This document shows, in pieces, positions 1 to 64,000 of a DNA stretch of 64,000 bases. Location of the stretch: the NCBI GenBank assembly GCA_009841265.1, contig VXMB01000009.1, forward strand, positions 229,911 through 293,910. The letters run 5' to 3'. Under the pieces are notes generated by a model. That model searched no databases, was not told the origin of the DNA, and saw nothing but the letters and a program-made list of their open reading frames with translations. A program made the translations under genes and the position numbers. The stretch is from Gemmatimonadota bacterium. Lineage in GTDB: Bacteria > JAAXHH01. The stretch's first letter is position 1, and the number at the start of each line of letters is the position of its first letter.

Positions 1-302
1 GCCCTATGCCTGCCTCGATGTCCGCGGGGGTTATCTATCGCGTTTTCGACCGGGACGTAAACGGCCTGCGACCTCAATAGAGGATTATCATCCTAAATCA
101 TGAATAATCGGGAAATATCACGGTATTGTCATATTAAAGGTACAAAACAGTTCATTTTAAGAGCTTATATCATGTATCTTCCGGTATTACTCCAGTGACC
201 AGGCAGCACCCCGCAGGAAACGGGATTTCCGGACGACACACCAGATCGGAATATCCGTCCTCCCGGGCGAGTATAGCGGGACCTTCCCGCAGGAGAAACG
301 AC

Positions 303-836
303 ATGCGTGTTCTATTCATGCTAACCGTCATGTTCACACTGGCCTGTGGCGATGACGACATGCCGACGGCCCCGACGCCGACCCCGGAACCGGATCCTGC
401 CGCCAAATTGATCGGCACCTGGAGATACACGGGGAACGATTTCGATGCCAGACTGGCAGCCAACCTGCGGGAATACCTTGTCAGGGAAGGCCTGACTGCG
501 AGCCAGGCCGACATGGTGATAGCCGACATGCTTGGTGATACCAGCGAGACGTTCTCCGTTACCCTTAACTTCAGGGCCGACGGCACCGTAGTTGCCGATA
601 ACGGACCAATTGACCGGTATCAGGTGTCCGGCAATCGAATCAACATCACCACATCAGACGGCGAGACCTTCAGTGTGGGTTACACGGTTACGGACACCAC
701 GCTATCGCTCCAGTTTCCAGTAGCTGCACTGCTGGCTACTGTGGGTCTTGAAACGGAGGACGAGGAGGAAGCGGAACTGCTGAGGATCATGTTCAAGGAT
801 ATAGAGGTCATGACCATGTTTTTCTCCAAGGCGTAG
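303..836 (+). CDS. hypothetical lipoprotein
   Basis: ORF 195..836; the internal ATG at 303 yields MRVLFMLTVMFTLAC-GDDD, a lipoprotein signal with lipobox; no catalytic motif recognised. Confidence 0.45.
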   Translation: MRVLFMLTVMFTLACGDDDMPTAPTPTPEPDPAAKLIGTWRYTGNDFDARLAANLREYLVREGLTASQADMVIADMLGDTSETFSVTLNFRADGTVVADNGPIDRYQVSGNRINITTSDGETFSVGYTVTDTTLSLQFPVAALLATVGLETEDEEEAELLRIMFKDIEVMTMFFSKA

Positions 837-967
837 GTCGTTTAGTGGAGCAGTTCACCATCCCCGGATGATCCTTTACACGCGCCCGCCTCTGCCCTAT
901 ATTCCCATAATTCATAACGATCTGTATTGACCGGGACGCACCACTCGAGGAAACCAGGAGACCATCC

Positions 968-3334
968 ATGGCGAAACGCCTTCTATTCTACGTATGCGCG
1001 CTAAGCATTGCGTGCCTGTCCACCTCCGTGATGGCCCAGAAGGGCCCCGAATCGATCAACCGGAGCAAGTTCCGGCAGATCAAGCAGGAAGCCCCGACGC
1101 CGAACGTGTACCGGACGGCTTCCGGCGCGCCGGGCCACCAGTACTGGCAGAACGAGGCGGACTACGAGATGGAGATCGAACTCGACGACGAGACGCAGCG
1201 TCTCTATGGCACCGAGACGATCACCTACCACAACAACTCGCCCGACGAACTGGCCTACCTCTGGGTGCAGCTCGACCAGAACGTGCGGGCGCAGGATTCG
1301 GACACGCGCAAGATCGCGGGCAGCCGGGTCTCGGGGCAGATGAGCTTCGCCCAGTTGCGCAGGCTGCTGAACGATTTCGACGGCGGCTTCAAGATCGAGT
1401 GGGTGCGGGACCGGCGCGACAACCCGCTGCCCCATACGATCAACAATACGATGATGCGCGTGGACATCCCCGAGCCGCTCAGGCCCGGGAGGTCCTTCAC
1501 GTTCAAGATCAAATGGTGGTACAACATCAACGACCGGATGAAGATCGGTGGCCGTTCCGGTTACGAGTACTTCGAGGAAGACGACAACTACCTCTACGCC
1601 ATCGCGCAGTACTTCCCCCGCATGGCGGTCTACAACGAGGTCGAAGGCTGGCAGAACAAGCAGTTCCTCGGCCGGGGTGAGTTCACCCTGCCCTTCGGCG
1701 ACTACAAGGTCAGCATTACCGTGCCGGCCGACCATATCGTAGCGGCGACCGGCGTGCTCCAGAACCCGAAGGACGTGCTGACCGACGCACAGCAGGCGCG
1801 TTTCGATCGGTCCAGGACGGCGGACGAACCCGTCATGATCGTGACCGAAGCGGAGGCCATCGAAGCGGAAAAGGGCCGCGCGACCGAGAAGAAGACCTGG
1901 GTTTTCCATGGGGACAACGTGCGTGACTTCGCCTTCGCCAGTTCACGCAAGTTCATATGGGACGCCATGGGCGTCATGTCCGGACCGCAGCACGTCATGG
2001 CGATGTCCTTCTATCCCAAGGAGGGGAATCCCCTGTGGGAACGGTATTCTACGAAGGTGGTCGCCCACACGATGGACGTCTATTCGAAGTACACCTTTTA
2101 CTATCCCTATCCCACGTCGATTTCCGTGCACACGAACCGCATCGGCATGGAATACCCGATGATCTGCTTCAACGGCGGCCGGCCGGAACCGGACGGCACC
2201 TACAGCGAACGGACGAAGTACGGCATGATCAGCGTAATCATCCACGAGGTAGGCCACAACTACTTCCCCATGATCGTCAATTCGGACGAGCGGCAGTGGA
2301 CGTGGATGGACGAGGGGCTGAACACCTTTCTCCAGTACCTGGCCGAACAGGAATGGGATACCGAGTATCCGTCCCGCCGCGGACCCGCCCACCAGATCGT
2401 GAACTACATGAAGGGCGACGTGGAGCGCATATCCCCCATCATGACCAATTCGGAGTCCGTGTTCCAGCTTGGCCCCAACGCCTATGGCAAGCCCGCTACC
2501 GCGCTGAATATCCTCCGGGAGACCGTCATGGGCCGGGATCTCTTCGACCATGCCTTCCGCAGCTATTCCCAGCGATGGATGTTCAAGCACCCTTCCCCCG
2601 AGGATTTCTTCCGCAGCATGGAAGACGCGTCAGCAGTGGACCTGGACTGGTTCTGGCGTGGGTGGTTCTACAGCACGGACCACGTGGATCTCGGGTTGGG
2701 CGACGTAAAGTGGTTCCAGATCAACACGCGGAACCCGGAAGTGGAGAAGGAGATCGCCCGGGCGGACCGGACGGAGGAAAACCGCGGGATCAGCTACGCG
2801 CGAAACCAGACCGATATAACGGACCCGATGGTCGCGCAGGACTCGACGCTGGTCGATTTCTACAACAGGTACGATCCCTTCGAGGTTTCCATCCTCGACC
2901 GGGACGAGTATGAAAGCTACCTGGAGAGCCTGACCCCGGAGGACCTGGCCATCCTGGAAAGCGGCAAGCACTTCTACGAGTTGACTTTCGAGAACGTCGG
3001 CGGGCTGGTCATGCCGGTGATCCTGGAGTTCGAACTCGAGGACGGCACAAAGGAAGTACAGCGGATTCCGGCGGAGATCTGGCGGTACCGGGACGACCGT
3101 GTGACCAAGGTTTTTGTCATGGATCAGCCAGTGGAAAGGATCACCCTCGATCCCTTCCTGGAGACCGCGGATACCGACCTGAGCAACAACGTCTGGCCGC
3201 CGCAGTCGAAACCCACGCGTTTCCAGTTGTTCAAGCAGCGCTTCCGGACGCCGGAAAACCCGATGCAGCGCCAGCAGCGCGCGGATGATAGAGAGCAGGA
3301 AGAGGCAGAGGAAACGAAGACCGAAACGCAGTAG
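968..3334 (+). CDS. secreted zinc metallopeptidase, M1/gluzincin-like
   Basis: 788 aa; N-terminal signal peptide (LLFYVCALSIACLSTSVMA); HEVGH-x18-E zinc-binding motif (HEVGHNYFPMIVNSDERQWTWMDEG) preceded by a GxMEx-like IGMEYP segment. Confidence 0.6.
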   Translation: MAKRLLFYVCALSIACLSTSVMAQKGPESINRSKFRQIKQEAPTPNVYRTASGAPGHQYWQNEADYEMEIELDDETQRLYGTETITYHNNSPDELAYLWVQLDQNVRAQDSDTRKIAGSRVSGQMSFAQLRRLLNDFDGGFKIEWVRDRRDNPLPHTINNTMMRVDIPEPLRPGRSFTFKIKWWYNINDRMKIGGRSGYEYFEEDDNYLYAIAQYFPRMAVYNEVEGWQNKQFLGRGEFTLPFGDYKVSITVPADHIVAATGVLQNPKDVLTDAQQARFDRSRTADEPVMIVTEAEAIEAEKGRATEKKTWVFHGDNVRDFAFASSRKFIWDAMGVMSGPQHVMAMSFYPKEGNPLWERYSTKVVAHTMDVYSKYTFYYPYPTSISVHTNRIGMEYPMICFNGGRPEPDGTYSERTKYGMISVIIHEVGHNYFPMIVNSDERQWTWMDEGLNTFLQYLAEQEWDTEYPSRRGPAHQIVNYMKGDVERISPIMTNSESVFQLGPNAYGKPATALNILRETVMGRDLFDHAFRSYSQRWMFKHPSPEDFFRSMEDASAVDLDWFWRGWFYSTDHVDLGLGDVKWFQINTRNPEVEKEIARADRTEENRGISYARNQTDITDPMVAQDSTLVDFYNRYDPFEVSILDRDEYESYLESLTPEDLAILESGKHFYELTFENVGGLVMPVILEFELEDGTKEVQRIPAEIWRYRDDRVTKVFVMDQPVERITLDPFLETADTDLSNNVWPPQSKPTRFQLFKQRFRTPENPMQRQQRADDREQEEAEETKTETQ

Positions 3335-3347
3335 GCACCGCGTTTGG

Positions 3348-3956
3348 CTACAGCTTCAGCCAGCAGAGGCCTTCGTCGCTGCGGTAGTAGACGGACACGG
3401 CCCGGCCGTAGACCGCTTCCTTAGAGATGAAACCGAAGACCCGTCCGTCCTTGCTGTTTCCCCGGGCGTCTCCGATAGCCAGGAGATGCCCGGGGGGAAT
3501 GATCTCCGGACCGTAATCCTCCCCTCCGCTGTAACTGAGATTCAGGCGGACCCGGCGTTCGCCGTAGTGCTCCTCCCGCATATCCGTGTAGGAACTCATC
3601 GGCGCGCCGTTGATGGAAACCTGGCCGCCGCGGATCGACACGGTGTCGCCCCCCACGGCGACGATCCGCTTCACCAGGCGGATGTCTTCCACGGGCGAAT
3701 CGAAAATCACCACTTCGCCCCGTTCCACTTCGCGCCCCTCGGTAATCTTCCAGTCCGTGAAAGGAAACCGGAAGCCATAGGTGTACTTGGCCACGAAGAT
3801 CCGGTCTCCCGGCAGGAGCGTGTATTCCATGGAACCGGAAGGAACGGTATAGTGATCGGCCAGGGTCGACCGGGCCGCCAGCAGGACCAGCGCGATGAGC
3901 CCGAAGGAAACGATTTCCCTGCCGATAGTCCTGATTCTGGGGTGCATGCGTACCAT
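3348..3956 (-). CDS. lepB: signal peptidase I
   Basis: 202 aa; N-terminal TM anchor, catalytic-Ser box SGSMEYTL, RLVKRIVAVGGD box and GDARGNSKDGR box typical of LepB. Confidence 0.8.
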   Translation of the reverse strand: MVRMHPRIRTIGREIVSFGLIALVLLAARSTLADHYTVPSGSMEYTLLPGDRIFVAKYTYGFRFPFTDWKITEGREVERGEVVIFDSPVEDIRLVKRIVAVGGDTVSIRGGQVSINGAPMSSYTDMREEHYGERRVRLNLSYSGGEDYGPEIIPPGHLLAIGDARGNSKDGRVFGFISKEAVYGRAVSVYYRSDEGLCWLKL

Positions 3957-4038
3957 TTCTTATGACACCGACCGCGGTCCGGTTACTTTGAACGCGGCGT
4001 CCGGTGAACGCGGCGTCCGGTGAACGCGGTGATCGAGG

Positions 4039-4728
4039 CTATTCCCGTTCGAAGAAGAAGCTGATCCCACCATCCTCCCCGAAAACGGCGTCGAAGAACA
4101 TCAGTTCGTCAGGAGTCGGGGGCTCTTCGGATTCGGCCTGGATCAACTGCAGCACATGAGCCTTGGTCAGGGTCAGCGTCAGGCGGTCGTTCTCGACCAC
4201 GTAATTACCAAGAAAGACGACGGTGTCGTCCTGTCGTAGGATCAGTACGCTGCCGTTCGCCGACCATACAGCCGATTCATCCAGGTGGTTGGTGGCGGTG
4301 GCGTCGGCATTCAGGGTTAATGTCCCAAGGGACGAGTTCGCCAGGTCTGCTTCGATTTCCTTGAGAAATTCGGCGACTATGGCATCGGCGGTCGCTTCGT
4401 CCAGCCCCCCTATGTTCAACAGGAAATCCCGCAGGTTCTGCGCAAGGGTTTGAGCGAGATCCGTACCCACGGCTCGCCACGAACCGACCAGGTCCAGGTC
4501 GATGACCCGTACCTCGCCGGGCGGTCCCTGCGGCCCTTCCGGTCCCTGCGGACCCGTACTGCCGTCCGTGCCAGGTAGCCCCTGTGGTCCGGCGACCCCC
4601 GCCGGTCCTGCCGGTCCCGCCGGTCCGGTCGGTCCCACCTTTCCCTCGCAAGCCAGTGCGAACAGCGACGGCACCAGGGCCATCAGACCAATGGACAACG
4701 TAGTCTTCATACGCTGGTAGTCGAACAT
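4039..4728 (-). CDS. collagen-like (Gly-X-Y) repeat lipoprotein
   Basis: 229 aa; signal/lipobox ([10 protein letters not shown]); about 19 GPxGPxG triplets ([25 protein letters not shown]...); globular C-terminal domain. Alternative start at 4710. Confidence 0.55.
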
Positions 4729-4778
4729 CCCGGAACTCCTCCATGATTAGTGTATTGGAACCTCATGTCCTGGCGTCT

Positions 4779-5516
4779 TTAGTCTCTCGAGGACAGGAAG
4801 AACTGCAGTATGTACCAGAACAAGAGCGCCACGGAGGCGAAGAGTTGAAGCGCCGCGCCGACGTGCCGGTCTTCGGGATAATGATGTAGTACGTTCGATG
4901 TGTCGTAGAGGATCGCGCCGCCCGCCAGTACGATCATGGCCACGGTGAAGATCGTCCCAAGGTGGAATCCGAAAAGCACGCTGGCCACGATCAGCACGAG
5001 GGCGCAGATGAACCCCCACCGCAGCAGTCCGCCGAGGAAGGAAAAGTCCTTCCGGGTATGAAAGGCCACGATCGTCAGTCCGAGAAACCCGAGGAGCGTA
5101 ACCGTGGCGGCGCTGTTGATCACGCCCGGCGCCATGGAATCGGCAACGTAGAGCAGCGGCGTGAAGATAATGGCCTCGCCCACGACGAACAGCCCCAACG
5201 CGCCGTACTGACCGCCCCTGGTCTGCGCACTGTGCGCGAAATGGGACGCGATCCAGCTCAGGATGATGAACCCGCCCAGTACGATGAGCCAGGACCCGCC
5301 GAGCAGCACGCGGGCGATCGACTCCGCCATGCCGGTCTGAAACAGGTAGATCTCGATCAGGGCGAATGCCAGGATCGCCCCGAGAAGATGAGTGTAGGTA
5401 CGGGTAATGAACGCCCCTCGCACGTCGACACCCAGTTGCGCGACGGGTATGCCTTGCTGTGCCCTGTAGGCCGCCGTCCTGTTCATTGGCTCACGCTCCT
5501 TATTTCGGGTTAACAA
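4779..5516 (-). CDS. Bax-inhibitor-1/YccA family inner-membrane protein
   Basis: seven predicted TM helices; DFSFLGGLL and C-terminal charged tail typical of the BI-1/TMBIM family; probable start at MNRTAAY (5486). Confidence 0.7.
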   Translation of the reverse strand: MLTRNKEREPMNRTAAYRAQQGIPVAQLGVDVRGAFITRTYTHLLGAILAFALIEIYLFQTGMAESIARVLLGGSWLIVLGGFIILSWIASHFAHSAQTRGGQYGALGLFVVGEAIIFTPLLYVADSMAPGVINSAATVTLLGFLGLTIVAFHTRKDFSFLGGLLRWGFICALVLIVASVLFGFHLGTIFTVAMIVLAGGAILYDTSNVLHHYPEDRHVGAALQLFASVALLFWYILQFFLSSRD

Positions 5517-5533
5517 ACCGGTCTCGGTTCAAG

Positions 5534-5923
5534 CTACTCTTCGCCCAGCAGGTCCTCGAGGTCCTGCAGCACGTTGCCGTCGGATCGCACCAGCGCCAGG
5601 ATGGCGTTATGCGGGACGATGATATAGGTTTTCTCCTGGTAATTGATCTCGATGGACTCCTTGCGCAGGTAGAAGGCGAAGTCGCCCGGCTGGGCCTGAA
5701 GCGGCAGATAGCGCACCGATTCGGCGGGTCTGGTGACCGGGTCGCCCTCGTTGTAGTCCGGATTGGGCATCAGGTGCCCCGGTCCCACGCGGACGACCTT
5801 TCCGGTGCCCACCTTTTCCTTCTCGGTCACCGTGGCCGGCAGGTACAGTCCCGAATTGGTGAGCTGTTCGCCGTCATGCTGCTCGACGAGTACCCGGTCA
5901 CCTACAATAATTAACTCGCTCAT
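5534..5923 (-). CDS. GroES-family (Cpn10-like) protein, stand-alone
   Basis: 129 aa; IVGDRVLVE...NSGLYLP...KVGTGKVVRVGPG matches the GroES beta-barrel and mobile-loop pattern, with an insertion; no groEL adjacent; ATGA overlap with the upstream NAT gene. Confidence 0.5.
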   Translation of the reverse strand: MSELIIVGDRVLVEQHDGEQLTNSGLYLPATVTEKEKVGTGKVVRVGPGHLMPNPDYNEGDPVTRPAESVRYLPLQAQPGDFAFYLRKESIEINYQEKTYIIVPHNAILALVRSDGNVLQDLEDLLGEE

Positions 5924-6720
5924 ATCTCTTCGATTCCGAAGCGCTCCCGCAACAACTGCTTAAACTCCGCCTCATCCGCCAGGTCCCGTTCCTCGCGCCG
6001 GACTTTTCCCGATTCAGTGCTGGCGGCGGGCGTCCGGGACGGGAAGCCTTCCGTCTCGATCAGGCACAGGTCGCTCAGCGTGATGCGCCCAGTCTCTGTT
6101 GCGAGCGAACACACGCGCTTTTGCGTAAAATGGGACTCCGGCGAGTGCTGGTGAAGTTCGCAACCGGGCGTAAAGTCCGTCAGTTGGCGCGGCCGCAGCC
6201 GGAAGCGATACTCGGGTTTCCAGTCACCGGCCGCCGTAAGGCTCGAATGCAGGCCCTCACAGCCGTCGTGTTGCACACGCCAGATGCCTTCCGCGCGCGC
6301 CTGCGGCCCCGCCTCGTCCAGCAACAGCGGCTCGCGGAAACCGTCGCCAAAGCCCACGTCCACCAGCCAGCGTTCCTTCAGTGAGACCAGCAACGTCATA
6401 TGGTCCCAGGGGAGGCTGTCCTCCCAGGGTTTCGCGCCCACGCGCGCCTCCAACAGGTCGACCGTGAAGCCGAGTGCGCGCAGCACCATGGCAAACAGGC
6501 CATTCTGCTCATAGCAGAACCCGCCGCGGTCCTGCGTCACGAGCTTCTCGAAGAGCCGCGCTTCCTCCAGCAAAATCGGGCGGCCCCAATGGATGTCGAG
6601 GTTCTCGAAGGGCACGGCCAGCATGTGCGCATAGTGCAGACGGCGCAGTGTCGCCGACGTTGGCGGCAATGGGCCGCTGACTCCGATGCGCGCGCAATAG
6701 GCTGCGATATCAACGTCCAT
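5920..6720 (-). CDS. arylamine N-acetyltransferase
   Basis: 266 aa; VPFENLD and RGGFCYEQNGLF motifs (catalytic Cys) characteristic of the NAT family. Confidence 0.75.
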   Translation of the reverse strand: MDVDIAAYCARIGVSGPLPPTSATLRRLHYAHMLAVPFENLDIHWGRPILLEEARLFEKLVTQDRGGFCYEQNGLFAMVLRALGFTVDLLEARVGAKPWEDSLPWDHMTLLVSLKERWLVDVGFGDGFREPLLLDEAGPQARAEGIWRVQHDGCEGLHSSLTAAGDWKPEYRFRLRPRQLTDFTPGCELHQHSPESHFTQKRVCSLATETGRITLSDLCLIETEGFPSRTPAASTESGKVRREERDLADEAEFKQLLRERFGIEEI

Positions 6721-6890
6721 CCAGCTTCCCTGTGCATTCCGAGGCGCAAAATGGATTATGACCTATCAGCGCACAGCGTGCTTCGCGCCCTCACGCCTCA
6801 AACACGTGTTAATATACGGCAATTTACCTTATGCCAGCAACCGAAATCCGGTCATAGGAATAGTGGCCGTTTTACTTGAAACGATTGGAC

Positions 6891-8102
6891 TTAAAGGACC
6901 GCCCCCGCTTTCTGCAGTCCCCGAATCCGTTCTTCCGTATATCCCAGCACGTCGGCGAGCACAAACCGGCGGTCGGCATTGAATGCCGGAGGCGCATCCA
7001 GCGAGGAAGGCGGCGACACGGCGTCGTTTTCGAAGGTGATCGTGCGCAGGCCGCGAATAGGTACGCCGTCGGTTCGCTTCCCTTGAAGCAGCAACGGTTC
7101 CACGGAATCTTGGGCAAGGACCTCGTCCAGGCTCCGGACCGCGCCGGCCGGTACCTTGCGCGCCCGTAACTCATCCAGCAAGTCGTCCCTTTCCAATTCG
7201 GCCATTCGTTGCGCCAGCAGCGCGTTCAGCGCGTCGCGGTGGACCACGCGTTGCTGGTTGGTGGCGAACCGCGCGTCCGCCGCGGCTTCGGGGATGCCCA
7301 GTACCTCGCATAGGGCCTGGAACTGGCTGTCGGTGCCGACGGCCAGCACGACGGGATCCCCGTTCCGGGTCCGGAACACCGTCCCGTACGGTGCGATGTT
7401 CGGGTGGTCGGAACCCGTGCGGCCCGGCACGGACCCGGCCACCAGGTAGTTCGCGGCCTGGTTGGCGAGGGACGCGACGCCGGACTGGAACAGCGAAACC
7501 GTGTTGTACGAGCCACGTCCCGACTGCATCCGTTCGATGAGGGCGATCAGCAGGGATTCTTTCAACTGATGGGCCAGCAGCAGGTCGATGAGGGCCACCG
7601 GCATTTTGACCGGGCCGCTCGCTTCGGTACCGTTCATGCCCATGAAACCGGTTTCCGCCTGCAGGACGGCATCGAACCCCGGCCGCTCGTCCTCTTCGCC
7701 AAAGGCGGTGATATCCGCATAGATGAGCCGGTCGTTTACGCCGCGCAGGGCCGGGTAATCAAGCCCGAACTTCCCGGCATCGCCCGGTTTGAAGCTCTGC
7801 AGAAAGACGTCGGCGCGCCGTACCAGGTCCACGATCACCTCGTATCCCGCCGGAATCGAGAAATCGACGCCGATAGACCGCTTGCCCCAGTTCACCGAAG
7901 AGAAATAAGCGGACACATCGGAGTGCTCGTCTTCGGCCGGCAGTTTCCACTGACGGGTCGTGTCGCCGCCGGTCCTGATGTTCTCCACCTTGATCACCGT
8001 GGCGCCGAGTTCGGCGAAGAACATGCCCACGGCGGGGCCGGCGAGTACGTTCGCGGCCTCGATGACGATCAGGTCTTTGAAGAGGGTATCGGTGGAAGAC
8101 AA
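6891..8102 (-). CDS. CoA-transferase family III (CaiB/BaiF-like)
   Basis: 403 aa; N-terminal LIVIEAANVLAGPAVGMFFAELGATVIKVE and downstream D...FLQSFKPG pattern of family III CoA transferases. Confidence 0.75.
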   Translation of the reverse strand: MSSTDTLFKDLIVIEAANVLAGPAVGMFFAELGATVIKVENIRTGGDTTRQWKLPAEDEHSDVSAYFSSVNWGKRSIGVDFSIPAGYEVIVDLVRRADVFLQSFKPGDAGKFGLDYPALRGVNDRLIYADITAFGEEDERPGFDAVLQAETGFMGMNGTEASGPVKMPVALIDLLLAHQLKESLLIALIERMQSGRGSYNTVSLFQSGVASLANQAANYLVAGSVPGRTGSDHPNIAPYGTVFRTRNGDPVVLAVGTDSQFQALCEVLGIPEAAADARFATNQQRVVHRDALNALLAQRMAELERDDLLDELRARKVPAGAVRSLDEVLAQDSVEPLLLQGKRTDGVPIRGLRTITFENDAVSPPSSLDAPPAFNADRRFVLADVLGYTEERIRGLQKAGAVL

Positions 8103-8133
8103 GGCAGGACTCGCCAGTCAGCAGGATCGCTGG

Positions 8134-8904
8134 TCAGCCGGTCAGGATTTTGAAGAGGCCCATGCACAGAGATTTGCTGCGACCGTCTTTGTCCATGTTG
8201 GAACGCCAGGTCGAGATGGAGAGCGCGGCGATGTCGCAGTTTTCCGCGAGGTGGCGGAACACGCGCTCCAGATCGGTGGACGGCGGCCCGCCCGGCGCCG
8301 GGTAGCCCATGGCGGGCGCCTCCGAAGGATCCAGGATGTCGGTATCGAAGTGGACGTAGACGGGCCTGCCGGACAGGTCGCACGTGAGGAGTTCGAGCAC
8401 GTCCGGGACATGGCGCAACCGGGACGCTTCGACCAGTTGCCGCTCACCGGGGTCCAGGTCGCGGCCGTCCGACATGATCACGTCCCCGTCGGGAATCGGA
8501 TCCATGCGCACATTCTCGACCATCGTCTGCTCGCCCAGTCCGACCATCATGGCCAGCGGCATGCCGCCCAGGAACCCGCTCGGTGTCGTATCCCAGGTGT
8601 TGAAGTCGCCGTGGGCGTCGAGCCACAGGAAGAGGGGTTCGATCTCGGCCCGCTGCAACCCGGCCATGACCGGTATGGTCGCGCAACAGTCGCCCGCGAC
8701 GCTGACCGGCCGCCTGCCGGCCTCCGCGGCTTCGGCGACGCGGTCGGCGAGGGGACGGTGTACGCACAGGGTGCGGGCCATTTCGCTGTCGCCCTGCAAC
8801 GTGGTTTCGTTTACGGTCCAGTCGTCCCGCGCCAGATCGAGGAGCGCCGGGTCATGGCGGTCCAGGAAGTACGGCGTGAGTATATACTGATTACGCATGG
8901 TCAC
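8134..8904 (-). CDS. arginase/agmatinase/formiminoglutamase-family ureohydrolase
   Basis: 256 aa; Mn-binding motifs LWLDAHGD, DGDVIMSDGRDLDP and SISTW-like segment in arginase-fold order. Confidence 0.7.
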   Translation of the reverse strand: MTMRNQYILTPYFLDRHDPALLDLARDDWTVNETTLQGDSEMARTLCVHRPLADRVAEAAEAGRRPVSVAGDCCATIPVMAGLQRAEIEPLFLWLDAHGDFNTWDTTPSGFLGGMPLAMMVGLGEQTMVENVRMDPIPDGDVIMSDGRDLDPGERQLVEASRLRHVPDVLELLTCDLSGRPVYVHFDTDILDPSEAPAMGYPAPGGPPSTDLERVFRHLAENCDIAALSISTWRSNMDKDGRSKSLCMGLFKILTG

Positions 8905-8934
8905 ACCTGTATCGATGGCGGTATCTTGTGGTCC

Positions 8935-9300
8935 TCAGGTGAAATCCAGCCAACGGTCCTGCTCTTCCGGCATCCAACAGGTCTCGGTTACGGATTCCAG
9001 GTCGAAGAACTGGTAGGGATCCACTTTCTTGTATTCCGCATAGGGCCCCGACCAGTCCCTGCGTCGTTCTTTGTACGCGAGGAATCCTTCGTGGGACACG
9101 TACTCGAACACCATCACGTAGCGGCCCGTGGCCAGGCCGGAGTTTCGTTCCACCTCACGGAAGTAGCGGGCGGACCGCCATTCGGGGAACAGGTCGTCTT
9201 TGTGGGCCTCCACGAAGGCGAACCAGGTCCGTATCATTTCGTCGTGATCGACTTTCCGGTCGGGCTTGGGTATCCAGGTTTCCACTTCGAAGAAAGACAT
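8935..9300 (-). CDS. hypothetical protein (possible small alpha+beta barrel)
   Basis: 121 aa, high coding-like composition, no motif recognised; adjacent to tRNA-Trp. Confidence 0.35.
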   Translation of the reverse strand: MSFFEVETWIPKPDRKVDHDEMIRTWFAFVEAHKDDLFPEWRSARYFREVERNSGLATGRYVMVFEYVSHEGFLAYKERRRDWSGPYAEYKKVDPYQFFDLESVTETCWMPEEQDRWLDFT

Positions 9301-9378
9301 GGCCCGTCCGTTCCGTCAAGGCGGCCGTGGCGGCGCTCGGCCTGTGAGCCGCGGCGGCGGTCGGCCTGTGACAGGGAA

Positions 9379-9450
<72 letters not shown>

Positions 9451-9589
9451 TTGAAATACCGCCTCGAACTGCACGGCACAAGATACATCGACGCGCCCGG
9501 ATTGGCAACCGAATTTCCGCCGCCGGGCCCGTCCTTCACCACCCGATATCCCTTGCCGAAAAAGGCGCGGCGGTCTAAGATGCCCTATC

Positions 9590-10525
9590 ATGAACGCCTT
9601 TCAGAAAACGGCCCTCGCTACCCTGGCGGCTACGATACTCCTGATCACCGTAGGCAGCCTGGTACGGATAACGGGCGCGGGCCTGGGTTGTCCCGACTGG
9701 CCCAGGTGCTGGGGTTCCTGGCTGCCGCCGGCGAGCGTGGAAGCACTGGACATGGCCTATGTCCGGGAGAAGGGCTACGATCCCGCGGACTTCAACCCGG
9801 TCAAGATGTGGACCGAATACGCCAACCGACTCGTGGGCGTCGTCATCGGGATACTCGTCTTCGTGACCTTCCTGCGTTCGTTTCGATATCGAATGACGCA
9901 ACCGGTGGTCTTCTATTGCGCGGGCCTGTGTTTCGTGCTGGTCTGCTTCCAGGGCTGGCTGGGCGGGCAGGTGGTCAGGTCCGGCCTTCAGCCCGGGATC
10001 ATTACGCTCCACATGGCCCTGGCGGTCATCCTGCTGTGCCTGTTGCTCTACGTGACTTTCCAGTCCATGGAACAGCGCCTGCGCGTCGAACTCACCGGGC
10101 GGGGACGGTCCGTCCTATTGCGGCTGGGGTTTGCGCTCCTGGCCGTTACGGCGATCCAGGTCCTCATCGGCACGCAGGTACGGGAGGGCATCGATCCCTT
10201 CATCAAGGACGACGGCGGCCTGCCCCGGGGCGAATGGCTGGCCCAGGTCGGCCTCGTCGACCACGTGCACCGGTTTTCTTCCTGGCTGGTCCTGATTGCC
10301 GGCGTGCTCCTCTACCGGGCGGTGCGGCGACACGGCATGGCCGGGCAGCTTAACGCAGCCGCCCGGTTCATCCTGGCCGCCATCCTGCTGCAGATCGCGC
10401 TGGGGGTCGTCCTGGCTTACGGCGGCCTGCCGCCGGGGGCGCAGGTCCTTCACCTCACGCTGGCCACACTGCTGGTCTGCGGAGAATGCATGTTTCTGCT
10501 CATGGTTAGAGCCTCACGCCGATAA
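9590..10525 (+). CDS. ctaA: heme A synthase (COX15/CtaA)
   Basis: 311 aa polytopic membrane protein with GLGCPDWPRCWG signature and conserved His in TM helices. Confidence 0.8.
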   Translation: MNAFQKTALATLAATILLITVGSLVRITGAGLGCPDWPRCWGSWLPPASVEALDMAYVREKGYDPADFNPVKMWTEYANRLVGVVIGILVFVTFLRSFRYRMTQPVVFYCAGLCFVLVCFQGWLGGQVVRSGLQPGIITLHMALAVILLCLLLYVTFQSMEQRLRVELTGRGRSVLLRLGFALLAVTAIQVLIGTQVREGIDPFIKDDGGLPRGEWLAQVGLVDHVHRFSSWLVLIAGVLLYRAVRRHGMAGQLNAAARFILAAILLQIALGVVLAYGGLPPGAQVLHLTLATLLVCGECMFLLMVRASRR

Positions 10526-10600
10526 TCAAGGTTTTCTTCTTTTCACATTTCCGCCGTCCGGTTATTTTTGCTCAAGTTTCTCTTTTGAGTTCCGCTTCAG

Positions 10601-10690
10601 CCCTGGCAGGCGCCGGCCGACCCCGGCAGACGCCGGCCGACCCCGGCAGACGCCGGCCGACCCCGGCAGGCTCCGGCCGACCCGTCCTGA
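10601..10690. repeat. tandem 20-bp repeat, ~4.5 copies (ccccggcagacgccggccga), each with an inverted repeat CCGGC-N4-GCCGG
   Basis: read directly at 10601-10690; ends ~10 nt upstream of the RBS/ATG of the 10700 ORF. Confidence 0.85.
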
Positions 10691-10699
10691 GAAGGAACG

Positions 10700-11080
10700 A
10701 TGGACCCACTGACCGCGCAGTTGAAAACGATCAAAGTGCGTTTCGAAGACGGCGTGCTGACCAGGGAGGACATCGACAAAGCGATCGCCCTGTCGGAAAA
10801 CGCCGAAGCGAAGCACAGCCCGGGTGACGGCCGCCAGAGCCTGCTCTATCTGCAAGCGCCCACGACCAACCCCCATTCAGCGGTGGTCGGCATCAGTATC
10901 TACGAAGACGGGACGGATTCCGACGGGCTCGACGACAACGGCGAATTCCGGTACCGGTCGATCAAGGAGGCCCTGGACGACGGCTGGCGCATCATCAAGT
11001 TTCCCGAAGCGTCCCTCGCCATGCGGGAACAGGATACCTACGGGCTCGGATACGAGTTCGTGCTGGAGCGATGGAGATAG
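10700..11080 (+). CDS. hypothetical protein
   Basis: 126 aa; good RBS (gaaggaacg) before the ATG; no motif recognised. Confidence 0.35.
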   Translation: MDPLTAQLKTIKVRFEDGVLTREDIDKAIALSENAEAKHSPGDGRQSLLYLQAPTTNPHSAVVGISIYEDGTDSDGLDDNGEFRYRSIKEALDDGWRIIKFPEASLAMREQDTYGLGYEFVLERWR

Positions 11081-11083
11081 GAG

Positions 11084-11968
11084 ATGGAGACCGCGATGAC
11101 CGGAGCGCCTTACGGAGAAAAGATGGACTGCGCGCCGACGCTGACGGACCGCGAGGTGGTCGATTTCTGCCGGAACGGTTACCTGATGCTCCCCGGTGTC
11201 GTGCCGGACGACGTCAACAGGCAGGTCATCGACTACCTGGACCGCGTCGACAGTACCTACGAGCCCACGCCCATCATGAAGGAGTCCTTCTTCTTGGACG
11301 GCGTGCTCATGAACCCGCAGGCGGCGGGCGCCGTCCGGTCGCTCCTGGGAAGCGGCTTCACTCTGCCGCTCATCATCAGCAACCACCGGGGTCCCCTGCC
11401 CTTCGACCAGCCCCAGAACTGGCACCGGGACGGCGGCACGATCTATACGGACCAGCTGGAATACCTGCAGGTCTTCTACTATCCGGAGGAATGCACCGAG
11501 GACATGGGGCCGACCGTGGTGCTGCCCGGGTCGCACTTCATGCGGAACAAGGCGCCCATGATGGCCCATCTCGGCTCCATACGGGGGACCGTATCGTCGG
11601 CCGGTCCGGCCGGCACGATCTTTCTCACCGTCTACGGGATCTGGCACCGCAGGTCGCGGGCCACATCGGGCCCGAGAGGCAAGAGCAGGTTCCGCAACCT
11701 GCTCAAGTACAACTACTGGCGGACCGTACCGCCGCGGCGAGACTGGATCACGGAAGAGGACATCGACTTCAACACCATCAAATTCGATCCGCCGTCGGGC
11801 GTGTTCGAGCAGTTCCAGGGCGCCATCGCGGCCGCACGGATGTTCACCTGGCTCTGCGGCGCGGAGGACGAGTACCGGAAAAGAGGCGGACAGTGCTGGC
11901 CCATCGCCACCACCGTCCGGGAAGGCGTGAACCAGGAGGGGGCGCCCAGGTCGCTGGCGAACCCGTAA
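11084..11968 (+). CDS. phytanoyl-CoA dioxygenase (PhyH) family Fe(II)/2OG oxygenase
   Basis: 294 aa; H-x-D...H triad context (WHRDGG...LPGSHF) and PhyH-like N-terminus. Confidence 0.7.
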   Translation: METAMTGAPYGEKMDCAPTLTDREVVDFCRNGYLMLPGVVPDDVNRQVIDYLDRVDSTYEPTPIMKESFFLDGVLMNPQAAGAVRSLLGSGFTLPLIISNHRGPLPFDQPQNWHRDGGTIYTDQLEYLQVFYYPEECTEDMGPTVVLPGSHFMRNKAPMMAHLGSIRGTVSSAGPAGTIFLTVYGIWHRRSRATSGPRGKSRFRNLLKYNYWRTVPPRRDWITEEDIDFNTIKFDPPSGVFEQFQGAIAAARMFTWLCGAEDEYRKRGGQCWPIATTVREGVNQEGAPRSLANP

Positions 11969-12111
11969 GGTCCGGCGGGTGGCTGCGGTCCGGCACGGGA
12001 ACACGGACCGGGCGTCGGGCCGAGTAGGGACCGTCGCAACCAAGACCATCAACCCATCGCACAAAAAGTGCGGTCGCCGGAGGGTGAATTCCGCACGGAA
12101 AGAAGCAGGCC

Positions 12112-13338
12112 ATGAAAATTACCGACATCGCAATTACCCATATCAATCCGAAACTCGCGGAACGGAACGTCGACAAGACGGTCCAGTTCAGGACCATCGA
12201 TACCCAGACGGTCTTCAAGGTCACCGCAGACAACGGGGTGGTCGGGTTCGGGGAGAGCCGGGGTCACGTCACGATGGACATCGGGGACGTGGAGCGGTTG
12301 ACCGGCAGCAGTCCCTTCGACCACATCAACGCGGGCTATCCCGTGGGTCTCATGGGCGCGCTTTACGATCTCATGGGCAGGCATCTCGAGATCCCGGCCT
12401 ACAAGCTCATGGGACAGAAGGTGCGGGACCGGGTGCCCGTCGCGGCGTGGACCCGCGTAGCGTCCCCCGAAGAACTGGCCGACGAGGTGGTGCGCGCCGT
12501 GGACGAAGGGTACATGATCTTCAAGATGCACACGGGCGAGTACTACGATGTATACGAGCAGAACAGCGCCGTGGAAGAGGTCGCTCCGGCCGGATTCAAG
12601 ATGCACTACGACTTCAATCACAACCGGTCACTCGCCGACGTGTCGCGCATCGTCGAGCACCTCGAGAAGTCGCCCGTCGTCGGCGTGATCGAGGATCCCA
12701 TGGCCTGGCGCGACGTGGAGGGCTGGCGGCGCCTGCGCGAGCAGACGTCGATCCCCCTGCTGATGCACGTGCCGCAGTTGGGCGGCGGTCCTGAGATCGC
12801 CCTTGGATGCGCCGACGCTTACATGATCGGCGAGCACGGCATCGGAATGAGCCTGAAGCGGGGGTTCGCCTGTGCCGAGGCGAACGTCTCCACCGTGATC
12901 CAGATGACCGGGGGCACGCTCAATAAGGCGATGGCGCTCCACCTCGGCGCGGTGATTCCCAACGTGATGCATACGGTCAACCTGGACGACCAGTACGGAG
13001 AGGACGTGACCGGCGGCCGGATCGAGGTGGCGGACGGCTGTTCGCCCGTGCCGGAGGGACCCGGCCTCGGCGTCGAAGTCGACGAAGACGAACTGGTGCG
13101 CATCGCCGGGAACCCGGTCACCGAGCTTCCCCGGCACATCGCGAAGACCCGCCTGCCCAGCGGCAACATCTACTATACCATCGGGTATCCCTCGGTCCAT
13201 CGGCTGACCGGTTTCACCGAAGGCAACATCCGGGGAATCCGGCTGGACATCTGGGAAGAAGACGGCAGTTCATCCTGGCAGGAGACCTACGACTGGATCG
13301 AACGCCGTGGACCCTTCATGCGCAAGGAGTCGGAATGA
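12112..13338 (+). CDS. mandelate racemase/muconate lactonizing enzyme (enolase superfamily)
   Basis: 408 aa; N-terminal capping domain MKITDI..., barrel with KxK and metal-binding D/E/D pattern; 4-nt overlap with the downstream epimerase. Confidence 0.75.
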   Translation: MKITDIAITHINPKLAERNVDKTVQFRTIDTQTVFKVTADNGVVGFGESRGHVTMDIGDVERLTGSSPFDHINAGYPVGLMGALYDLMGRHLEIPAYKLMGQKVRDRVPVAAWTRVASPEELADEVVRAVDEGYMIFKMHTGEYYDVYEQNSAVEEVAPAGFKMHYDFNHNRSLADVSRIVEHLEKSPVVGVIEDPMAWRDVEGWRRLREQTSIPLLMHVPQLGGGPEIALGCADAYMIGEHGIGMSLKRGFACAEANVSTVIQMTGGTLNKAMALHLGAVIPNVMHTVNLDDQYGEDVTGGRIEVADGCSPVPEGPGLGVEVDEDELVRIAGNPVTELPRHIAKTRLPSGNIYYTIGYPSVHRLTGFTEGNIRGIRLDIWEEDGSSSWQETYDWIERRGPFMRKESE

Positions 13339-14039
13339 ACGAAACACCCCGCATACTCGTCACAGGTTCCGCCGGCGTCATCGGAACAACCATCGTAAAC
13401 GGACTTAAAGACAAATACCCCCTCCGCGGTTTCGATCGGGTGCCGACTCCGGGCCTGGAAGACGAAGTCGTGGCGGACATCACCGACATGGACGCGGTGC
13501 TTCAGGCCACCGAAGGGATGGACGCGGTGATCCACCTGGCCGGCAATCCCTCCGGCGGCGCGTCGTGGGAGGAAATCCTCCACGCCAACTTCATCGGGAC
13601 CTATACGCTGTTCGAAGCGGCCAATCACAATGGCGTGCGCCGGGTGGCCTTCGCCAGCAGGGCCGGATTGCTGGCGCCATATCCGCAGGACGTGTACCGC
13701 AGGATCGACATGCCGCCCCGTCCGGAGAGCTACTATTCCATCAGCAAGGTCTTCGGGGAAAGCCTGGGATACATGTACGCGGTGCGGTTCGACATGGAGG
13801 TCGTATGCGTGCGCATCGGGAACTTTCAGAAACAGCGGGACCTGCCCGGCCATCCCCACCACCTCAGTCACGGAGACGCGGTGCGGGTGTTCGAACGGGC
13901 GGTCATCCACCCCTGCGTCCGGTTCGAGGTCGTTTTCGGTGTGTCCGACAGCACGTGGGACCTGTACGACCTGGATCACGGCCGCCAGGCGATCGACTAT
14001 TTCCCCCAGGACAAATCAGTCATCGATCCGGAAGCCTGA
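13335..14039 (+). CDS. NAD-dependent epimerase/dehydratase (extended SDR)
   Basis: 234 aa; Rossmann ILVTGSAGVIGT; YxxxK context. Confidence 0.7.
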   Translation: MNETPRILVTGSAGVIGTTIVNGLKDKYPLRGFDRVPTPGLEDEVVADITDMDAVLQATEGMDAVIHLAGNPSGGASWEEILHANFIGTYTLFEAANHNGVRRVAFASRAGLLAPYPQDVYRRIDMPPRPESYYSISKVFGESLGYMYAVRFDMEVVCVRIGNFQKQRDLPGHPHHLSHGDAVRVFERAVIHPCVRFEVVFGVSDSTWDLYDLDHGRQAIDYFPQDKSVIDPEA

Positions 14040-14087
14040 TCTTTCTGGCGCGTCTGGCCGCGGCCGAACGCGCCTGGCCGTGTCCGG

Positions 14088-14903
14088 TTAAAGCGACGTC
14101 CAGCCGCCGTCGACCATGAGCGCGACCCCGGTGACGTACCCGGACGCGTCGGAGGCCAGGAAGACCACCGCGCCCTTGAGGTCCTCGTTGTCCAGCATGC
14201 GTCCAAGCGGCACGCGATGTTCATACCGTTGCACGAACGGTCCGGGCTGTTCATTGAAATATCCGCCAGGGCAGATGCAGTTGGCCCGTACGCCCTGCTT
14301 CCCGTAGTAGTTCGCGATGTACCGGGTGAAATTGATCATGCCCCCCTTGACGAAGGTGTAGTCCGGCGGTTGCTTCATGCCGGTTTCTTCGTAAAGGCCG
14401 GGGTCGTTGGCCACGACGCCGTAGATACTCGATATATTGATGATGCTGCCGCTACCTTGGCCGGCCATGACGGGGACGAAGGCCTTGCAAAGGGCGAAGA
14501 GCCCCACCATGTTCCCCTGGGCGCTGGCGGCCCAGTAGTCCGGAGTCTGCTCGTCGAAACCGCCGCCGCGGCCGACCACGGCGCTGTTGACCAGGACGTC
14601 CACGCGGCCGTAACGGTCCATTACTCGTCGTTTCAGGTCGTCGATCGATTCGGTACTCGTGATGTCCAGCGCCTCGGGGTGGGTGTCGAATCCCCGTTCG
14701 TTCAGTCCTGCGACGAACTGCCGGTTGTTTTCCAGGTCCCGCGAAGCGACGACCACCGTGGCGCCGGCCTCGGCCAGGGCCTCGGAGATGCTGCTTCCGA
14801 ACTGCGGTCCGGCGCCGCCCGTGACGACGGCGATGCGTCCGGCCAGGGAAAAGCTGTCGAGTACGCCCATGAGTAGGCTCCTGTCGTTCAACTTTGTAGA
14901 CAA
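14088..14903 (-). CDS. SDR-family oxidoreductase
   Basis: 271 aa; AVVTGGAGxxxG Rossmann motif, NSAV, and catalytic S...Y...K. Confidence 0.75.
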   Translation of the reverse strand: MSTKLNDRSLLMGVLDSFSLAGRIAVVTGGAGPQFGSSISEALAEAGATVVVASRDLENNRQFVAGLNERGFDTHPEALDITSTESIDDLKRRVMDRYGRVDVLVNSAVVGRGGGFDEQTPDYWAASAQGNMVGLFALCKAFVPVMAGQGSGSIINISSIYGVVANDPGLYEETGMKQPPDYTFVKGGMINFTRYIANYYGKQGVRANCICPGGYFNEQPGPFVQRYEHRVPLGRMLDNEDLKGAVVFLASDASGYVTGVALMVDGGWTSL

Positions 14904-15047
14904 TTACTAGACGGTGTATCGACAAAGTATATATCGTGCCATCATGCGGGACAAAGCCTTTGTACCCGCCGGATTCGACAGGTAAGCCGTAACGCCTTGC
15001 AGGTCCACGAGTAGAGATCTGAAGCCATTTCGCCTGAGGAGCAGACC

Positions 15048-15890
15048 ATGATCTGGGGGAGCGGAGACTATTGTTACGAGAAGGTGCCGGAGTGGGGATC
15101 CGAGCGCACGCTGGGCATCGCCACGGCCGTGGCCGTGGATTCGCGGGACCGGGTCTACGTCGTCGACAGGGAGCCGAGTCCCGCCGTGGTGGTCTACGAC
15201 CGGGACGGCCGCCTGCTGGACGAATGGGGTCACGACATACTGGCCCTGCCCCACGAGATATGGATCGACTGGGAGGACAGGATCTTCATTCCGGACTGCA
15301 GAGATCATACCGTCCGGGTGTTCGCGACCGACGGCACCCTGCTACAGACGCTGGGAGAGCCGAACCGGGCCGGAGAGCCGGGCAAACCCTTCAACATGCC
15401 GACGCGCGCCGTCAAAGGCGCTTCCGGGGACCTGTACGTCTCCGACGGGTACGGGCAGTGTTTCGTGCACCGGATGACGCCCTCTGGAGACCTGGTCCGG
15501 ACCTGGGGCGGAAGAGGTGCCGAACCCGGCCGGTTCACCCTCCCGCACAACATCTTCCCCGTGTCCGACGGCCGCCTGCTCGTCGCCGACCGGGAGACCA
15601 ATAACCGGATCCAGGTTTTCGATTCCGAGGGCAGCTTCCTCTCGGAATGGCCCGGCCGTCCCGCGCCCTGCGGCCTGTTTGTCGATGACGAGGATACGGT
15701 CTTCCTGGGCGAGGGCGGCGGGGTCACCATCATGAACATGGACGGAAGGCTCATCGCCCAGTGGGTCGTCCGGGGCGGACCGGTCGACCGGGCCCATGGC
15801 GCCCACAGCGTCTGGGTCGACCGCCACGGGGATATCTACGTGGGCGAGGTGGGCGTGGAGAACCTCGTGCATAAATACGTCCGCGTTTGA
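15048..15890 (+). CDS. NHL-repeat beta-propeller protein
   Basis: 280 aa; repeated ...VAVDxxDRVYVxD... / ...YVSDGYG... blades. Confidence 0.6.
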   Translation: MIWGSGDYCYEKVPEWGSERTLGIATAVAVDSRDRVYVVDREPSPAVVVYDRDGRLLDEWGHDILALPHEIWIDWEDRIFIPDCRDHTVRVFATDGTLLQTLGEPNRAGEPGKPFNMPTRAVKGASGDLYVSDGYGQCFVHRMTPSGDLVRTWGGRGAEPGRFTLPHNIFPVSDGRLLVADRETNNRIQVFDSEGSFLSEWPGRPAPCGLFVDDEDTVFLGEGGGVTIMNMDGRLIAQWVVRGGPVDRAHGAHSVWVDRHGDIYVGEVGVENLVHKYVRV

Positions 15891-15928
15891 CGGACCGAAT
15901 TTCCCTGAATACATCCCCGCATGCATCT

Positions 15929-16147
15929 ATGAATCCTCTCCCTTCCGACCGACATTTTCCCCGATGGATCTGGGCCGTCTACGCGGCCCTCTTCGCCCTG
16001 TCGATACCGTGGTACCTCCCGGAGATTGAACCGGTCCCGGTCTGGATCGGCGTTCCGTACTGGGTCGTGATCTGCCTGGCGGCCTGCCTGGCCATCGCGT
16101 GCTTCACCGCGTTCGTGATACACCGATACTGGAGGGAGGACGGATAA
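15929..16147 (+). CDS. small two-TM membrane protein coupled to the SSS transporter (DUF3311-like)
   Basis: ORF 15887..16147; in-frame ATG at 15929; ends 4 nt before the symporter start; this is the typical small partner position of solute:Na+ symporters. Confidence 0.45.
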   Translation: MNPLPSDRHFPRWIWAVYAALFALSIPWYLPEIEPVPVWIGVPYWVVICLAACLAIACFTAFVIHRYWREDG

Positions 16148-16150
16148 CCC

Positions 16151-17641
16151 ATGGCGGATCAGCCTTACGGCCCCGGCGCCTTCGCCTTCCTGGCCGCCTA
16201 CCTCGTCTTCATGATCGTCCTGGGATACGTGGCCCGGTCCCGCCGCCGGGACGATTCCATGTCCTCCTTCTACCTGGCGGGCAAGAACCTGGGCGCCCTG
16301 GTTCTCTTCTTCACGCTCTACGCGACCCAGTACAGCGGAAACACGCTCATCGGCTATCCAGGCGAGGCCTACCGGCTGGGATACGCCTGGATCATGAGCG
16401 TCGGTTTCATGATGGCCATCGTGGTGGCCTACCTGCTCTTCGCGCCGCCGCTCTACCGCGCGTCGCAGCGGGGCAACTTCGTGACGCCGGGCGACTGGAT
16501 CACCCATCGATTCGGTGCGGACGGAAGATCCGGACTGACCCTCTTCGCCGGCGTGCTGTTCGTGGTCGCCATCGCCAACTACCTGCTCGCGCAGCTCCTG
16601 GCGGTTGGGCACATCGTTTCCGGCCTGTCTGGCGGCGCCATTCCGTTCTGGGCGGGCGTGGTGATCCTCGCGGTCATCATCCTGTTTTATGAGACCCTCG
16701 GCGGCATGCAGGCCGTGGCGTGGACCGACTGCATCCAGGGCCTGCTTCTCTTCGTCGGCCTGCTGGGCATGCTGGCCGCCGTGGTCGCGGGGAGCGACCG
16801 CCTCGGTGAAGCGACGGCGTGGATCATCGCCCATCAGCCTGCGAAAGCCGCGCTTCCCGAGGGAGAAACGATCCGTACCTGGATCAGCACCATCCTGCTG
16901 GTCGGCTTCGCCGCCGCCGTCTATCCCCAGGCCATACAACGCATCTTCGCCGCCCGGAGCACCCGCAGCCTGAAGCGGTCGTTCACCTTCATGGCCTTCA
17001 TGCCCCTGGCCACCATCTCGGCGGTCGTGCTCGTCGGGATCCTCGCCATCCCGCAGCTATCGGGCCTGGAGGGTGTCGAAACCGACCAGGTCATGCCCCG
17101 CCTGCTTCGGGTCTGGGCCGCCGAATCGCTCTGGCTCTACGTCATGACCGTGCTCGTCCTCACCGGCATCGTCGCGGCGATCATGTCGACGGCCGACTCC
17201 GTCCTGCTCAGCCTCTCTTCCCTGCTCGTCAAGGACGTGCTGGGCCGGTTCCGGATGGGTTCGCTCCCGGAAGCGCGCCATACCGCGTGGGGGAAGCGCC
17301 TGTCCTGGATCATCATGGCCATCCTGGTCCTCATCGCCCTGACGCCGGATCTCACCCTGTGGGGACTCATCGAGCTGAAGATGGAGGTGCTGATCCAGAC
17401 TGCCCCGCTGTTTGTACTTGGGGTGCTGTGGCCGCGATTCAGCGCGTCAGGCGCGGCCGCGGGCATGGCCGCGGGCACGGTACTCGCGGCCGGGCTGACC
17501 CTCGCGGGCATGGGCAAGGTCTGGGGCTGGCACGCCGGCGTGCTGGGCCTTGCGCTGAACGTGATTGTGGGGGTGGCGGTGAGTTGGGCAGGGCGTTCCC
17601 ATCGGTTCAGATCACCGAATATACTTGACTTTTGTAACTAA
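16151..17641 (+). CDS. sodium:solute symporter (SSS) family transporter
   Basis: 496 aa; 13-14 TM helices; SSS-family N-terminal region (YLAGKNLGALVLFFTLYATQYSGNTLIG). Confidence 0.8.
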   Translation: MADQPYGPGAFAFLAAYLVFMIVLGYVARSRRRDDSMSSFYLAGKNLGALVLFFTLYATQYSGNTLIGYPGEAYRLGYAWIMSVGFMMAIVVAYLLFAPPLYRASQRGNFVTPGDWITHRFGADGRSGLTLFAGVLFVVAIANYLLAQLLAVGHIVSGLSGGAIPFWAGVVILAVIILFYETLGGMQAVAWTDCIQGLLLFVGLLGMLAAVVAGSDRLGEATAWIIAHQPAKAALPEGETIRTWISTILLVGFAAAVYPQAIQRIFAARSTRSLKRSFTFMAFMPLATISAVVLVGILAIPQLSGLEGVETDQVMPRLLRVWAAESLWLYVMTVLVLTGIVAAIMSTADSVLLSLSSLLVKDVLGRFRMGSLPEARHTAWGKRLSWIIMAILVLIALTPDLTLWGLIELKMEVLIQTAPLFVLGVLWPRFSASGAAAGMAAGTVLAAGLTLAGMGKVWGWHAGVLGLALNVIVGVAVSWAGRSHRFRSPNILDFCN

Positions 17642-17705
17642 ATGACATATATTAGTCGCTACGTCGGAACATAGTCGGATGTCAATTTTCGAAAGGAGTA
17701 AAATC

Positions 17706-17957
17706 ATGAGAAGTGGCGATGAAATGTTAAAGCAGATCGTAGAGAAGTCCTCCCTGGATTCGGATTTCAGGCAAAAGCTGATCGCGGACCCGAAGTCGAC
17801 CATCTGTGAGGAACTGGACATTACGATGCCGGAATCCATGTCGATCCAGGTCCACGAAAGCGATATGCAGACGGTACATATCGCACTGCCCCCGGATGCG
17901 AATATCACCGAGGAGCAGCTTGAAGCCGTCTCGGCCGGACTCTGCTGCTGCTGGTAA
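17706..17957 (+). CDS. NHLP (nitrile-hydratase-leader-peptide) family RiPP precursor; predicted core LCCCW
   Basis: ORF 17679..17957; strong RBS aggag 7 nt before the second ATG (17706); leader KQIVEKSSLDSDFRQKLIADPKSTICEELDITMPESMSIQVHESDMQTVHIALPP...EEQLEAVSAG matches the NHLP consensus, including the EAV-[AS]-[GA]-G double-Gly-type cleavage site; followed by LCCCW-stop. Confidence 0.7.
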   Translation: MRSGDEMLKQIVEKSSLDSDFRQKLIADPKSTICEELDITMPESMSIQVHESDMQTVHIALPPDANITEEQLEAVSAGLCCCW

Positions 17958-18013
17958 ATCGAATCAACACACCGGTTGTCATGCGGATGCCTGGCAGTCG
18001 CATGATGTGGTAG

Positions 18014-18063
18014 ATAAAAAAAGTCCTCCCCGATCATCCTGGTCGAGGAGGACTTTTGCTTTG
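18014..18063. terminator. bidirectional rho-independent terminator between convergent genes
   Basis: AAAAAAAGTCCTCC-(18-nt loop)-GGAGGACTTTTGCTTT; perfect 8-bp GC-rich stem flanked by an A-run and a T-run. Confidence 0.6.
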
Positions 18064-18100
18064 ATGGCCTGACGTTTCGCTCGGTTCGAGCGAATGGCGT

Positions 18101-19219
18101 TCAGTTCGCGTGCGCACCGGAAAGCACCATGTATAGATAGGCCTTGGCCTGTGCCAGCCGGTTTCCGGATATGACCAGCTTGATGTGATGTATGCCTCGC
18201 AACATGAGAAAAGGCCCGGTCTTGCCAAACAATGTCGTGGGTTTGGAAGCCCAGTCCGCAAGGGCCGCGAGCTTCTCCGGAACGACATAATCCTCATAGC
18301 CCAACGCATCCAGAACGGGATCCCAGTCGGTCATGCCGTCGATCCAGTAACGGGAATCCTGCGTGTACCTCTGCTTGACGATGGGCGTCAGCCCGAGTGT
18401 GGGCCCCAGCCCGTCTGCCCGCACGTCTACGTTTAAGCCAGCGCTCACGATGTCCGCCCTTTCCCTCAGGCGCGCGAGCACGGATTCGACCGCGGAAACC
18501 TGCCCCGGCCATCCGGTGTTTTCAAGATAAGGGCCGATTCCGTCCTCCGCGCTGAAACCCATGATCGCCAGGCGGACCGTGCGCTTCCGGGACGGAAACA
18601 CGCCGAAGGAGTCCAGGCGCGTGTCTTCCGGTTGCGCCAGGTAGACCCGTTCGGCGTTTTCTCGCTCAGCGGCTATCCTTTCCCAACCGACGCTGGAAAC
18701 GAGGGCGTCGACCACGATGCCGACGTCATGCTGGAGTCCGGCGCCGCCGAACAGCGTGCGTTCGTTGGGCCGCAGAAACAGGCCCGGCAACGATTTTTCT
18801 TCACCCGGCGCCGAGCCTACGTCATACTCCAGCATCAGCTTCCGCCCCACGATCTCTCTCAGCGACGAATGCTCGGCTTCCATTTCCCCGAACAGCCGCC
18901 TTACCGCTCCAGCCGTTTCATCCGTCTCGTCTGTCCGCGCTTGCGCTTCAAAAAAGTCCCCCGATCGGTTTCCGCTTGCCAGCGAGACGCCGAAGTCCGC
19001 CACGGGCCGGCTATCGTGCAGCGGAAGTTCAAAACCGAAGGGCTGGGCGCCCATCGTTATGGGCAGTTGCGTCGATTGTTTCAGTACAAGCCCCCATTCC
19101 CGCGCTCCGATCAGACCGGGTGAAATCCCATTTCGCAACTGCGCCAGCAACTCGGCCATCGTTTCGCCCTCTATGGCGAGACGATCCTGGGTGTGCAGGA
19201 CGGCATCGTCGATATTCAC
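18101..19219 (-). CDS. hypothetical protein, last gene of the RiPP operon (candidate tailoring enzyme)
   Basis: 372 aa; 9-nt gap after the YcaO gene; no motif recognised. Confidence 0.4.
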   Translation of the reverse strand: MNIDDAVLHTQDRLAIEGETMAELLAQLRNGISPGLIGAREWGLVLKQSTQLPITMGAQPFGFELPLHDSRPVADFGVSLASGNRSGDFFEAQARTDETDETAGAVRRLFGEMEAEHSSLREIVGRKLMLEYDVGSAPGEEKSLPGLFLRPNERTLFGGAGLQHDVGIVVDALVSSVGWERIAAERENAERVYLAQPEDTRLDSFGVFPSRKRTVRLAIMGFSAEDGIGPYLENTGWPGQVSAVESVLARLRERADIVSAGLNVDVRADGLGPTLGLTPIVKQRYTQDSRYWIDGMTDWDPVLDALGYEDYVVPEKLAALADWASKPTTLFGKTGPFLMLRGIHHIKLVISGNRLAQAKAYLYMVLSGAHAN

Positions 19220-19228
19220 CTTGCCTCC

Positions 19229-21667
19229 TTACACGATGACCGGTGCGGGGTTCAATTCGGCCTCGGTCAGGGGTTGATTGCGAAAGCCCATGTCGACCGG
19301 CACGTCGTACAGGCGCCCCGGGGCGAATCTCGCCCAGAAATGGCGCATGCCCGGTACGATGACCCGCGCCACCGGCATGCCGATGTCCGGCCGGGTCTGG
19401 TCCAGCACGAGGAACTCCATGCCCCTGGCTTCGATCAGCGCGCGGCAGCAGTCCACGTCTTCCCGTGTATCCGCGGTCTCGATCGCCGGATACTGCGCGG
19501 CCTGCCTGAGCGGCGCGTCCGTCGACGGCGCCAGCCAGGCACAATCGGCGATTCGAGCCGTCTTCCACCAGTTTAGCGCCATGGGATCGTCGATCATGGG
19601 CTGGTTAGGTCGACCGGATCGGCCAGACTGTGCGGGCTGACCGGTTAGTCCGGACCGACCCGATTGACCGCCGCCTACGCTTCCACCGGGCCGGGGAAGC
19701 CACGTCAGGCACTGGTTCAACTCGCATAAGGCGCGCAGGGCCGCCAGTCGCGGGTCGGCATGGGCGCCCGCGCCGTATATGATGTCCTCGGTTTCCGCGT
19801 CCGGCCGCCGGGAAAGCGCAACGAAGGACGGAATGCCCGTATCGGACGTCACGTCGAGCATCCAGACCTCCCGCTCGCATCGTCCGTAATAGTCCGTGGC
19901 CGACGCGAGGAATGGGTCGTCAAAGCTGGAGAGATCCACCCCGGGGACGCTCAGCCGGTTATACCACCAGATGGCGAAGGCATCGCGCTCGACCAGTTCA
20001 TAGAAACCCTGCAGGATGGCCTCCTCCAGGGTGTTCCCCGCGGCGCAGCCGTTGGAATCGGCAATCACTTCGGCGGGTCCGCGCTGTTCCGGCGCCATGC
20101 TGTAGAGCATCGACGTCGGCAGGTATCGATGCCGTCCTTGCGTGAACGACCACACGGGCGTCCAGTCGATTTCGGCGGCGGGATTGAAACGAGGCGGGAC
20201 GATGTTGTAGGGGTGGCCTGCCGTGTTGATGCTTTCCGCGTTGTCGAGCTGGTCGTTACTGAACAACTGCACGTCGTTGGGGTGGATCGCCCGGTCTTCG
20301 GCGGCGAAATCGACGAATTGACCGCGGGTACGGATTTCGTCTCCGCTAAAAGCGCCTGAATGACGTTCGATCGCCTCGCAGAGGGCACTGGTCTCGGACT
20401 GTTCCCGCGTACTGCCCTTGCCGGCGCTTTTGCTGCGCAGGCTGCGCCTGAGCGAACTCAGGCTCCGGCTTCTCATACCGGGATTGCTCCCGGCCCAGTA
20501 GACGTGAAGCCAGGCGTCATGCTCACTGGTCGTGCGCGCCAGCCAGGTTACGATGCCGCTTACCGGGCTCACAAGGTGGCGGTATTGCGCCAGGGTGGCT
20601 TCCGGCGTCACGGCCCGCGCACCGCCGCTGTTGCGGTGGAGTTTGGGGCTGGCCTTGAGACGCAGCGGCACCGGCGGCCGGTCGGGCCGGTGCAGCGCTT
20701 CTTCGCCGCAGGCCGGACATTGCGGCCGGCGCAGGACCGTATGCGTCGAGCTCGCGACCGCGCCGACATGCAACGAAATTGCCTGTCCGTCGATCGGCGC
20801 CGATTCCTCCAGCACCAGCCACTTGACGATTTCAGCCGAAACCAGCCCGTATACCGCCTCAAGCGCGACAGGTTCGGCGGCGAACGGCTTGAAGGCGGCA
20901 TCCTCGCCGGCAACGTGCCGAAGGAACTGGTGGGCCTCCTTGTGGCCCCGTAGCCGGTGGGCCAGGCAGTCCCAGCAGGGGCCCTTCCGGTCCGCGTGAA
21001 AGACGGGTCCGAACAGCGCCTCCATGCCGTGCGGACGCACCAGCATCCACGGCGCTCCCGCCTCGAGCCGGCACCGATTCACCGCTGCAAACCGCGCGTC
21101 GAGGTAATCGTCGCATACGATAACCTTGAGCTGGACGTCGTCGTCGGCCACCACGTCGGCCACCACGCCGGCGCCGCTCGTTTCCAGCTGCCGGGACAGC
21201 CTTCCGTCGTCGCCGTCGACAGCGACGCGCGAATCCGCCAGCCGTTGTTCGACCCATCGGGGCGATGCGCCGAGGGACGTCCAGTATGCCGCCCGGGACC
21301 GGTCCATGCCATGATCGGCGGAGATGACATAGCCCCGGTCGGAGAGCGAAACGATCGCCGCGCGCACATCGGCCGCGGCATAGCGGCCCTCGAGGTCGGC
21401 GACGATGCCGGCCAGGGGACAGCGGCCGTCGAGAAGAGGAAGCAGATCGCAAAGCAGGGCGCCGTGCAGCAGTGTATCGAAGGACTCGGAAACCAGCAGC
21501 GTCTGCTGTGCGCCGATGACGTGGGATCGCAAGTGCGGGGTAAGCGCGGGAAGATCGACGAGGCCCAGGTCATCGGGGGTCGTTCTCGTGAGTTTCCCCT
21601 GGCGGGCATTCTTGCTGGTCGTCCCTGGCGTCCCGGGTTCCCGCGTCTTCTCGGCAGGCGCTTTCAT
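19229..21667 (-). CDS. fused E1-like docking domain / YcaO cyclodehydratase (TOMM heterocyclase, PatD/TruD-like architecture)
   Basis: 812 aa; N-terminal half with CxxC pairs (CWDC, QCPACG); C-terminal YcaO domain with LVSPVSGIV, SNGCAAGNTLEEAILQGFYELVERDA and a Pro-rich C-terminus; 4-nt overlap with the upstream gene. Confidence 0.8.
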   Translation of the reverse strand: MKAPAEKTREPGTPGTTSKNARQGKLTRTTPDDLGLVDLPALTPHLRSHVIGAQQTLLVSESFDTLLHGALLCDLLPLLDGRCPLAGIVADLEGRYAAADVRAAIVSLSDRGYVISADHGMDRSRAAYWTSLGASPRWVEQRLADSRVAVDGDDGRLSRQLETSGAGVVADVVADDDVQLKVIVCDDYLDARFAAVNRCRLEAGAPWMLVRPHGMEALFGPVFHADRKGPCWDCLAHRLRGHKEAHQFLRHVAGEDAAFKPFAAEPVALEAVYGLVSAEIVKWLVLEESAPIDGQAISLHVGAVASSTHTVLRRPQCPACGEEALHRPDRPPVPLRLKASPKLHRNSGGARAVTPEATLAQYRHLVSPVSGIVTWLARTTSEHDAWLHVYWAGSNPGMRSRSLSSLRRSLRSKSAGKGSTREQSETSALCEAIERHSGAFSGDEIRTRGQFVDFAAEDRAIHPNDVQLFSNDQLDNAESINTAGHPYNIVPPRFNPAAEIDWTPVWSFTQGRHRYLPTSMLYSMAPEQRGPAEVIADSNGCAAGNTLEEAILQGFYELVERDAFAIWWYNRLSVPGVDLSSFDDPFLASATDYYGRCEREVWMLDVTSDTGIPSFVALSRRPDAETEDIIYGAGAHADPRLAALRALCELNQCLTWLPRPGGSVGGGQSGRSGLTGQPAQSGRSGRPNQPMIDDPMALNWWKTARIADCAWLAPSTDAPLRQAAQYPAIETADTREDVDCCRALIEARGMEFLVLDQTRPDIGMPVARVIVPGMRHFWARFAPGRLYDVPVDMGFRNQPLTEAELNPAPVIV

Positions 21668-24105
21668 GCGTGTGCGGCGAGCGTATCGATCCGGGCGGCG
21701 GCGCGGGTGGCGGTTTCGTCGACCGCCGACGCCAGCGCATCGAAGTCCTGCTGCCCGCAGGCGTTCGCCACCAGGGATTTGACCTTCGCTCCCGCCGTTG
21801 CCGCGTCGAATCCGTCCTCTCCGACCAGCCGCATGACCCCCTGCAAGTCACGCCACAGGTTAGCGGCTTGCGCCAGCGGCTCGTCGCCGGCGGCATCGAA
21901 CACCGCCACGGCGGACGGCGCAGGATCGTCGAGGAAGTCACCGGCACGGTTCAACTGCAGGAAGCGCGCGGCCTGCTCGACATCGTTCAATCCGCCGGGC
22001 ATCTGGGCGTATGCGGACACACTCGTCTCTGCGCGGCCTGCCGGCTGTCCGCCCGATCCGGCGTACACCGCCGCGTCCGTACTGCATTCGGCCAGGACCC
22101 GGCGCCGCGCATCATCAAAGCGGCTTCCGATGCCGGAACCCTCGGTCTCGAAGACACAACGGGTCCGGGTGAGCACGGGAACCCCGCCGGAAGCCGGGTC
22201 ACGGGCTTGCTCGGCCAGATCGGAGAGCGATACCGCTGGCATGGCCTCCACGCCGGCGGAGACCGGGGAGAACAACAGGTTGTCCTGCGCCAGGTCGGCC
22301 AGGGCCTTGCGGAAACTCCGGCACAGGCGTTCATTCGCGCCGGACTGCGCGCCGTCATGGACGAACAGCATGTCGACCGCTACGCCGGGATAGGCTTCCC
22401 GGCTGGCCAGATCACCCAGGAAGATGGCGGCGACCTCGCCCACGCTGTCCGTGCCGTACCGCTCGCCGAAATCCGCCACCACGGAGGCAAGCACCGTCGA
22501 AACCGACGCTTCGGAGAGATTGGACAGCGCCGTCCGCGCCTCCGCCGGGAGCAGGTTTCCGCGCACCACGTGCATGCCGATCTGAAACGCCTTGTCGTTC
22601 GACCAGTTCCGCACGATCTCGGCGGTTTCCCTCGCGTCGACCACGGGCAACTCGACGATCAGGTCCTTCATTTCCTGAACGCCCATTTCGTAGGTCCAGT
22701 AGACCCGTGCAAGCCCGCGCCTTGCGATCGACTCGAACTCCTCGTCCTGCTCGAATCCCTTGGGCAGGTCGAGATCGAGGAATTCCTGTTCCTGCAGGTT
22801 ATCCAGGAGCTCCGGGTTCCGTTCGATCCATTTCGCGAGCCGCGGCGCGGCGCCAAATATCTCGACGATCATGTCAAAGGCGTCGGGACGCTTCGCGGCA
22901 AGGGGACTGTCGTAGACGCTCCAGTCTTCGATCTCCGGGTAGAAGTGCTTGCGCCACTGGTCCACCAGCGGGTCCATCTTTTCAAACCACTTTTTGGGCT
23001 TCAGGACGATGTTCATCATATCGGAGTAGGTGCCTGGCAGTTCCGGCGATTCGTCGAGACTGACCTGCAGCAGGGGATACTGGCGGGATGCCACCGCGTG
23101 ATGGTCGGCATGTCGCTGCGCATTGAAAAGCATCCAGTTGCTGAACTTCCAGTCGGCACTCCAGGAATGGCGGGGCATGATCTTCTCCCACCGGCCGTTT
23201 TCCAGGCGGACCCGGCGCAGGCCGTAGTGCTGGAAGTAGTTGCTGATCTTCATCGAAAAGACGCAGGACAGGCCGAGGAAGGCGAAGACCGGGACCGCCC
23301 AGATCCCGCCCATCCAGAAAACCAGTGCGTACCAGAACGCGACGCCGAAGCCGTAGCGCCAGAAGGGATTGCTGTAATGCCACATGGTCCGGCGGCGCCG
23401 TGCCAGGCGTTCTCGTGCCACTTCCCATGAATTGACGAGGTTGCTGACGATTTCCTTGGGCATGTACCGCCAGAAACTCTCCCCCTTCGGCGCGGACCCC
23501 ACGTCGTAGGGCGTGCCGACCAGGGCGTGGTGGATATAGACGTGCTCCGTGGCATACTGCGGATAGGAAGCGGAAGACAGCAGGAACTCGCCGATCCGGC
23601 GTTCCCAGGTCGTGCGCCGGTGAATCAGTTCGTGGCCTACCACGAACACGGCCTGTGCTTCCATCGTCAGTATGATGGCCAGCACAACGTCCTGCCACCA
23701 GACGAAGGGATCCGCCACCAGGATCTGCCACAGGCCGAAGACCAGGGTGGGCGGCCACAGAAACGCCCATGACCAGACCGGCAGATTGTGCCAGATCAGG
23801 CGGTGTTTCGGCGTCTTCCACGGATCCATTATGCGTCCGTCCCGTCCGAACACCCGGTCGAAGGACCAGGAAAGACTCATGAAGACCATGGGCGGCAGGA
23901 GCCACCATCCGCCCCACAACGCGGCGAGCAGAATCAACGGGAAAACGCCCAGCGGCAGGTAATGCGGGAGGGCGGTCAGGATGGACGGCTCGATCTCCTG
24001 CGTTGCATCGGCCTGGCCCGGTCCGGTGCCATTGGTTTCAGCGCGGTCGATTTCAACTGGATTTTGTGACATGGCTACACCTCCTTGGTCAGCATAACCT
24101 GGCAC
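21664..24105 (-). CDS. fusion: AlkB-like integral-membrane di-iron hydroxylase/desaturase (N) + GlnE-like nucleotidyltransferase domain (C)
   Basis: 813 aa; His boxes HELIHRR, EHVYIHH, NYFQHYGL and LFNAQRHADHHA align with the AlkB HELGHK/EHNRGHH/NYIEHYGL/LQRHSDHHA motifs; C-terminal FLGDLASREAYPGVAVDMLFVHDG matches the GlnE/GlnD NTase motif G-x-L-x-x-RE...D-x-D-L-x-F. Confidence 0.65.
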   Translation of the reverse strand: MPGYADQGGVAMSQNPVEIDRAETNGTGPGQADATQEIEPSILTALPHYLPLGVFPLILLAALWGGWWLLPPMVFMSLSWSFDRVFGRDGRIMDPWKTPKHRLIWHNLPVWSWAFLWPPTLVFGLWQILVADPFVWWQDVVLAIILTMEAQAVFVVGHELIHRRTTWERRIGEFLLSSASYPQYATEHVYIHHALVGTPYDVGSAPKGESFWRYMPKEIVSNLVNSWEVARERLARRRRTMWHYSNPFWRYGFGVAFWYALVFWMGGIWAVPVFAFLGLSCVFSMKISNYFQHYGLRRVRLENGRWEKIMPRHSWSADWKFSNWMLFNAQRHADHHAVASRQYPLLQVSLDESPELPGTYSDMMNIVLKPKKWFEKMDPLVDQWRKHFYPEIEDWSVYDSPLAAKRPDAFDMIVEIFGAAPRLAKWIERNPELLDNLQEQEFLDLDLPKGFEQDEEFESIARRGLARVYWTYEMGVQEMKDLIVELPVVDARETAEIVRNWSNDKAFQIGMHVVRGNLLPAEARTALSNLSEASVSTVLASVVADFGERYGTDSVGEVAAIFLGDLASREAYPGVAVDMLFVHDGAQSGANERLCRSFRKALADLAQDNLLFSPVSAGVEAMPAVSLSDLAEQARDPASGGVPVLTRTRCVFETEGSGIGSRFDDARRRVLAECSTDAAVYAGSGGQPAGRAETSVSAYAQMPGGLNDVEQAARFLQLNRAGDFLDDPAPSAVAVFDAAGDEPLAQAANLWRDLQGVMRLVGEDGFDAATAGAKVKSLVANACGQQDFDALASAVDETATRAAARIDTLAAHA

Positions 24106-24136
24106 CTGCGCGGGCGTTTTCTCGTCACCGCAAGAC

Positions 24137-25438
24137 TCAGGTTCGCAGGAAGGCGGCTAAACGCTCGAGCGCTTCGATACAGAACGCGGTGGTCACGGCT
24201 TCGGAGCCATGGCCTATTTGTCCTACCGCGCCGAACTTCAGTGTCTGATCGCCGAAGGCGAGCAGTTCCGGCCAACTGCCGTCCCCGCGTTGCGCGGTCA
24301 GGATGCGCCTCAACGGCCGCGTCGCGTCGGTCCTTTCCAGGCATCCCGCGTCGCAGAGCGTCGACACGGCCTGGGCGGTCTGCAGGACGTTGCCGTAACC
24401 GCCCTCTTCGTCCGCCAGGCCCAGGACACGATCCGCGAGGACCGGGCGCAGCCGATCCAGGGCGGGCGACACGCGTCGCACGGCCCGGGCGACCGCGTAA
24501 CAGATCGCGATCTCGTCGGGGTACCACTTGGACGCGTCCTTGAGATCGCCTTCGGTGATCAGCGCCTCCAGCCATCGCTGGGCATCCCTGGTTTCCGGGC
24601 AGTCGCCGAGCCAGGCGATGACGTTTGCGTTGACTACGGGGTCGGCTTCGATGCGAAATCGCGACACGACATCGGGTTCGTCGCCCTCCAGCATCCAGGT
24701 CATGAAGCGGCCTTCCCCATCGCGGTTCGCCAGTATCCGAGGTATGTTCCTCCCCAGCAGGATCCAGGGGTGCGTTCCGATCACCAGGGAACAGAGCGAG
24801 GTGCTGTCGAGATCCTGGGGAAGATGACGGTAATAGCGCCAGAATCCGGGATATTCGATGGTGTCGACCAGATAAGTGCTGGTCGCGGTGCAGATGGATC
24901 TGGCCTTCGCTTCCCGGCAATTTTCCAGGGCAAGGACGCAGAACGCCGAAATGAAGGGAGGCCTTTCGAAGTGCCGCGGCACCTTCGGATCGGCCACGTT
25001 GAACCGGATGCAGTGCCAGGCGCCATGCTCGTCTATCGTCGACTCAAGGAAGTCAAGGCCACGGCGGATGCTTTCTCTGGCCGCTTCCGCCAGCACCTCG
25101 GCGCCGGCGTCGCTACCGGGGACGCGCCCCGCCTCGTCACCCGGCGGCCGTAGGGGCGGGGCGGGATCGTGCATGGTCTTGCGCAGAAACGCGAAGGACG
25201 ACGCGCCGGTGCGCGCCTCCTCCCGTTCCTCCCTGGTAAATCGGTTGCGAGGGGGCAGGACGATATGGGTCGCGGCGGCGGTCTCTTCGTGCACGTGAAT
25301 CTCGTGGTCTTCAGCCATCGTCACGCCGAACTCCTGCTCGATGGTCTCTTTGGGCCTGGCAAGGAGACGTTTCCTCAATTCGTCGTCGTCGCCCGCTTTC
25401 AAGATAAGTAAATCGACCGCATTAGAGGACTTTTTCAT
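24137..25438 (-). CDS. NHLP-leader-like N-terminal domain fused to an alpha/alpha-toroid (prenyltransferase/terpene-cyclase-like repeat) domain
   Basis: 433 aa; the N-terminus DLLILKAGDDDELRKRLLARPKETIEQEFGVTMAEDHEIHVHEETAAATHIVLPP is NHLP-like but has no GG/core; the C-terminus carries repeated ...EEGGYGN...Q / ...RGDGSWPE...G-hairpin-like motifs. Confidence 0.55.
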   Translation of the reverse strand: MKKSSNAVDLLILKAGDDDELRKRLLARPKETIEQEFGVTMAEDHEIHVHEETAAATHIVLPPRNRFTREEREEARTGASSFAFLRKTMHDPAPPLRPPGDEAGRVPGSDAGAEVLAEAARESIRRGLDFLESTIDEHGAWHCIRFNVADPKVPRHFERPPFISAFCVLALENCREAKARSICTATSTYLVDTIEYPGFWRYYRHLPQDLDSTSLCSLVIGTHPWILLGRNIPRILANRDGEGRFMTWMLEGDEPDVVSRFRIEADPVVNANVIAWLGDCPETRDAQRWLEALITEGDLKDASKWYPDEIAICYAVARAVRRVSPALDRLRPVLADRVLGLADEEGGYGNVLQTAQAVSTLCDAGCLERTDATRPLRRILTAQRGDGSWPELLAFGDQTLKFGAVGQIGHGSEAVTTAFCIEALERLAAFLRT

Positions 25439-25488
25439 GAACGTCTGCTCCGTTTACACGGGTCTTGTCCGAACGTGCGGCGTGCGGA

Positions 25489-28440
25489 TCAGGCGATTTG
25501 CCGCCTGATCAGTTCCTTGAATACCCCGTCGGTCTCCTTCAGTTCGTTGAAAGAGCCGCTTTGGACGACCTTGCCGGCTTTCAGCACGTAGATGCGATCG
25601 GCCTGCTCGAGCGTGGACAGGCGATGGGCGATGACGAGGCGAGTGGAAGTCAGCGCGGCCAGGTTCCGCATCACGCTGGACTGGTTCTCGTTGTCCAGCC
25701 AGTTCGTCGCCTCGTCGAACAACATGATACGCGGGCTGCCGATCACCGAGCGGGCGATCGTGATGCGCTGGCTCTCGCCGCCCGACAGAACGGAACCGCT
25801 GGTGCCCACCATGGTCATCATGCCCATGGGCATGGCCTTGATCTGGTCTTCGACCTCGGCGGTCCGGACCGCCGCCCATACTTCATCGGTCGACACGCCT
25901 TCATAGTGGCTGACGAGGTTGTCCCAGAGATCCTGGGGATGGAGTCCGACCGATTGGGGTACCGCGCCGATCTTCCGGCGCACCTGTTTCAGATTCAGGT
26001 GCCTCAGGTCGCGCCCGTCGTAGTATACCGCCCCGGCGGTCGGCCAGTCGATGCCGAGCGCAAGCCGGAACAGGGTGCTCTTCCCGGCGCCGGATTCCCC
26101 GGCAATGGCGACGAATTCGCCGGGATGAGCGCGAATCGTTACGTCGTCGAGGATCAGTGGTCCGTCGGCGTCGTAGCGGAAAGAAACATGATCGAACAGG
26201 ATGTCCCCGCCCAGGTATTCGACCGGTTCGCCTTCCGTACCCGTCTCAGGCGCCGCCGAAAGCAGCGGACGCATCTGCTCGAAGGCCGGCAGCATGGAGG
26301 CCAGGGCGCCGATGGACTCGCCGAGCCGGGCGATGGTGGACTGAAACACGATGAAGACCGTGTAAACGACGAGAAAATCGCCGACCGGCATGTTGCGATC
26401 TCCCGCCTCCATTACCGTGAACAGGAGCACGCCGGCGGCAAGGAATGGCAGTGCGGCACCAAATGCCCGAGAATGCCCCTCCAGTGCGCCCAGTTCGATC
26501 TCCGCGCGCTTCTGTGCGCGATAATCCCGTGCCCAGATGGCGTAAGCCGAACCTTCCGCGTTATCCATGCGCAGCTTGGAAATGCCCCCCACGATCTGGA
26601 AGAGCCGGCCGGCCACGCGCCGGGCCGCCCTGATCATCCATCCGTATGGAGAGATCTGGCGCAATCCCAGCACCAGGGTGACCAGCAGCGAAACCAGGCT
26701 GAAGAGGAGGGTGACGATCCCGAGGGTGGTGTCGTAGAAGAAGATGACGCCGAAAACCGGAAGCAGGAATACCAGCGACAGGAAACAGTTGGCGACGACC
26801 CCCCGCAATCCGTCGCGGAGTTGCTGAAAGGTCATTCCCGACATGGCCAGGTCGCCCGCCGGATTGCGGTGCAGCATGCCGGGTGGAAGACGCATGAGAC
26901 GGTCCCAGAAGGCGGCTTCGACTCGGGAGGCCGAGCGCCCCTCCAGCCGCATCATCGCCATGTTCTGGAGCAGGTGCAGCATTGCGCCGAGCAGGCCGAA
27001 GGCCGCAATCGCCACGGCGACCGCGTATAGCATTCCAGCGCTTCCACCCGTCGTGATGTGGTTCGCTACGTACCCGAGGGCGAGCGCCGGCAGCAGCCGG
27101 ATCATGCCGTATGGAAGCCCGGCGATCACCATCCGTGCCCAGTCCGAGGCCGAGCCGCGCAGGGCGATGCCCAGCAGGTCCGCCGGTTTCACACCCCTTG
27201 CCGGCAGGGGCTGATAGAACATCCAGGCCTCTTCCGCCAGCGCGTCCGAACCGGCCAGGCGGGCCGCCGAGACCCGTGTGCGTCGATTGCCGGCCGGGTC
27301 AATTTGACGGTATCGTCCGAACATGCCCGGCAGCAGCGCCACGGGCCGACCGTCGTCGGCGCGGTAGGCCAGCAGCGCGTTGCTGTCACCGTGCCACCAG
27401 CGGTCCTCGGCGTTGAAACGCACGCGCCGGGCGCGCACGCCGGAAGCGTCAAGTATGTCCACGAGGCCGACGGGGGTTTCGGATTGGCCCGATCGCGCCG
27501 GGATCTTGAAATCGATGCCTTCATGACGGCCGATCAGCTGCAGGGCATCCGCAAGTGCCGTATCCTCGGCACCGTCATCCCGGTCGGTCGGAAGGTCGTA
27601 GATATTGTAGAGTCGCTGACGCGCGGTGTTCTCGGCCGTTCGGCGGCTCGCTGTCCGCGCCCGTTCGAGATTGACGGCATCTACAACGACCAGCCGGCGG
27701 TTCAGGCGCTCCAGGGTGAATGCGACCGCGTGGAACGAGGCGAGTGCCGCCAGCAGCCTGCCCTGCCGGGCCAGTGTTTCCGTTGACTGACCGGTCAGCG
27801 TCGCCTCGTCGACCAGGGTGAGCCAACTCGTCCGGGCCAGCGGGATGACCGTCTCGTGGGGGCTGCCCGTCTCCGCAAGTTCCGCCGTGTCGACGATCCC
27901 CATGAACAGGCCCGCGCCGGACGGCGGTTCAGAGATCCATACCACGCCGCGACGGACGGACAACGTACAGGGCGCCAGCGTCTGCGTCAGGCCGGGTTCG
28001 GCCAGCGCGGTCGGACGGGGAGGGGGGATGGCGAAACGCGCCAGCGTCTCCGTAATGGCGGTCAGCCACGTGTCGGTCTGTTCCGCCAGTTCCGCTGGAT
28101 CCACCCGGGACAGCAGGGAAGCCGGCAGACGCTTGAGCAGGGTGCCCGGCATTCCCCTGGCGATGATACTGAGCGTGGTGTCTGTTTCACCGCCCAACCG
28201 GTGCGGCGCGACCCCCGGCAGCAGCCAGCCCGATTCCCGGCGCAATAAGTGCTGCGGCGCCGCCTGCTCCGTCCCGTTTTTGAGTTCGACCAGGAACAGG
28301 TTGACGACGCCCTGGTCGATGAACCAGACGCTGTCCCGGTCGTCGAGGTAGACGGGCAGGTTACCTGCGCAGGGCACGGATTCGCCGAAGCGATCGGCGA
28401 GTTCGGCCAATGGCGAGTATTTCGGTTCGTTGGGCTGCAT
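25489..28440 (-). CDS. NHLM-type bacteriocin ABC transporter, second ATP-binding/permease subunit with a cNMP-binding-like N-domain (no peptidase)
   Basis: 983 aa; N-terminal ~150 aa non-peptidase domain, 6-TM permease, Walker A GESGAGKST, signature LSGGESQRITIARS, Walker B IMLFDEAT. Confidence 0.75.
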   Translation of the reverse strand: MQPNEPKYSPLAELADRFGESVPCAGNLPVYLDDRDSVWFIDQGVVNLFLVELKNGTEQAAPQHLLRRESGWLLPGVAPHRLGGETDTTLSIIARGMPGTLLKRLPASLLSRVDPAELAEQTDTWLTAITETLARFAIPPPRPTALAEPGLTQTLAPCTLSVRRGVVWISEPPSGAGLFMGIVDTAELAETGSPHETVIPLARTSWLTLVDEATLTGQSTETLARQGRLLAALASFHAVAFTLERLNRRLVVVDAVNLERARTASRRTAENTARQRLYNIYDLPTDRDDGAEDTALADALQLIGRHEGIDFKIPARSGQSETPVGLVDILDASGVRARRVRFNAEDRWWHGDSNALLAYRADDGRPVALLPGMFGRYRQIDPAGNRRTRVSAARLAGSDALAEEAWMFYQPLPARGVKPADLLGIALRGSASDWARMVIAGLPYGMIRLLPALALGYVANHITTGGSAGMLYAVAVAIAAFGLLGAMLHLLQNMAMMRLEGRSASRVEAAFWDRLMRLPPGMLHRNPAGDLAMSGMTFQQLRDGLRGVVANCFLSLVFLLPVFGVIFFYDTTLGIVTLLFSLVSLLVTLVLGLRQISPYGWMIRAARRVAGRLFQIVGGISKLRMDNAEGSAYAIWARDYRAQKRAEIELGALEGHSRAFGAALPFLAAGVLLFTVMEAGDRNMPVGDFLVVYTVFIVFQSTIARLGESIGALASMLPAFEQMRPLLSAAPETGTEGEPVEYLGGDILFDHVSFRYDADGPLILDDVTIRAHPGEFVAIAGESGAGKSTLFRLALGIDWPTAGAVYYDGRDLRHLNLKQVRRKIGAVPQSVGLHPQDLWDNLVSHYEGVSTDEVWAAVRTAEVEDQIKAMPMGMMTMVGTSGSVLSGGESQRITIARSVIGSPRIMLFDEATNWLDNENQSSVMRNLAALTSTRLVIAHRLSTLEQADRIYVLKAGKVVQSGSFNELKETDGVFKELIRRQIA

Positions 28441-30650
28441 CAGTTCGACCTGACCAGTTTGTAGTACGTGCTGTCCCGGTCGGCGATCAACTCGTCGTGC
28501 GTGCCCCGTTGTACCGTAATGCCCTGGTCCAGCACGATGATCTCATCGCAGTCCCGCACGGTACTCAGGCGGTGCGCCACGATCAGGCAGGTGACCCCGC
28601 GCCGCCGCAGCGCATCATCGACGTATTCCTCCGTGGCCGCATCGAGGGCGCTGGTGGCCTCGTCCAGGATGAGCACCGTGGGGTTGCCCACCAGCGCGCG
28701 GGCGATTTCCAGCCGTTGGCGCTGGCCGCCGCTGAAGTTCGCCCCTCCTTCTTCGACGAGCGTCGCATAGCCGTGGGGCCTGAGCAGGACTTCGTCGTGA
28801 ATCTGGGCGTCCCGCGTCGCGGCAAAGAGGACTTCGTCCGGGATGGCCGGGTTCCACAGCGTGATATTGTCGCGCAGGGACGCGGAAAAGAGCACGATCT
28901 CCTGGTCCACCATGGAGATGGATTGCCGCAGCACCTCCTCGGGGATCTGATCGCGCAAATGGTCGTCAAACATGATCTCGCCCGACCAGGGCTGGTAGAC
29001 CCCCGATACAAGCCGCGCGAGGGTCGATTTGCCGGATCCGCTTGGACCGACCACGGCGATCCGCTGGCCCGGTTTGATCTCGAGGCTGAAGTCCTTGATC
29101 AGGGGCGGCCGGCTCCGGTTGTAACCGAAGGTGACGTTACGCAGTTCCAGCTGGCCGGCGAGCTGGAGCCGGCCGTTGAACGTGTGTATCGCATCCGATT
29201 CCGGGTTTCTGCGACGAAAGACCGGATCCTCATCGGTTTTGGATATGTCCTCGAGCCGTTGCAGATCGGTTTCGAGGGCCTGGCGGTTTTCGGCGAACTC
29301 CAGGAAGCGCTCGACGGGGGCCAGGAACATCTCCGCCAGGATGAAGAATCCCACCAGCATGCCCAGCGACATTTCTCCCTGCATGACCATCATGCCGCCG
29401 ATGCCCAGGATCGCCGCACTGCGCAGCGCGTCGACCAGTCCCGGCAGCGAGGCGTTGACGGAGCCCAGTTCCGAATACAGCTGTCGTGCGCGCAACTCCC
29501 GGGCCTGTTGCCCGCTCCATCGCGAGAAAAACCGGTCGTCCGCCCCCGTCATCCGCAGATTGTCGGCATGGCTCAGCATCTGCATGCCGAGACCGATCAG
29601 CAACCCCTGCTCCCGCCTCATCGTCTGACTGCGGACGGCTCTGAGGTTGTTGAGAAAACGGGCAAGCACCGCGTGCAGCAGCGCCAGCACGATCACGATC
29701 AGCGTGAGTACGGTGTCGAAGGCGAACATCGCAATGAGGAACACCGCGCTCATGGCCATGTCGATCACGAGCACCAGGAACTGGTCCGCCAGGTTTTTGG
29801 CGATTCGGTCGGTGGACGACACCCGGTCAGTGATGTCGCCGGCCAGCCTGTTTTCAAAGAACTCCACCGGCAGGCGAAGCAGCCGTGACATCCCGTTGCT
29901 GTAGCCGGCTACCGATACACGGACCGCGAGCCGCTTGAGGAACCGGTGCTTGAGGAGAGACAGGACATACACCAGCACGCCTCCGCCCAGCAAGGCGGTT
30001 ACCAATCCGCCCCAGGTCCCGTGCTTAGCCATGACGTCGTCGACGAAAACGCCGAGCGATGCCGGAACGACCAGGGTCAACATCGTCAGCATGAGTCCGC
30101 AGGCCACCACGCCGGTCAGCAGTCGCCATGACCCGGCGATCAGGCCGTTCAGTTGCCTGAACAGGTCGGGTTGCTCGCCGCCGGGCGTAAAGTCCTCGCC
30201 GCGCTTGAAGCGAAGCGCAATGCCGCTGTAGCTCTTCTCGAACTCTTCGGCGGTGACCCTGCGCCGTCCCGTGGAAGGGTCGTTGAGATAGTAGTAGCGG
30301 CTGTCGATTCCTTCGAGGACGAGGAAATGGCTGAACTGCCAGAACAACACCAGCGGAAATTCCAGCATTTTCAGTTGCTCGGCGCGCACGCTGAGGCCGT
30401 TACACTCGAGACCGTAGTGCCGGGAGGCACGCAGGATGCTCGCGGCACTGCTTCCGTCCCGGCTCACCTCGCATTTTTCCCGCAGTTCGGTGAGCGGCAC
30501 CCATCTCCCGAAGTATCCCAGTACGATGCCGAGACAGGCCGCGCCGCACTCCGATGCGTGCATCTGCAGCAGAACGGGCGTGGATATCCGCTGCGCCGAG
30601 TCGTCCGCGGCGTTCTTGTTGCCGGCTTGTTTGGTCGTGCTCACCGTCAT
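28440..30650 (-). CDS. NHLM-type bacteriocin ABC transporter with N-terminal C39 peptidase domain (leader-cleaving exporter)
   Basis: 736 aa; C39 catalytic Cys context QMHASECGAACLGIVLGYFG, TM domain, Walker A GPSGSGKST, LSGGQRQR, ILDEATSALD. Confidence 0.8.
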   Translation of the reverse strand: MTVSTTKQAGNKNAADDSAQRISTPVLLQMHASECGAACLGIVLGYFGRWVPLTELREKCEVSRDGSSAASILRASRHYGLECNGLSVRAEQLKMLEFPLVLFWQFSHFLVLEGIDSRYYYLNDPSTGRRRVTAEEFEKSYSGIALRFKRGEDFTPGGEQPDLFRQLNGLIAGSWRLLTGVVACGLMLTMLTLVVPASLGVFVDDVMAKHGTWGGLVTALLGGGVLVYVLSLLKHRFLKRLAVRVSVAGYSNGMSRLLRLPVEFFENRLAGDITDRVSSTDRIAKNLADQFLVLVIDMAMSAVFLIAMFAFDTVLTLIVIVLALLHAVLARFLNNLRAVRSQTMRREQGLLIGLGMQMLSHADNLRMTGADDRFFSRWSGQQARELRARQLYSELGSVNASLPGLVDALRSAAILGIGGMMVMQGEMSLGMLVGFFILAEMFLAPVERFLEFAENRQALETDLQRLEDISKTDEDPVFRRRNPESDAIHTFNGRLQLAGQLELRNVTFGYNRSRPPLIKDFSLEIKPGQRIAVVGPSGSGKSTLARLVSGVYQPWSGEIMFDDHLRDQIPEEVLRQSISMVDQEIVLFSASLRDNITLWNPAIPDEVLFAATRDAQIHDEVLLRPHGYATLVEEGGANFSGGQRQRLEIARALVGNPTVLILDEATSALDAATEEYVDDALRRRGVTCLIVAHRLSTVRDCDEIIVLDQGITVQRGTHDELIADRDSTYYKLVRSN

Positions 30651-30657
30651 CCTGCGG

Positions 30658-31215
30658 TCACCTCATGAGGAACAGCCCGATCGGAGACTGCCTGCCCAGC
30701 TCGATGACGATCCGGCACTTCATGCCCGCCAGGGATTCCAGATCCCGGTCTTCCGAGAGTGCGGTCTCGAGCGTTATATCGATGCGGTGAACGGATACCG
30801 GCGCCGCGGTCTCAAAGGCGGCCGGCCCGCCCGAGACGGGTTCGGCGGCGATGGCTCTAACCGTTCCGCCGGGTGCGTATGTATCTCCATCCGCCGGCTC
30901 CGGCTCGATCAATACCGGCATCCCGGCCGCGATATCCGGTGCGATTTCACTATTGATCCAGGCGAGGGCCTCTACGGAGATGCCGCCGTCGGGAAGGGTT
31001 TCCCCCTGCTCCACGATGACGCCGTCCACCACGATACTGCGCGCCACGCTGCCGAAGAAAAACCACGCCAGGAGGGCACACAGAAAAACAGCGATCGCGG
31101 CAACCAGCAGCCGTTCCCGCGGCGTGGATATCGTCAGAAGCCGGTCGAGTTGCTCGCGGTCTTCCTTCGCCTCCGCAACGGTTTCATGAAATGAGTTCAG
31201 CAGATTGTTAAACAC
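30658..31215 (-). CDS. HlyD-family secretion adaptor (short NHLM-type)
   Basis: 185 aa; single N-terminal TM helix then periplasmic beta/lipoyl-like segment; position immediately upstream of the two ABC genes. Confidence 0.55.
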   Translation of the reverse strand: MFNNLLNSFHETVAEAKEDREQLDRLLTISTPRERLLVAAIAVFLCALLAWFFFGSVARSIVVDGVIVEQGETLPDGGISVEALAWINSEIAPDIAAGMPVLIEPEPADGDTYAPGGTVRAIAAEPVSGGPAAFETAAPVSVHRIDITLETALSEDRDLESLAGMKCRIVIELGRQSPIGLFLMR

Positions 31216-31428
31216 GGGCGTTTAATGGTCTCCTCATGGTAATTAAGCGGGGTAGTACGCTCACGAGTCGGGCCGGTTTGCATGCTCACGATAGTTAAAT
31301 CCGACCAGTACGATGCATATATTATGATATGTTATATGTTTCAAATCAAGAAATGTCACGCTGTGGACTTCACGGGACGCCGTCGCGGACATCCGGAACA
31401 TGAGCCTTTGATCGGTATCGAGGTTGCC

Positions 31429-32724
31429 CTAAACCGGCGCCTGTCGGCCGGTCCAGCCCAGTCCCTGGGACATCTGTGCGTAACTGGTGAGCGGCACCGC
31501 GCACATCCGGTGCCAGTCGGCTTTGTCGATGACCGGCCGGTTCAGCAGTTCGAGCATCCCATCGAATCTGCCGAGTGCATCGCAATCCACCGCCTCGGGA
31601 TCCATGGCCTTTCGGTGCCGGGGCCAGGCTCGTTCTCGCGCGTGGCGCCAGAACGCGCCGTCGTAAATCGAACCGCAGGCATAGTGCCAGCCGACGAAAA
31701 GGCCGTAGCAGAGCATGTTGTTGATGAGAAACCGGTTGACCGAGGGCGCGTCGCGCCCGAGATGCGCCGCCGGCCGATTGAGGCGCGTCTGGAGCACCAT
31801 CCCGACCTGCAGTTGAGCGGACACGATCGCCGTCGCCTCGAGGGGCTCCATGAAAGCCGCCGCGTTGCCGATGCGGGCCACGGCGCCGTCATAGATCCGG
31901 CGATGGACGAAGTTCGGAAACGGGATGACGGCCCGTTGCTCGAATTCAGCCACGCCGTCGGTCTCCAGGAATGCGTCAAAGTCCGATTCGACTTCCGCAA
32001 GGTCGGATACGTCGCGGTTGAAGATGTACCCGTAAGACGTGTGCACCGTCAACGGAATGACGAATATCCAACCGTGAGGACGGGCAACCGCCCGCGTGTA
32101 GGTATGTTGCCGTACCGGTCCGTTCCGCCCGTCTTCGATGATCGTCGGGCAGCGCCGGATGACGGCGGTATTGGTAGGGATGAAAGAAATGTCGATGTGC
32201 TGATCGGGGTGCAGTTCCTTCGGAAACCCACGGGCATCGAAGACCAGGTCGTAGCGTTCCGACTCCCGGCCCTCGAATTCCACCTGCGCGCCGTCCTCCA
32301 CCCTGGTGATGTCGAGCACTTTCGCGTCGATGTGGCGCGCGCGCGTGCCTTCACGCAGCAGGTCCGCCATCAGGTCGGCGGACAGGTGGTAGGCGTAAGA
32401 CACTTGCTGTGGGGTGAAGTAGTGGGTGAAATCCCGGTCGCGCCGGCCCCATCCCTCGAAGGCGACACCGTACTTGCGTGTGCCCTTCAAACGTTGCTGG
32501 ACGGTCTCATGGGGCAGCCCCGTCAGTTTCTGCAGTTCCTGCACCAGGCTCGGCCAGCTGCCTTCTCCCACCCCGATGACCGGAATGCGCGAGTCATAGA
32601 TGTGGTGCAGCTCGTGGTCGCCGTCGGGGTGAAGACGCGTTACGCTGGCGGCCGCCAGGGATCCTGCGGTCCCCTGCCCGATAACGGCGATCTTCCGTAA
32701 CGATTCCGCGCCCGGCTGGATCAT
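31429..32724 (-). CDS. flavin-dependent halogenase family (tryptophan-halogenase-like) protein
   Basis: 431 aa; FAD motif IAVIGQGTAGSLAA, IGVGEGSWP (cf. GVGEAT), GWIFVIPL (WxWxIP with the second W replaced by F), AAAFMEPLEATAI (cf. FIEPLESTGI). Confidence 0.65.
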   Translation of the reverse strand: MIQPGAESLRKIAVIGQGTAGSLAAASVTRLHPDGDHELHHIYDSRIPVIGVGEGSWPSLVQELQKLTGLPHETVQQRLKGTRKYGVAFEGWGRRDRDFTHYFTPQQVSYAYHLSADLMADLLREGTRARHIDAKVLDITRVEDGAQVEFEGRESERYDLVFDARGFPKELHPDQHIDISFIPTNTAVIRRCPTIIEDGRNGPVRQHTYTRAVARPHGWIFVIPLTVHTSYGYIFNRDVSDLAEVESDFDAFLETDGVAEFEQRAVIPFPNFVHRRIYDGAVARIGNAAAFMEPLEATAIVSAQLQVGMVLQTRLNRPAAHLGRDAPSVNRFLINNMLCYGLFVGWHYACGSIYDGAFWRHARERAWPRHRKAMDPEAVDCDALGRFDGMLELLNRPVIDKADWHRMCAVPLTSYAQMSQGLGWTGRQAPV

Positions 32725-32837
32725 CCCGAGTCCTTTCGCAGGTACGGTTTTTCATTTCAAGTGAAGACGCAAGCGAGGGTCAAAATTATAGTCAAACTGG
32801 ATTCTTCAGATGTCGGAGGTGCCCGGTATTGGGGCCT

Positions 32838-35800
32838 TCACTCTAACTTTAACTTGTCGGAAACCTCTGACAGGATTTTGTTCAACTTCTCAACGGTCTC
32901 CGGGTCCGGTGGCGTCTCGCCGCCTAACTCGATGCGAAAGTTGAATCTAATCCCAGACCCTACGGCGGCATTAAGTATGTCCGGCAACACTTCCGACAGG
33001 TCCTGGATGCCACTGGCTTCCAGTTCGGCTTCGGCGGTCAACTGTCCCGCCGGCTTAGGCCGGTATTGACCATCCTGGTCTTCGCGCACATCCGTTCTGT
33101 CCGGTACCTGGAGTGTCACGTGCTGGGCGCCGCTGATATCGCATGGCCACGGGGCGCCTTCGTCGCTGACTTCGATCCATCTCGCCCGCATACCTTCGTC
33201 TATCGCCGTGCGAATGGTGAACCAGGGCAAATTCATACCCGTCTTATGAGACAGCGTGGTGGCGATGGCCAGCGCATTGGTCTTGCCATCCTTCCACGCG
33301 CCGGGTATCGATTCGGCCATCATTTCATTGACAGGTATCCGTTCGGGGGGTGGTCTGAGCGTCGCCGACGAACCGAGCACACCTGCAGGTACGGACTCGC
33401 ACAGGATCGAAGCTGGTCCGGCGGTCAGCCACAGAGTTCCCTGTTCGATGGCCTGTGTTACGGCAATCTCCACGTCGGAGGGTTCGCACTTCGGGATGTC
33501 CAGGGTATCTTCATATCCATCGCGGGGCACGCTCACGGTGTGGCCGCCTGCAAAATAACCATATACGTCCTGGACGCTGATCTCCGAATCTTTCCACAGT
33601 CCTGGGAGGCTCCCTTTTTTGAGGAGTTCCGGGGCGATTTCCGTCAAGGCTGCGTGTTCGGGCAGCAACACCTCGAGACCCGGGTCCCGGAGGACCGGTT
33701 CGTCGACGGTGGTACGCCAGAACGTCTTGCAGGTCTTGTCGGGGCGCGTTACCCGCGCGACCCAGATGCCGTCCAGTACGCCCTGCAAGACCGTTTCCAG
33801 AATCTCCCTGGACCGCAGCATCTTGGGTAGCTTGGGAAATTGTGCGAAGGCACCTACCAGGTCTTTAATTCGCCGGACGTGTTCGCCTTCGCGCCACAGG
33901 TCGTAGGGACCTCCCGGCAGCAAGGCCTCTGAACTGATGGCGGTCTCCTGGATGCGTGCGCGCGGGTCGGCCTTTATAATCGTGAATAGGGGCTCGTCGG
34001 TTACGACGATCTTGAAGGCTTGGACCACGTTTTCTTCGCCGACGGTCACGACGATGGAGTAGGCCTGCCGGATGGCTTCGGGGATCCGCCGCTTCGCCGC
34101 GGCGGTCTCGGTGGAGAGCATCTGCTCTCGGACCGGATCTATGGACTGATCCTTCAGTTGGCTGCGGACCTCTTCCCAGCCCAGGTATTCCCGGACCCGT
34201 GCCCTGGTCGCGTCCAGGCCGTCCCGCGACGGCACGGCGAGGACGGTGGCATTGCGATACACCCGTGGCCGGTTCGCGGCGGTCGTCTCGTCGAGGAATC
34301 GTCTCGCCTCCGCGCTGGGCTTGCCGGACTCCGAGGCGGCCTCTGGATCAAGCACGGCATAGTGGAAATCGCCGTCGTCGGCAACATCGGCGGGCTTTTC
34401 CGGCAGGTTGTGCACTTTTGCGCCGGCCGCGGAAGCGCCGGCAGTAAGCGCCTTCAGCTTGGCGATGTGCTCGACGATCTGGGATTCCACCTGCGCCGGA
34501 GGTACGCGGTTGTTGCAGGCGTCGTGGTGCATCTGGCGCAGGTTGGGCCGATTGCCCAGCCGCCAAGCTCTGGGCAACTCGCGGGTGCCGTCCCGGTTCG
34601 CTGCTGCGGTGGCCACTTCCGATTCGTCTAGGAACCAGGACAACTCCGTCCACCGATACAGCGCCTTCGCCAGTTCGATCCGGTCGGGACTGGCACCACC
34701 GATCAACACGAACAGTTCCCGCGTCAACGCCTTCTGGCCGATCGGCTGGGAACTCAGGAAGACCACGATGACCGCCTGCTCCATCTCCCGGTGGCGCAGC
34801 CCAGTCGTCTCGGCCTGGATTTCCCGCGCCTTGGCGAGTTCTCCTTCGAGGATCGGCCGCCATTCCTGGTGTCTGCCGGTCTCGGTGTCGACGCTGGCGT
34901 AGTTGGCGAGTTCCCCCGCCGCTTCCGCCAGTCCGTTCTGCTCCGGCTCTTTCAGCAGCACGTTGGGGCCGATGAGCGGGCTCGCGTCCCATCCTTCCGC
35001 GTCGCGCAGGGCGATGGCGAAGGTCCGGAGGATGCCGCGGGTCCGCTGGAACCCGTCGAGCTGCGTCCACCGGGTATAGAAGACCTCGGTAAGGTCCGGG
35101 TGGAAGGGGTAGCTGCCCAGATACCGATCTTCCTCTGCAGCCCGCTCCTTGTGGGTCCGCTCATCGATGGCGGCGATATTGCCCACCACCGAAGTGACGT
35201 GGGGGCGGAAGACGCCGGGGTCCCGGATCGATTCGGGCTTGAAGAAGCGGCGGCGCAGCACCTCGGCCACGTCCTCCTTGCTCACCGGACTTGCGTCTTC
35301 CTCCATCTGGCGGCCGAAGACCTCCGAAACGTCGCGCAGGAGTTCGTTGCCGAAGTCGTCGTGCTTCCTCGGATCGGAAGCGAGTAGCGAAGCTACCATG
35401 GCGCAACGGTCCACCTTGACCACCGCCTGGGTAAGATACTGGAAGAAGCTGACCAGGCTCCCGCGTGCCGTCGGATCGGCTTCGACCCGCGTGCGGATGT
35501 ACATGAGCACTTCATCGAGGAGCACGAGCGTCGAAAGTCCCTCCGCCTGGGGCCTGGCCAGGAGCTCCACCATGAGCGGTTCGGCCGGCGGTGTCTCGCG
35601 TTCCGTATCCCGGCCTTCCGCGTGAATGAGTCTGAGCCCCTCGGCACCCACCAGTTGAAAGGCGAGCACGCTCCAAGGGTGCCGAAGCATCCTGATGGAC
35701 CCGTCGGGCGCGGGCGTCTCGACGCCTTTTTCCAGGTCGATCTTGTCGAAACACAGGGCGGCCACGCGCGCTTTCGGAATTCCGGCTCCGATATGCGCTT

Positions 35801-36158
35801 TGAACTCGTGTACAGCCGGCAGATCGGGCAGCCCGTCCGGTTCGTTTACCAGGTGCCGAAGCGCAATGAGCGTATGCGTCTTCCCGCCGCCGTAGTTAAC
35901 GGCGAGTTTCCTATAGGCTTTATCGCTCTGGCCGCTCAGACGGTGAATCACATCCCTGACCAGTTCCCGGAGGTTGTAAGTGGGATGGGTGAGCGCGAAG
36001 AACTCCGCCGGATCCTCGTAAACCCGGCGCCGCCCCTTCTGCATTACCACGTCGAACAGGTCGGCCGCGAACACGGCCAAAGACAATTCGCCCGTCTTCA
36101 GGTCGTCCCGCAACTGCACGACCTCGTGCCAGGGTTTCCAGGAAGGTTTGGTCGTCAT
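32838..36158 (-). CDS. DUF499-type large P-loop ATPase (BrxC/PglY-related) of a BREX-like/Hma-like defense module
   Basis: 1106 aa; Walker A NYGGGKTHT, Walker B VLLDEVLMY; size and position next to a DUF1156 methylase. Confidence 0.6.
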   Translation of the reverse strand: MTTKPSWKPWHEVVQLRDDLKTGELSLAVFAADLFDVVMQKGRRRVYEDPAEFFALTHPTYNLRELVRDVIHRLSGQSDKAYRKLAVNYGGGKTHTLIALRHLVNEPDGLPDLPAVHEFKAHIGAGIPKARVAALCFDKIDLEKGVETPAPDGSIRMLRHPWSVLAFQLVGAEGLRLIHAEGRDTERETPPAEPLMVELLARPQAEGLSTLVLLDEVLMYIRTRVEADPTARGSLVSFFQYLTQAVVKVDRCAMVASLLASDPRKHDDFGNELLRDVSEVFGRQMEEDASPVSKEDVAEVLRRRFFKPESIRDPGVFRPHVTSVVGNIAAIDERTHKERAAEEDRYLGSYPFHPDLTEVFYTRWTQLDGFQRTRGILRTFAIALRDAEGWDASPLIGPNVLLKEPEQNGLAEAAGELANYASVDTETGRHQEWRPILEGELAKAREIQAETTGLRHREMEQAVIVVFLSSQPIGQKALTRELFVLIGGASPDRIELAKALYRWTELSWFLDESEVATAAANRDGTRELPRAWRLGNRPNLRQMHHDACNNRVPPAQVESQIVEHIAKLKALTAGASAAGAKVHNLPEKPADVADDGDFHYAVLDPEAASESGKPSAEARRFLDETTAANRPRVYRNATVLAVPSRDGLDATRARVREYLGWEEVRSQLKDQSIDPVREQMLSTETAAAKRRIPEAIRQAYSIVVTVGEENVVQAFKIVVTDEPLFTIIKADPRARIQETAISSEALLPGGPYDLWREGEHVRRIKDLVGAFAQFPKLPKMLRSREILETVLQGVLDGIWVARVTRPDKTCKTFWRTTVDEPVLRDPGLEVLLPEHAALTEIAPELLKKGSLPGLWKDSEISVQDVYGYFAGGHTVSVPRDGYEDTLDIPKCEPSDVEIAVTQAIEQGTLWLTAGPASILCESVPAGVLGSSATLRPPPERIPVNEMMAESIPGAWKDGKTNALAIATTLSHKTGMNLPWFTIRTAIDEGMRARWIEVSDEGAPWPCDISGAQHVTLQVPDRTDVREDQDGQYRPKPAGQLTAEAELEASGIQDLSEVLPDILNAAVGSGIRFNFRIELGGETPPDPETVEKLNKILSEVSDKLKLE

Positions 36159-36170
36159 ATCATACCTCGT

Positions 36171-36743
36171 TCATGTATTTCGTATCGCGGCTTCGAGGCG
36201 CTGGGCAAGGTTATCGAAATCCTCGGGACACTTCTGCCGAATTGCGTTAATACGGCGGGATGCCTCTTCTGCCAAAGGCTCTCTACCACCGCCGGGCTTG
36301 TCCGATAAGTTGCGCTGGTCGACAAGTGGCTCGAAGTACTGCTCCTTGACCCGTACTTCGGCTCGTAGAGTGTTCCAATTCCAATTTGCGGGTAATTGCA
36401 AGCCCGCGAGAACCCAAGTCTCAAGCTCTTCCCAGGCGTTTTCGGCCAGGAATACCCGGACATCTCCAAACTTCGCTTCAAACTCGTCGAGTCTCTGGCG
36501 CCGTCCTTCCTCGCCATCGCGGTCGACGCACAGGATGAAGATATCCATCATGCCTCTATAACGAGCTACGATTTCCGAGATTCGCTCCATTTTCAATGCT
36601 TCACCAATGCCGCCAAGCCGCGGGTCCTGGCAAACCAGAATACGTGCTCCTGGCCTACCAAGGGATCGAAGAAGTTGACTGAAGATCGGATTCAGAATGT
36701 ATTGGTCCTTACGGTCGTCTTCCGGTATGATGAGAACTCTCAA
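36171..36743 (-). CDS. small Toprim-like partner protein (DUF4276/RloB-like) of the AAA ATPase
   Basis: ORF 36171..36800 overlaps the upstream gene; a TTG at 36743 overlapping the AAA stop (TTGA) gives LRVLIIPEDDRKDQYILNPIF..., resembling DUF4276 N-termini. Confidence 0.35.
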   Translation of the reverse strand: MRVLIIPEDDRKDQYILNPIFSQLLRSLGRPGARILVCQDPRLGGIGEALKMERISEIVARYRGMMDIFILCVDRDGEEGRRQRLDEFEAKFGDVRVFLAENAWEELETWVLAGLQLPANWNWNTLRAEVRVKEQYFEPLVDQRNLSDKPGGGREPLAEEASRRINAIRQKCPEDFDNLAQRLEAAIRNT

Positions 36744-38023
36744 GAACCATCCTCCGCTGCATTGTAGTCTTCGATGAAGAACAGGGCGTCCTCCATCCAA
36801 CCGGATTCATGAAGCCGTCCCAGCCCCTGATCCTGCCGCAACTCCCGCACATTGGGCAATTCGGCAACCGGGCGAATGATTGCCTCGGAAGTGTCTTGAA
36901 GTCGGCAGACTACCGATGTCTTCTCGAAGGTGTTATCGTTCATTACGGTCAACAATGTTGGCGCATGAGTCGTGGTGAGTACCTGAGTACTGTGCTTCGC
37001 GGTTTGCCTTTCAATCAAATCCATCAATAGATTCAGCCGAGCAGGATGAATGCCGTTGTCGATTTCCTCGAAGAAGTAGAGGCCGGCCGGATTTGTACCG
37101 AGCAATGCGGCCAGCATGGCGAGAAAACGTAACGTACCATCTGAAGCGCCATATGCAGACACTCGCCTGTTGTTCGCCTCTCGAAAGACGAGCTGAACCC
37201 GACCGGATACCTCTTCGATCGGGAACTCGAAATCCCGCACGTCCATTGGAGTCAACTTGCGGGTCCATTCGGCCAAAGTCTCTTTGCGTTTCGGGTCGTC
37301 GCAGATTTCTCGCAACACAGTCGGTAGGTTCTCACCGCCATTGCCCAGTATGGTCTGACCTGGGAAAGCAGCTTGGCGCATTCGATCAGGTACAAGGTCC
37401 AGAAAACGCATGTTTGCAAAAACTTTAATGGTTTTTTCGGCGAGTTCCTTGTGGCTCTTTACGATACGTGGATGTTCTATAAGCTGTGTCAGTGCAGGCT
37501 GATCCGGCCTCACCGAGATTTTGTGACCGAGTCGTTTCTGCGCCCCGGTTTTTTCCATTCGCAGGAGCAAGTGCGTATCATCCCCCTGCCTTCTAACAGG
37601 GTCATCCCGGTCCGGATGACTGGTGTAGATCGTCCGCCAGTATTTCTTCAACACGCGTTTTTTTAGTTCTTCTTTTGTAACCCGGAACATACCAGGTGTT
37701 TTTTTATTGTCACGACTGACTTCGATCAAGTAATCGAAGTCAGTCGATTCGACCTGCAGCGAAAACGCGGATTCGCCAAACTGGATGATTTCATCGGTGC
37801 CACCACGAATCGGTTCCCATTCACGTTGACCGCCGGAGCCATATTTACCACCGATGATTTCCGCCAGCGTATAGGCCCGGCCAATACCGTGCAGGAAACG
37901 GGAGGCGTCTCGGATATTGCTCTTGCCGCTAGCGTTCGCGCCTACTATTACGGTGAACGGGCCAACCCGTAGTGTCTCGTCGGCGAAGTTCTTGAAATTG
38001 ACGAGTCTGAGCGAGGTGATCAT
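36740..38023 (-). CDS. SMC/RecF-like ABC-type AAA ATPase (OLD/PARIS-AriA-like defense ATPase)
   Basis: 427 aa; MITSLRLVNFKNF...VIVGANASGKSNI N-terminus, Walker B/D-loop near the C-terminus (LYFFEEIDNGIHP). Confidence 0.65.
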   Translation of the reverse strand: MITSLRLVNFKNFADETLRVGPFTVIVGANASGKSNIRDASRFLHGIGRAYTLAEIIGGKYGSGGQREWEPIRGGTDEIIQFGESAFSLQVESTDFDYLIEVSRDNKKTPGMFRVTKEELKKRVLKKYWRTIYTSHPDRDDPVRRQGDDTHLLLRMEKTGAQKRLGHKISVRPDQPALTQLIEHPRIVKSHKELAEKTIKVFANMRFLDLVPDRMRQAAFPGQTILGNGGENLPTVLREICDDPKRKETLAEWTRKLTPMDVRDFEFPIEEVSGRVQLVFREANNRRVSAYGASDGTLRFLAMLAALLGTNPAGLYFFEEIDNGIHPARLNLLMDLIERQTAKHSTQVLTTTHAPTLLTVMNDNTFEKTSVVCRLQDTSEAIIRPVAELPNVRELRQDQGLGRLHESGWMEDALFFIEDYNAAEDGS

Positions 38024-41000
38024 GGCGTATCTCCGAACTGGAATCTCTTCTGTCGTATAGGGGAAACATCGCCTTGCGCGGCCACGTGATTGCTCAGCGC
38101 TTCGAGAACGGACCTCTCGTCGGAACCGGCCTCGGACAGTTCAATAAGGGCTTGAAGGATCTGATTGAACAAGATGTTTCGTTGAAGGCCCTGCGTACTG
38201 AGATAGTCGTTGACCTTTACCTGGTCGCCTGCCCGCCACGTGTGCATGAGTCTGTGAATTTGGTCAATGAGTGGCGCGGGGCTGCCTCCCTGGCTTTCGC
38301 GGCCGAGATTCCGTCCCTGCCGCCGGTGCCAGGGCTTCAGCTTCACCTTGGCGCCGCCTCCGGTGTCAACAACCCCGGTTACGGTCTCATCCGCATCACT
38401 AGTCGGTTCGTCGCTTTCGGCCCCTTCATTTTCCGCCTCCTCGTCAGCCCCGTGCCTGCCGGTTCGGGTAAGGAGATCATGCTGATTCATCAGGGCCGTG
38501 TCGGATAGGTTGCAGGAGAGCGCGTAGAGGATGCACGCGCCAACAGGCGCCTCGTCCATGCCGAAATCATGGCGGTGCAGCAGGTAGTAGGTGGTCACAT
38601 CGTCGAGTCCGCTGATGGTATCTTCGCCATCGTGGGTCAGTACGCGACCGACGACGAAATCGACGACCATGCGCCGCACTTCGCGGAGGAATTCCGAGAC
38701 TGACATCAACTGGTCGGGGTCGTTCGCCTTCTTGATCGCCGGATGCTTGCTGAAGGCCTCCAGGGCCGGACCGGTCGCGGCCCAGACGAAATCCGGCCCT
38801 CGAATGCCGGCGTCCCAGAAATCGTGGAGTTGTCGGGAAATGTTACTCTTCATTTCGCCGAGAACAACATTATCCCAACCAGGACGGGCGGCGGAGCGTT
38901 TCTTACAGACTATCCAGATGGATGAAGCAAGGGCGGCGGAACTTACAGACCGCAACCGCACCTGTCTTTCAGTCTGGATGGGCCAAGAACCAGCAACGAC
39001 AAATCCAGCCCGAATAAGAGCTGCGACAAGGGTCTCCCATGCAGCCGGGCTCTTGCTTGCGAATACTATGACCATCCGCCCTTGTGGCCGGAGAGCATCA
39101 CAACATTTCTCGAAAGCATGAGCCATACCGTCTTCGTAATTTTGCTTGGAGAGGTTTCTGTTTCCACCAAAACGACTTGCATCATCAATCAACTCTCCGT
39201 TGCCAGCTTCGGCATCCCACTTCGGTCCGAGTTCTGATCTGAATGCGCCTTCTAGTCCACTCGAAACGCTGTGCATCAACCGGCGCAGCCAGACATAGAA
39301 AAAATCCATCAGATCAGAATACGGTATTGCATCGTAATAGGGAGGATCCGTGACAATGAGATCGTACTGCCCAATTTGCTCTTCGATTGCGGATTGCAGT
39401 TCGACGCATGGAACCGGCGCGTTTTTCACAGCACCTTGAAGGTGATCAAAAACTCTGGCCACCCACTCATTAGCACTCTCTAATCCACCGGTTGCTTTCG
39501 TGAACGGGCAGACCTCAGCGATATCCCATACGATTGGCAATGCAAACCGACTGAATTGTTGTCCCATATGTTCGTTGCTATTTACCCAGATACATCCACC
39601 ACTACCATAGGCCGTTTGTCGGTTCATGATACATGTAAGAAAGCCTATAATTGCTTCGGCGACGCCAGGGTCATGTATCGCTTCGAGTTCTGACTTCGCT
39701 TCAGTGATGGATTGGATAAGGGCGCATTGTGTCGCCAGTTGCCGATTCGTAAACAACTTCCGCCATGTGTTGAAACCATAGAGAGGTACACGGAATCCAA
39801 GCGCTTCCTTACTTGGAAGGGGATCGTTCGGCAATCCGAACGGGATTTCCGAGTATAACTCCTGAAGTCGTTCTTCGGATACTTCCGCCACTGCTCGTTC
39901 ATGTTCCGTGGGCAGCCGGTATTCTTTGCCATTCGGTCCGTCGACCACAACGGCCGTCATTACGGCATCCAATCGGCCGGCACGGCCCTCGAACCGGACA
40001 TCTTCCATGGTCGTGATCATACCGCAGGACGGGCACGTTGCCCCGGTGCGCGACATGGTACCTGCGCCGATGCGCTTGTCGTGTTCCCGTCGCTGGGCCA
40101 CGTTGCCTCCAACCTGCGGCACATCATTTTGCACGCTGAAAACGACACCATCCAAGTCGGTCCTGACTTTCATCGTCAACAACACCCGTTTACGGACCTT
40201 CTTGCACAACCAACGTGTTTTAAGCAGAGGCAACGTGGTTCTGCAGTACTTGCAGGTCACGGTCCGGGCCCAGAGGTAGGCGACCGTCGGTTTGGCTACC
40301 CACCTTGGATTACCCGGGTATTTCAGATACATCGAATCGAAATCGGCATTCAATGGGCCAACGTCCGTCATGCCGTCAGCGTTCGGTTCAAGCAGCAAGA
40401 GCCTCTCAGGGGGGCCGTTTGAGTTACCAAGCGGTTCTTGCAACTTCTCGTCCACGATAGGTGGGGGCCCATCAGTCGCTTCTCCGTCAAGCCGCGTCCA
40501 TTCGGCATAGGTCGGGTAGAACGAAGCCAGTCGCTTACGCGCTCTTGCCAGAACCCATCGGCCCCAGGCACGGGTGTGCCAGGCAAAATCTGCTTCGATC
40601 AGATGATCGTCTCTCGGCAGGGCGTCGATCTGGAGGCCAGTCTGATCACCCTGTTCAAACCGCTTTAGAAACCTCTTGAGGTGGACTCCCTTGAGCTCCT
40701 TTGACTTCAGGTACGCCTCCATGAACTCGCGGTCCTTCAGCGCGAATGCGGGCAACTGTCCGGTTTGACCGGACAGTCTTTGGGGGTATTCGAGGGTACA
40801 CTTAAGGATGAACCAGGCCACCGGATTGATGTCCATGGCCGTAACGTCACAACCCAGGCGCATGGCTTCAAGCGGTATGGCACCTCCGCCCGCGAAGGGA
40901 TCGAGCACTTTGGGCATCCGTCCGCCGTACGCCTTGCGGATCTCCGAGCGGAACCATTCGAGATTCGAGCCGTTCTCGCGTCCCCAATGGAGTATGCCTC

Positions 41001-41292
41001 CTTCGGTCTCCTCCTTCGTCTTTTCGACCACGCGGCCGTTCAGACTTTTCCGGTCGACGGACTCCACGACCCGGCCGGCCATGCGCTCAAGTATCGTCTT
41101 CCGTTCAACCGGATCGTCGGTGTCGGAGAGCAGCGTCGCGATAAGCGCGGCACGGCACGCCGCCAGCGGTCTCCTCGCCGGCCAGATGTGCAGCGTGGAG
41201 ATGTGACCATGCCGCACATTCTTCTCGTGTACCGAGTCGAGAGAAACCTGCTTCAGGGGAAAAGCAGCTTCTATGAGGCGTTTGTCGTGCAT
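38020..41292 (-). CDS. DUF1156-type DNA N6-adenine/N4-cytosine methyltransferase
   Basis: 1090 aa; N-terminal FPLKQVSLDSVHEKNVRHGHISTLHIWPARRPLAACRA (DUF1156 hallmark), SAM motif VLDPFAGGGAIPLEA, catalytic LIVTDPPYYDAIPY. Confidence 0.7.
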   Translation of the reverse strand: MHDKRLIEAAFPLKQVSLDSVHEKNVRHGHISTLHIWPARRPLAACRAALIATLLSDTDDPVERKTILERMAGRVVESVDRKSLNGRVVEKTKEETEGGILHWGRENGSNLEWFRSEIRKAYGGRMPKVLDPFAGGGAIPLEAMRLGCDVTAMDINPVAWFILKCTLEYPQRLSGQTGQLPAFALKDREFMEAYLKSKELKGVHLKRFLKRFEQGDQTGLQIDALPRDDHLIEADFAWHTRAWGRWVLARARKRLASFYPTYAEWTRLDGEATDGPPPIVDEKLQEPLGNSNGPPERLLLLEPNADGMTDVGPLNADFDSMYLKYPGNPRWVAKPTVAYLWARTVTCKYCRTTLPLLKTRWLCKKVRKRVLLTMKVRTDLDGVVFSVQNDVPQVGGNVAQRREHDKRIGAGTMSRTGATCPSCGMITTMEDVRFEGRAGRLDAVMTAVVVDGPNGKEYRLPTEHERAVAEVSEERLQELYSEIPFGLPNDPLPSKEALGFRVPLYGFNTWRKLFTNRQLATQCALIQSITEAKSELEAIHDPGVAEAIIGFLTCIMNRQTAYGSGGCIWVNSNEHMGQQFSRFALPIVWDIAEVCPFTKATGGLESANEWVARVFDHLQGAVKNAPVPCVELQSAIEEQIGQYDLIVTDPPYYDAIPYSDLMDFFYVWLRRLMHSVSSGLEGAFRSELGPKWDAEAGNGELIDDASRFGGNRNLSKQNYEDGMAHAFEKCCDALRPQGRMVIVFASKSPAAWETLVAALIRAGFVVAGSWPIQTERQVRLRSVSSAALASSIWIVCKKRSAARPGWDNVVLGEMKSNISRQLHDFWDAGIRGPDFVWAATGPALEAFSKHPAIKKANDPDQLMSVSEFLREVRRMVVDFVVGRVLTHDGEDTISGLDDVTTYYLLHRHDFGMDEAPVGACILYALSCNLSDTALMNQHDLLTRTGRHGADEEAENEGAESDEPTSDADETVTGVVDTGGGAKVKLKPWHRRQGRNLGRESQGGSPAPLIDQIHRLMHTWRAGDQVKVNDYLSTQGLQRNILFNQILQALIELSEAGSDERSVLEALSNHVAAQGDVSPIRQKRFQFGDTP

Positions 41293-41350
41293 CCCTGTTC
41301 TCCGTCTTCCTCTTGCTTAAAAACTACGTTAGTCAAAGAAGGATACTTAG

Positions 41351-43816
41351 TTAGCTCAATCGGGGTTTCTTCAATGGATTTGGCTGATAACTGAGACCTA
41401 GCGCGACGAACAGTTTTTCCCGTAGCCGGTAGTTGATTTCATGTGTGTTCGCATAGTGTTGTAGCCAGAGAGAAAGCAGTCTCTTGGGGACTGTGTTTCG
41501 ATTTCCTTCAAATTTACTAAATGTATCTGTAATCTGTTTAACGCTCTGTGTGCTAAGGCTTTCCGAAGTTTCCAATATGAACAATATACGGAGTAGGTCA
41601 TACGCTGGAGTGCCATTCTCTCGACACATGGCATCTACTACTTTTTGTAACTCTGGTTTACGAATGGAGATGAGGATCTTCCTTAACAAAGATCCTATGC
41701 TTACGAACACGAGAGTACGGATTTGCCTCCTTAAAAAGTTTTGTATCTTCTGCTTGTCGTCCTCTGGAATGTTAACGCTTTTTAGCTCTTCGATGAAATA
41801 TCCTTCGAAGCTCAGAATGGTATCGCGGTCAGTGACTATGTTGATTAAACGCAACCCGGCATCAGCAACGAAGGAAACGACTTCTTTGAGTTTTTCCCGA
41901 GGAAGGCTGCCATACTTGTTTCTCAGTATCTGACCCAAAATCTCCATGTTCTTCAATGCACGATAGAAATCATTTAGAGCATCCTCCTCAGAACCATCAT
42001 TGGGAGGTAGTTCTTCTAATTCGGCTTCGTTTTCGTCTCGCTGTTCTCTTTCTATTCTACGCTCTTCCTCAACCGGTCGATTAGACAGGATCCTCTCCGG
42101 GAGTTCTTCAAGTATACCTTCCAACAATCTGGTTTCATCTGTACTTAATGTAGCGGGTGAAATACTGTCGAATGCGTATGCGCTGTGTATCATGGTGTTG
42201 ATTAATTCATCGTTCTGCGTGTGATGAATCGTGAAAATCAGTATGTACGCATTATCATGTACATAACTCTTCCTGGCTAGCTCTTCAATCAGCCCTTTCT
42301 TTACTTCGTAGTTCCTCGCGAAGTAATGTCCGAGAAGAAAGTAGTAAATGAAAGGATGGTTGAACTCATAGCCGCCGCTGCGCATTCGGATTATTGAAGA
42401 ATCCTTCCTCATCAAACGATTAACGACACTGTCTTTGACGATAAAATCCTGCTGATAGCGTTTAAGGAATTGCTCATATTGATCCTGAGAGCATTTACTT
42501 TGATCAAATACCTCAAAGGCGAAGTGGCTGAGAAAATTCAGCGCAGAATCGATATCTTCTTTGCTTACTCCAATGTTGATGAGTTGGGCTGTAATCAGAG
42601 CTTGATAACAATGTCCGTAAGCGGTGATCTGTAAACTTTGGGGCATAAACGCTTCGAATGTTTGGAGAATAGATAAGATATAGAACGGATAACGTGGGAC
42701 AATTCTGTTATGGAGAATAATGGAATTCAGTTGATCTTCTATCTGGTCTATCTTCCCGTGGGTGATAGACAACTCTTGGTCTTTTGTGTTGCTTAGGCCG
42801 ATCCATTTCTTGATCAGGATCTCTTGATTAACATGCCCCAATGATCTTAAACTCAACAACTCGAAACCGGCAAGTCTGCCCTCGTCCTTGAAATAGACAA
42901 GAAAGTCATCCTCCGAGGTCACAATGAGAATGCGCTCGAAATAGTCCTTTGCGAAGTCAACAAAATTCAAATGCGAATTATGGCTAAAGTCATCAATGAT
43001 TAGCAGTTTTGCTGGTTTACCTTTCCAATGAGAGAAACTTCCATTGAACTGTTCTTTAAACACTTCCTTTATGAGTCGTTCGTGATTTATCGGGCTCCTG
43101 ATGTCATTACCCGATATGAGTATGGCCGGGATACCTTTGTCGATTTCACTAAGAAGCAGTTTGCGACAAAATACGGTTTTTCCACTCCGGTCATCTCCCT
43201 TCAGAACGAGACGCTTGTTCTTCTTCCATAAATCTTCAAACCCATTAACACCACGATCGCTGAATTCGGCTTTGACATTTGGGAAAACAAATAGATCATC
43301 CAGCCTTATATTCTCTTTATGTTGTGATATGAATTCAACTTGGGTTAAGTCATCCCTGAATTCTGTTTTTAGCCGGAAAGGTATGTGGGTTACGATCTTT
43401 CTGATATTCTCGTATATATCATGAAGTGCATCATCCTCATTTTCCCATTTGGTAATGGGCTTCCCGTCTGTCGGTATCGCAAGTAGGCCTGATATACCTT
43501 CGAGATCTTTCCAAGCGCAAGGTCGTGCGATTACTGGTACTACTACAAGGGCATCGTTCTTCGCTTTTAGGTCGAGCGCAATACGCAACTCCCTCATACA
43601 TTCGGGGGATGCGAGGAAATCAGGACTTAACACCAACAATATCAAGTCGGCCGTTTCCAGATTACTATCAACTTCGTCATGGATCGCTTGTCCCGGCAGT
43701 ATTTTCCGATCATACCATTCGTCGATAAGTCCCTCGGCTTTTAAAAGGGCAAGGTGCTTTTCAATCCCTTCGCGTAGATGATCGTCCTTATGTGAATAAC
43801 TATAAACAAGATTCAT
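41351..43816 (-). CDS. TIR-domain STAND/NACHT-like NTPase (Avs/bNACHT-like antiviral sensor)
   Basis: 821 aa; N-terminal TIR (VYSYSHKDD...DLILLVLSPDFLASPECMREL), Walker A GDDRSGKT, Walker B KLLIIDDF, helical C-terminus; markedly lower G+C than its flanks. Confidence 0.7.
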   Translation of the reverse strand: MNLVYSYSHKDDHLREGIEKHLALLKAEGLIDEWYDRKILPGQAIHDEVDSNLETADLILLVLSPDFLASPECMRELRIALDLKAKNDALVVVPVIARPCAWKDLEGISGLLAIPTDGKPITKWENEDDALHDIYENIRKIVTHIPFRLKTEFRDDLTQVEFISQHKENIRLDDLFVFPNVKAEFSDRGVNGFEDLWKKNKRLVLKGDDRSGKTVFCRKLLLSEIDKGIPAILISGNDIRSPINHERLIKEVFKEQFNGSFSHWKGKPAKLLIIDDFSHNSHLNFVDFAKDYFERILIVTSEDDFLVYFKDEGRLAGFELLSLRSLGHVNQEILIKKWIGLSNTKDQELSITHGKIDQIEDQLNSIILHNRIVPRYPFYILSILQTFEAFMPQSLQITAYGHCYQALITAQLINIGVSKEDIDSALNFLSHFAFEVFDQSKCSQDQYEQFLKRYQQDFIVKDSVVNRLMRKDSSIIRMRSGGYEFNHPFIYYFLLGHYFARNYEVKKGLIEELARKSYVHDNAYILIFTIHHTQNDELINTMIHSAYAFDSISPATLSTDETRLLEGILEELPERILSNRPVEEERRIEREQRDENEAELEELPPNDGSEEDALNDFYRALKNMEILGQILRNKYGSLPREKLKEVVSFVADAGLRLINIVTDRDTILSFEGYFIEELKSVNIPEDDKQKIQNFLRRQIRTLVFVSIGSLLRKILISIRKPELQKVVDAMCRENGTPAYDLLRILFILETSESLSTQSVKQITDTFSKFEGNRNTVPKRLLSLWLQHYANTHEINYRLREKLFVALGLSYQPNPLKKPRLS

Positions 43817-43957
43817 GACTTCTTACTCCTCATCAGTTTTAAGTGTTAAAAGGAGAATCTTCAGAATCCTATGTTAGGTTTTCAAACTACCGCCTATCTC
43901 ACCCCACATGTCCTTTATCGCTTGAACATTCAGCCAATGATCGTGTTTCCGGCCGCG

Positions 43958-44491
43958 CTACCAATTGAGTCGATTACTATAAGTATACTGCGACGGTTCG
44001 AATCGACCGTAATGCACAAACACGATTATCCTGACGCACCCGAAAACGATTTCGTGCAGAAACTCCACTCTAACCAAAGGCAGATTACGACTTAGAGGTT
44101 CTTCGATGAGGAAGTAACGCCAGTCGAAAGAACCATTGAAATCATCTTCTCGTTCGTTTGAATCGCCGTCCAGATTCGCTAAGAAGGCTTCCAGTGCATT
44201 GTATGGAAACCTTCCTCCAATCGACGCCTTGTAATCGTTATAGTTCTTGCGAAGCATTTCTTGGTCTTCCGGCTCAAGCAAATCTAAAAGGATAGTCAGA
44301 GTATATTTGCGTGGTACTGTCTTCCCGCGTACATACAGAAGCGCCTTAATTGACGATTCAACTAGGAAATAGCCAGCAACCACGTAACCCCATGCCTGCG
44401 CTACCTCGTGGCTAGGAATCAAATCAGGTTTCAAGGGACACTTCTCGTACTTTTCCTTCTCCTTTTTCAGGGCTGAATCCAGCCATTTCAT
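43958..44491 (-). CDS. hypothetical small protein (low-GC, co-located with the TIR-STAND gene)
   Basis: 177 aa; no motif recognised; same low-GC composition as the TIR gene. Confidence 0.35.
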   Translation of the reverse strand: MKWLDSALKKEKEKYEKCPLKPDLIPSHEVAQAWGYVVAGYFLVESSIKALLYVRGKTVPRKYTLTILLDLLEPEDQEMLRKNYNDYKASIGGRFPYNALEAFLANLDGDSNEREDDFNGSFDWRYFLIEEPLSRNLPLVRVEFLHEIVFGCVRIIVFVHYGRFEPSQYTYSNRLNW

Positions 44492-44531
44492 TATCCTTGG
44501 TGGGTTATTGAAACCAACTTTTGTTTCGCCA

Positions 44532-47500
44532 TCATGATAGCGTTCCGGCCTCTTCGGCGGCCTCCATGAGTACCGATGGAGTAATGGTGTAAGCTATCGA
44601 CTCCCGGTCGCGCATGATTAACCTGGCAAAGGGGTCGCGGATCCTGACTAGGCGTGGCCGGGGTGTGGCGCAGTCGAAGACGACATAAAGCCAATACCGG
44701 TCCCTGAGGTTACAGGCCTTCCACCATTCGTTTTCGCTCATTTCGATGGCGCCTGTACCTGCCCGGCCCTTGACTTCGATGGCCCGTTCTTCCCCGTCAA
44801 AGCTGGTACCTGCAGCACTAAGACCCGCTGGACGCCGCGACCTCAGGTCGAATCCCGGCCAGTCGGGCAGCCCTACCCGGCGTGCGAGTTCGGGCGTCGA
44901 AACGTCTTCCACCACGGCGCCGAAGCGTTCTTCATAGGCGGTGGCAACGTATACGGCGATGCGCTCGACGTCGGCGTCAAATTGCTCGACCACCTCCGTA
45001 TCCCGGGCCGGTACGACGAGGGCGTGTGCCAGGAGTTCCACCTCGCCCGCGCGGACGTTTTCCGCTTCTGCCTGCAATGTCGTCAGCCGTCGGTTGCGCA
45101 TCGCGGCTAAACTGCGCTGGTGAGCCTTTATCTCGGACAGGTCCGCCTGCGCACGCGGGTCGCCTTCGCGGGCCTTCCTGGAGACTCGGGCGCGGGTCTC
45201 CGCCAGTTCGGCGTTCCGGAGGTCGAATCCGTGGTTGATGAACTCGAGCCGACCGGGCAGATCGTCCAGTATCCGCTGACGGTGCGCTTGCTCGAGGTTT
45301 TCTGCGACTTCCTTTTGTGCGTAGGCGTTGGCCTCGGGCGCCATCCGATTGGCCAGTGCGGCGAGAGGGATCCGACTCGGCGGGAAACCCGGAGCGCCCC
45401 GCAACAGGAGAAGGTGCTCTACCGGCGATTCTTCGACCGTTCCATCTTTGGTCTGGCGCAGACCTACGAGGCGGGTTTCGACGTTCTTCGGATGCTCGCG
45501 GCCTTCTAACGTCTCCTCGTCGACCAGGACACCCGGGGTCGCATGCGGACGGTCCGAACGGTTATTGACTGTGACGAGTGCGAGATGGTAGAGATAGGGA
45601 TCCTCGACCTTCGGATCGACGAAGACAGCGCCCCGGAGTGCATCGTTGCCGAACCTGTTCAGGATGGAAGCCGCGAGCCGGTCATAGACCGGTTCACCGG
45701 GATGAAGCCAGATCGCTTCGGTTGCGTCATCGGGTTTGTATACGGTCAGCTTCTCTCGGGTTTCAGGCGGGTGGAGTTCCATCGCCGGCAGCAGCGGATC
45801 GAGTGCCCGGGGACGGTCCGGCAGGAAGGAAAAGAAACCGCCGGGGTCGCCTTCTATACGGAGACCTAGCAAAGGGGTCGCCTTCTCCACGAATCGACGG
45901 ACGTATCCCGGAAGGAGCCGACGGTAGTTTTCTTGTTCCGTCTCCTCGTTAAGCCGATCGAGGCTTTGGCGGACGTCGCCTCCTGCCCCGAAGAGTGCGC
46001 GTTCTCTTTCGCCTAGTGCCCGGACCTGTCCTTCGGTAAGTTTGCCTTCCAACTGTTGGACGGGGGCGTCCGGATCGCTCCCTGTAACGGCCTGTTCGAG
46101 ATAGTCCCTGAACGATACGCCCTCGAAGAGGCGTCCGATTACGTCGAATACTTTGTCTGAATCCAGTTCCCTGCGCATGGCTTCGAGCTTATCCAACAAC
46201 GTACTCATCACGCGCCCTTCCCGGGTTCTTCCAGCGACCATATTAACGATGACGACGGGATCGTGTTGCTGGCCATAGCGATGGATGCGGCCCATCCTCT
46301 GCTCGAGCCGAGCCGGGTTCCAGGGTATATCATAGTTGACCATCAGCCAGCAGAATTGGAGGTTGATGCCCTCGCCTGCGGCGTCGGTCGCCACCAGGTA
46401 ACCGGCCCCGCCCACGTCGGCGGTCTTCCTGAAGAAGGCGACCTGCTGTTCCCGCTCCCGGTACGGCATGCCGCCGTGGATTTGCGCCACCTGTCCGGTG
46501 AAGCCTAGTCCCTCCAACCGCCTGACCAGGAACGTGGCCGTATCGCGGTGCTCCGTGAAGATGATGAACTTCTCATCGACGTATTTCGAATCCCCGAGGA
46601 CCTGTCGAAGCGTTTCAAATTTGGATTCCCTGCCGGAATCGAAGAGTGCGCGCGCTTTGCGAAGGAGGCCGTCTACCTTCAGACGCTCTGCCTCCAGTTC
46701 GGCCAGGTTGGCCGCCACCGTTCCGCCCATCGCTCCGTCCTCGAAGTATTCGTGCTTCTCACTGCCGTCCCTCGTCGAAGTTTCTTCGTCGGCCGTATGC
46801 GTCTCGAAGACGTCGTCCAGTTCCCTGTCCAATTTGCGCTGGTTCCGTTGCAGTTGGTCTTCGGTCAGCCGCCCGGCCCGGATGTCCTGGATCAATCCTT
46901 CGAGCTTTTTTAATCGCCTCTCGAAAGAACGGAGGAGCGCATAGGTCGAACTGGCGAGACGGCGCTGGAAGACGCTCATCGCAAGGCGCACGGCTGATCG
47001 ATTCAGATATTGAGCGCGGTTGTAGTAGTCTCGAATGTAATCGCTCGTTTCGTCGTAGAGTTCCTGCTCGCCGCCAGGTACTTTGTCGAGTTCGTAACTC
47101 AGGGTATCGCATTGCCGCTGAGGATACAGGGGCGTTCCGTCGAAGCGGACCATCTCCTCTTTTGTGCGTCGGATGAAATGTCGCTGCCGGGCTTCGTTCG
47201 GGAATCTCTCGAAGGCATCCTGTGTCGACAGGGAATCCGGATCCAGCAAACGCCAGAGGCAATAGTAGGGAAAGTCCTTACCCATGTGCGGTGTCGCCGT
47301 CAGCAACAACAGGTGTCGGGTAGACCAGTACAGTTTCCAGGAGTCGTCGTGTGCCCCGGCCCCGGCCACCGTCTCTGCCAGTTTATAACGGTCTGTCTTC
47401 CTTATGCGCAGGTCCGGTTCCCGGTTGGCGGAGAGCTTGTGGGCTTCGTCGAAGACGACCAGGTCATACGGTTCGGTTGTAGTTTCCCGAAGCCGTCCGA

Positions 47501-48203
47501 ACGTCCGCTCGCCTGCCAGCGTGTCAATGCTGACGATGATCAGATCGCTCTCCGGACCAGTAAAGGGATTGCCGTCGCGCGCGTCGGCGCCCGTCAGGAT
47601 GTGGAACCGCAGCCGGAACAACTTGCTCATCTCTCTCTCCCAGTTCCCGACCAGTCCCGCGGGTGGTACGATTAGGATGCGGCGTATGAGCCGACGGGAC
47701 AGCATCTCGCGGATGTACAGCCCCGTCATAATTGTCTTGCCCGCACCTGCGTCGTCGGCCAGCAGGAATCGAAGCGGCTGCTGCTTGAGCATGTGCTCGT
47801 AGACAGCGATTCGTTGATGGGGAAGCGGATCTATGAGTGAAGTTTCCGTCGCGAAAGCCGTGTTGAAAAGGTGACCGTAAGCCAGGCGATGGGCTTCGGC
47901 GACAGCGGAAACCGCATTCGGGTCGGCGGAGAAATCCAGAGCGTGGTAGGCAGACGCGGACTCTTCCTCCGATACCTTCGGGACGCCAAGCAACTCCCGC
48001 CTCGACTGGTTGTCGAGTTCGACGATGCGCTGCCAGGCGAGGTTGTTGGGACGGGACTGTCCGTTCTCCCACCGGTTGACGGTGGCGAAGGAGACGCCGA
48101 CGAGGTCGGCGAATTGCTCTTGCGTAAGCCCCCTGACGTTCCTGGAGTCTTTGATCCTTCGTGAGTAGTCGTCTGGCACTACCGCTGATTCAACTGATGA
48201 CAT
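44532..48203 (-). CDS. HTH(XRE)-SNF2/DEAH-family helicase with C-terminal DUF3883-like domain
   Basis: 1223 aa; N-terminal HTH (LTQEQFADLVGVSFATVNRWENG), motif I LADDAGAGKT, motif II VVFDEAHKL, helicase-C motifs (TATPHMG, QRMGRIHRYGQ), C-terminal EWWKACNLRDRYWLYVV. Confidence 0.75.
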   Translation of the reverse strand: MSSVESAVVPDDYSRRIKDSRNVRGLTQEQFADLVGVSFATVNRWENGQSRPNNLAWQRIVELDNQSRRELLGVPKVSEEESASAYHALDFSADPNAVSAVAEAHRLAYGHLFNTAFATETSLIDPLPHQRIAVYEHMLKQQPLRFLLADDAGAGKTIMTGLYIREMLSRRLIRRILIVPPAGLVGNWEREMSKLFRLRFHILTGADARDGNPFTGPESDLIIVSIDTLAGERTFGRLRETTTEPYDLVVFDEAHKLSANREPDLRIRKTDRYKLAETVAGAGAHDDSWKLYWSTRHLLLLTATPHMGKDFPYYCLWRLLDPDSLSTQDAFERFPNEARQRHFIRRTKEEMVRFDGTPLYPQRQCDTLSYELDKVPGGEQELYDETSDYIRDYYNRAQYLNRSAVRLAMSVFQRRLASSTYALLRSFERRLKKLEGLIQDIRAGRLTEDQLQRNQRKLDRELDDVFETHTADEETSTRDGSEKHEYFEDGAMGGTVAANLAELEAERLKVDGLLRKARALFDSGRESKFETLRQVLGDSKYVDEKFIIFTEHRDTATFLVRRLEGLGFTGQVAQIHGGMPYREREQQVAFFRKTADVGGAGYLVATDAAGEGINLQFCWLMVNYDIPWNPARLEQRMGRIHRYGQQHDPVVIVNMVAGRTREGRVMSTLLDKLEAMRRELDSDKVFDVIGRLFEGVSFRDYLEQAVTGSDPDAPVQQLEGKLTEGQVRALGERERALFGAGGDVRQSLDRLNEETEQENYRRLLPGYVRRFVEKATPLLGLRIEGDPGGFFSFLPDRPRALDPLLPAMELHPPETREKLTVYKPDDATEAIWLHPGEPVYDRLAASILNRFGNDALRGAVFVDPKVEDPYLYHLALVTVNNRSDRPHATPGVLVDEETLEGREHPKNVETRLVGLRQTKDGTVEESPVEHLLLLRGAPGFPPSRIPLAALANRMAPEANAYAQKEVAENLEQAHRQRILDDLPGRLEFINHGFDLRNAELAETRARVSRKAREGDPRAQADLSEIKAHQRSLAAMRNRRLTTLQAEAENVRAGEVELLAHALVVPARDTEVVEQFDADVERIAVYVATAYEERFGAVVEDVSTPELARRVGLPDWPGFDLRSRRPAGLSAAGTSFDGEERAIEVKGRAGTGAIEMSENEWWKACNLRDRYWLYVVFDCATPRPRLVRIRDPFARLIMRDRESIAYTITPSVLMEAAEEAGTLS

Positions 48204-48449
48204 GCTGATTCCGTCCGTTTGATGACATGCTGATTCCGTCTATTCGGTGCGCATCCACCTAATTCGGATTTAGTTAAGATACACTATAGTCGTGGAATGT
48301 CAAGATATATCGCGTGGAATCGTATGGGGGGTATAACAAATGTTATATTGGAGGAGTTAAGCGCGGGTATGATTAGGCATTAATGGCGGTATTAAATCTT
48401 GGTTTTGAACAGGCTTTAGATGATGTTTGGGCGGATATTGTGAGGAGGT

Positions 48450-49688
48450 TTAGATAGAATCCAGCCCCTTCACCGCCGCCTCGATCCTTTCCAGCGCCTC
48501 GGCGAGGATCGACCGGGGGCAGGCGATGTTGATCCGTTCGAAGCCCTCGCCCTCGGGGCCGAAGATGTACCCTTCATCGAGAAAGACGCGCGCGTCTTCC
48601 ATCATGAGGTGCTGAAGGGCGTCCTTGTCCAGGCCCAGGCTCGTGAAATCCACCCACACGAGATAGGTGCCCTCGGTTTCGATGACAGGTATGCCGGGTA
48701 GCCGTTCCCTGAAGAAGGATTCGAGGAACCGGTAGTTCCCTTCCAGGTAGGCCAGCAGTTGCTCCAGCCATTCCCCGCCGTCGTTGTAGGCGGCCTCGAC
48801 GGCCGCGATGCCGAAGGGATTCAGCGTGAAGATGCCGGCGCTGCGGACGGTCTGCTGAAAAGCCTCCCGGAGTTCCGGGTCGGGGATCATCATGTTCGAC
48901 GCCTGCAGCGCGGCGAGGTTGAAGGTCTTGCTGGGCGAGGTGCAGATGATCGATCGCGCCTCGTATTCCGCGCCCAGCGTGGCGTAGGGCGTAAAGTCCC
49001 GGTTCCCCAGGATCAGGTCGCCGTGGATCTCGTCGGACACGACCAGCACGTCGTTGTCCATGCAGATCCTGCCGAAGCGTCGCAACTCCTCCCGGGTCCA
49101 GATACGGCCTACCGGATTATGGGGATGGCAGAGGATGGCCATCCTGACCTCCGGGTCGGCACATTTGGCTTCGAGATCGTCGAAGTCCATGTAGTAGCGG
49201 CCGTCCCGGTAGGTCAGCGGGTTCAACGCCGGTCGCGTCTGCAGATTCTCGATGGCGTTGTAGAAGGGATAGTACACCGGTGGCTGCACCAGCACCTTGT
49301 CGCCGGGTTTCGTGTAGGCCGAGACCAGCATGTGGAGGGCGGGTACGATGCCCGGGGTGAAGCAGATGGTGTCGGGATCGACGGACCAGTCATGGCGCCG
49401 CTTCATCCACCGTACCACGGAATCGTAGTAGGACGGCGGCGGGAAGGCGTATCCGTAGACGCCCATGCTTGCGATTTCGGTCACCGCATCCACCACCGGC
49501 TGCGGGCACGGAAAGTCCATGTCCGCCACCCACAGCGGAAGTACGGGTTTCTCGTGCCGGCTGGCGTCGGTTTCGTCCCACGGGACAATGGCGCCGTCCC
49601 GCTTGACATAGTCCCACTTGTACGAATTGGTTCCGTTGCGATTGATGCGCTGGTCGAAATCATAGTTCATCGGGAAGGGTATCTCCAT
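48450..49688 (-). CDS. PatB/MalY-type PLP-dependent C-S lyase (aminotransferase class I/II)
   Basis: 412 aa; LPLWVADMDF, PPVYYPF and SPSKTFNLAAL (PLP Lys) motifs. Confidence 0.75.
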   Translation of the reverse strand: MEIPFPMNYDFDQRINRNGTNSYKWDYVKRDGAIVPWDETDASRHEKPVLPLWVADMDFPCPQPVVDAVTEIASMGVYGYAFPPPSYYDSVVRWMKRRHDWSVDPDTICFTPGIVPALHMLVSAYTKPGDKVLVQPPVYYPFYNAIENLQTRPALNPLTYRDGRYYMDFDDLEAKCADPEVRMAILCHPHNPVGRIWTREELRRFGRICMDNDVLVVSDEIHGDLILGNRDFTPYATLGAEYEARSIICTSPSKTFNLAALQASNMMIPDPELREAFQQTVRSAGIFTLNPFGIAAVEAAYNDGGEWLEQLLAYLEGNYRFLESFFRERLPGIPVIETEGTYLVWVDFTSLGLDKDALQHLMMEDARVFLDEGYIFGPEGEGFERINIACPRSILAEALERIEAAVKGLDSI

Positions 49689-49911
49689 CGGTTCGGGGCG
49701 GTGCAGAGGCTGTACTAAGTCGTTTAGAAGGTGGCCGTTCGGCGTCGTATGTTAACCGGTCGTGGTGGCGCTGTCAATTTGCATTTAACGGTTGCCATGC
49801 ATGGCCTTAGACTGTACCATGTGGACTCGGCGGCCGCCTGTCCGATCCGCCGTCTTCACTGCCTTGAATGCCGAATGAATACACGCAATCGCCGGGTTAC
49901 TCCCTTTACGC

Positions 49912-52032
49912 ATGCGCATTGTCGAACGGTTCAAGAACCTGTCCGCCGGAGAAACCCTGGTCATCGCCGGCGTGGGCCAGCGCGCGGGTGTGCCGGCGAA
50001 AGAGGCCGACGCCGGTTGGCCCATGGGCGTGGCGCGTCGGCCCGACGGCGACCTGGTCGTGATCGACTACCAGTGGCACCGCATCTGGCGTATCGATCGA
50101 GACGGGATCCTCCACGCCTTTGCCGGGGACGGCGTCGCAGGCAACTCGGGCGACGTCGGCCCGGCCGCCGAAGCGCGGTTCCGCAATCCCCATGACCTGT
50201 ACCAGGACCGCCACGGCAACCTGTATCTCTCCGACCTGGGCAACCACACGATCCGTCGCATCGATTACGAGACCGGCGTCATCTCCCGCGTCGCCGGCAA
50301 CGGGGCGATTGGACGGGGAGGCGACGGCGGCCCGGCGCTGGACGCGGAACTGGACTGCACCTGCGGCGTGGCCGTAGACCGGGACGGCAACGTGTACCTG
50401 TCCAGCGAGTGGACGAACAACATCCGGCGTATCGACGCCCGGACCGGAATCGTAGAGACTGTCTTCGGCCATCACGCCCGGCATTACCCCTCAGAGCGGG
50501 GAGAAAGCCGGCCGTACGGGGGGCCCGGACTGAGCCTGGGGGGGTACCATGGCGACGGCGGTCCGGCCCGCGCCGCGGGGTTCTATCATCCGGAACATCT
50601 CGCCTTCGATTCCCGGGGCGACCTGTACGTGTGCGACAATTCCAATGACCGGGTGCGCAGGATCGACATGCGGTCGGGGATCATCTACACGGTCCTGGGC
50701 AACGGCCAGCGTGCGTCCAACGGCGACGGCGGTCCCGCCGTGGAGGCGAGCACGCTCATGCCGGACGCCATCTGCCTGGACGCCCACGACAATCTCTATG
50801 TAGGCGAGAAGTACGGTTTCCGGGTGCGCAAGGTGGAGCGCGAGACGGGTATCGTGCGGACGCTGGCCGGTACCGGTGAGCCGGGATTCGGCGAGGAAGG
50901 ACTGCACGGCTCCGTCACCCGCTGCAATTCCGTGGAAGCGGGTATCTACGCGGAACCGGACGGCACGGTGTTCTGGGGCGACTGCTCCGGCCGGCTGCGC
51001 CGCTGCGACGGCGCCACCGGTATCGTCACCACGGTCCTGGGCGGCACGAGCGTGCACGACGGCGAGATCGCCGAGGCGGGATTCCTGAACGGGCCCGGCG
51101 GCCTGGCTGCCGGCCCGGACGGCACGCTGTTCGTCGCGGACGTCTGGAACCAGCGCATCCGGGCCATCGATCCGGAAACCGGGGTGATCCGGACGATCGC
51201 GGGAACGGGCGCCCGGGCCTACGGAGGCGACGGCGGTCCGGCGGTCGATGCCCATCTCGGCAACCCCCACGACGTGTCCGTGGACCGCTTCGGCCGGGTG
51301 GTCATCGCCGATACCCGCCACGGACACGTGCGTCGCGTGGACCGGGACGGCGTGATCCGCAACGTCGCGGGCGCGGCCTTCAAGTGGGACAAGGGGGACG
51401 GCGGCCCGGCCCTGAGCGCATGCCTGATGCACGTCCTCGCAGTGGCCCATTGCCCCGGCGACGACATATACATCGGCGATGCCGGCTGCGGCCGCATCAG
51501 GAAAACCGACGCCGGAACCGGTATCATCACTACGGTGGCGGGCATCGGGCTTCAGGGATATTCAGGTGACGGCGGCCCGGCGACCCAGGCGCGGGTTGGT
51601 TCGCCTACGGCCATCTGCGTCGACGGATCCGGGCACCTGTACTTCGCCGATGACCGGTACCATGTGATCCGGCGGGTGGATGGGGATTCCGGGATCATTT
51701 CGACCGTGGCGGGCACAGGAGACGAGGGCTTCTCGCCGGACGGGTCGCGGGCGTCGCATTCCGCAATTTCCACGCCCCGGGGTCTGGCCCTGGACGCGTG
51801 GGGACGCATGTACTTCTCCGATACGGGCAACAACCTGGTGCGTCGCATAGCGGAGAACGGCAACCTCGAGACCGTTTTTGGCAGCGGTGAATACGGCGAC
51901 TGCGACGGGCCGGTAGCCGCGACAGATGCGCCCTTGAACGAGCCTCATGGCCTTTGCTTTTATGGCGAGGATGTGCTCGTCGTCAGCGATCATGGCAACA
52001 ACCGGTTGAAAGCCGTCCGGACAGGTGGTTGA
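49912..52032 (+). CDS. NHL-repeat beta-propeller protein (about 11 repeats)
   Basis: 706 aa; reiterated GxxGxxGDGGPA...A.L..P.G...D..GN.Y..D units. Confidence 0.65.
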   Translation: MRIVERFKNLSAGETLVIAGVGQRAGVPAKEADAGWPMGVARRPDGDLVVIDYQWHRIWRIDRDGILHAFAGDGVAGNSGDVGPAAEARFRNPHDLYQDRHGNLYLSDLGNHTIRRIDYETGVISRVAGNGAIGRGGDGGPALDAELDCTCGVAVDRDGNVYLSSEWTNNIRRIDARTGIVETVFGHHARHYPSERGESRPYGGPGLSLGGYHGDGGPARAAGFYHPEHLAFDSRGDLYVCDNSNDRVRRIDMRSGIIYTVLGNGQRASNGDGGPAVEASTLMPDAICLDAHDNLYVGEKYGFRVRKVERETGIVRTLAGTGEPGFGEEGLHGSVTRCNSVEAGIYAEPDGTVFWGDCSGRLRRCDGATGIVTTVLGGTSVHDGEIAEAGFLNGPGGLAAGPDGTLFVADVWNQRIRAIDPETGVIRTIAGTGARAYGGDGGPAVDAHLGNPHDVSVDRFGRVVIADTRHGHVRRVDRDGVIRNVAGAAFKWDKGDGGPALSACLMHVLAVAHCPGDDIYIGDAGCGRIRKTDAGTGIITTVAGIGLQGYSGDGGPATQARVGSPTAICVDGSGHLYFADDRYHVIRRVDGDSGIISTVAGTGDEGFSPDGSRASHSAISTPRGLALDAWGRMYFSDTGNNLVRRIAENGNLETVFGSGEYGDCDGPVAATDAPLNEPHGLCFYGEDVLVVSDHGNNRLKAVRTGG

Positions 52033-52095
52033 GTGGGATGCCGGTGGCGTGCCGGCCGTTGCGCATATTGAGCCCAGAATCAGACAGGAGAAGGA

Positions 52096-53217
52096 ATGAA
52101 GATTACCGAGATCAAAACTGCCGATGTAACCGTACCGTCCGGATACACGTACCACTACATTCGCGTATACACTGACGAGGGCGTGTACGGTACGGGGGAA
52201 ACCAGTCATGTCGACCCCGGCTGGCGGGACTCGACCCGCCACATGGCGAAGATGATCATCGGCATGGACCCCCGCGACGTGGACGCCTGCTTCGAACTCA
52301 TTCGCCGAAGGTACATTTTCATGGGCGGCGCGGGCGGCACCTCCATCTCGGCGCTGACCGGCATCGAGATCGCGCTCTGGGACCTCGCCGGCAAGGCCCA
52401 GGGCGTACCGGTATACCGACTCCTGGGCGGCAAGTACCGAGACCGGGTCAGGCTGTACGTGGACAGCGCGCACGCCGACTACAACGAGCGCGCCGCGGAG
52501 GTGAATGAACGGGGTTTCACGGCGATCAAGTTCGATCTCGACGATGCGCAGAACCCCCACAAGCTGGACCCCTGGAACTGGTCGGTCACGCCCGACGAAC
52601 TGAAGTCCCTCGTGGACCAGGCCTACGCGATCCGGGAGGGCATCGGCCCGTCTCTCGACCTGGCCATCGACCTCCACGGCCGGTACGACGCGACTGCCGG
52701 GATGAAGATGGCCCATGAATTCGAGCCGCTGAACCTCCTGTGGCTCGAGGAACCGGTGCCGCCGGAGAATATCGATGCGCTGGCCAAGATCACCCAGGCC
52801 ACGGGGACGCCCATCTGCGTCGGCGAGAATCTCTATCTCCGCCATGGATTCAGGGATCTGCTACAGCAGCAGGCCGCCGATATCATCATGCCGGATATCT
52901 CGAAGTGCGGAGGCCTGTCGGAATGCCGCAAGATCGCCAACATGGCCGAGCTGTACTACGTGCCCTTCGCCCCGCACAACAACTCAAGCGCACTGAGCAC
53001 GGTCGGCGACGCCCATGTCTGTGCGAGCGTACCGAACTTCCTCGTGCTCGAGTTTCACCGGTTCGACGACCCGACGTGGGACGACGTGCTGGCGACGGAG
53101 GAGTCGGTCATCCAGGATGGACACGTGGTATTGACGGAAGCGCCCGGACTGGGCGTGGAACTGAACGAGGAGTTTCTCGCGTCGCAGATGCCGGAAGGGG
53201 AAGCGTTGTGGCAGTGA
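52096..53217 (+). CDS. mandelate racemase/muconate lactonizing enzyme (enolase superfamily)
   Basis: 373 aa; MKITEIKT... capping domain, KFDLDD, EEP and D metal ligands. Confidence 0.75.
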   Translation: MKITEIKTADVTVPSGYTYHYIRVYTDEGVYGTGETSHVDPGWRDSTRHMAKMIIGMDPRDVDACFELIRRRYIFMGGAGGTSISALTGIEIALWDLAGKAQGVPVYRLLGGKYRDRVRLYVDSAHADYNERAAEVNERGFTAIKFDLDDAQNPHKLDPWNWSVTPDELKSLVDQAYAIREGIGPSLDLAIDLHGRYDATAGMKMAHEFEPLNLLWLEEPVPPENIDALAKITQATGTPICVGENLYLRHGFRDLLQQQAADIIMPDISKCGGLSECRKIANMAELYYVPFAPHNNSSALSTVGDAHVCASVPNFLVLEFHRFDDPTWDDVLATEESVIQDGHVVLTEAPGLGVELNEEFLASQMPEGEALWQ

Positions 53218-53285
53218 GAAGATCTGCCAGGGCAACCTGGAACAATGTTTGTATTGACTAGAGATACGCGCTTCGGGGAGGGAAC

Positions 53286-53675
53286 ATGCACTGGTACATA
53301 GATGTACTGAAGAAGTACACCGTATTCAGCGGAAGAGCGAGGAGGAAGGAATTCTGGATGTTTTTTCTTTTCTCCACGATCATTTCGATATTCCTCGCGG
53401 TGATTGACGAGTTTATGGGATGGCAGTTCGAGATGGATGGAGAAAGCCTTGGGTTCCTGAGTACCCTTTACTATCTAGCGGTAATCGTACCCTATCTCGC
53501 GGTGATATTTCGACGCCTGCACGATACCGAGCGCAGCGGTTGGTGGATTCTGATCGCGTTCATCCCGCTTGTCGGCGTCCTGATTCTGCTGGTGTTTCTG
53601 ATCCTGCAAGGAACGAGGGGCGAGAATCGATACGGACCGGACCCTAAGGATGCTGAAGTCGCTCCGACCTGGTAG
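53286..53675 (+). CDS. DUF805 (YhaH-like) inner membrane protein
   Basis: 129 aa; GRARRKEFW motif, three TM helices. Confidence 0.6.
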   Translation: MHWYIDVLKKYTVFSGRARRKEFWMFFLFSTIISIFLAVIDEFMGWQFEMDGESLGFLSTLYYLAVIVPYLAVIFRRLHDTERSGWWILIAFIPLVGVLILLVFLILQGTRGENRYGPDPKDAEVAPTW

Positions 53676-53681
53676 ACCGGA

Positions 53682-54005
53682 TCAAGCTCTCGACTGGACA
53701 ATGCTGTCCCGGACCTGACGCATGAGCTCGCTGTTGTTGAGCCGGGCCGCATCCATGATCAGGAACCAGTCGATGATCGTCCAGATGAATAACCCGCCGA
53801 GGGTCAGCAGCTTGGCTATGCCGAGGCCAACATCGCCAATGTAGAATCGGTCGACACCGAGCGAACCGCCGATGATACTGATCGCGAGGGCGGTTCTGGG
53901 GTCTTTACGCCGGGTTGCGAACTGTACGTCGAACTGCAATTGCTCTCCGTTCGCCAGATCTTGTTTTGCCAGGTTCGCTTCCCGCAGTTCCTGTTCATTG
54001 GACAT
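53682..54005 (-). CDS. TM2-domain membrane protein
   Basis: 107 aa from the ATG at 54005 (MSNEQ...); GGSLGVDRFYIGDVGLGIAKLLT is the TM2 signature; the longer 357-aa ORF upstream is antisense to the Gfo/Idh/MocA gene. Confidence 0.55.
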   Translation of the reverse strand: MSNEQELREANLAKQDLANGEQLQFDVQFATRRKDPRTALAISIIGGSLGVDRFYIGDVGLGIAKLLTLGGLFIWTIIDWFLIMDAARLNNSELMRQVRDSIVQSRA

Positions 54006-54227
54006 GCCATGATCTCCCGTGGTTTGTGGTACGTTGTCGAGGACGGCTCGAACTACGCCACATCCTTGAACAGATTGCATAAGGTCTTGAATACTTGACC
54101 ATCGTGTAGTTATAGTACCTGACATACGTTGGACAAGCGAATTCGCATTAAAGTTTCCTTCTGTTTCGGCGACAATGGTTCGAAAGCTCAATCGTAGATC
54201 CAGAGGCATCCCACGAAAGGACAGACC

Positions 54228-55226
54228 ATGATCAGGGTGGGTTCCATCGGACTTGGCGGCATGGGGTCGCACCAGGCCAGGGCTTTTAACGGGGTTGAAG
54301 GTTGCGAGCTGGTCGCGGGCGCCGATCCGTCTCCTGAAATGCGGGCACGGTTTGCCGAGACCTTCCCGGGCACGAAGCTGTTTGATTCCACGGAGGCCAT
54401 CGTCAACAGCGGTGAGGTGGACGCCGTCGTGATCGCCGTGCCGACCGGCCTGCACTGCGCAGCGGCATTGACCGCCCTCGATGCGGGCATCCCGGTGCTG
54501 GTGGAAAAGCCCATGGCGCGCACGGTGGAGGAATGCCGGCGGCTCAACGAGACGGCGGATCGCAACAACACCTTCATCATGGTCGCCCACTGCCGCCGTT
54601 TCGATCCCCACTGGAAGTCCTGGGGTGCGTACGTGGCCTCGGGAAAGCTGGGATCGCCCATCCTGTGGCGCAACGCCATGGCCGGGTTCGGGCCGGGACG
54701 CTGGTACATGGACCACGACATGGGAGGCGGACCCCTGATGGACGGCGCCGTCCACAACTACGACTTCGCCAATTTCCTCTTCGGCGATCCCGAAAGCGTC
54801 CTGTCCAGTTCGATCAACTTCGAGCCCGATTCATCCGCCCTGGACACCTGTTCCGCCATCGTACGCTACAGGAACGGCAACCAGTTGCTCATGTCATGGA
54901 GCTGGGCGGCCCGGGGAAACGGGCTGCACGATATCATCGGGCCAAAGGGATTCATCCAGTTCGGCACCGGGGATCTGCCCGATCCGGAAGACACCGAATC
55001 CCACCAGTACTGCTGTTTCACGGACCGGGAAGGCGAACAGACCCTGATCAAGTCGAAATCGGAACCCGACATGTACGCCTTGCAGGCGGAGCATTTCCTG
55101 TCCTGCGTGCGCGGAGACGTCACCTGCCTGTCGCCGGGCACGGAGGCGATCAAGGCCATCGCCGTGGCGGATGCGATCCTGCAGGCCGGACCCGGAGGAG
55201 AAGCGCGGGAGGTGGCCTGGACGTGA
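54228..55226 (+). CDS. Gfo/Idh/MocA-family NAD(P)-dependent oxidoreductase
   Basis: 332 aa; RVGSIGLGGMG Rossmann motif, EKP motif VLVEKPMA. Confidence 0.75.
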   Translation: MIRVGSIGLGGMGSHQARAFNGVEGCELVAGADPSPEMRARFAETFPGTKLFDSTEAIVNSGEVDAVVIAVPTGLHCAAALTALDAGIPVLVEKPMARTVEECRRLNETADRNNTFIMVAHCRRFDPHWKSWGAYVASGKLGSPILWRNAMAGFGPGRWYMDHDMGGGPLMDGAVHNYDFANFLFGDPESVLSSSINFEPDSSALDTCSAIVRYRNGNQLLMSWSWAARGNGLHDIIGPKGFIQFGTGDLPDPEDTESHQYCCFTDREGEQTLIKSKSEPDMYALQAEHFLSCVRGDVTCLSPGTEAIKAIAVADAILQAGPGGEAREVAWT

Positions 55227-55322
55227 CCAAGCGTACACTCCATCCCGCTCGACGTTGCGTGTACACAGTTGTTTTTCTTAATCGGTTCGACATGGATTCA
55301 CCCATCCCACAAGGATAACAAA

Positions 55323-55775
55323 ATGAACAGACTGATGTGCTTCCTAACGAAGAATCTCGGCATGACCGACCTCGGCCTGCTCATCATCCGCATCGTGATC
55401 GGCTTCAGCATGGCGGCCTTTCACGGTTGGGGCAAGATTTCCAATCCCGGGCGGTGGGCTGCCATCGGCGGTAACATGGAACTGGTCGGCATCAGCTTCC
55501 TCCCGGCGTTCTGGGGGTTCATGGCCGGGTTCGCGGAATTCTTCTGCTCGATCCTCGTGATGCTCGGCGTGTTCTTCCGGCCCGCGACGACGTTGCTCGC
55601 GCTAACCATGCTGATGGCCATGCTGCGTCACCTGTCGCTGCCTGCGGACGATCCGGCTTCGGGACTCAACGGCGCATCGCACGCCATGGAACTCTGCGCC
55701 GTATACATCGCCCTCTGGTTTGCCGGTCCGGGCAAGTACAGCCTGATGCCGGGCACCACGAAAGACCAGTCCTAG
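55323..55775 (+). CDS. DoxX-family membrane protein
   Basis: ORF 55269..55775, ATG at 55323 (MNRLMCF...); four TM helices, LLIIRIVIGF..HGWGK DoxX pattern. Confidence 0.6.
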   Translation: MNRLMCFLTKNLGMTDLGLLIIRIVIGFSMAAFHGWGKISNPGRWAAIGGNMELVGISFLPAFWGFMAGFAEFFCSILVMLGVFFRPATTLLALTMLMAMLRHLSLPADDPASGLNGASHAMELCAVYIALWFAGPGKYSLMPGTTKDQS

Positions 55776-55783
55776 CGGCCCCG

Positions 55784-56284
55784 ATGGCACCGAATCGGAC
55801 GCGGAGATCCATGAGACAGACCGTCGAGATAGGAGTGATTTCAGATACCCACGGCCTGTTGCGACCAGAGGCCCTGGACGCGCTGGAGGGGGTGGAAAGG
55901 ATCATTCACGGTGGGGACGTGGGCGGCGAAGATATCCTGGACGACCTGTCGGCGATCGCACCGGTAACGGTAGTGCGGGGGAACACGGACTACCAGTCCT
56001 GGGCGGCGCGCCTGCCGGTGACCGAATTGCTGGAGGTTGGGGGCCGGTCGATTTACGTGGTCCACGATATCGAAGACCTGAACGTGGATCCGGCCGCGGC
56101 AGGTATCGACGTGGTCGTTTACGGCCATTCCCACCGGCCGGTATGGGACCAGCGCGGCGATGGGGTATGGCAGCTCAATCCCGGCTCCGCAGGACCCCGC
56201 CGTTTCAGTCTTCCCGTCTCGGTTGCCCGTCTGCAGGTATCTACAAAGTATATACGTGGTGAGATCAAGTATCTGGAAGTGTAG
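55784..56284 (+). CDS. YfcE/MJ0936-family metallophosphoesterase
   Basis: 166 aa; IGVISDTHG, GGDVG, VRGNTD, GHSH motifs. Confidence 0.7.
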   Translation: MAPNRTRRSMRQTVEIGVISDTHGLLRPEALDALEGVERIIHGGDVGGEDILDDLSAIAPVTVVRGNTDYQSWAARLPVTELLEVGGRSIYVVHDIEDLNVDPAAAGIDVVVYGHSHRPVWDQRGDGVWQLNPGSAGPRRFSLPVSVARLQVSTKYIRGEIKYLEV

Positions 56285-56349
56285 TTCGTGGACCGTCGTT
56301 TCGGCGGCGGGCGGTAGTGGACGGCGAGCAGCGGGCGGCGAATGCGAAA

Positions 56350-57477
56350 TCAATACTTCGCCACGGTCATGGCCTCGAAGCGCTCGATGTCCCACTCAGC
56401 GCCCCAGCCCGGACCATCGGGCGGTACGATGTGGCCGTCCGCTACGAGCGGCTTGTTGACCATGCCCCAGGTGCTGGCCGTGTCTACGAATCCGTGGGCT
56501 CCGGTCTCGTAGAACCCCGTGTTGTCGATACAACATCCGAGATGGGCGTGGACGAGTCCGAAGAGGCCGCCCTCGGCGTTCAACTCGATGTTGGTGTCGT
56601 ACATTTCGGCGAAATGGGCCATCTTGAGGACCTGCGTGGTCCCATGCCGTGCGTTGGCGCGCAGCAGGTCGGTCGCCCCTGAAATCAGCCGCTGCGTCGA
56701 AATACCCAGGTCGTGCATCAGCGTTTCGTTCCCCATCACCGGAATGGTCAGCTCCCTGCACAGTTCCCGGTACTGATGCTCCTTGTGTTCGTGCATCGGC
56801 TCTTCCAGCCAGACGAAGTCCAGTTCCTCCATGACCCGTCCCACTTCGATGGCTTCCTGCAGCGTGTAGGAACAGACCGGGTCGTTCAGCAGCAGGTAGT
56901 CGGGACCGACGATCCTCCGCACTTCCCTGAAGATCGGGATGTCCGCCTTGCCGCCCTTGTAGGTGTGGAACTTGTAGGCGTTTACGCCGTATTCCCTGCC
57001 GTCTTCGATCATCTGCAGGTAGGTCCCGATATCGGAATCTCCTCCGGTCAGATACACCGGGAACCGGTCCCGGACCCGTCCGATCAGGGCGTAGACCGGC
57101 AGAACCGCCTTCTTGCCCGCGATGTCCCACAGGCAATTGTCGAAGTCCCCGAACCAGCCGGGCTTCTGGTAGAGCCAGCGCGTGCCCTTGTGAAGCAGCT
57201 GGAACAGTTCTTCGCGGTTCAGCGGGTTCTTGCCCATCACCTGTGTCCGCAGGATCTCCACCTGCTCCCGGTCCATCGTGGTCGTGCACGTGCCCTCGAT
57301 GCCCTCATCGGTCTCGACCCGGATGAAGTGCTGCCGCAGCTTTCCGGTTTTGGGATGGGATCTGCTGCCGTGGGTATACTGCGTGCGCCTCAGGCCGGGG
57401 ACCTGCTTCAATACGTGATAGTACTGCGGCTGGTCGGGATCTTCGAGTACGAACAGCCTGATGCCGGTGATTTTCAT
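56350..57477 (-). CDS. mandelate racemase/muconate lactonizing enzyme (enolase superfamily)
   Basis: 375 aa; third MR/MLE paralog; KFH..K, LEEP, D ligands. Confidence 0.7.
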   Translation of the reverse strand: MKITGIRLFVLEDPDQPQYYHVLKQVPGLRRTQYTHGSRSHPKTGKLRQHFIRVETDEGIEGTCTTTMDREQVEILRTQVMGKNPLNREELFQLLHKGTRWLYQKPGWFGDFDNCLWDIAGKKAVLPVYALIGRVRDRFPVYLTGGDSDIGTYLQMIEDGREYGVNAYKFHTYKGGKADIPIFREVRRIVGPDYLLLNDPVCSYTLQEAIEVGRVMEELDFVWLEEPMHEHKEHQYRELCRELTIPVMGNETLMHDLGISTQRLISGATDLLRANARHGTTQVLKMAHFAEMYDTNIELNAEGGLFGLVHAHLGCCIDNTGFYETGAHGFVDTASTWGMVNKPLVADGHIVPPDGPGWGAEWDIERFEAMTVAKY

Positions 57478-58679
57478 GCGGATTTACGGGGTGCGGGAGG
57501 GGTCGCGGACGCGTTCGCGGGTGCGGGAGGAGTCGCCGGCGCGGGTGCGGTCCCGGGTGATGATGCGGCCGCCGGAAGCTCGGCGATATACTGGTAATCG
57601 GGTTCCACCGCCTGGCGGTCCATGATCTGGATGATCTGCTTCCAGGTTTCCCATAACCCGCTGGTGCAGTAGGGCATTTCGTGCTTGATGAGCCGGTGCA
57701 GCCTGCCCAGTTTATAGCAGGGAACCGCGGCGTACATGTGGTGCTCGGTATGGTAGTTCATGTGCCAGTACAGGAACTGCAGGACGGGGTTGATATAGAA
57801 GGTCCTGCAGCACAGGCGGAAGTCGGGGATTTCGTCCTGCAGGCCCACGTGCTGGGTCGCGTTGCACAGGAACTGCAGCCAGGAGCCGATCATCTTAGGG
57901 AAGGTGATGACCAGGAGCACGACCCACAGCCCGTAGGCCAGCGAGACGCCCGCGATCAGCATGTGGCCGGTGAACATGAAGCGTTCCCAGTTGGTGTAGG
58001 CCCTGCGCCGCTCCGGGTCGCTTTCCGGAAAGAGCTCCTGCGACCACTTATCGTCCGGAATCTTGCCCGCGACGGCCGCCAGCCTGCCTTTCACCAGGTC
58101 GTAGGGATAACGATAGTTGACGATCGACGACTTCCACAGGTTCCGCATGTCGAACTTCGCGGGAAGGACCACCTCCTGGTCGTCCGGATGGTGCAGCGTA
58201 TACTTATGATGTTCGGTGTGGCTCGCCCAGAAGTGGTGGTGGTTGTGCCATCCCAGGAAGGAATACACGCGGAGGAAAAAGCGGTTCAGCCAGCGGGTCC
58301 TGAAGACGGAATCATGGACCAGTTCGTGAAATCCGTTGACCAGGAAATGCCAGAAATGGCCGTTGATGAATACCAGGAGTATCGTAATATACCACGGCCA
58401 GTAGAGGGAGGAGTAGATGGCGGCGCCGGCGCCGGCGGCCAGGACGGCGAGATAGCCCAGGGTCTGTACGAATCCCAGGAAATCGCTGCGCCGGTTGAGG
58501 CTGGCCAGTTGTTCCCGCGTGACGCGGCACCGGTACCACTTCACGCGCTTCTTCGGGGGCGGCGCGTTGTACTGCGGTCCCTCGGTCAGCACTTCCTCGT
58601 CGGAAAGCACGGATTGATCCGGACCGACGATTTCCGGGGAGTCGCCCGATTCGTTAGGATCTCTGGCAGATTCGCTCAC
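57474..58679 (-). CDS. membrane fatty-acid desaturase family protein
   Basis: 401 aa; His boxes HELVHD, HNHHHFWASHTEHHKY, HTEHHMY; Pro/Ala-rich C-terminal tail; 4-nt overlap with the upstream enolase. Confidence 0.7.
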   Translation of the reverse strand: MSESARDPNESGDSPEIVGPDQSVLSDEEVLTEGPQYNAPPPKKRVKWYRCRVTREQLASLNRRSDFLGFVQTLGYLAVLAAGAGAAIYSSLYWPWYITILLVFINGHFWHFLVNGFHELVHDSVFRTRWLNRFFLRVYSFLGWHNHHHFWASHTEHHKYTLHHPDDQEVVLPAKFDMRNLWKSSIVNYRYPYDLVKGRLAAVAGKIPDDKWSQELFPESDPERRRAYTNWERFMFTGHMLIAGVSLAYGLWVVLLVITFPKMIGSWLQFLCNATQHVGLQDEIPDFRLCCRTFYINPVLQFLYWHMNYHTEHHMYAAVPCYKLGRLHRLIKHEMPYCTSGLWETWKQIIQIMDRQAVEPDYQYIAELPAAASSPGTAPAPATPPAPANASATPPAPRKSA

Positions 58680-58745
58680 GATGTCATCCTGCCTGCAACA
58701 TGTTGAAGGGAACGCAGTTAAAGTAAGGTCGATCTACCATGATCG

Positions 58746-59747
58746 TCAAGCAGAATCTCCCTTGAGAAAACGGTCGAACCAGTCCACCATCCACTCGAAG
58801 TACTCGAACCGGAAGACGTGGTTGCCATCGGGCTGGTAAACGCGGAAGTGGTCGCCGGCGCCGGCGTCGCGGTATACCGGCGCCACCGTGCGAATGAGCG
58901 CGTCGACCCCGGACTTCGGCATGTCCTCGTCCGACGTGGGGGCCACCATCATGAAGGGACGCGGCGCGATGCAGTGCGCGACGATCTCGGGATGGTCGAA
59001 GTAGCGGAGCATGTGGGGCACGTAGAAGTAGGCGCTGTGGCGGTACAGGTCGCCTCCCTGAATGACGCTTTCCATCTGTCCCACGCCGCCGCAGATGGGC
59101 ACACCGGCCGCCAGCCACGGGGCGCAGGCCATGGCGTACCACGTGGCGTTGCCTCCCAGGGACATGCCCGTCAGTCCCACCTTGTTGTGTCCGATCCGGT
59201 CCTGGACCTGGAGCACGCGGACGCCCCTGAGCGCTTCCTCCACGAGGAGTCCCATCTGCGAGATGCCGTAAGCGAGCAGGTGCTTGAGCTCGATGTACCA
59301 GGACTCCTCGATCGTACCCCGGCCGTGGCAACCCTTGGGCGAAATGGCCAGCGTGACGTAGCCCCGCCGTGCAAGCTCCCGGGCCCATCCGTAGAGGGGC
59401 GGCTCGTTCGGACCGTCCTTGAAGTACCGCTCGAGGGCCATGCGCTCGGCCGATCCGCCCGTGCCCGGTACGCAGACCACGCCCGGCAGGTGTTCGGCCG
59501 GGTCGTCCAGGGGCTCGATCAGGATGGCCGGGACCGTCTCTGCGTGGGAATTGGCGTAGGTCAGGTCCGTGAGCCGTATGCCGTCTTCCACCCTGGAATC
59601 GCCCACAGAATAGTCGACCTGCACCGGGATGTCCGCCATGCCGAAGAGTTCGAGCAACTTCTCGCGGATCTTCCCGGGCGGAATCGATTCGGGATAACGG
59701 GGACGCAGCCCCCTGCGGTCATAGGTGGGCTCGAAAGGTTCTTCCAT
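58746..59747 (-). CDS. alpha/beta-hydrolase (dienelactone hydrolase / acetylxylan-esterase-like)
   Basis: 333 aa; nucleophile elbow GMSLGG, downstream D and H. Confidence 0.55.
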   Translation of the reverse strand: MEEPFEPTYDRRGLRPRYPESIPPGKIREKLLELFGMADIPVQVDYSVGDSRVEDGIRLTDLTYANSHAETVPAILIEPLDDPAEHLPGVVCVPGTGGSAERMALERYFKDGPNEPPLYGWARELARRGYVTLAISPKGCHGRGTIEESWYIELKHLLAYGISQMGLLVEEALRGVRVLQVQDRIGHNKVGLTGMSLGGNATWYAMACAPWLAAGVPICGGVGQMESVIQGGDLYRHSAYFYVPHMLRYFDHPEIVAHCIAPRPFMMVAPTSDEDMPKSGVDALIRTVAPVYRDAGAGDHFRVYQPDGNHVFRFEYFEWMVDWFDRFLKGDSA

Positions 59748-59783
59748 GCCGTACCTCAGCGTGGTTTCAGCGGGGCATCATCC

Positions 59784-61247
59784 CTACACGGCGTAGGGCG
59801 GGAACTCGTGCGTGTGGCGCTGGGCGACTTCATTGCTTAAGTCCCCGTCGCGCATGAAGTCTTTCTCCCGGCCCTGGTCCACGATCAGGCCACGCAGCTG
59901 GTCTCGAAGGGTCCGGGCCCTGGGACGATCATCGCTGTACAGGTTCCGGCACTCGAGCGGGTCTTCCTGGAGATCGTAGTACTCGAACTGCCCGGTCCGG
60001 TAATGCCAGATGAGCTTGTCCCCGTGGCCGACCAGGTAGTGGCCGAATTCGAGGTGTTCGGCGTGCAGTCGCTCCCGGTCCAGCCGGTCCGCTTCGCCCC
60101 GCACGAGCGGCATGAGCGAACGGCCGTCCATGCGGCCGGGAGGGGGCAGGCCGCACACGTCGAGCAGCGTCGGCATCAGGTCGGCCAGGCCCACGGTCGT
60201 ATCGGGGTGCCGGACGCCCGCGGGGAGGTCCATCTGCGCGGGGAAATTCAGGACGAAGGGCACGCGGATCGAACCCTCGTACCCGTATGACTTGGCCCAG
60301 TAATGGTGATCGCCCAGCATGTCGCCGTGGTCGCCGACGAAGGCGAAGACGAGGTTGCGCAGCTGGAGCATGCGCCACATGTGATAGGTGAACCGCGTGA
60401 TCTGGGTGTCCACGTGATCGATGCATCCGTAGTAGCCCGCCCGGGCCCGACGGACGTTCTTGAGGGACAGGGGGAGGTATTCCGCTTCCGGGAAGGGGCC
60501 GTGGGCCTTGACGAAGGACATGCGTCCACCTACGTATCGCGACGGATCGCCGATGACCGGATCGGGCAGGTCGGGGTCGTTTGCGTACCGCTCGTAGAAG
60601 AACGCGGGCGGGTCCCAGGGCGGATGGGGCTTGCTGAAGGACACGAAGAGAAAGAAGGGCGTGTCCCGGCCGTGGTCCCGGACGTGCTCGTCCATAACGC
60701 GAATGGCCTGCGTCGCCGTCCAGGTGGTCACGTGGAGTTCCTCGGGAAAGACGCAGGGACGGGCTGTGTACCCGTTGTTGGTCACGCCCGCGTTGAACAG
60801 GCCGAAGTCGCCCCAGCCCTGGTCGGCGAGCCAGTCCAGGTAGTCGTCGCGGTATCCGGAAGACAGGAACCGGCCTTCCTCGTGGGCGATGATACGGTCG
60901 AAGCCGTAGGGCTCGTCCTGGGGAAAGACATGTCTTTTCCCGATACAGTAGGTCTTGTATCCACTGCGCTGGAAAACCCGGCAGAGCGTGTCCGGCTCGT
61001 CCCACGGCGCCATGTCGTCGAAACCGACCATGCCGTGGGTGACCGGCCACTGGCCGCTGAAGAGCGTCCGGCGGGCGCCCACGCAGGAGGGGACCTCCGA
61101 GACCGCGCGGGGGAAGTAGTGTCCGGTATGGGCGAGGGCGTCGATGCCGGGCGTGTGGACCACGGGGTGGCCCGCGATACCCAGGGTGTCGCCGCGAAGC
61201 TGGTCGGCGCAGATGAGGACGACGTTGGGGCGGCTGCTTCGTTTCAT
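59784..61247 (-). CDS. sulfatase-family (alkaline-phosphatase superfamily) hydrolase with non-canonical CVGAR active-site motif
   Basis: ORF to 61439, but the ATG at 61247 (MKRSSRPNVVLICADQLRGD) avoids overlap with the PhyH gene; aligns with arylsulfatase N-termini; the CxPxR position reads SCVGARRTLFSG. Confidence 0.55.
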   Translation of the reverse strand: MKRSSRPNVVLICADQLRGDTLGIAGHPVVHTPGIDALAHTGHYFPRAVSEVPSCVGARRTLFSGQWPVTHGMVGFDDMAPWDEPDTLCRVFQRSGYKTYCIGKRHVFPQDEPYGFDRIIAHEEGRFLSSGYRDDYLDWLADQGWGDFGLFNAGVTNNGYTARPCVFPEELHVTTWTATQAIRVMDEHVRDHGRDTPFFLFVSFSKPHPPWDPPAFFYERYANDPDLPDPVIGDPSRYVGGRMSFVKAHGPFPEAEYLPLSLKNVRRARAGYYGCIDHVDTQITRFTYHMWRMLQLRNLVFAFVGDHGDMLGDHHYWAKSYGYEGSIRVPFVLNFPAQMDLPAGVRHPDTTVGLADLMPTLLDVCGLPPPGRMDGRSLMPLVRGEADRLDRERLHAEHLEFGHYLVGHGDKLIWHYRTGQFEYYDLQEDPLECRNLYSDDRPRARTLRDQLRGLIVDQGREKDFMRDGDLSNEVAQRHTHEFPPYAV

Positions 61248-61255
61248 GGATTCCT

Positions 61256-62086
61256 TTAGGACGGAAGTACCTGCTGCCCGATGACGATGTGGTGGAACAG
61301 GGGCCTGGTGCGTTCGGGCAGCGCTTCGTATTGCTCCGGGGTTAGCGGCACGACGTCGTCCGGCCGGAATCCCCGGTTGGCCGCATCGCGTTCGAAGTCC
61401 GACAGGCCGGGTATAATCGGATTGAGGTTGAACCACCACGCCGCGTAACGGGCGATGATCGCCATGCGGGTCTCGTCGCTGTGGTTATGTCCGTTGATAT
61501 GCCAGGTTCGGCTGTCGAAGAGCAGTACGCTCCCCGGCTTCCCTTCGGCCCGGATTTCCGACGGATGCGTCGTTCCTGGCACCAGGCTGCTGTCGCCCGT
61601 CGGGTTATTGCTCGCCTTGTGGCTTCCGGGCACCAGTACCGTGCCGCCGTTCTCCCGGGTAAAGGGCGTGAGCATCCAGAGGCTGGTCAGCAGCAGTGGC
61701 GCGTCCGGATAGGGCGCCGGGATGCGATAGTCGTAGCTCTGCCCGAAGGGCCAGTCCGAGTGCAGGCCCCCGCCCGGTTCGTCCGTCCGGGGAAATCCGG
61801 GGTGGAGAATGACGCCCGTGGTCATGGATATACGGACGTGCATGCCGAAAAACGCTTCGGCGACCCCCATGATTCGATCGTCGGACAGATACGGGGCGAT
61901 CGCCGGATCGTAGGCGATGATCCCGCGAACGGCATGCCGACCGTTTTCCAGATCCTCGGGCCGGCCATCCGCCGTGGCGACCAGGCTGTCGCGGACCTTC
62001 ACCACTTCATCGGGGGGTATCACACCGTCTACGACGCACCAGCCCTCGATCTTGATACGCTTGACCAGGTCTTCGAAGGTTGACAT
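61256..62086 (-). CDS. phytanoyl-CoA dioxygenase (PhyH) family oxygenase
   Basis: 276 aa; second PhyH paralog; HSDWPFG and H in C-terminal strand. Confidence 0.65.
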   Translation of the reverse strand: MSTFEDLVKRIKIEGWCVVDGVIPPDEVVKVRDSLVATADGRPEDLENGRHAVRGIIAYDPAIAPYLSDDRIMGVAEAFFGMHVRISMTTGVILHPGFPRTDEPGGGLHSDWPFGQSYDYRIPAPYPDAPLLLTSLWMLTPFTRENGGTVLVPGSHKASNNPTGDSSLVPGTTHPSEIRAEGKPGSVLLFDSRTWHINGHNHSDETRMAIIARYAAWWFNLNPIIPGLSDFERDAANRGFRPDDVVPLTPEQYEALPERTRPLFHHIVIGQQVLPS

Positions 62087-62227
62087 GCCCGTTCCTTAAG
62101 CTTAGAGTTTATTCAGTGTATCGATTGAGGTGGTTTCTGAAGCTGAACTGCGATTAAAGATCGATATTCAAAACCGGCCATTTTGTAAAGGCGATTCTCG
62201 CCAAAGGTAACACCGTAAGGAGTTGAT

Positions 62228-63193
62228 ATGGTTTCGTACCGCCCCCTCGGCCGAACCGGTTTGAAAGTTTCTACGCTGAGTATGGGATCCGGCGGTTTCA
62301 ACCGGCTGGGGCAGACCAGCGATCCTCCGCTGACCGAACCGGAGATGCACCGGCTGGTGCACGGGGTCCTGGACCTGGGCATCAATCTCTTCGATACGTC
62401 TCCCGGCTACCTTGAAGCCGAGGCGATCCTCGGGCGGGCCTTTCGAAGCATTCCGCGAGATCGGTACTACGTCGCCACACGGGTTGTACTCTCGCAGTTC
62501 GACGAGGAAAGCGGGCCGAACCTGAAGACACCGGCGCACATCACGGAATCCATCGAGACCAGCCTTCGCCGCCTGGGGGTTGACGAGATCGACGTGGCAC
62601 TGATCGCCGCGACGGAAAAAGCCGACTTCGATTACATGATCAACGAGTTGTTCCCCGTGCTCGAACGACTGTGCCGACAGGGCAAGATACGTTTCCTCGG
62701 ATCCAGCGAAACCGCGTTGACAGACGGCGCCCATGCCTGGTTGCAGGCTGCGGTGCCCACCGGAACGCTGGACGTCATCATGATCGCCTACAGCATGCTC
62801 AACCAGTCGGCCCGCCATACGGTCTTTCCCTACTGCATAGAGCACGATGTCGGCGTCATGAACATCTTCTCGGTGCGTAACATCTTCAAGAACCCGGCGC
62901 GGCTTGCCGAGACGATCGAAGACCTGCAGCGGCAGGAACTGCTGGACGAGTCCATCGACCCCCATTCCCCGTACGACTTCCTGCTCGAAGATGCCGATAT
63001 CGCATCGCTGGTCGAAGCGGCCTACCGTTTCGTCGTCTACACCGAGGGCGTCACCACCGCCGTCTGCAGTGCGGTGACCCTGGACAAGATCGAGCAGAAC
63101 ATCCGCAGCATCGCCAGGGGACCGCTTCCCGAAATGCAAGTGAAGCGCGTACAGCGGCTCTTCGGCCACATCAGCGAACCCGTCGGGAACTAG
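62228..63193 (+). CDS. aldo/keto reductase
   Basis: 321 aa; YRPLGRTGLKVSTLSMGSG, DTSPGY and AKR C-terminal patterns. Confidence 0.75.
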   Translation: MVSYRPLGRTGLKVSTLSMGSGGFNRLGQTSDPPLTEPEMHRLVHGVLDLGINLFDTSPGYLEAEAILGRAFRSIPRDRYYVATRVVLSQFDEESGPNLKTPAHITESIETSLRRLGVDEIDVALIAATEKADFDYMINELFPVLERLCRQGKIRFLGSSETALTDGAHAWLQAAVPTGTLDVIMIAYSMLNQSARHTVFPYCIEHDVGVMNIFSVRNIFKNPARLAETIEDLQRQELLDESIDPHSPYDFLLEDADIASLVEAAYRFVVYTEGVTTAVCSAVTLDKIEQNIRSIARGPLPEMQVKRVQRLFGHISEPVGN

Positions 63194-63244
63194 TGGCCGC
63201 CGTGATTTCATGGCTGGACTGGCCGGCGCGACCGGCCTGGCTGG

Positions 63245-63559
63245 TCACGACGAAGATTCGTCTCTCAACTTCCGTTCGACGCTCTCGATCTTCTCTTCAA
63301 TGGTCTGCGCACGGTCGGTTCGCGTACCCAGCCGGATGGTCGTGGAAATCCGCGGAGCGCCCATTTCGTGCACCGTCTCGTGGCATTGCTTCACGGCCTC
63401 GAAGACTTCTTCCCACTCTCCTTCGATATTGGTCCCGTAAGCGTGCATGAACGTCTTCAACCCCGCCTTTCTCAGGACTCTTTCACAGGCCGTAACGTAC
63501 GCTGAAACCGATACCCCGACTCCGATAGGCACCACGCACAGATCGACGATGACTTTCAT
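63245..63559 (-). CDS. MTH1187/YkoF-family (DUF77) small protein
   Basis: ATG at 63559 (MKVIVDLCVVPIG...), ferredoxin-like ~100 aa. Confidence 0.55.
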   Translation of the reverse strand: MKVIVDLCVVPIGVGVSVSAYVTACERVLRKAGLKTFMHAYGTNIEGEWEEVFEAVKQCHETVHEMGAPRISTTIRLGTRTDRAQTIEEKIESVERKLRDESSS

Positions 63560-63592
63560 AGCGTCCTCTCTCTGGTTCACTTCACCCGCGGT

Positions 63593-64000
63593 TCAGTTTA
63601 CCCGCGGTTCAAGGATCTCCCTGAGTCGTGCGGCCACCAGGGCATCCTCGCCGGGCTCCATCATATAGGGCATGATGGACAGGCCGTCGCCCCCGCCCAT
63701 TTCGACGCGGGGTTCGCCTTCGGACAACAGGCGCACGACTTCGTCCGGCTCGATGCCGATTTCCGAGGTCTCCCAGTTCATGTGCAAGACCGGCGCGACG
63801 TTGGACCGGCCCGGTAGCCGGATCGACGTCCGCATGGACGGGAGCGCCCCGACCGCATCGTTCACGGTCTGGAGGTATCCTTCCCATTCCTTCCATTCCG
63901 CTTCGTGATCTCTCTGAACCCACTGCTCCACGGCGGCCAGCAGTCCCATGATCTCCTCTTTCCCCGCCTTCATGGGACGCGCGATGGAATGATGCGGGGC
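63593..64000 (-). CDS. hypothetical protein, probably 5'-truncated by the window edge
   Basis: ORF continues in frame to the end of the window; no motif recognised. Confidence 0.3.
   Translation of the reverse strand, partial: APHHSIARPMKAGKEEIMGLLAAVEQWVQRDHEAEWKEWEGYLQTVNDAVGALPSMRTSIRLPGRSNVAPVLHMNWETSEIGIEPDEVVRLLSEGEPRVEMGGGDGLSIMPYMMEPGEDALVAARLREILEPRVN

Follow-up and report, generated by a model that had tools for sequence, protein, structure and literature searches.

The window, by which we mean the whole 64-kb stretch of DNA analysed, carries on its minus strand a gene encoding one 802-aa inner-membrane protein, in which an AlkB-type oxygenase is joined to a domain derived from the adenylyltransferase half of GlnE (Table 1). 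The maximal ORF of this gene, reported in a first-pass annotation and found again here, starts with GTG and spans 21664..24105 (-), which corresponds to 813 aa. The ATG at 24072 is nevertheless the likelier start, because it is preceded by AGGAGG and all homologues start with MSQ or MPQ at the same place. The stop codon of the fusion gene overlaps the start of the YcaO (SrpC) gene as ATGA, and SrpE, SrpC, SrpI and the NHLP exporters are encoded around it, in agreement with the earlier description of a gene coupled to a YcaO gene inside a RiPP operon.

Table 1. Coordinates of the fusion gene, its domains and motifs, and the surrounding genes (window positions)
Feature	Position	Strand	Remarks
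SrpE NHLP precursor	17679..17957	+	ends ...ITEEQLEAVSAGLCCCW; core LCCCW
372-aa protein, ABBA aromatic (indole-type) prenyltransferase fold	18101..19219	-	predicted fold
SrpC, fused wHTH/E1-like/YcaO cyclodehydratase	19229..21667	-	YcaO E 1.2e-92; TOMM SagD-family E 1e-82
Fusion gene, AlkB-type oxygenase + GlnE-derived predicted pseudo-NTase	21664..24072	-	802 aa + stop
GlnE adenylyltransferase-half domain, aa 381-802	21667..22932	-	helical subdomain, NTase-fold core, C-terminal helical subdomain
Degenerate NTase motif LGDLASREAYPGVAVDMLFVHD, aa 552-573	22354..22419	-	GlnE equivalent GKLGSREMTVSSDLDLLFLYD
AlkB core, aa 29-380	22933..23988	-	Pfam FA_desaturase E 3e-25; six TM-like segments; nine-His di-iron site
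His box 3 QRHADHH, aa 319-325	23098..23118	-	
HYG motif NYFQHYGL, aa 278-285	23218..23241	-	
His box 2 EHVYIHH, aa 176-182	23527..23547	-	
His box 1 HELIHRR, aa 147-153	23614..23634	-	
433-aa protein, NHLP-like N-terminal domain + isoprenoid-type alpha/alpha toroid (squalene-hopene cyclase/prenyltransferase-like)	24137..25438	-	
NHLP bacteriocin ABC exporter subunit 2	25489..28440	-	TIGR03797, E 9e-195
NHLP bacteriocin ABC exporter with C39 peptidase	28440..30650	-	TIGR03796, E 7.5e-261
SrpI-type flavin-dependent tryptophan halogenase	31429..32724	-	Trp_halogenase E 4.6e-44; conserved in related loci

The operon belongs to the known srp (sponge-derived RiPP proteusin) cluster type, since an SrpE with the LCCCW core, the YcaO protein SrpC, an SrpI-type halogenase and the NHLP ABC exporters are all present. 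The true start of SrpE is likely the MRSG at ~17706. The 372-aa protein gave no sequence match to any family in Pfam, NCBIfam or the PDB sequence-profile search, and was identified by its predicted fold only; its gene is found with the fusion and YcaO genes in all loci long enough to include it. Gene clusters of the srp type were reportedly first described by Nguyen et al. in J Am Chem Soc in 2021. They are described in PMC10286304, PMC10858898 and bioRxiv 10.1101/2023.06.09.544420, in which SrpE, SrpC and SrpI are the only srp gene products characterised, and the SrpE core is given as LCCCW in PMC10286304 and in the bioRxiv paper. The latter also reports that srp clusters are ubiquitous in sponges, occur across bacterial phyla and rank there with the most strongly transcribed biosynthetic genes, and calls the ecological role of their compounds elusive (bioRxiv 10.1101/2023.06.09.544420). 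In the searchable srp literature, a scope that the original 2021 paper falls outside, the AlkB/pseudo-GlnE gene is not mentioned, and no published function was found for it or for the ABBA-fold and NHLP-toroid genes. Likewise, the searchable literature yielded no paper that combines AlkB, RiPP and YcaO, and nothing relevant on an AlkB-adenylyltransferase fusion or on proteusin, prenyltransferase and sponge together. That the operon is a published cluster type, and that the same fusion is found in hundreds of database entries, had gone unrecognised in the first-pass annotation.

The fusion gene belongs to the constant part of the srp proteusin cluster (LCCCW precursor SrpE, YcaO protein SrpC, brominase SrpI and C39-ABC exporters) in several bacterial phyla. 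The cluster was syntenic in all 26 loci reached from the fusion protein, 20 of which have the LCCCW core in SrpE and one more an LTCCW variant, and the fusion was present in each of the 10 clusters reached independently from SrpE, despite at least four gene orders. A divergent cluster with the core RCCCWA also encodes a member, at 41% identity to the window protein. The related loci come from Gemmatimonadota, Latescibacterota, Alpha- and Gammaproteobacteria and Rhodobacteraceae MAGs; the isolate names SB06xx, IRC, APA and Plut, together with the literature, suggest that the hosts of the related MAGs are sponges or corals. In most arrangements the fusion gene adjoins the YcaO gene, and in two loci (L049 and L053) it stands apart from it. 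As to whether the fusion always neighbours YcaO and NHLP genes, a question raised in the first-pass annotation, the synteny holds in the 26 loci, but relatives also occur outside RiPP clusters, where YcaO and precursor are absent. One of these relatives is translationally coupled to a CMAS-type lipid methyltransferase gene, and others lie beside a PAF-AH-type lipase and an MFS transporter, beside a GDSL lipase autotransporter and a GT4 glycosyltransferase, or beside housekeeping genes. As members of the family exist outside RiPP clusters, the ancestral substrate would not have been a peptide.

The N-terminal half of the protein is predicted to be a catalytically complete di-iron oxygenase of the AlkB/XylM family. 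The ligand motifs HELxH, EHxxxHH, NYxxHYG and RHxDHH are all present, and the nine histidine ligands (H147, H151, H177, H181, H182, H282, H321, H324 and H325) are invariant among 30 aligned sequences. The hydropathy profile displayed six TM-like segments, arranged as three pairs at residues 30-67, 102-150 and 241-280, and the AF2 model places helices at these three hydrophobic pairs, with a low confidence for the AlkB half (pLDDT ~40-75). The four histidine boxes and the TM helices read from the sequence before were thus recovered, and the AlkB half matched PDB entries 8f6t and 8sbb both in the sequence search (E 9.5e-46 and 1.5e-34, respectively) and with Foldseek (1.4e-8 and 1.2e-7), besides Pfam FA_desaturase. 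In common with AlkB alkane 1-monooxygenase (Pseudomonas putida GPo1; Fontimonas thermophila AlkB and AlkB-AlkG, PDB 8sbb and 8f6t), to which it is ~25-28% identical by structural alignment, the protein has six TM helices and nine histidine di-iron ligands distributed over four motifs, including NYxxHYGL. In contrast to the alkane enzyme, it has ~420 additional C-terminal residues from GlnE and neither a fused nor a neighboring rubredoxin, and its gene is located in a RiPP cluster instead of an alkane-degradation operon. All frames of the 64-kb window lacked the rubredoxin signature CxxCG...CxxCG, and neither a reductase nor a prenyl-diphosphate supply gene was found there. A rubredoxin or ferredoxin partner, fused or encoded nearby, is common in the AlkB/XylM family but not obligatory. 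The known fusions, AlkB-rubredoxin and ferredoxin/ferredoxin-reductase-AlkB, resemble the present one in that a cytosolic domain is added to an AlkB core; their added domains are electron carriers, whereas here it is a degenerate nucleotidyltransferase without a redox-cofactor motif.

The C-terminal ~420 residues are, as judged from the alignments, homologous over their whole length to the adenylyltransferase half of GlnE. BLASTP aligned them to a GlnE protein (P0148) over its residues 568-1000 (E 3e-57, 31% identity), the NCBIfam model GlnE PRK14108 was matched with an E-value of 8e-22, and in a search with representatives GlnE proteins of ~950-1000 aa matched at E 1e-22 to 1e-34. A phmmer search of the PDB with the single full-length fusion protein did not reach GlnE, and a profile of the C-terminal half did (3k7d, E 1.6e-9). 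Foldseek matched this half to 3k7d (7.5e-9) and 1v4a (2.4e-8), and also to the AMPylase DrrA. The description of a single gene in which an AlkB-type hydroxylase is fused to a GlnE-homologous domain is thus borne out for both halves. The alignment with the adenylyltransferase half of E. coli GlnE (PDB 3k7d) is collinear throughout, from a helical linker with a ...P.LLD.L motif through the NTase fold to the C-terminal helical domain. Nevertheless, GlnE has two tandem halves, adenylyl-removing and adenylyl-transferring, while the fusion has one NTase half, equivalent to GlnE 568-1000, joined to a membrane enzyme. One protein that by its length was a candidate short fusion (P0172) proved to be a plain two-half GlnE. 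The same C-terminal domain is found in two AcrB/RND transporters (P0173 and P0179; 26-28% identity, E 3e-36), likewise devoid of the catalytic signatures; in both families it stands at the C-terminus of an integral membrane protein, an efflux pump in their case and an oxygenase here.

Motifs were compared between six true GlnEs and 13 divergent representatives of the fusion, which share 30-49% identity with the window protein. GKLG[GS], D-x-RLRP and an intact DxD are absent in 13/13 fusion representatives, and all three signatures are kept in the six GlnEs. At the triphosphate-binding hG[GS] motif the GKLGS of GlnE is replaced by GDLAS in the window protein, and the site is variable in the other representatives. 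The first aspartate of DxD was lost in 12 of the 13, the exception (P0139) keeping it with a glutamate in the second position; it is an alanine in the window protein and A, E, T, G, K or P in close orthologues, with D in one locus (L017), and the second position is D or E among the fusions, or G in one (L025). Likewise, the segment LY-x-[VA]-D-x-RLRP-x-G, present in every GlnE representative, is replaced in all fusions by LLFSP and a deletion. The serine of G[GS] and one acidic residue (D/E) are retained. Invariant columns make up 37% of the AlkB core and 25-28% of the GlnE helical N-subdomain, but only 6-7.5% of the NTase core, and the helical subdomain that directly follows the AlkB core is the best-conserved part of the GlnE-derived domain. 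Since the signatures are lost across the fusion representatives and the NTase core is the least conserved part, the domain is a predicted pseudo-NTase that has lost the canonical nucleotidyltransferase residues. The GlnE-type NTase motif claimed in the first-pass annotation does exist at the homologous position (LGDLASRE...VDMLFVHD, aa 552-573), but in a degraded version, with GDLAS for GKLGS, DxD broken and D-x-RLRP deleted.

Based on these features, the reading that we tentatively favor is that the AlkB domain oxidises a lipophilic part of the peptide product and that the GlnE-derived domain adds no nucleotides. From the neighboring genes and the chemistry of the family, the AlkB domain would carry out an O2-dependent oxidation, either a hydroxylation or a desaturation, with electrons supplied by a host rubredoxin or ferredoxin encoded away from the cluster. 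The domain would act on the lipophilic C-terminus of the maturing peptide, held in the membrane beside the exporter, and the likeliest target may be an isoprenoid tail on the core tryptophan, attached by the adjacent protein predicted to be ABBA prenyltransferase-like. The GlnE-derived domain could then serve as a cytosolic scaffold, a partner-binding or a regulatory module, without nucleotide transfer. A bolder version is possible but doubtful: the fusion may be a RiPP tailoring enzyme, the first one from the membrane-embedded di-iron oxygenases of the AlkB family, and oxidise the isoprenoid tail of a prenylated, brominated and thiazoline-containing peptide at the membrane just before export, with the pseudoenzyme domain recruiting the NHLP leader or the YcaO enzyme. 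If so, the mature srp product would be an oxidised lipopeptide, in place of the simple bromo-azoline peptide reported to date. The cluster gains three more constant components, the AlkB-type oxygenase with its putatively dead GlnE domain, the ABBA prenyltransferase-fold protein and the NHLP-fused isoprenoid-type toroid, which together predict further lipid-like modifications. In addition, a protein family not described before emerges, in which a GlnE adenylyltransferase half has become a putative pseudoenzyme appendage of membrane proteins, either AlkB-like oxygenases or RND pumps.

Alternatively, the AlkB domain might oxidise the backbone or side chains of the peptide itself, converting the three thiazolines made by SrpC into thiazoles or hydroxylating leucine or tryptophan, with the C-terminal domain recruiting the NHLP leader or SrpC. 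The tight coupling to the YcaO gene is in accordance with this possibility, and so is the very hydrophobic character of the thiazoline-rich LCCCW core. Membrane di-iron enzymes of the AlkB superfamily do catalyse desaturations, and no nitroreductase, SagB-type dehydrogenase or FMN azoline dehydrogenase was detected among the cluster proteins, a role that the AlkB domain could fill. We consider it unlikely, as the sequence is AlkB/XylM-like (NYxxHYGL and the match to 8f6t), a type known to act on hydrocarbon methyl groups and not on heterocycles, relatives of the fusion exist where YcaO and precursor are absent, and the gene is separated from the YcaO gene in L049 and L053.

Another explanation is that the fusion acts on a membrane lipid, either remodelling the membrane for self-protection or export or producing an oxidised lipid, its link to the srp pathway being functional or genetic only. 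The lipid-related neighbors of the non-srp members point in this direction, as does the appending of the same degenerate GlnE domain to AcrB/RND pumps, which suggests a general module of membrane proteins rather than a peptide-recognition device. On the other hand, all complete srp clusters examined have kept the gene despite several rearrangements and in different phyla, a pattern typical of a biosynthetic component, and a lipid substrate is accordingly held to be improbable.

The proposal of the first-pass annotation, that the C-terminal domain is active like GlnE and attaches AMP or another nucleotide to the peptide or to a regulatory partner, draws on a clear relationship, in sequence and fold, to the adenylyltransferase half of GlnE and to DrrA, and is in line with the purifying selection acting on the domain and with the conservation of DLAS and one acidic residue. 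Pseudoenzymes are at times active via non-canonical sites. Nevertheless, nucleotidylation is unlikely because the domain is a predicted pseudo-NTase: the three signatures kept in the true GlnEs are lost, conservation is lowest in the NTase core, and the Pfam GlnE match of the window protein lies below threshold (21-24 bits against a cutoff of 24). Peptide nucleotidylation was therefore a tempting idea but an unsupported one, and we regard an active transferase as very improbable.

The last alternative, a sequencing or assembly frameshift that joined two separate genes, had nothing in its favor and is virtually excluded, since more than 900 database proteins match the fusion protein, the best 120 of them over the full length (787-824 aa, 71-92% identical), unbroken orthologues come from many independent assemblies, multi-megabase contigs among them, and conservation in the junction region (aa 360-540) is among the highest in the protein. 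A 586-aa ORF that lies over the fusion gene on the opposite strand (21670..23430, +) was set aside as a high-GC shadow ORF.

The N-terminal half of the fusion protein matches solved AlkB structures (8f6t, E 9.5e-46; 8sbb, E 1.5e-34) and Pfam FA_desaturase (E 3e-25), displays TM-like segments in three pairs by hydropathy, and retains nine histidine iron ligands, all invariant in an alignment of 30 sequences; judged from its sequence, it is a true AlkB. The C-terminal approximately 420 residues are homologous to GlnE. They match NCBIfam GlnE PRK14108 (E 8e-22), a domain-specific profile retrieves the adenylylation domain of E. coli GlnE (3k7d, E 1.6e-9), and all 13 domain sequences scanned match Pfam GlnE. 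Likewise, a whole-library profile search retrieved GlnE proteins of about 950-1000 aa, always in their C-terminal half (E 1e-22 to 1e-34), and BLASTP against the database protein P0148, a GlnE by Pfam (E 2e-108), aligned the domain collinearly with residues 568-1000 at 31% identity (E 3e-57). An AlphaFold2 model of the fusion (mean pLDDT 69; 80-95 in the C-terminal half, only about 40-75 in the AlkB half) has 3k7d, 8f6t, 1v4a, 8sbb and the AMPylase DrrA as closest structural neighbours. Since the sequence matches and the top structural neighbours, GlnE 3k7d and AlkB 8f6t/8sbb, agree, both domain assignments of the first-pass annotation are correct.

That annotation had also named nucleotidylation or AMPylation by the C-terminal domain as possible roles, which find no support in an alignment that sets 13 fusion-family representatives (30-49% identity with the window protein) and two RND fusions beside six true GlnEs. 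GKLG[GST], SDxDL and D-x-RLRP are kept in all six GlnEs; GKLG[GS] and RLRP are missing from every fusion aligned, none of which has an intact signature set. Of the DxD pair, the first Asp survives only in the database protein P0139, whose second position is Glu; among close orthologues the first position is A, E, T, G, K or P (D in locus L017) and the second D or E, with G in one case. Where P0148 reads GKLGSRE...SSDLDLLF the fusion reads GDLASRE...GVAVDMLF, and the GlnE GKLYDVDMRLRPSG corresponds to NLLFSP-VSAG and a deletion. Invariant columns make up 37% of the AlkB core, 25-28% of the helical subdomain that immediately follows, 6-7.5% of the NTase core and 2-3.5% of the last helical part, a gradient that is the reverse of that expected for an enzyme. 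On these sequence grounds the GlnE-derived domain is very probably a pseudo-NTase still under selection, with canonical nucleotidyl transfer very unlikely; we stop short of certainty because pseudoenzymes have occasionally proved active.

The operon around the fusion is the published srp cluster, whose SrpE precursor carries an LCCCW core and an ITEEQL motif (PMC10286304, PMC10858898, bioRxiv 10.1101/2023.06.09.544420), and in which the published steps are the formation of thiazolines by SrpC and of brominated Trp by SrpI. The 372-aa gene has no sequence-family match (Pfam, NCBIfam, PDB sequence profile); its modelled product (pLDDT 80) contains five alpha-alpha-beta-beta repeats and is, by predicted fold, an ABBA prenyltransferase barrel. 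In the 433-aa protein, the N-terminal domain is SrpE-like as far as ...HIVLPP...EEREEARTGA, and the toroid matches SQHop_cyclase_C in 11/11 orthologues and Prenyltrans in six of these. This protein, whose gene is missing from the Rhodobacteraceae cluster versions (L017-L020, L023) and from L025, could be an enzyme tagged with a leader, a leader mimic acting in trans, or a protein that is exported. Counting the fusion, these are three conserved, uncharacterised srp genes, all of which point to hydrocarbon or isoprenoid handling.

A genome scan with the fusion yielded 26 loci in MAGs of Gemmatimonadota, Latescibacterota, Alpha- and Gammaproteobacteria and Rhodobacteraceae. Every one of the 26 has the fusion immediately upstream of the YcaO gene and, given a contig of sufficient reach, also carries the 372-aa gene, SrpE and the exporters. 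As these loci had been chosen through the fusion itself, the test was repeated on metagenome contigs searched from SrpE, where the cluster includes the fusion in 10/10 loci having a YcaO gene and enough flank. At least four gene orders occur. The fusion may stand right beside the YcaO gene and point the same way, diverge from it (L042), or be separated from it, in which case it adjoins the halogenase (L053) or takes another place in the cluster (L049). One member with 41% identity belongs to a divergent cluster with a precursor ending in RCCCWA. That the fusion has been kept across phyla and despite rearrangement speaks for its having a role in the srp pathway.

The precursor core is LCCCW in 20 of the 26 loci and, variants in the table apart, the CC(C)W theme is strictly kept. 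SrpE-like precursor genes 76-77% identical also occur as orphan or remote copies (L051, L054, L055), with no YcaO, fusion or exporter genes found within ±10 kb (L054/L055) or 9.6 kb upstream and 1.7 kb downstream (L051). On the contig of the most divergent cluster, L025 (fusion 44% identical), no SrpE-type precursor was found. The genes flanking the window's cluster are syntenic only with Gemmatimonadota/Latescibacterota-type loci (90-96% identity), which places the window in that lineage, the srp cassette itself being common across phyla.

The fusion family extends beyond srp: other representatives, among them more distant AlkB/pseudo-GlnE fusions at 34-49% identity (L030, L032, L034, L035), have neither a YcaO gene nor a precursor in their vicinity. 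A CMAS-type lipid methyltransferase gene is translationally coupled to one of them; one lies beside a PAF-AH-type lipase and an MFS transporter, one beside a metallophosphoesterase, a GT4 glycosyltransferase and a GDSL lipase autotransporter, one among ribosomal-protein and dnaB genes, and one beside an amidase and an IS element. Two AcrB/RND efflux pumps of about 1520 aa (P0173, P0179) end in the same degenerate GlnE-AT domain, which suggests that the pseudo-GlnE domain is a general, undescribed appendage of membrane proteins. Given this wider family, the architecture predates recruitment to srp; the ancestral substrate was probably lipid-like, and the reading of leader peptides is not intrinsic to the domain.

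Features of the window and of related loci
Feature	Position	Strand	Remarks
NHL-repeat protein, sodium:solute symporter	15048-17641	+	flank cluster
SrpE precursor	17679-17957	+	92-aa ORF ending ...ITEEQLEAVSAGLCCCW; LCCCW, ITEEQL
372-aa gene	18101-19219	-	
SrpC equivalent			fused E1-like/YcaO cyclodehydratase; downstream of fusion
Fusion, maximal ORF	21664-24105	-	GTG start, 813 aa
586-aa ORF	21670-23430	+	opposite fusion; shadow ORF typical of high-GC DNA, no gene
433-aa gene	24137-25438	-	upstream of fusion; NHLP leader-like N-terminal domain, isoprenoid-type alpha/alpha toroid
Two NHLP-type ABC exporter subunits	25489-30650	-	one with C39 peptidase
SrpI equivalent	31429-32724	-	tryptophan halogenase
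Defence island	32838-48203	-	
HmaC	32838-36158	-	Hma system (PADLOC)
PDC-M07A/AbiLi-like ATPase	36740-38023		embedded in Hma island
HmaB methylase	38020-41292	-	Hma system
ThsB-like TIR protein	41351-43816		embedded in Hma island
HmaA helicase	44532-48203	-	Hma system
L007 precursor	16031-16294		LTCCW; Latescibacterota-type
L033 precursor	15279-15557		RCCCWA; divergent cluster
L025 FAD-dependent oxidoreductase-like (GAGPAGS motif) and SAM methyltransferase-like genes	7780-9890		between exporter and fusion
L032 fusion locus	1645-5192		outside RiPP clusters
L035 fusion locus	1080-5766		outside RiPP clusters
L030 fusion locus	8001-14484		outside RiPP clusters
L034 fusion locus	1848-4253		outside RiPP clusters

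We tentatively hypothesize, with slightly less than even confidence in the whole chain, that after the SrpC and SrpI steps the ABBA-fold protein would prenylate the core, most plausibly at the Trp indole, that the lipophilic end of the prenylated peptide would partition into the membrane, and that the AlkB domain would oxidise this membrane-seated end, with a terminal or allylic methyl as the most plausible site, before export via the C39-ABC system; the pseudo-GlnE domain would have a scaffolding, docking or regulatory role in the cytosol. Oxidation of terminal or allylic methyls is a known reaction type of AlkB/XylM. The electrons would come from a host electron carrier, as none is encoded in the 64-kb window. 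Direct oxidation of the peptide by AlkB, for instance of SrpC thiazoline to thiazole, is unlikely. An action on membrane lipids, consistent with the lipid-related neighbours outside srp and set against the retention of the fusion within srp clusters, is equally doubtful. Genuine nucleotidyl transfer, despite the GlnE homology, is less probable still, given the lost signatures, and an artefact is practically negligible.

The fusion is indeed one gene, a frameshift or assembly artefact being ruled out because, among more than 900 matching database proteins, the 120 with the best scores all span the whole fusion (787-824 aa, 71-92% identical) and come from many independent assemblies, some of them on multi-megabase contigs. 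The annotated ORF exists on the minus strand with all the claimed histidine boxes (HELIHRR, EHVYIHH, NYFQHYGL, NAQRHADHHA) and, in the C-terminal half at the NTase position, FLGDLASREAYPGVAVDMLFVHDG; its stop and the start of the downstream YcaO gene overlap in ATGA, as had been described. Translation more probably begins with the ATG at 24072, giving 802 aa; this codon follows AGGAGG, and the homologues all open MSQ/MPQ there.

The srp cluster was already known and the fusion gene already in public data. A literature search, with the founding JACS paper outside its reach, found no function for the gene and no account of the domain combination; within that comparison, what is new here is an AlkB that bears a pseudoenzyme appendage without precedent and, equally without precedent, is associated with a RiPP cluster. 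The defence island directly adjoins the srp cluster, and its TIR gene lies within a low-GC patch (0.42 at 42-44 kb).

What the first reader, a model, noticed from the sequence alone, without database searches (positions are those of the whole stretch)
24137..25438. NHLP leader-like domain fused in cis to an alpha/alpha-toroid enzyme-like domain
Residues ~8-60 (DLLILKAGDDDELRKRLLARPKETIEQEFGVTMAEDHEIHVHEETAAATHIVLPP) resemble the NHLP leader but lack a GG site and core. They continue through a Pro/Gly linker into a ~330-aa domain with repeated GGYG / DGSW hairpin motifs typical of prenyltransferase/squalene-cyclase-type (or LanC-like) alpha/alpha toroids, without obvious LanC zinc ligands. A leader fused to an enzyme-like domain suggests either a built-in leader mimic that activates or recruits the modification machinery in trans, or a scaffold that docks to the same site as the true precursor.
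Basis: partly seen in the sequence, partly recalled or inferred. Interest (0 to 1): 0.75.

Follow-up and report, generated by a model that had tools for sequence, protein, structure and literature searches.

The report
Leader-like domain fused to terpene cyclase
A gene in a sponge-symbiont peptide-antibiotic-type cluster encodes a copy of the cluster's own precursor "leader" fused to a small terpene-cyclase enzyme. This suggests that these widespread peptides also receive a cyclised lipid, and that the enzyme uses a leader look-alike to join the modification machinery.

Summary
Window 24137-25438, on the minus strand, encodes a 433-aa protein. Residues 1-78 align without gaps to the cluster's true NHLP precursor, SrpE-like with core LCCCW, at 17706-17957 on the plus strand. 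Residues 114-433 are an alpha/alpha barrel. The cluster is the published sponge "srp" proteusin cluster, with a YcaO cyclodehydratase and a Trp brominase.

The barrel is neither LanC nor a prenyltransferase beta subunit. [quoted passage not shown]

The leader copy keeps the folded NHLP core and the Gly aligned with the cleavage site. It has lost the hydrophobic residues needed for C39 cleavage and brominase binding: Arg replaces Leu(-7) and Ala replaces Val/Ile(-4) in 80 of 80 species.

The neighbouring 372-aa protein is homologous to the N-domains of natural "X + cyclase" fusions, and it recurs beside a stand-alone cyclase in another NHLP cluster.

Best reading: the 372-aa protein prenylates the core, probably on its C-terminal Trp. 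This cyclase then cyclises the prenyl chain, and the leader paralogue docks the cyclase into the leader-dependent complex. The enzyme identity is well supported. The prenylation step and the docking role are inferred.

The parts
24137..25438 (-). Whole ORF, 433 aa plus stop: leader paralogue fused to a class II cyclase. By gene order it is probably the srpA position of the srp cluster; that name is an inference.
   Evidence: A 100% identical protein, P0001, comes from a Gemmatimonadetes MAG. Relatives occur in 299 species-level genomes.
25205..25438 (-). Residues 1-78: NHLP-leader paralogue. It comprises helices 6-17, 19-27 and 29-37, a beta-hairpin at 48-60, LPP at 61-63 and a degenerate leader C-part at 64-78 that ends in the invariant G78.
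   Evidence: TIGR03793 E=4e-11, model positions 7-63. Gapless alignment to SrpE. AlphaFold2 secondary structure. 71% mean pairwise identity over 80 species.
25142..25204 (-). Residues 79-99: highly conserved junction, A(A/S)SLEFLRKTMHDPAPPLRPP. It is absent from stand-alone cyclases and its role is unknown.
   Evidence: S81, L85, T88, P92, A93, P94 and R97 are invariant in 80 of 80 species. 77% mean pairwise identity. Stand-alone relatives start at about residue 115.
25100..25141 (-). Residues 100-113: the only variable stretch, and so the true linker.
   Evidence: 26% mean pairwise identity and 2.43 bits entropy.
24140..25099 (-). Residues 114-433: monodomain class II terpene cyclase-like (alpha/alpha)6 barrel.
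24800..24814 (-). D209-L-D211-S212-T213: the putative general-acid motif. The family consensus is PPDLDDTA.
   Evidence: D211 is invariant and D209 at least 90% conserved in 67 diverse family members. The motif aligns with DDLDTTS of drimenol synthase, whose D333N mutant sits at this Asp. DLDS(T/S)x occurs in 71 of 80 species.
18101..19219 (-). 372-aa protein with no known family: the inferred partner of the cyclase, a candidate peptide prenyltransferase.
   Evidence: No Pfam, NCBIfam or PDB sequence hits. Homologous to the N-domains of 667-691 aa fusions that carry the cyclase at their C-terminus (hhalign 99.2%, E=2e-19). A homologue sits beside a stand-alone cyclase in L008 (99.7%, E=3.5e-27). 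Present in 64 of 65 loci.
17706..17957 (+). True precursor, SrpE-like: 83 aa, NHLP leader ending ...EAVSAG, core LCCCW.
   Evidence: TIGR03793 61.8 bits, above the cutoff of 50.9, covering model positions 4-77. Core LCCCW in 58 of 60 loci. Identity with SrpE from PMC10858898.
19229..21667 (-). Fused E1-like/RRE + YcaO cyclodehydratase (SrpC-like).
   Evidence: PF02624 1.2e-92, TIGR03882 2.7e-40, winged-helix domain at residues 43-114.
21664..24105 (-). Membrane fatty-acid desaturase/AlkB-like domain fused to a GlnE-like nucleotidyltransferase domain. It is a core operon member of unknown role.
   Evidence: PF00487 3.1e-25, NF010706 8.3e-22. Present in 63 of 65 loci.
25489..30650 (-). Two NHLP-type export ABC proteins: ABC2 (25489-28440) and the C39-peptidase transporter PCAT (28440-30650).
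   Evidence: TIGR03797 8.9e-195 and TIGR03796 7.5e-261. The PCAT lies within 10 kb in only 39 of 51 fully flanked loci.
31429..32724 (-). Flavin-dependent Trp halogenase (SrpI-like brominase).
   Evidence: PF04820 4.6e-44. Role from PMC10858898 and PMC10286304.

Best explanation
The protein is a tailoring enzyme of the sponge-symbiont srp proteusin pathway. It consists of a duplicated, uncleavable copy of the precursor's NHLP leader fused to an MstE-type monodomain class II terpene cyclase.

Proposed course of events:
1. The 83-aa precursor (leader plus LCCCW) is bound through its leader by the YcaO enzyme, which forms thiazolines, and by the halogenase, which brominates the C-terminal Trp. 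Both steps are published.
2. The neighbouring 372-aa protein attaches an isoprenoid chain to the core, most likely to the Trp. This is inferred.
3. The cyclase domain protonates the terminal double bond of that chain with Asp211 of the DLDST motif and folds the chain into rings. The fold and the motif are shown; the chemistry is inferred.
4. The leader-paralogue domain and the conserved junction (residues 1-99) do not serve as substrate or export signal. They act as a docking module that holds the cyclase in the leader-dependent modification complex. The YcaO protein is the most likely partner. This is inferred, and the partner is not identified.
For: Cluster identity:
- The core LCCCW, the YcaO enzyme and the brominase match the published srp system.

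Cyclase identity:
- AlphaFold2 model with mean pLDDT 85.9.
- The family profile hits drimenol synthase at E=4e-31 and squalene-hopene cyclase (SHC) at 3.6e-27.
- D211 is invariant in 67 diverse relatives and aligns with the mutated catalytic Asp of AsDMS D333N.
- MstE itself uses DxD rather than DxDD (PMC12414744).

Peptide-linked role:
- The gene sits in an invariant operon: desaturase in 63, YcaO in 64 and the 372-aa protein in 64 of 65 loci.
- The 372-aa family is the N-domain of natural fusions to this cyclase family.
- The same gene pair flanks an NHLP precursor with a Trp-containing core in the unrelated cluster L008.
- A fusion gene in L007 follows an ORF ending in ...SGW.
- Published precedent: NctPC and ChrPC are prenyltransferase + MstE-like cyclase enzymes that geranylgeranylate and then cyclise on Trp of ribosomal peptides (review PMC13290415).
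- Cyclase-domain distances track the 372-aa protein best (r=0.75, partial 0.55).

Docking rather than cleavage:
- The N-domain is nearly as conserved as the enzyme (71% versus 78%).
- Arg72 and Ala75 replace the -7 and -4 hydrophobic residues in 80 of 80 species.
- 12 of 51 fully flanked loci lack a PCAT within 10 kb.
- The NHLP fusion occurs only in srp-type clusters, which have a YcaO with an RRE domain. The stand-alone cyclase in the YcaO-less cluster L008 has no such domain.
Against: - No prenyltransferase is demonstrated. The 372-aa family has no detectable similarity to ABBA or trans-IDS prenyltransferases, to Pfam or to PDB sequences.
- I could not read the two key papers (JACS 2021 on srp; Chem 2024 on NctPC/ChrPC). 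Homology of these proteins to NctPC is therefore unverified, and the srp authors may already have annotated this gene.
- The third Asp of DxDD is Ser here.
- The alpha1 residues equivalent to the YcaO-RRE contacts of MprE7 differ between this domain and SrpE, and the L(X)4L motif is broken. Binding to the YcaO RRE in the manner of a leader is therefore not expected from known rules.
- Residual co-variation of the N-domain with any partner is weak (partial r at most 0.21, not tested for significance).
- No interdomain geometry could be read from the model.
Confidence: 0.5

Rival explanations
1. The leader-like domain is a genuine double-glycine-type export signal. The C39 peptidase-ABC transporter next door cuts after G78 (or after GA/GG) and exports the cyclase, which then acts outside the cytoplasm.
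For: - Gapless co-linearity with SrpE up to the cleavage Gly, and G78 invariant in 80 of 80 species.
- 10 of 80 species have TGG at this position.
- The PCAT and its partner ABC gene lie directly upstream in the same operon in the window.
- The hydrophobic residue at -12 is kept in 76 of 80 species.
Against: - Invariant Arg at -7 and Ala at -4. Established double-glycine leaders, and SrpE itself, have Leu and Val/Ile there.
- Positions 64-77 of the TIGR03793 model, the cleavage motif, are not matched.
- The PCAT is absent within 10 kb in 12 of 51 loci that keep the fusion.
- The 21 residues after G78 are highly conserved, as expected for a structural element.
- Isoprenoid diphosphate donors are cytoplasmic (general knowledge).
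Confidence: 0.1
2. The leader paralogue works within its own polypeptide. It occupies, gates or caps the cyclase, like an engineered leader-enzyme fusion. This would make the enzyme constitutively competent or auto-inhibited until the real precursor arrives, rather than docking it to another protein.
For: - Engineered leader-to-enzyme fusions (LctM, LynD) activate RiPP enzymes (own knowledge).
- The conserved junction 79-99 is modelled with pLDDT of about 84 next to the barrel.
- MstE needs a mobile loop to cap its active site (PMC12414744), and this junction is absent from stand-alone relatives.
- Cyclase-domain distances also track the SrpE leader (partial r 0.50).
Against: - Stand-alone homologues of about 320 aa in NHLP clusters work without any such domain.
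- No leader-binding element (RRE) is detectable in the barrel.
- The N-domain is modelled with only moderate confidence (pLDDT 50-83) and no contact data were available.
Confidence: 0.17
3. The leader paralogue recognises the substrate by pairing with the precursor's own NHLP fold. In this leader-leader heterodimer the enzyme uses a paralogue of the leader in place of an RRE.
For: - The folded NHLP nucleus is retained and conserved, while the enzyme-binding motifs are lost.
- The nucleus of SrpE is dispensable for the brominase (PMC10858898). It is therefore free for another partner.
Against: - The published NMR and SAXS work on MprE7, as summarised in the text read, gives no hint of dimerisation.
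- After controlling for the cyclase domain, N-domain distances do not track the SrpE leader (partial r -0.17).
- SrpE is far more conserved than the N-domain (mean distance 0.17 versus 0.28).
Confidence: 0.1
4. The barrel is not a peptide-tailoring cyclase. It might be a binding or immunity protein for the product, a cyclase for a free isoprenoid, or a LanC-like or protein-prenyltransferase-like enzyme.
For: - Only weak direct Pfam hits (SQHop_cyclase_C 2.2e-5, below its cutoff).
- The third Asp of the acid motif is replaced by Ser.
- The alpha/alpha barrel fold is shared with binding proteins (TED domains, cobalamin binders).
Against: - The central Asp is invariant and the pocket-lining aromatic residues are conserved.
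- The gene is locked in an operon with RiPP enzymes in 64 of 65 loci.
- Fusions to P450 and sulfotransferase domains, and to the 372-aa family, point to small-molecule tailoring.
Confidence: 0.08

Closest known systems
MstE (merosterolic acid synthase, PDB 6sbb) and other monodomain class II terpene cyclases (6ij1 'prenylcyclase', 8paj/8pak)
   Different: Only 16-20% sequence identity. It carries a 113-residue N-terminal extension made of an NHLP-leader paralogue and a conserved junction. The predicted head group is a ribosomal peptide rather than a benzoate.
[quoted passage not shown]
   Same: An MstE-like cyclase domain working with a peptide prenyltransferase on a Trp-containing RiPP precursor. 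The cyclase family here also occurs fused to several kinds of N-domain, including the 372-aa family.
   Different: Here the two activities are separate genes and the cyclase is instead fused to a leader paralogue. The partner's prenyltransferase nature is unproven. The pathway also contains a YcaO enzyme and a brominase. Direct sequence comparison with NctPC and ChrPC was not possible.
NHLP leader peptides of proteusins (TIGR03793; SrpE, MprE7 structure 8tb1)
   Same: Same fold elements (three helices, beta-hairpin, LPP) and co-linear with SrpE through all 78 leader positions. Profile hit to 8tb1.
   Different: Scores below the family cutoff (42.6-46.3 versus 50.9). It lacks the L(X)4L/-4 hydrophobic pattern, has a different alpha1 surface, and is followed by a 355-residue enzyme rather than a short Cys/Ser/Thr-rich core.
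Engineered leader-enzyme fusions (LctM-leader, LynD-leader; own knowledge, not checked here)
   Same: A leader sequence covalently attached to a RiPP tailoring enzyme.
   Different: Those are artificial. They carry the authentic leader and are attached to the enzyme that normally binds that leader. This one is natural, has diverged from the leader at the known contact residues, and sits on an enzyme family that otherwise has no leader-binding domain.

Membership tests
NHLP leader peptide family (TIGR03793) | HMM score at or above the curated cutoff (50.9 bits) | tested here: not met
   42.6 bits for the whole protein and 46.3 for residues 1-110. SrpE from the same window scores 61.8.
NHLP leader peptide family (TIGR03793) | Folded nitrile-hydratase-alpha-like nucleus (three helices, beta-hairpin, Pro-rich stop) | tested here: met
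   Model positions 7-63 are matched. NHase alpha chains score E about 1e-6 and 8tb1 scores 1.9e-4. AlphaFold2 gives H6-17, H19-27, H29-37, E48-53 and E56-60.
NHLP leader peptide family (TIGR03793) | C-terminal L(X)4L / hydrophobic -12, -7, -4 pattern with GG/GA/AG cleavage site | tested here: not met
   -7 is Arg and -4 is Ala in 80 of 80 species. Only -12 (F/L/Y) and the -1 Gly are kept. Model positions 64-77 are unmatched.
NHLP leader peptide family (TIGR03793) | Short modifiable core peptide after the leader | tested here: not met
   A 355-residue conserved junction plus enzyme domain follows.
Class II terpene cyclase, monodomain (MstE type) | (alpha/alpha)6 beta-domain barrel, single domain | tested here: met
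Class II terpene cyclase, monodomain (MstE type) | General-acid Asp in a DxD(D/T) motif at the barrel centre | tested here: met
   D209-L-D211-S-T. D211 is invariant in 67 relatives whose consensus is PPDLDDTA. It aligns with DDLDTTS of AsDMS, whose D333N mutant is at this Asp. The third position is Ser rather than Asp.
Class II terpene cyclase, monodomain (MstE type) | Protonation-initiated cyclisation of an isoprenoid chain | not testable with these tools
   Needs an enzyme assay.
RiPP prenyltransferase + cyclase systems (NctPC/ChrPC type) | MstE-like cyclase encoded with a ribosomal precursor that carries Trp | tested here: met
   SrpE core LCCCW occurs in 58 of 60 loci. Related cyclases sit next to ...YGYWEG... 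(L008) and ...SGW (L007) ORFs.
RiPP prenyltransferase + cyclase systems (NctPC/ChrPC type) | A peptide prenyltransferase domain or partner | tested here: inconclusive
   The 372-aa partner is homologous to the N-domains of cyclase fusions (hhalign 99.2%). It shows no similarity to ABBA-like N-domains, Pfam or PDB sequences.
RiPP prenyltransferase + cyclase systems (NctPC/ChrPC type) | Sequence homology to NctPC or ChrPC themselves | not tested
   The primary paper (PMC11484575) and the sequences are not held.
LanC-like lanthionine cyclase | LanC barrel with Cys-Cys-His zinc site | tested here: not met
Protein prenyltransferase beta subunit | Closest fold and PF00432 repeats | tested here: not met
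srp (sponge-derived RiPP proteusin) gene cluster | NHLP precursor with LCCCW core, YcaO cyclodehydratase and Trp brominase, in sponge-associated bacteria of many phyla | tested here: met
   description in PMC10858898 and bioRxiv 10.1101/2023.06.09.544420. The 80 loci come from at least 10 phyla, many from sponge-named MAGs.

The most novel reading that the evidence does not exclude
Nature has built a leader mimic into a tailoring enzyme. A duplicated precursor leader, stripped of its cleavage and brominase-binding motifs, serves as the recruitment module of a terpene cyclase. The ubiquitous sponge srp peptides would then be brominated, thiazoline-containing peptide-terpenoid hybrids whose lipid part has so far been overlooked. 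This would be the first natural case of leader-paralogue-mediated enzyme assembly in RiPP biosynthesis.
Probability: 0.3. Interest if true: 0.8.

Novelty: new variant of a known kind. Interest (0 to 1): 0.62.

Why it matters
The srp cluster is among the most widespread and most highly transcribed biosynthetic clusters in sponge microbiomes. Here it occurs in 299 species-level genomes across at least 10 phyla. In the literature I could read, its final product and the roles of four of its core genes are not described.

Recognising a class II terpene cyclase and a likely partner transferase in the invariant core operon predicts a lipidated, cyclised product. It also gives concrete mass shifts to look for in sponge extracts.

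The published difficulty in getting the YcaO enzyme SrpC to work alone (PMC10286304) could be connected to missing partners such as this protein.

For RiPP enzymology, a natural leader-paralogue fused to an enzyme offers a new, testable principle for how tailoring enzymes without RRE domains are brought to large protein-like leaders. It could also be copied in pathway engineering.

Tried and rejected
- **Second precursor with a giant core, or PCAT cargo.** Considered and down-weighted because of the invariant Arg(-7) and Ala(-4) and the loci without a PCAT.
- **First structure prediction.** With only close orthologues it was poor (pLDDT 68). Adding distant stand-alone relatives fixed it (pLDDT 85.9).
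- **Assigning the 372-aa protein.** Pfam and NCBIfam, phmmer and profile searches against PDB and hhalign against the ABBA-like N-domains of other cyclase fusions all came back negative.
- **BLASTP of the 372-aa protein.** The comparison with P0198 gave nothing. The comparison with P0188 gave a weak lead (E=0.003) that profile methods then confirmed.
- **Source names.** Cluster-member look-up gave no informative names.
- **Contexts of three further stand-alone cyclases.** These lay on contigs too short to be informative.
- **Key papers not held.** JACS 2021 (PMC8780398), ACS Chem Biol 2022 (PMC9746716) and Chem 2024 (PMC11484575) could not be read.
- **afdb50 fold library.** Unavailable.
- **Mirror-tree co-variation for the N-domain.** Weak and not significance-tested. 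I give it little weight.
Full report
**Observation.**
The finding's coordinates delimit a real ORF, but on the minus strand: 433 codons from ATG at 25438 to a stop at 24137-24139. A GGAG lies about 9 nt upstream, 50 nt after the stop of the preceding ABC gene.
- Residues 9-66 match the NHLP leader model TIGR03793 (E=4e-11, 42.6 bits, curated cutoff 50.9, model positions 7-63 of 77) and Pfam NHase_alpha (5.9e-6).
- A profile of orthologues hits nitrile hydratase alpha chains (E about 1e-6) and the NMR structure of the NHLP MprE7, 8tb1 (1.9e-4).
- The quoted GGYG and DGSW motifs are present.
- The similarity is far beyond chance. In a six-frame search of the window, the only other match to the N-terminus is an 83-aa ORF on the opposite strand (phmmer E=2.3e-12).

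**Context.**
That ORF (17706-17957, plus strand) is MRSGDEMLKQIVEK...ITEEQLEAVSAG/LCCCW. A core of LCCCW, a fused E1-like/RRE-YcaO enzyme (19229-21667), a Trp halogenase (31429-32724) and NHLP-type ABC exporters (25489-30650) identify the locus. It is the published srp (sponge-derived RiPP proteusin) cluster:
- SrpE is the precursor.
- SrpC is the YcaO enzyme that makes three thiazolines.
- SrpI is a leader-dependent brominase of the C-terminal Trp (PMC10858898, PMC10286304, bioRxiv 10.1101/2023.06.09.544420).

None of the srp papers I could open mentions the 433-aa protein. The original description (JACS 2021) is not held. By gene order the protein would be "SrpA", but that is my inference.

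**Distribution.**
- The identical protein comes from a Gemmatimonadetes MAG.
- Relatives of at least 65% identity occur in 299 species-level genomes. The best 80 span Gemmatimonadota, Latescibacterota, Nitrospirota, Nitrospinota, Acidobacteriota, Binatia, Alpha-, Gamma- and Deltaproteobacteria and others, and many are MAGs named after sponges.
- In 65 loci with at least 8 kb downstream, the desaturase fusion is present in 63, the YcaO enzyme in 64 and the 372-aa protein in 64.
- In 51 loci with both flanks, the precursor is present in 46, the halogenase in 45 and the C39 transporter in only 39.
- The 433-aa gene therefore belongs to the invariant four-gene core of the cluster.

**The C-terminal domain.**
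- Direct Pfam hits are weak (SQHop_cyclase_C 2.2e-5).
- An exhaustive search of 1.8 billion representatives found 467 relatives at E up to 1e-10. Most are stand-alone proteins of 300-340 aa that align to residues about 115-428 at 30-45% identity. Others are fused to P450, sulfotransferase, DUF2332 or uncharacterised N-domains.
- In an alignment of 67 of them, the consensus around residue 211 is PPDLDDTA. This is the DxDDTA acid motif of class II terpene cyclases. D211 is invariant and D209 nearly so.
- With this alignment AlphaFold2 gave mean pLDDT 85.9, above 90 over most of the barrel.
- The family profile hits drimenol synthase at E=4e-31 and squalene-hopene cyclase (SHC) at 3.6e-27. The motif aligns with DDLDTTS of drimenol synthase, where the deposited D333N mutant marks the catalytic Asp.
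- The srp proteins carry DLDS(T/S)x in 71 of 80 species. MstE itself works with DxD (PMC12414744), so a Ser at the third position is compatible with catalysis.

**The partner.**
- The last gene of the operon (18101-19219, 372 aa) has no Pfam, NCBIfam or PDB sequence match.
- Its family profile matches the N-terminal domains of three 667-691 aa representatives whose C-terminal domain is this cyclase (hmmsearch; hhalign probability 99.2%, E=2e-19 over 329 columns).
- The closest well-assembled stand-alone cyclase (P0134, 44% identical) lies in a different NHLP cluster (L008). There it sits next to a 366-aa homologue of the 372-aa protein (hhalign 99.7%, E=3.5e-27) and an NHLP precursor ending ...AISGG/ECYGYWEGYDPP. 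That cluster has a C39 transporter but no YcaO enzyme.
- One fusion gene (L007) follows an ORF ending ...SHSGW.
- The pair "372-aa family + cyclase" is therefore a recurring two-part module of peptide clusters whose precursors carry Trp.
- A 2026 review describes exactly such modules. NctPC (alpha-beta-beta-alpha prenyltransferase + MstE-like cyclase) and ChrPC (trans-IDS-like prenyltransferase + cyclase) prenylate Trp of ribosomal peptides and then cyclise the chain (PMC13290415, citing Hubrich et al. 2024).
- Other representatives here have N-domains of those two kinds: a weak Trp_DMAT hit in P0198 and a DDxxD-type helical domain in P0196.
- I could not show that the 372-aa family is itself a prenyltransferase.

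**The N-terminal domain.**
- Aligned with SrpE it is gapless over all 78 leader positions, and its invariant G78 falls on the precursor's cleavage-site Gly.
- The folded nucleus is kept: three helices, a hairpin and LPP.
- Across 80 species the residue aligned with Leu(-7) is always Arg, and the one aligned with Val/Ile(-4) is always Ala. Position -2 is Thr rather than Ala or Gly.
- Those hydrophobic positions form the L(X)4L motif. Published work shows this motif is required for SrpI binding, for C39 protease recognition and for beta-strand pairing with the YcaO RRE (PMC10858898, PMC12455567).
- One face of helix alpha1 sets YcaO specificity for NHLPs. It also differs: E6, K/Q9, Q10, E/D13 and S/A16 in SrpE against D/N6, D/E9, L/F10, S/L13 and G16 here.
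- Yet the domain is under strong constraint: 71% mean pairwise identity, against 78% for the cyclase. The following 21 residues, A(A/S)SLEFLRKTMHDPAPPLRPP, stand at 77%. Only residues 100-113 behave as a linker (26%).
- The fusion is found only in srp-type clusters, including the most distant fused representatives (57-67% identity).
- The architecture looks like a precursor gene duplicate fused to a downstream cyclase gene and then specialised.

**Mechanism.**

Shown:
- The identity of the cluster.
- The cyclase fold and acid motif.
- The leader paralogy and its specific degeneration.
- The obligatory operon.
- The recurrent pairing with the 372-aa family.

Inferred:
- The 372-aa protein prenylates the core, probably on Trp.
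- The cyclase then cyclises the chain using D211.
- Residues 1-99 dock the cyclase to the leader-dependent machinery.

I favour the YcaO protein as the docking partner for two reasons. The fusion co-occurs with a YcaO/RRE enzyme, whereas the YcaO-less cluster L008 has a bare cyclase. After controlling for the cyclase domain, N-domain distances also lean slightly towards YcaO (partial r 0.14-0.21) rather than SrpE (-0.17). These numbers are weak and untested for significance. The same analysis ties the cyclase domain most strongly to the 372-aa protein (r 0.75).

Three alternatives remain open and are listed with their tests: an intramolecular cap or activator, leader-leader pairing, and a cleavable export signal.

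**Comparison and novelty.**
The barrel meets the testable criteria of a monodomain class II cyclase. The N-domain is a homologue of NHLP leaders but fails three of the four family criteria, so I would not call the protein an NHLP precursor.
- Known: the srp cluster, MstE-type cyclases and peptide prenyltransferase-cyclase enzymes.
- New, as far as the accessible literature shows: the placement of such a cyclase module in the srp core operon, which implies a terpenoid part in the product.
- Also new: the natural fusion of a degenerated leader paralogue to a tailoring enzyme.

I rate it a new variant of a known kind with interest 0.62. One caveat applies: two primary papers that might already mention it could not be read.

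Noticed in passing
window 21664-24105 (-): An 813-aa fusion of a membrane fatty-acid desaturase/AlkB-like domain (PF00487 3e-25) with a GlnE-like nucleotidyltransferase region (NF010706 8e-22, residues 493-585). It is an invariant member of the srp core operon (63 of 65 loci). Its role in a peptide pathway is unexplained.
   Followed up: partly
window 30658-31215 (-): A 185-aa protein matching only positions 6-57 of the 421-position NHLP HlyD-type secretion protein model. Proteins of the same short size (175-184 aa) occupy the same position in L005 and L006. It therefore looks like a conserved short form rather than a broken gene.
   Followed up: partly
window 17679-17957 (+): The mechanical ORF for the precursor is 92 aa, but orthologues start at its tenth codon (MRSG...). 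That gives 17706-17957, 83 aa and 252 bp, which matches the '252 bp' highly transcribed gene reported in sponge metatranscriptomes.
   Followed up: yes
window 32838-38023 (-) and 36-44 kb: Directly beyond the halogenase lie a 1106-aa DUF499 protein, a 427-aa AAA_21/AAA_15 ATPase and an overlapping 209-aa ORF with no family. This looks like a defence-type island. GC content drops from about 0.63 to 0.42-0.55 between 36 and 44 kb.
   Followed up: partly
L001 (6.1-Mb contig), 10001-18774: Here the srp core operon is followed by a phage-type integrase gene. No precursor or halogenase lies within 10 kb. This suggests mobility or decay of the cluster in some genomes.
   Followed up: no
L008 9093-12077: A distinct NHLP cluster with core ECYGYWEGYDPP. 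It contains a stand-alone MstE-like cyclase, a homologue of the 372-aa protein, a methyltransferase, an FAD-binding protein and PhyH-type oxygenases, but no YcaO enzyme. It is probably another peptide-terpenoid pathway.
   Followed up: partly
L009-L088, residue aligned with window protein position 79: In 10 of 80 species the sequence after the invariant G78 is Gly (TGG) rather than Ala (TGA), which recreates a Gly-Gly pair at the position aligned with the precursor's cleavage site.
   Followed up: no
Representatives P0186, P0257, P0231, P0185, P0201: The same cyclase family is also found fused to cytochrome P450, sulfotransferase and DUF2332 domains. This points to a wider and largely unannotated set of small-molecule tailoring modules.
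   Followed up: no

What the first reader, a model, noticed from the sequence alone, without database searches (positions are those of the whole stretch)
31429..32724. Trp-halogenase-family flavoprotein with atypical signature motifs heading the RiPP operon
GQGTAG FAD motif, GVGEGSWP and FMEPLEATAI match flavin-dependent halogenases. The WxWxIP motif reads GWIFVIPL (second Trp to Phe), and the ExxxTG-type motif has A for S/G substitutions. The only aromatic target in the predicted core is the C-terminal Trp. A 213-nt gap containing an AT-rich stretch separates this gene from hlyD, so it may have its own promoter region. The divergent WxWxIP motif could mean altered chemistry (the motif is thought to suppress mono-oxygenation).
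Basis: partly seen in the sequence, partly recalled or inferred. Interest (0 to 1): 0.7.

Follow-up and report, generated by a model that had tools for sequence, protein, structure and literature searches.

The report
Known sponge-symbiont peptide brominase SrpI
The gene is an intact ortholog of SrpI, an already characterised enzyme from marine-sponge bacteria that adds bromine to the last tryptophan of a small ribosomal peptide, so the "odd" motifs are normal for its family and the finding is ordinary.

Summary

It is not an unusual enzyme. It is 83% identical over its full length to the published, biochemically characterised RiPP brominase SrpI. GVGEGSWP, GWIFVIPL and FMEPLEATAI are identical, as are the catalytic Lys84 and the leader-binding loop P105-S109.

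The rest of the srp cluster is also in the window. It includes an 83-aa NHLP precursor ending in the published core LCCCW (17706-17957, plus strand), a YcaO cyclodehydratase and a C39-peptidase/ABC exporter.

The "atypical" WxFxIP and EPLEAT variants are the norm in a large clade of compact (about 400 aa) halogenases. Among 112 cluster representatives, 98 have Phe at the second Trp position, 108 keep the Lys and 100 keep the Glu.

A confident AlphaFold model (pLDDT 92.6) matches only flavin-dependent halogenases in its top 50 PDB hits.

Relatives at 79-95% identity occur in MAGs labelled as many different phyla, as already published for srp clusters.

Verdict: already known, low interest. The idea that the motif change alters the chemistry is unsupported, although SrpI is reported to be an obligate brominase.

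The parts
31429..32724 (-). srpI ortholog: a 431-aa two-component flavin-dependent peptidyl-Trp halogenase (brominase)
   Evidence: PF04820 151.5 bits. 83% identity over 426 aa to the published SrpI sequence. K84, E296 and the loop P105-S109 are conserved. AF2 model with pLDDT 92.6 has only flavin-dependent halogenases in its top 50 PDB matches.
31216..31428 (-). 213-nt relatively AT-rich spacer between srpI and the exporter genes; probably the promoter region of the hlyD-ABC unit
   Evidence: 48.8% GC with a 40-nt stretch of 82.5% A+T. One promoter-like site, no more than chance gives. Most of the 19 loci with co-directional srpI and hlyD have gaps of about 170-230 nt at 45-56% A+T. In 38 of 57 loci the hlyD unit is divergent from srpI, so it must have its own promoter.
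30658..31215 (-). short HlyD-like NHLP-system secretion adaptor (185 aa)
   Evidence: TIGR03794 N-terminal match. Both ends align to a 291-aa homolog in L002, but the middle ~120 aa are missing.
28440..30650 (-). NHLP bacteriocin export ABC transporter with an N-terminal C39 peptidase (leader cleavage and export)
   Evidence: TIGR03796 867 bits, above its cutoff of 853; Peptidase_C39 + ABC_membrane + ABC_tran domains.
25489..28440 (-). second NHLP export ABC permease/ATPase subunit
   Evidence: TIGR03797 649 bits (below its cutoff of 709); ABC_membrane + ABC_tran domains.
24137..25438 (-). 433-aa protein with an NHLP-leader-like N-terminal domain fused to a large domain of unknown function; conserved srp cluster member
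   Evidence: TIGR03793 42.6 bits (below cutoff) at residues 9-66; weak SQHop_cyclase_C hit. PDB hits to nitrile hydratase alpha subunits and to the NHLP structure 8tb1. Found in 58 of 81 related loci.
21664..24105 (-). 813-aa fatty-acid-desaturase domain fused to a GlnE-like nucleotidyltransferase region; conserved srp cluster member, role unknown
   Evidence: PF00487 89.8 bits plus weak GlnE hits. Present in 42 of 81 related loci.
19229..21667 (-). SrpC-type fused YcaO cyclodehydratase (812 aa) that would convert the three core Cys residues to thiazolines
   Evidence: PF02624 311 bits; TIGR03604 278 bits; TIGR03882 leader-binding domain 138 bits. The role of SrpC is described in PMC10286304.
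18101..19219 (-). 372-aa conserved protein with no family match, last gene of the minus-strand run
   Evidence: No Pfam or NCBIfam hit. A 372-aa gene sits at the same position next to YcaO in L002/L003. Present in 36 of 81 loci.
17706..17957 (+). srpE precursor (83 aa, 252 bp): NHLP leader, ITEEQL recognition motif, Ala-Gly cleavage site, core LCCCW
   Evidence: TIGR03793 61.8 bits, above its cutoff of 50.9. 63 of 83 residues identical to published SrpE, with the same core. The LCCCW core and the 252-bp gene size are reported for srp clusters.
17625..17653 (+). promoter-like site upstream of srpE (TTGACT-17-TATATT, 10 of 12 matches)
   Evidence: This is a consensus match only.
18019..18057 (+). 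hairpin followed by a T-run after srpE; a likely intrinsic terminator
   Evidence: Fold of -24.7 kcal/mol, z = -4.5 against shuffles, followed by UUUUGCUUU.

Best explanation
The gene encodes an ortholog of SrpI, the leader-dependent flavin-dependent halogenase of the "sponge-derived RiPP proteusin" (srp) clusters.

**Proposed pathway**
1. The 83-aa precursor SrpE (NHLP leader plus core LCCCW) is made from its own small gene.
2. The fused YcaO enzyme (SrpC type) turns the three Cys residues into thiazolines.
3. SrpI binds the short helix carrying the I/LTEEQL motif near the end of the leader, through its surface loop 104-110.
4. SrpI takes FADH2 from an unlinked flavin reductase and forms the flavin hydroperoxide, which oxidises bromide to HOBr.
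5. Guided by Lys84 (with Glu296), it brominates indole C6 of the C-terminal Trp.
6. The C39-peptidase ABC exporter, with the second ABC subunit and the short HlyD-like adaptor, then cleaves after the Ala-Gly site and exports the small brominated azoline peptide.

**Shown versus inferred**
- Shown in the literature for SrpI itself: bromination but no chlorination, C6 regiochemistry, dependence on the leader, loss of activity in K84A, and the requirement for the Trp at or next to the C-terminus.
- Inferred here by 83% orthology and identical functional residues: that this copy does the same.
- Inferred only: the order of steps, the export step, and the roles of the other conserved genes.
For: - **Identity to SrpI.** BLASTP gives 83% identity (352 of 426) to the SrpI sequence printed in the supplement of PMC10286304. 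GVGEGSWP, GWIFVIPL, FMEPLEATAI, K84 and P105QQVS109 are all identical. The residue numbers match those in PMC10858898 for the catalytic Lys84 and the leader-binding loop 104-110.
- **Precursor.** It ends in AGLCCCW and is 76% identical to SrpE. LCCCW is the defining srp core.
- **Partner genes.** A YcaO cyclodehydratase and a C39/ABC exporter lie in the same gene run.
- **Conserved gene set.** The same genes recur around orthologs in other MAGs. 34 of 80 loci have an srpE within 10 kb, and all 34 have the core LCCCW.
- **Catalytic residues.** K84 and E296 align to PrnA K79 and E346 and to the equivalent residues of solved halogenases.
- **Fold.** The AF2 model has pLDDT 92.6. Its top 50 PDB matches are all flavin-dependent halogenases, including MibH, at TM 0.72-0.80.
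- **Published biochemistry of SrpI.**
Against: - No experiment exists on this particular ortholog, and 17% of its residues differ from the tested enzyme.
- The precursor leader carries ITEEQL rather than the tested LTEEQL. ITEEQL is, however, the consensus reported in sponge metagenomes and occurs in 32 of 34 loci here.
- No flavin reductase was found among the ORFs scanned.
- The mature natural product of srp clusters is still cryptic.
- The original 2021 paper could not be read, so halide specificity and regiochemistry are taken from later papers by the same group.
Confidence: 0.93

Rival explanations
1. It is a conventional free-tryptophan halogenase, the "tryptophan 7-halogenase" named in the public annotation. 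It would make halo-Trp as a building block and would not act on a peptide.
For: NCBI names the identical protein "tryptophan 7-halogenase". PF04820 is the best family. The best fold matches are Trp 5-, 6- and 7-halogenases.
Against: - Identity to those enzymes is only 18-22%.
- The protein is 431 aa, against the 476-528-residue chains of its top fold matches. It has 12 residues where PrnA has 60, between query positions 100 and 112.
- Its 83%-identical relative SrpI does not brominate free Trp and needs the leader peptide.
- It sits in a cluster with a Trp-terminated NHLP precursor.
Confidence: 0.03
2. The Trp-to-Phe change in WxWxIP has turned it into a flavin monooxygenase that hydroxylates the peptide Trp (QhpG-like chemistry) rather than a halogenase.
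For: The second Trp of WxWxIP is Phe. There is a weak NCBIfam hit to the Trp-hydroxylating QhpG, 25.2 bits.
Against: - The QhpG score is far below its cutoff of 240.
- The halogenase-specific Lys and Glu are conserved.
- SrpI has the identical GWIFVIPL motif yet brominates, and its K84A mutant is dead.
- No monooxygenase appears in the top 50 fold matches.
Confidence: 0.02
3. It is a decaying or non-functional copy, uncoupled from its precursor gene 13.5 kb away.
For: The precursor is distant and on the other strand. A defence island abuts the gene upstream. The adjacent HlyD-like gene is shortened.
Against: - The ORF is intact, with the same start (MIQPG...) as SrpI.
- All catalytic and binding residues are invariant across 28 orthologs.
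- Closely related MAG loci have the same co-directional srpI-exporter arrangement.
- srp genes are reported to be actively transcribed across phyla.
Confidence: 0.01

Closest known systems
SrpI, the obligate peptidyl brominase of the srp cluster from the Smenospongia aurea sponge metagenome (Nguyen et al. 2021; PMC10286304, PMC10858898)
   Same: - 83% identical over the full length.
- Identical FAD motif type, GVGEGSWP, GWIFVIPL and FMEPLEATAI, K84 and loop P105-S109.
- Same precursor core LCCCW.
- Same partner enzymes (YcaO) and C39/ABC exporter.
   Different: - 74 of the 426 aligned positions differ (including 4 gaps), and the C-terminal tail is 5 residues longer.
- GQGTAG instead of GRGTAG.
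- The precursor leader has ITEEQL instead of LTEEQL.
- The host is labelled a Gemmatimonadetes MAG.
- This copy is untested.
MppI, the SrpI-like lanthipeptide brominase from Moorena producens (PMC11791876)
   Same: Found by mining with SrpI. It is a leader-dependent brominase of a peptide Trp with no chlorination, and its catalytic Lys is essential.
   Different: It acts on a macrocyclic lanthipeptide at indole C5, uses a Nif11-type leader, and contacts the whole leader. Its sequence could not be obtained for comparison.
MibH, the lanthipeptide Trp 5-chlorinase (PDB 5UAO)
   Same: Flavin-dependent halogenase fold (TM 0.78). It acts on a Trp within a RiPP, and the Lys and Glu are conserved.
   Different: About 22% identity and 519-541 aa. 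It has the canonical GWCWTIPT motif. It is a chlorinase and works only after the leader is removed.
PrnA / RebH / PyrH free-tryptophan halogenases
   Same: Same fold, GxGxxG, catalytic Lys (PrnA K79) and Glu (PrnA E346), and the two-component FADH2 mechanism.
   Different: About 20% identity. They have a strict WxWxIP motif and EPLES(T/S)G. They are 50-100 residues longer, including a ~48-residue insertion at the place where SrpI has its leader-binding loop. Their substrate is free Trp.

Membership tests
SrpI-type leader-dependent RiPP brominases (srp clusters) | Full-length sequence orthology to the characterised SrpI | tested here: met
   BLASTP 83% identity, 352 of 426, 4 gaps, score 714 bits, against the sequence printed in the supplement of PMC10286304.
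SrpI-type leader-dependent RiPP brominases (srp clusters) | Catalytic Lys84 (the K84A mutant is inactive in the literature) | tested here: met
   K84 is present at the same number. It is invariant in 28 orthologs and in alignment A2, and present in 108 of 112 clade representatives. It aligns to PrnA K79.
SrpI-type leader-dependent RiPP brominases (srp clusters) | Leader-binding surface loop, residues 104-110 (P105 Q106 Q107 V108 S109) | tested here: met
   T104-P-Q-Q-V-S-Y110 is identical to SrpI. P105, Q106, Q107 and V108 are invariant in 28 orthologs.
SrpI-type leader-dependent RiPP brominases (srp clusters) | Clustered with an NHLP (proteusin) precursor whose core is LCCCW, and with a YcaO cyclodehydratase | tested here: met
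   srpE lies at 17706-17957 and ends in AGLCCCW, scoring 61.8 bits on TIGR03793 against a cutoff of 50.9. The YcaO gene lies at 19229-21667.
SrpI-type leader-dependent RiPP brominases (srp clusters) | L(X)4L recognition motif in the leader | tested here: inconclusive
   The window has I-TEEQ-L, not L-TEEQ-L. ITEEQL is the reported consensus in sponge metagenomes and occurs in 32 of 34 loci here. Only the Leu form and the Ala double mutant have been tested biochemically.
SrpI-type leader-dependent RiPP brominases (srp clusters) | Obligate bromination (no chlorination) at indole C6 of a C-terminal Trp, dependent on the leader | not testable with these tools
   This needs an in-vitro or co-expression assay. 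It is known for SrpI only.
Flavin-dependent halogenases (PF04820 fold) | Profile match above the curated cutoff, GxGxxG FAD site, and the conserved Glu of EPLE (PrnA E346) | tested here: met
   PF04820 151.5 bits against a cutoff of 21. G16xG18xxG21 is present. E296 aligns to PrnA E346. The fold matches 50 of 50 halogenases.
Canonical free-tryptophan halogenases (PrnA/RebH/PyrH type) | Strict WxWxIP motif, and the extra substrate-binding elements of a protein of about 510-550 aa | tested here: not met
   The motif is W219-I-F221-V-I-P. The protein is 431 aa and has 12 residues where PrnA has 60, between positions 100 and 112.
QhpG-type flavin monooxygenases acting on peptide Trp | NCBIfam NF049967 score above the cutoff of 240 | tested here: not met
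   25.2 bits.

The most novel reading that the evidence does not exclude
The WxFxIP plus EPLEAT signature is not noise. It would mark a large, mostly uncharacterised clade of compact (about 400 aa) halogenases that act on leader-bearing peptides. On this reading, the Phe replacing the second Trp contributes to the obligate-brominase phenotype seen in SrpI, and reportedly in MppI, by reshaping the tunnel between the flavin and Lys84.

My data show only the following:
- The signature is clade-wide: 98 of 112 representatives have Phe.
- The one member whose sequence I could check is a brominase.
Probability: 0.1. Interest if true: 0.5.

Novelty: already known. Interest (0 to 1): 0.12.

Why it matters
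It matters little as a discovery. The enzyme family, its substrate, its catalytic lysine, its mode of leader recognition and its wide distribution across sponge-symbiont phyla have all been published since 2021.

The useful outcomes are practical:
- The public annotation of this protein as "tryptophan 7-halogenase" is misleading. It should read SrpI-type peptidyl-Trp brominase.
- WxFxIP and EPLEAT can serve as a quick sequence signature for this compact peptide-halogenase clade.
- The window provides a complete srp locus from a MAG labelled Gemmatimonadetes, with the precursor placed 13.5 kb from the halogenase. Genome miners using short flanks would miss that link.

Tried and rejected
- **First AlphaFold run.** The alignment of 28 orthologs (83-93% identical) gave a useless model (pLDDT 42.8). 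A 103-sequence alignment spanning 23-92% identity fixed this (pLDDT 92.6). Model coordinates are not exposed, so the K84-E296 distance could not be measured.
- **Original paper.** The 2021 JACS paper (PMC8780398) is not held. Facts were taken from later papers of the same group.
- **Literature on the motif.** A search for papers mentioning both WxWxIP and SrpI found none, so I could not learn whether the Phe variant has been discussed.
- **MppI sequence.** It is not in the held supplement, so its motif could not be checked.
- **Precursor search.** My first regular expression for precursors in related loci assumed a Gly-Gly/Gly-Ala boundary and found nothing. A corrected pattern found 34.
- **Flavin reductase.** None was found among roughly 30 ORFs scanned. 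This is normal for two-component halogenases.
- **Promoter in the gap.** The site in the 213-nt gap is no better than chance on its own. The argument for a promoter there rests on comparative gene order.
- **Rejected readings.** Free-Trp halogenase, monooxygenase and pseudogene; see the rival explanations.

Full report
**1. What is at the coordinates**

Window 31429..32724 is one ORF on the minus strand, ATG to stop, 431 aa.
- GQGTAG at residues 16-21
- GVGEGSWP at 51-58
- GWIFVIPL at 218-225
- FMEPLEATAI at 291-300

It scores 151.5 bits (E 4.6e-44) on Pfam PF04820 Trp_halogenase, whose cutoff is 21 bits. The stop codon is followed by a 213-nt spacer (31216-31428). The spacer is 48.8% GC in a region of about 60-63% GC, and it holds a 40-nt stretch of 82.5% A+T. 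After the spacer comes a 185-aa HlyD-like gene.

**2. What it is**

A literature search for RiPP halogenases acting on a C-terminal Trp led to SrpI. This is the flavin-dependent brominase of the "sponge-derived RiPP proteusin" (srp) clusters.

PMC10858898 names the catalytic residue as Lys84 and the leader-binding surface loop as residues 104-110 (P105, Q106, Q107, V108, S109). The window protein has K84 and P105-Q-Q-V-S109 at exactly those numbers.

The supplement of PMC10286304 prints the SrpI and SrpE sequences. BLASTP of the window protein against that SrpI gives 83% identity (352 of 426) with 4 gaps. Identity is perfect across GVGEGSWP, GWIFVIPL, FMEPLEATAI, K84 and the loop.

The exact window protein is in NCBI as MXX04907.1 / MYD25359.1. 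It comes from Gemmatimonadetes MAGs and is annotated only as "tryptophan 7-halogenase".

**3. The rest of the cluster is present**

The precursor gene lies at 17706-17957 on the plus strand and encodes 83 aa from 252 bp:

MRSGDEMLKQ...PPDANITEEQLEAVSAG-LCCCW

It scores 61.8 bits on TIGR03793, the NHLP leader model, whose cutoff is 50.9. It is 76% identical to published SrpE and has the same core. The LCCCW core, and even the 252-bp gene size, are reported hallmarks of srp clusters.

The minus-strand genes between the precursor and the halogenase are:

| Coordinates | Product |
|---|---|
| 18101-19219 | conserved 372-aa protein with no family match |
| 19229-21667 | fused YcaO cyclodehydratase (SrpC type) |
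| 21664-24105 | fatty-acid-desaturase / GlnE-like fusion |
| 24137-25438 | 433-aa protein with an NHLP-like N-terminal domain |
| 25489-28440 | NHLP export ABC subunit |
| 28440-30650 | NHLP export ABC subunit with a C39 peptidase |
| 30658-31215 | short HlyD-like adaptor |

**4. Are the motifs atypical?**

They are atypical only relative to free-tryptophan halogenases. An exhaustive HMMER search of 1.84 billion cluster representatives returned 2153 relatives. I aligned the 112 full-length ones among the best 150, together with SrpI and PrnA.

| Query position | Clade representatives (of 112) | PrnA equivalent |
|---|---|---|
| K84 | Lys in 108 | K79 |
| F221 (second Trp of WxWxIP) | Phe in 98, Trp in 11 | Trp |
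| E296 | Glu in 100 | E346 |
| A297 | Ala in 101 | Ser |

About half of the 11 representatives with Trp are long proteins of 500 aa or more. The Phe-bearing proteins have a median length of about 400 aa. Between query positions 100 and 112, PrnA has 60 residues where this clade has 12. That is the site of the SrpI leader-binding loop.

The PrnA numbering was checked on a PrnA sequence recalled from memory. Its length of 538 aa equals that of the PDB chain.

WxFxIP and EPLEAT are therefore clade signatures. The one clade member with published biochemistry whose sequence I could check is a genuine halogenase.

**5. Structure**

AlphaFold2 on a shallow ortholog alignment failed (pLDDT 42.8). On a diverse 103-sequence alignment it gave pLDDT 92.6 and pTM 0.92.

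Foldseek against the PDB returned flavin-dependent halogenases only in the top 50, at TM 0.72-0.80 and 18-22% identity. They are SttH, PyrH, MibH, PrnA, AbeH, Tar14, RebH, Thal, BrvH, Xcc4156, VirX1, Th-Hal and several putative tryptophan halogenases.

Sequence search of the PDB agrees. It aligns K84, W219/F221 and E296 with the corresponding residues of solved halogenases. The weak NCBIfam hit to the Trp-hydroxylase QhpG scores 25 bits against a cutoff of 240 and is negligible.

**6. Distribution and gene order**

A scan of one genome per GTDB species found 188 genomes encoding a relative. The best 80 are 79-95% identical, and all are MAGs. Their labels include Gemmatimonadetes, Latescibacterota, Alpha-, Gamma- and Deltaproteobacteria, Binatia, Acidobacteria, Nitrospinota and Opitutales. 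This repeats the published conclusion that srp clusters are spread across sponge-symbiont phyla.

Within ±10 kb of the halogenase, 34 of 80 loci carry an srpE. All 34 have the core LCCCW, and 32 have ITEEQL. This is a lower bound, because in the window the precursor lies 13.5 kb away.

Gene content is conserved but gene order is not.
- In 19 of 57 informative loci, hlyD-ABC1-ABC2 is on the same strand as srpI. Most of these, like the window, follow srpI after a spacer of about 170-230 nt at 45-56% A+T.
- In the other 38 loci, the exporter unit is transcribed divergently from srpI.

The exporter unit therefore has its own promoter in most genomes. This makes the AT-rich 213-nt spacer here a likely promoter region for hlyD-ABC, not for the halogenase. 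The single sigma-70-like match in the spacer is no more than chance gives. "Heading the operon" is thus a local arrangement, not a property of the system.

**7. Mechanism**

*Published for SrpI*:
- It is a two-component enzyme supplied with FADH2 by a separate reductase (RebF in vitro).
- It brominates and does not chlorinate.
- It modifies indole C6 of the C-terminal Trp.
- It requires the leader in cis.
- It does not act on free Trp.
- It tolerates the Trp only at, or one residue from, the C-terminus.
- It is inactivated by K84A.
- Its leader recognition needs only the L(X)4L motif near the end of the leader.

*Inferred for this ortholog*: the same reaction on its own SrpE, after or alongside thiazoline formation by the YcaO enzyme. 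Cleavage after Ala-Gly and export by the C39/ABC system would follow.

No flavin reductase was seen in the window. This is usual for such enzymes.

**8. Verdict**

The gene is a bona fide but already known kind of enzyme, in an already described and widely distributed cluster. The suggestion that the motif variants signal new chemistry is not supported.

The only residual open point is whether the clade-wide Phe contributes to bromide specificity. I could find no discussion of this and could not test it.

Noticed in passing
window 24137-25438 (-): A 433-aa protein starts with an NHLP-leader-like domain (residues 9-66; TIGR03793 42.6 bits, below cutoff; PDB hits to nitrile hydratase alpha subunits and to the NHLP structure 8tb1). 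This domain is fused to a ~350-aa domain with only weak squalene-hopene-cyclase-like hits. It is conserved in 58 of 81 related srp loci. A leader-like domain fused to a possible enzyme is unusual, and its role is unknown to me.
   Followed up: partly
window 21664-24105 (-); also two copies in L002 (1140-3536 and 17312-19771): An 813-aa fusion of a membrane fatty-acid-desaturase domain (PF00487, 89.8 bits) with a GlnE-like nucleotidyltransferase region. It is conserved in srp loci, and no role is evident.
   Followed up: partly
window 30658-31215 (-): The HlyD-like secretion adaptor is only 185 aa. Its two ends align to the 291-aa homolog in a Gammaproteobacteria locus, but the middle ~120 residues are missing. 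By general knowledge of HlyD-type adaptors, that missing part would be the helical hairpin.
   Followed up: partly
window 32838-48203 (-): Directly upstream of srpI lies a defence island. It holds HmaC (32838-36158), HmaB methylase (38020-41292) and HmaA helicase (44532-48203), interrupted by a PDC-M07A/MAD3-like ATPase (36740-38023) and a TIR (ThsB-like)/STAND protein (41351-43816). GC falls to 42-48% at 41-44 kb. Only one other of the 81 related loci compared has the DUF499 gene next to srpI, so the island is a local insertion.
   Followed up: partly
window 17625-17653 (+) and 18019-18057 (+): srpE has a good promoter-like site (TTGACT-17-TATATT, 10 of 12 matches). It is followed by a strong hairpin with a T-run (-24.7 kcal/mol, z = -4.5). 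This fits the reported very high transcription of the 252-bp precursor gene as a separate unit.
   Followed up: partly
window 17706-17957 (+); loci L019-L083: The leader recognition motif is ITEEQL rather than the biochemically studied LTEEQL. ITEEQL occurs in 32 of 34 srpE genes found near orthologs, and the core LCCCW is invariant in all 34.
   Followed up: yes
window 18101-19219 (-): A 372-aa protein with no Pfam or NCBIfam match sits next to the YcaO gene. A gene of the same size occupies the same position in other srp loci, and it is present in 36 of 81 loci.
   Followed up: no
window 12112-13338, 52096-53217, 56350-57477, 57474-58679: Three enolase-superfamily (MR_MLE) genes and a second stand-alone fatty-acid desaturase lie elsewhere in the window, along with NHL-repeat proteins at 15048-15890 and 49912-52032. 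They are probably unrelated housekeeping or symbiont genes.
   Followed up: no
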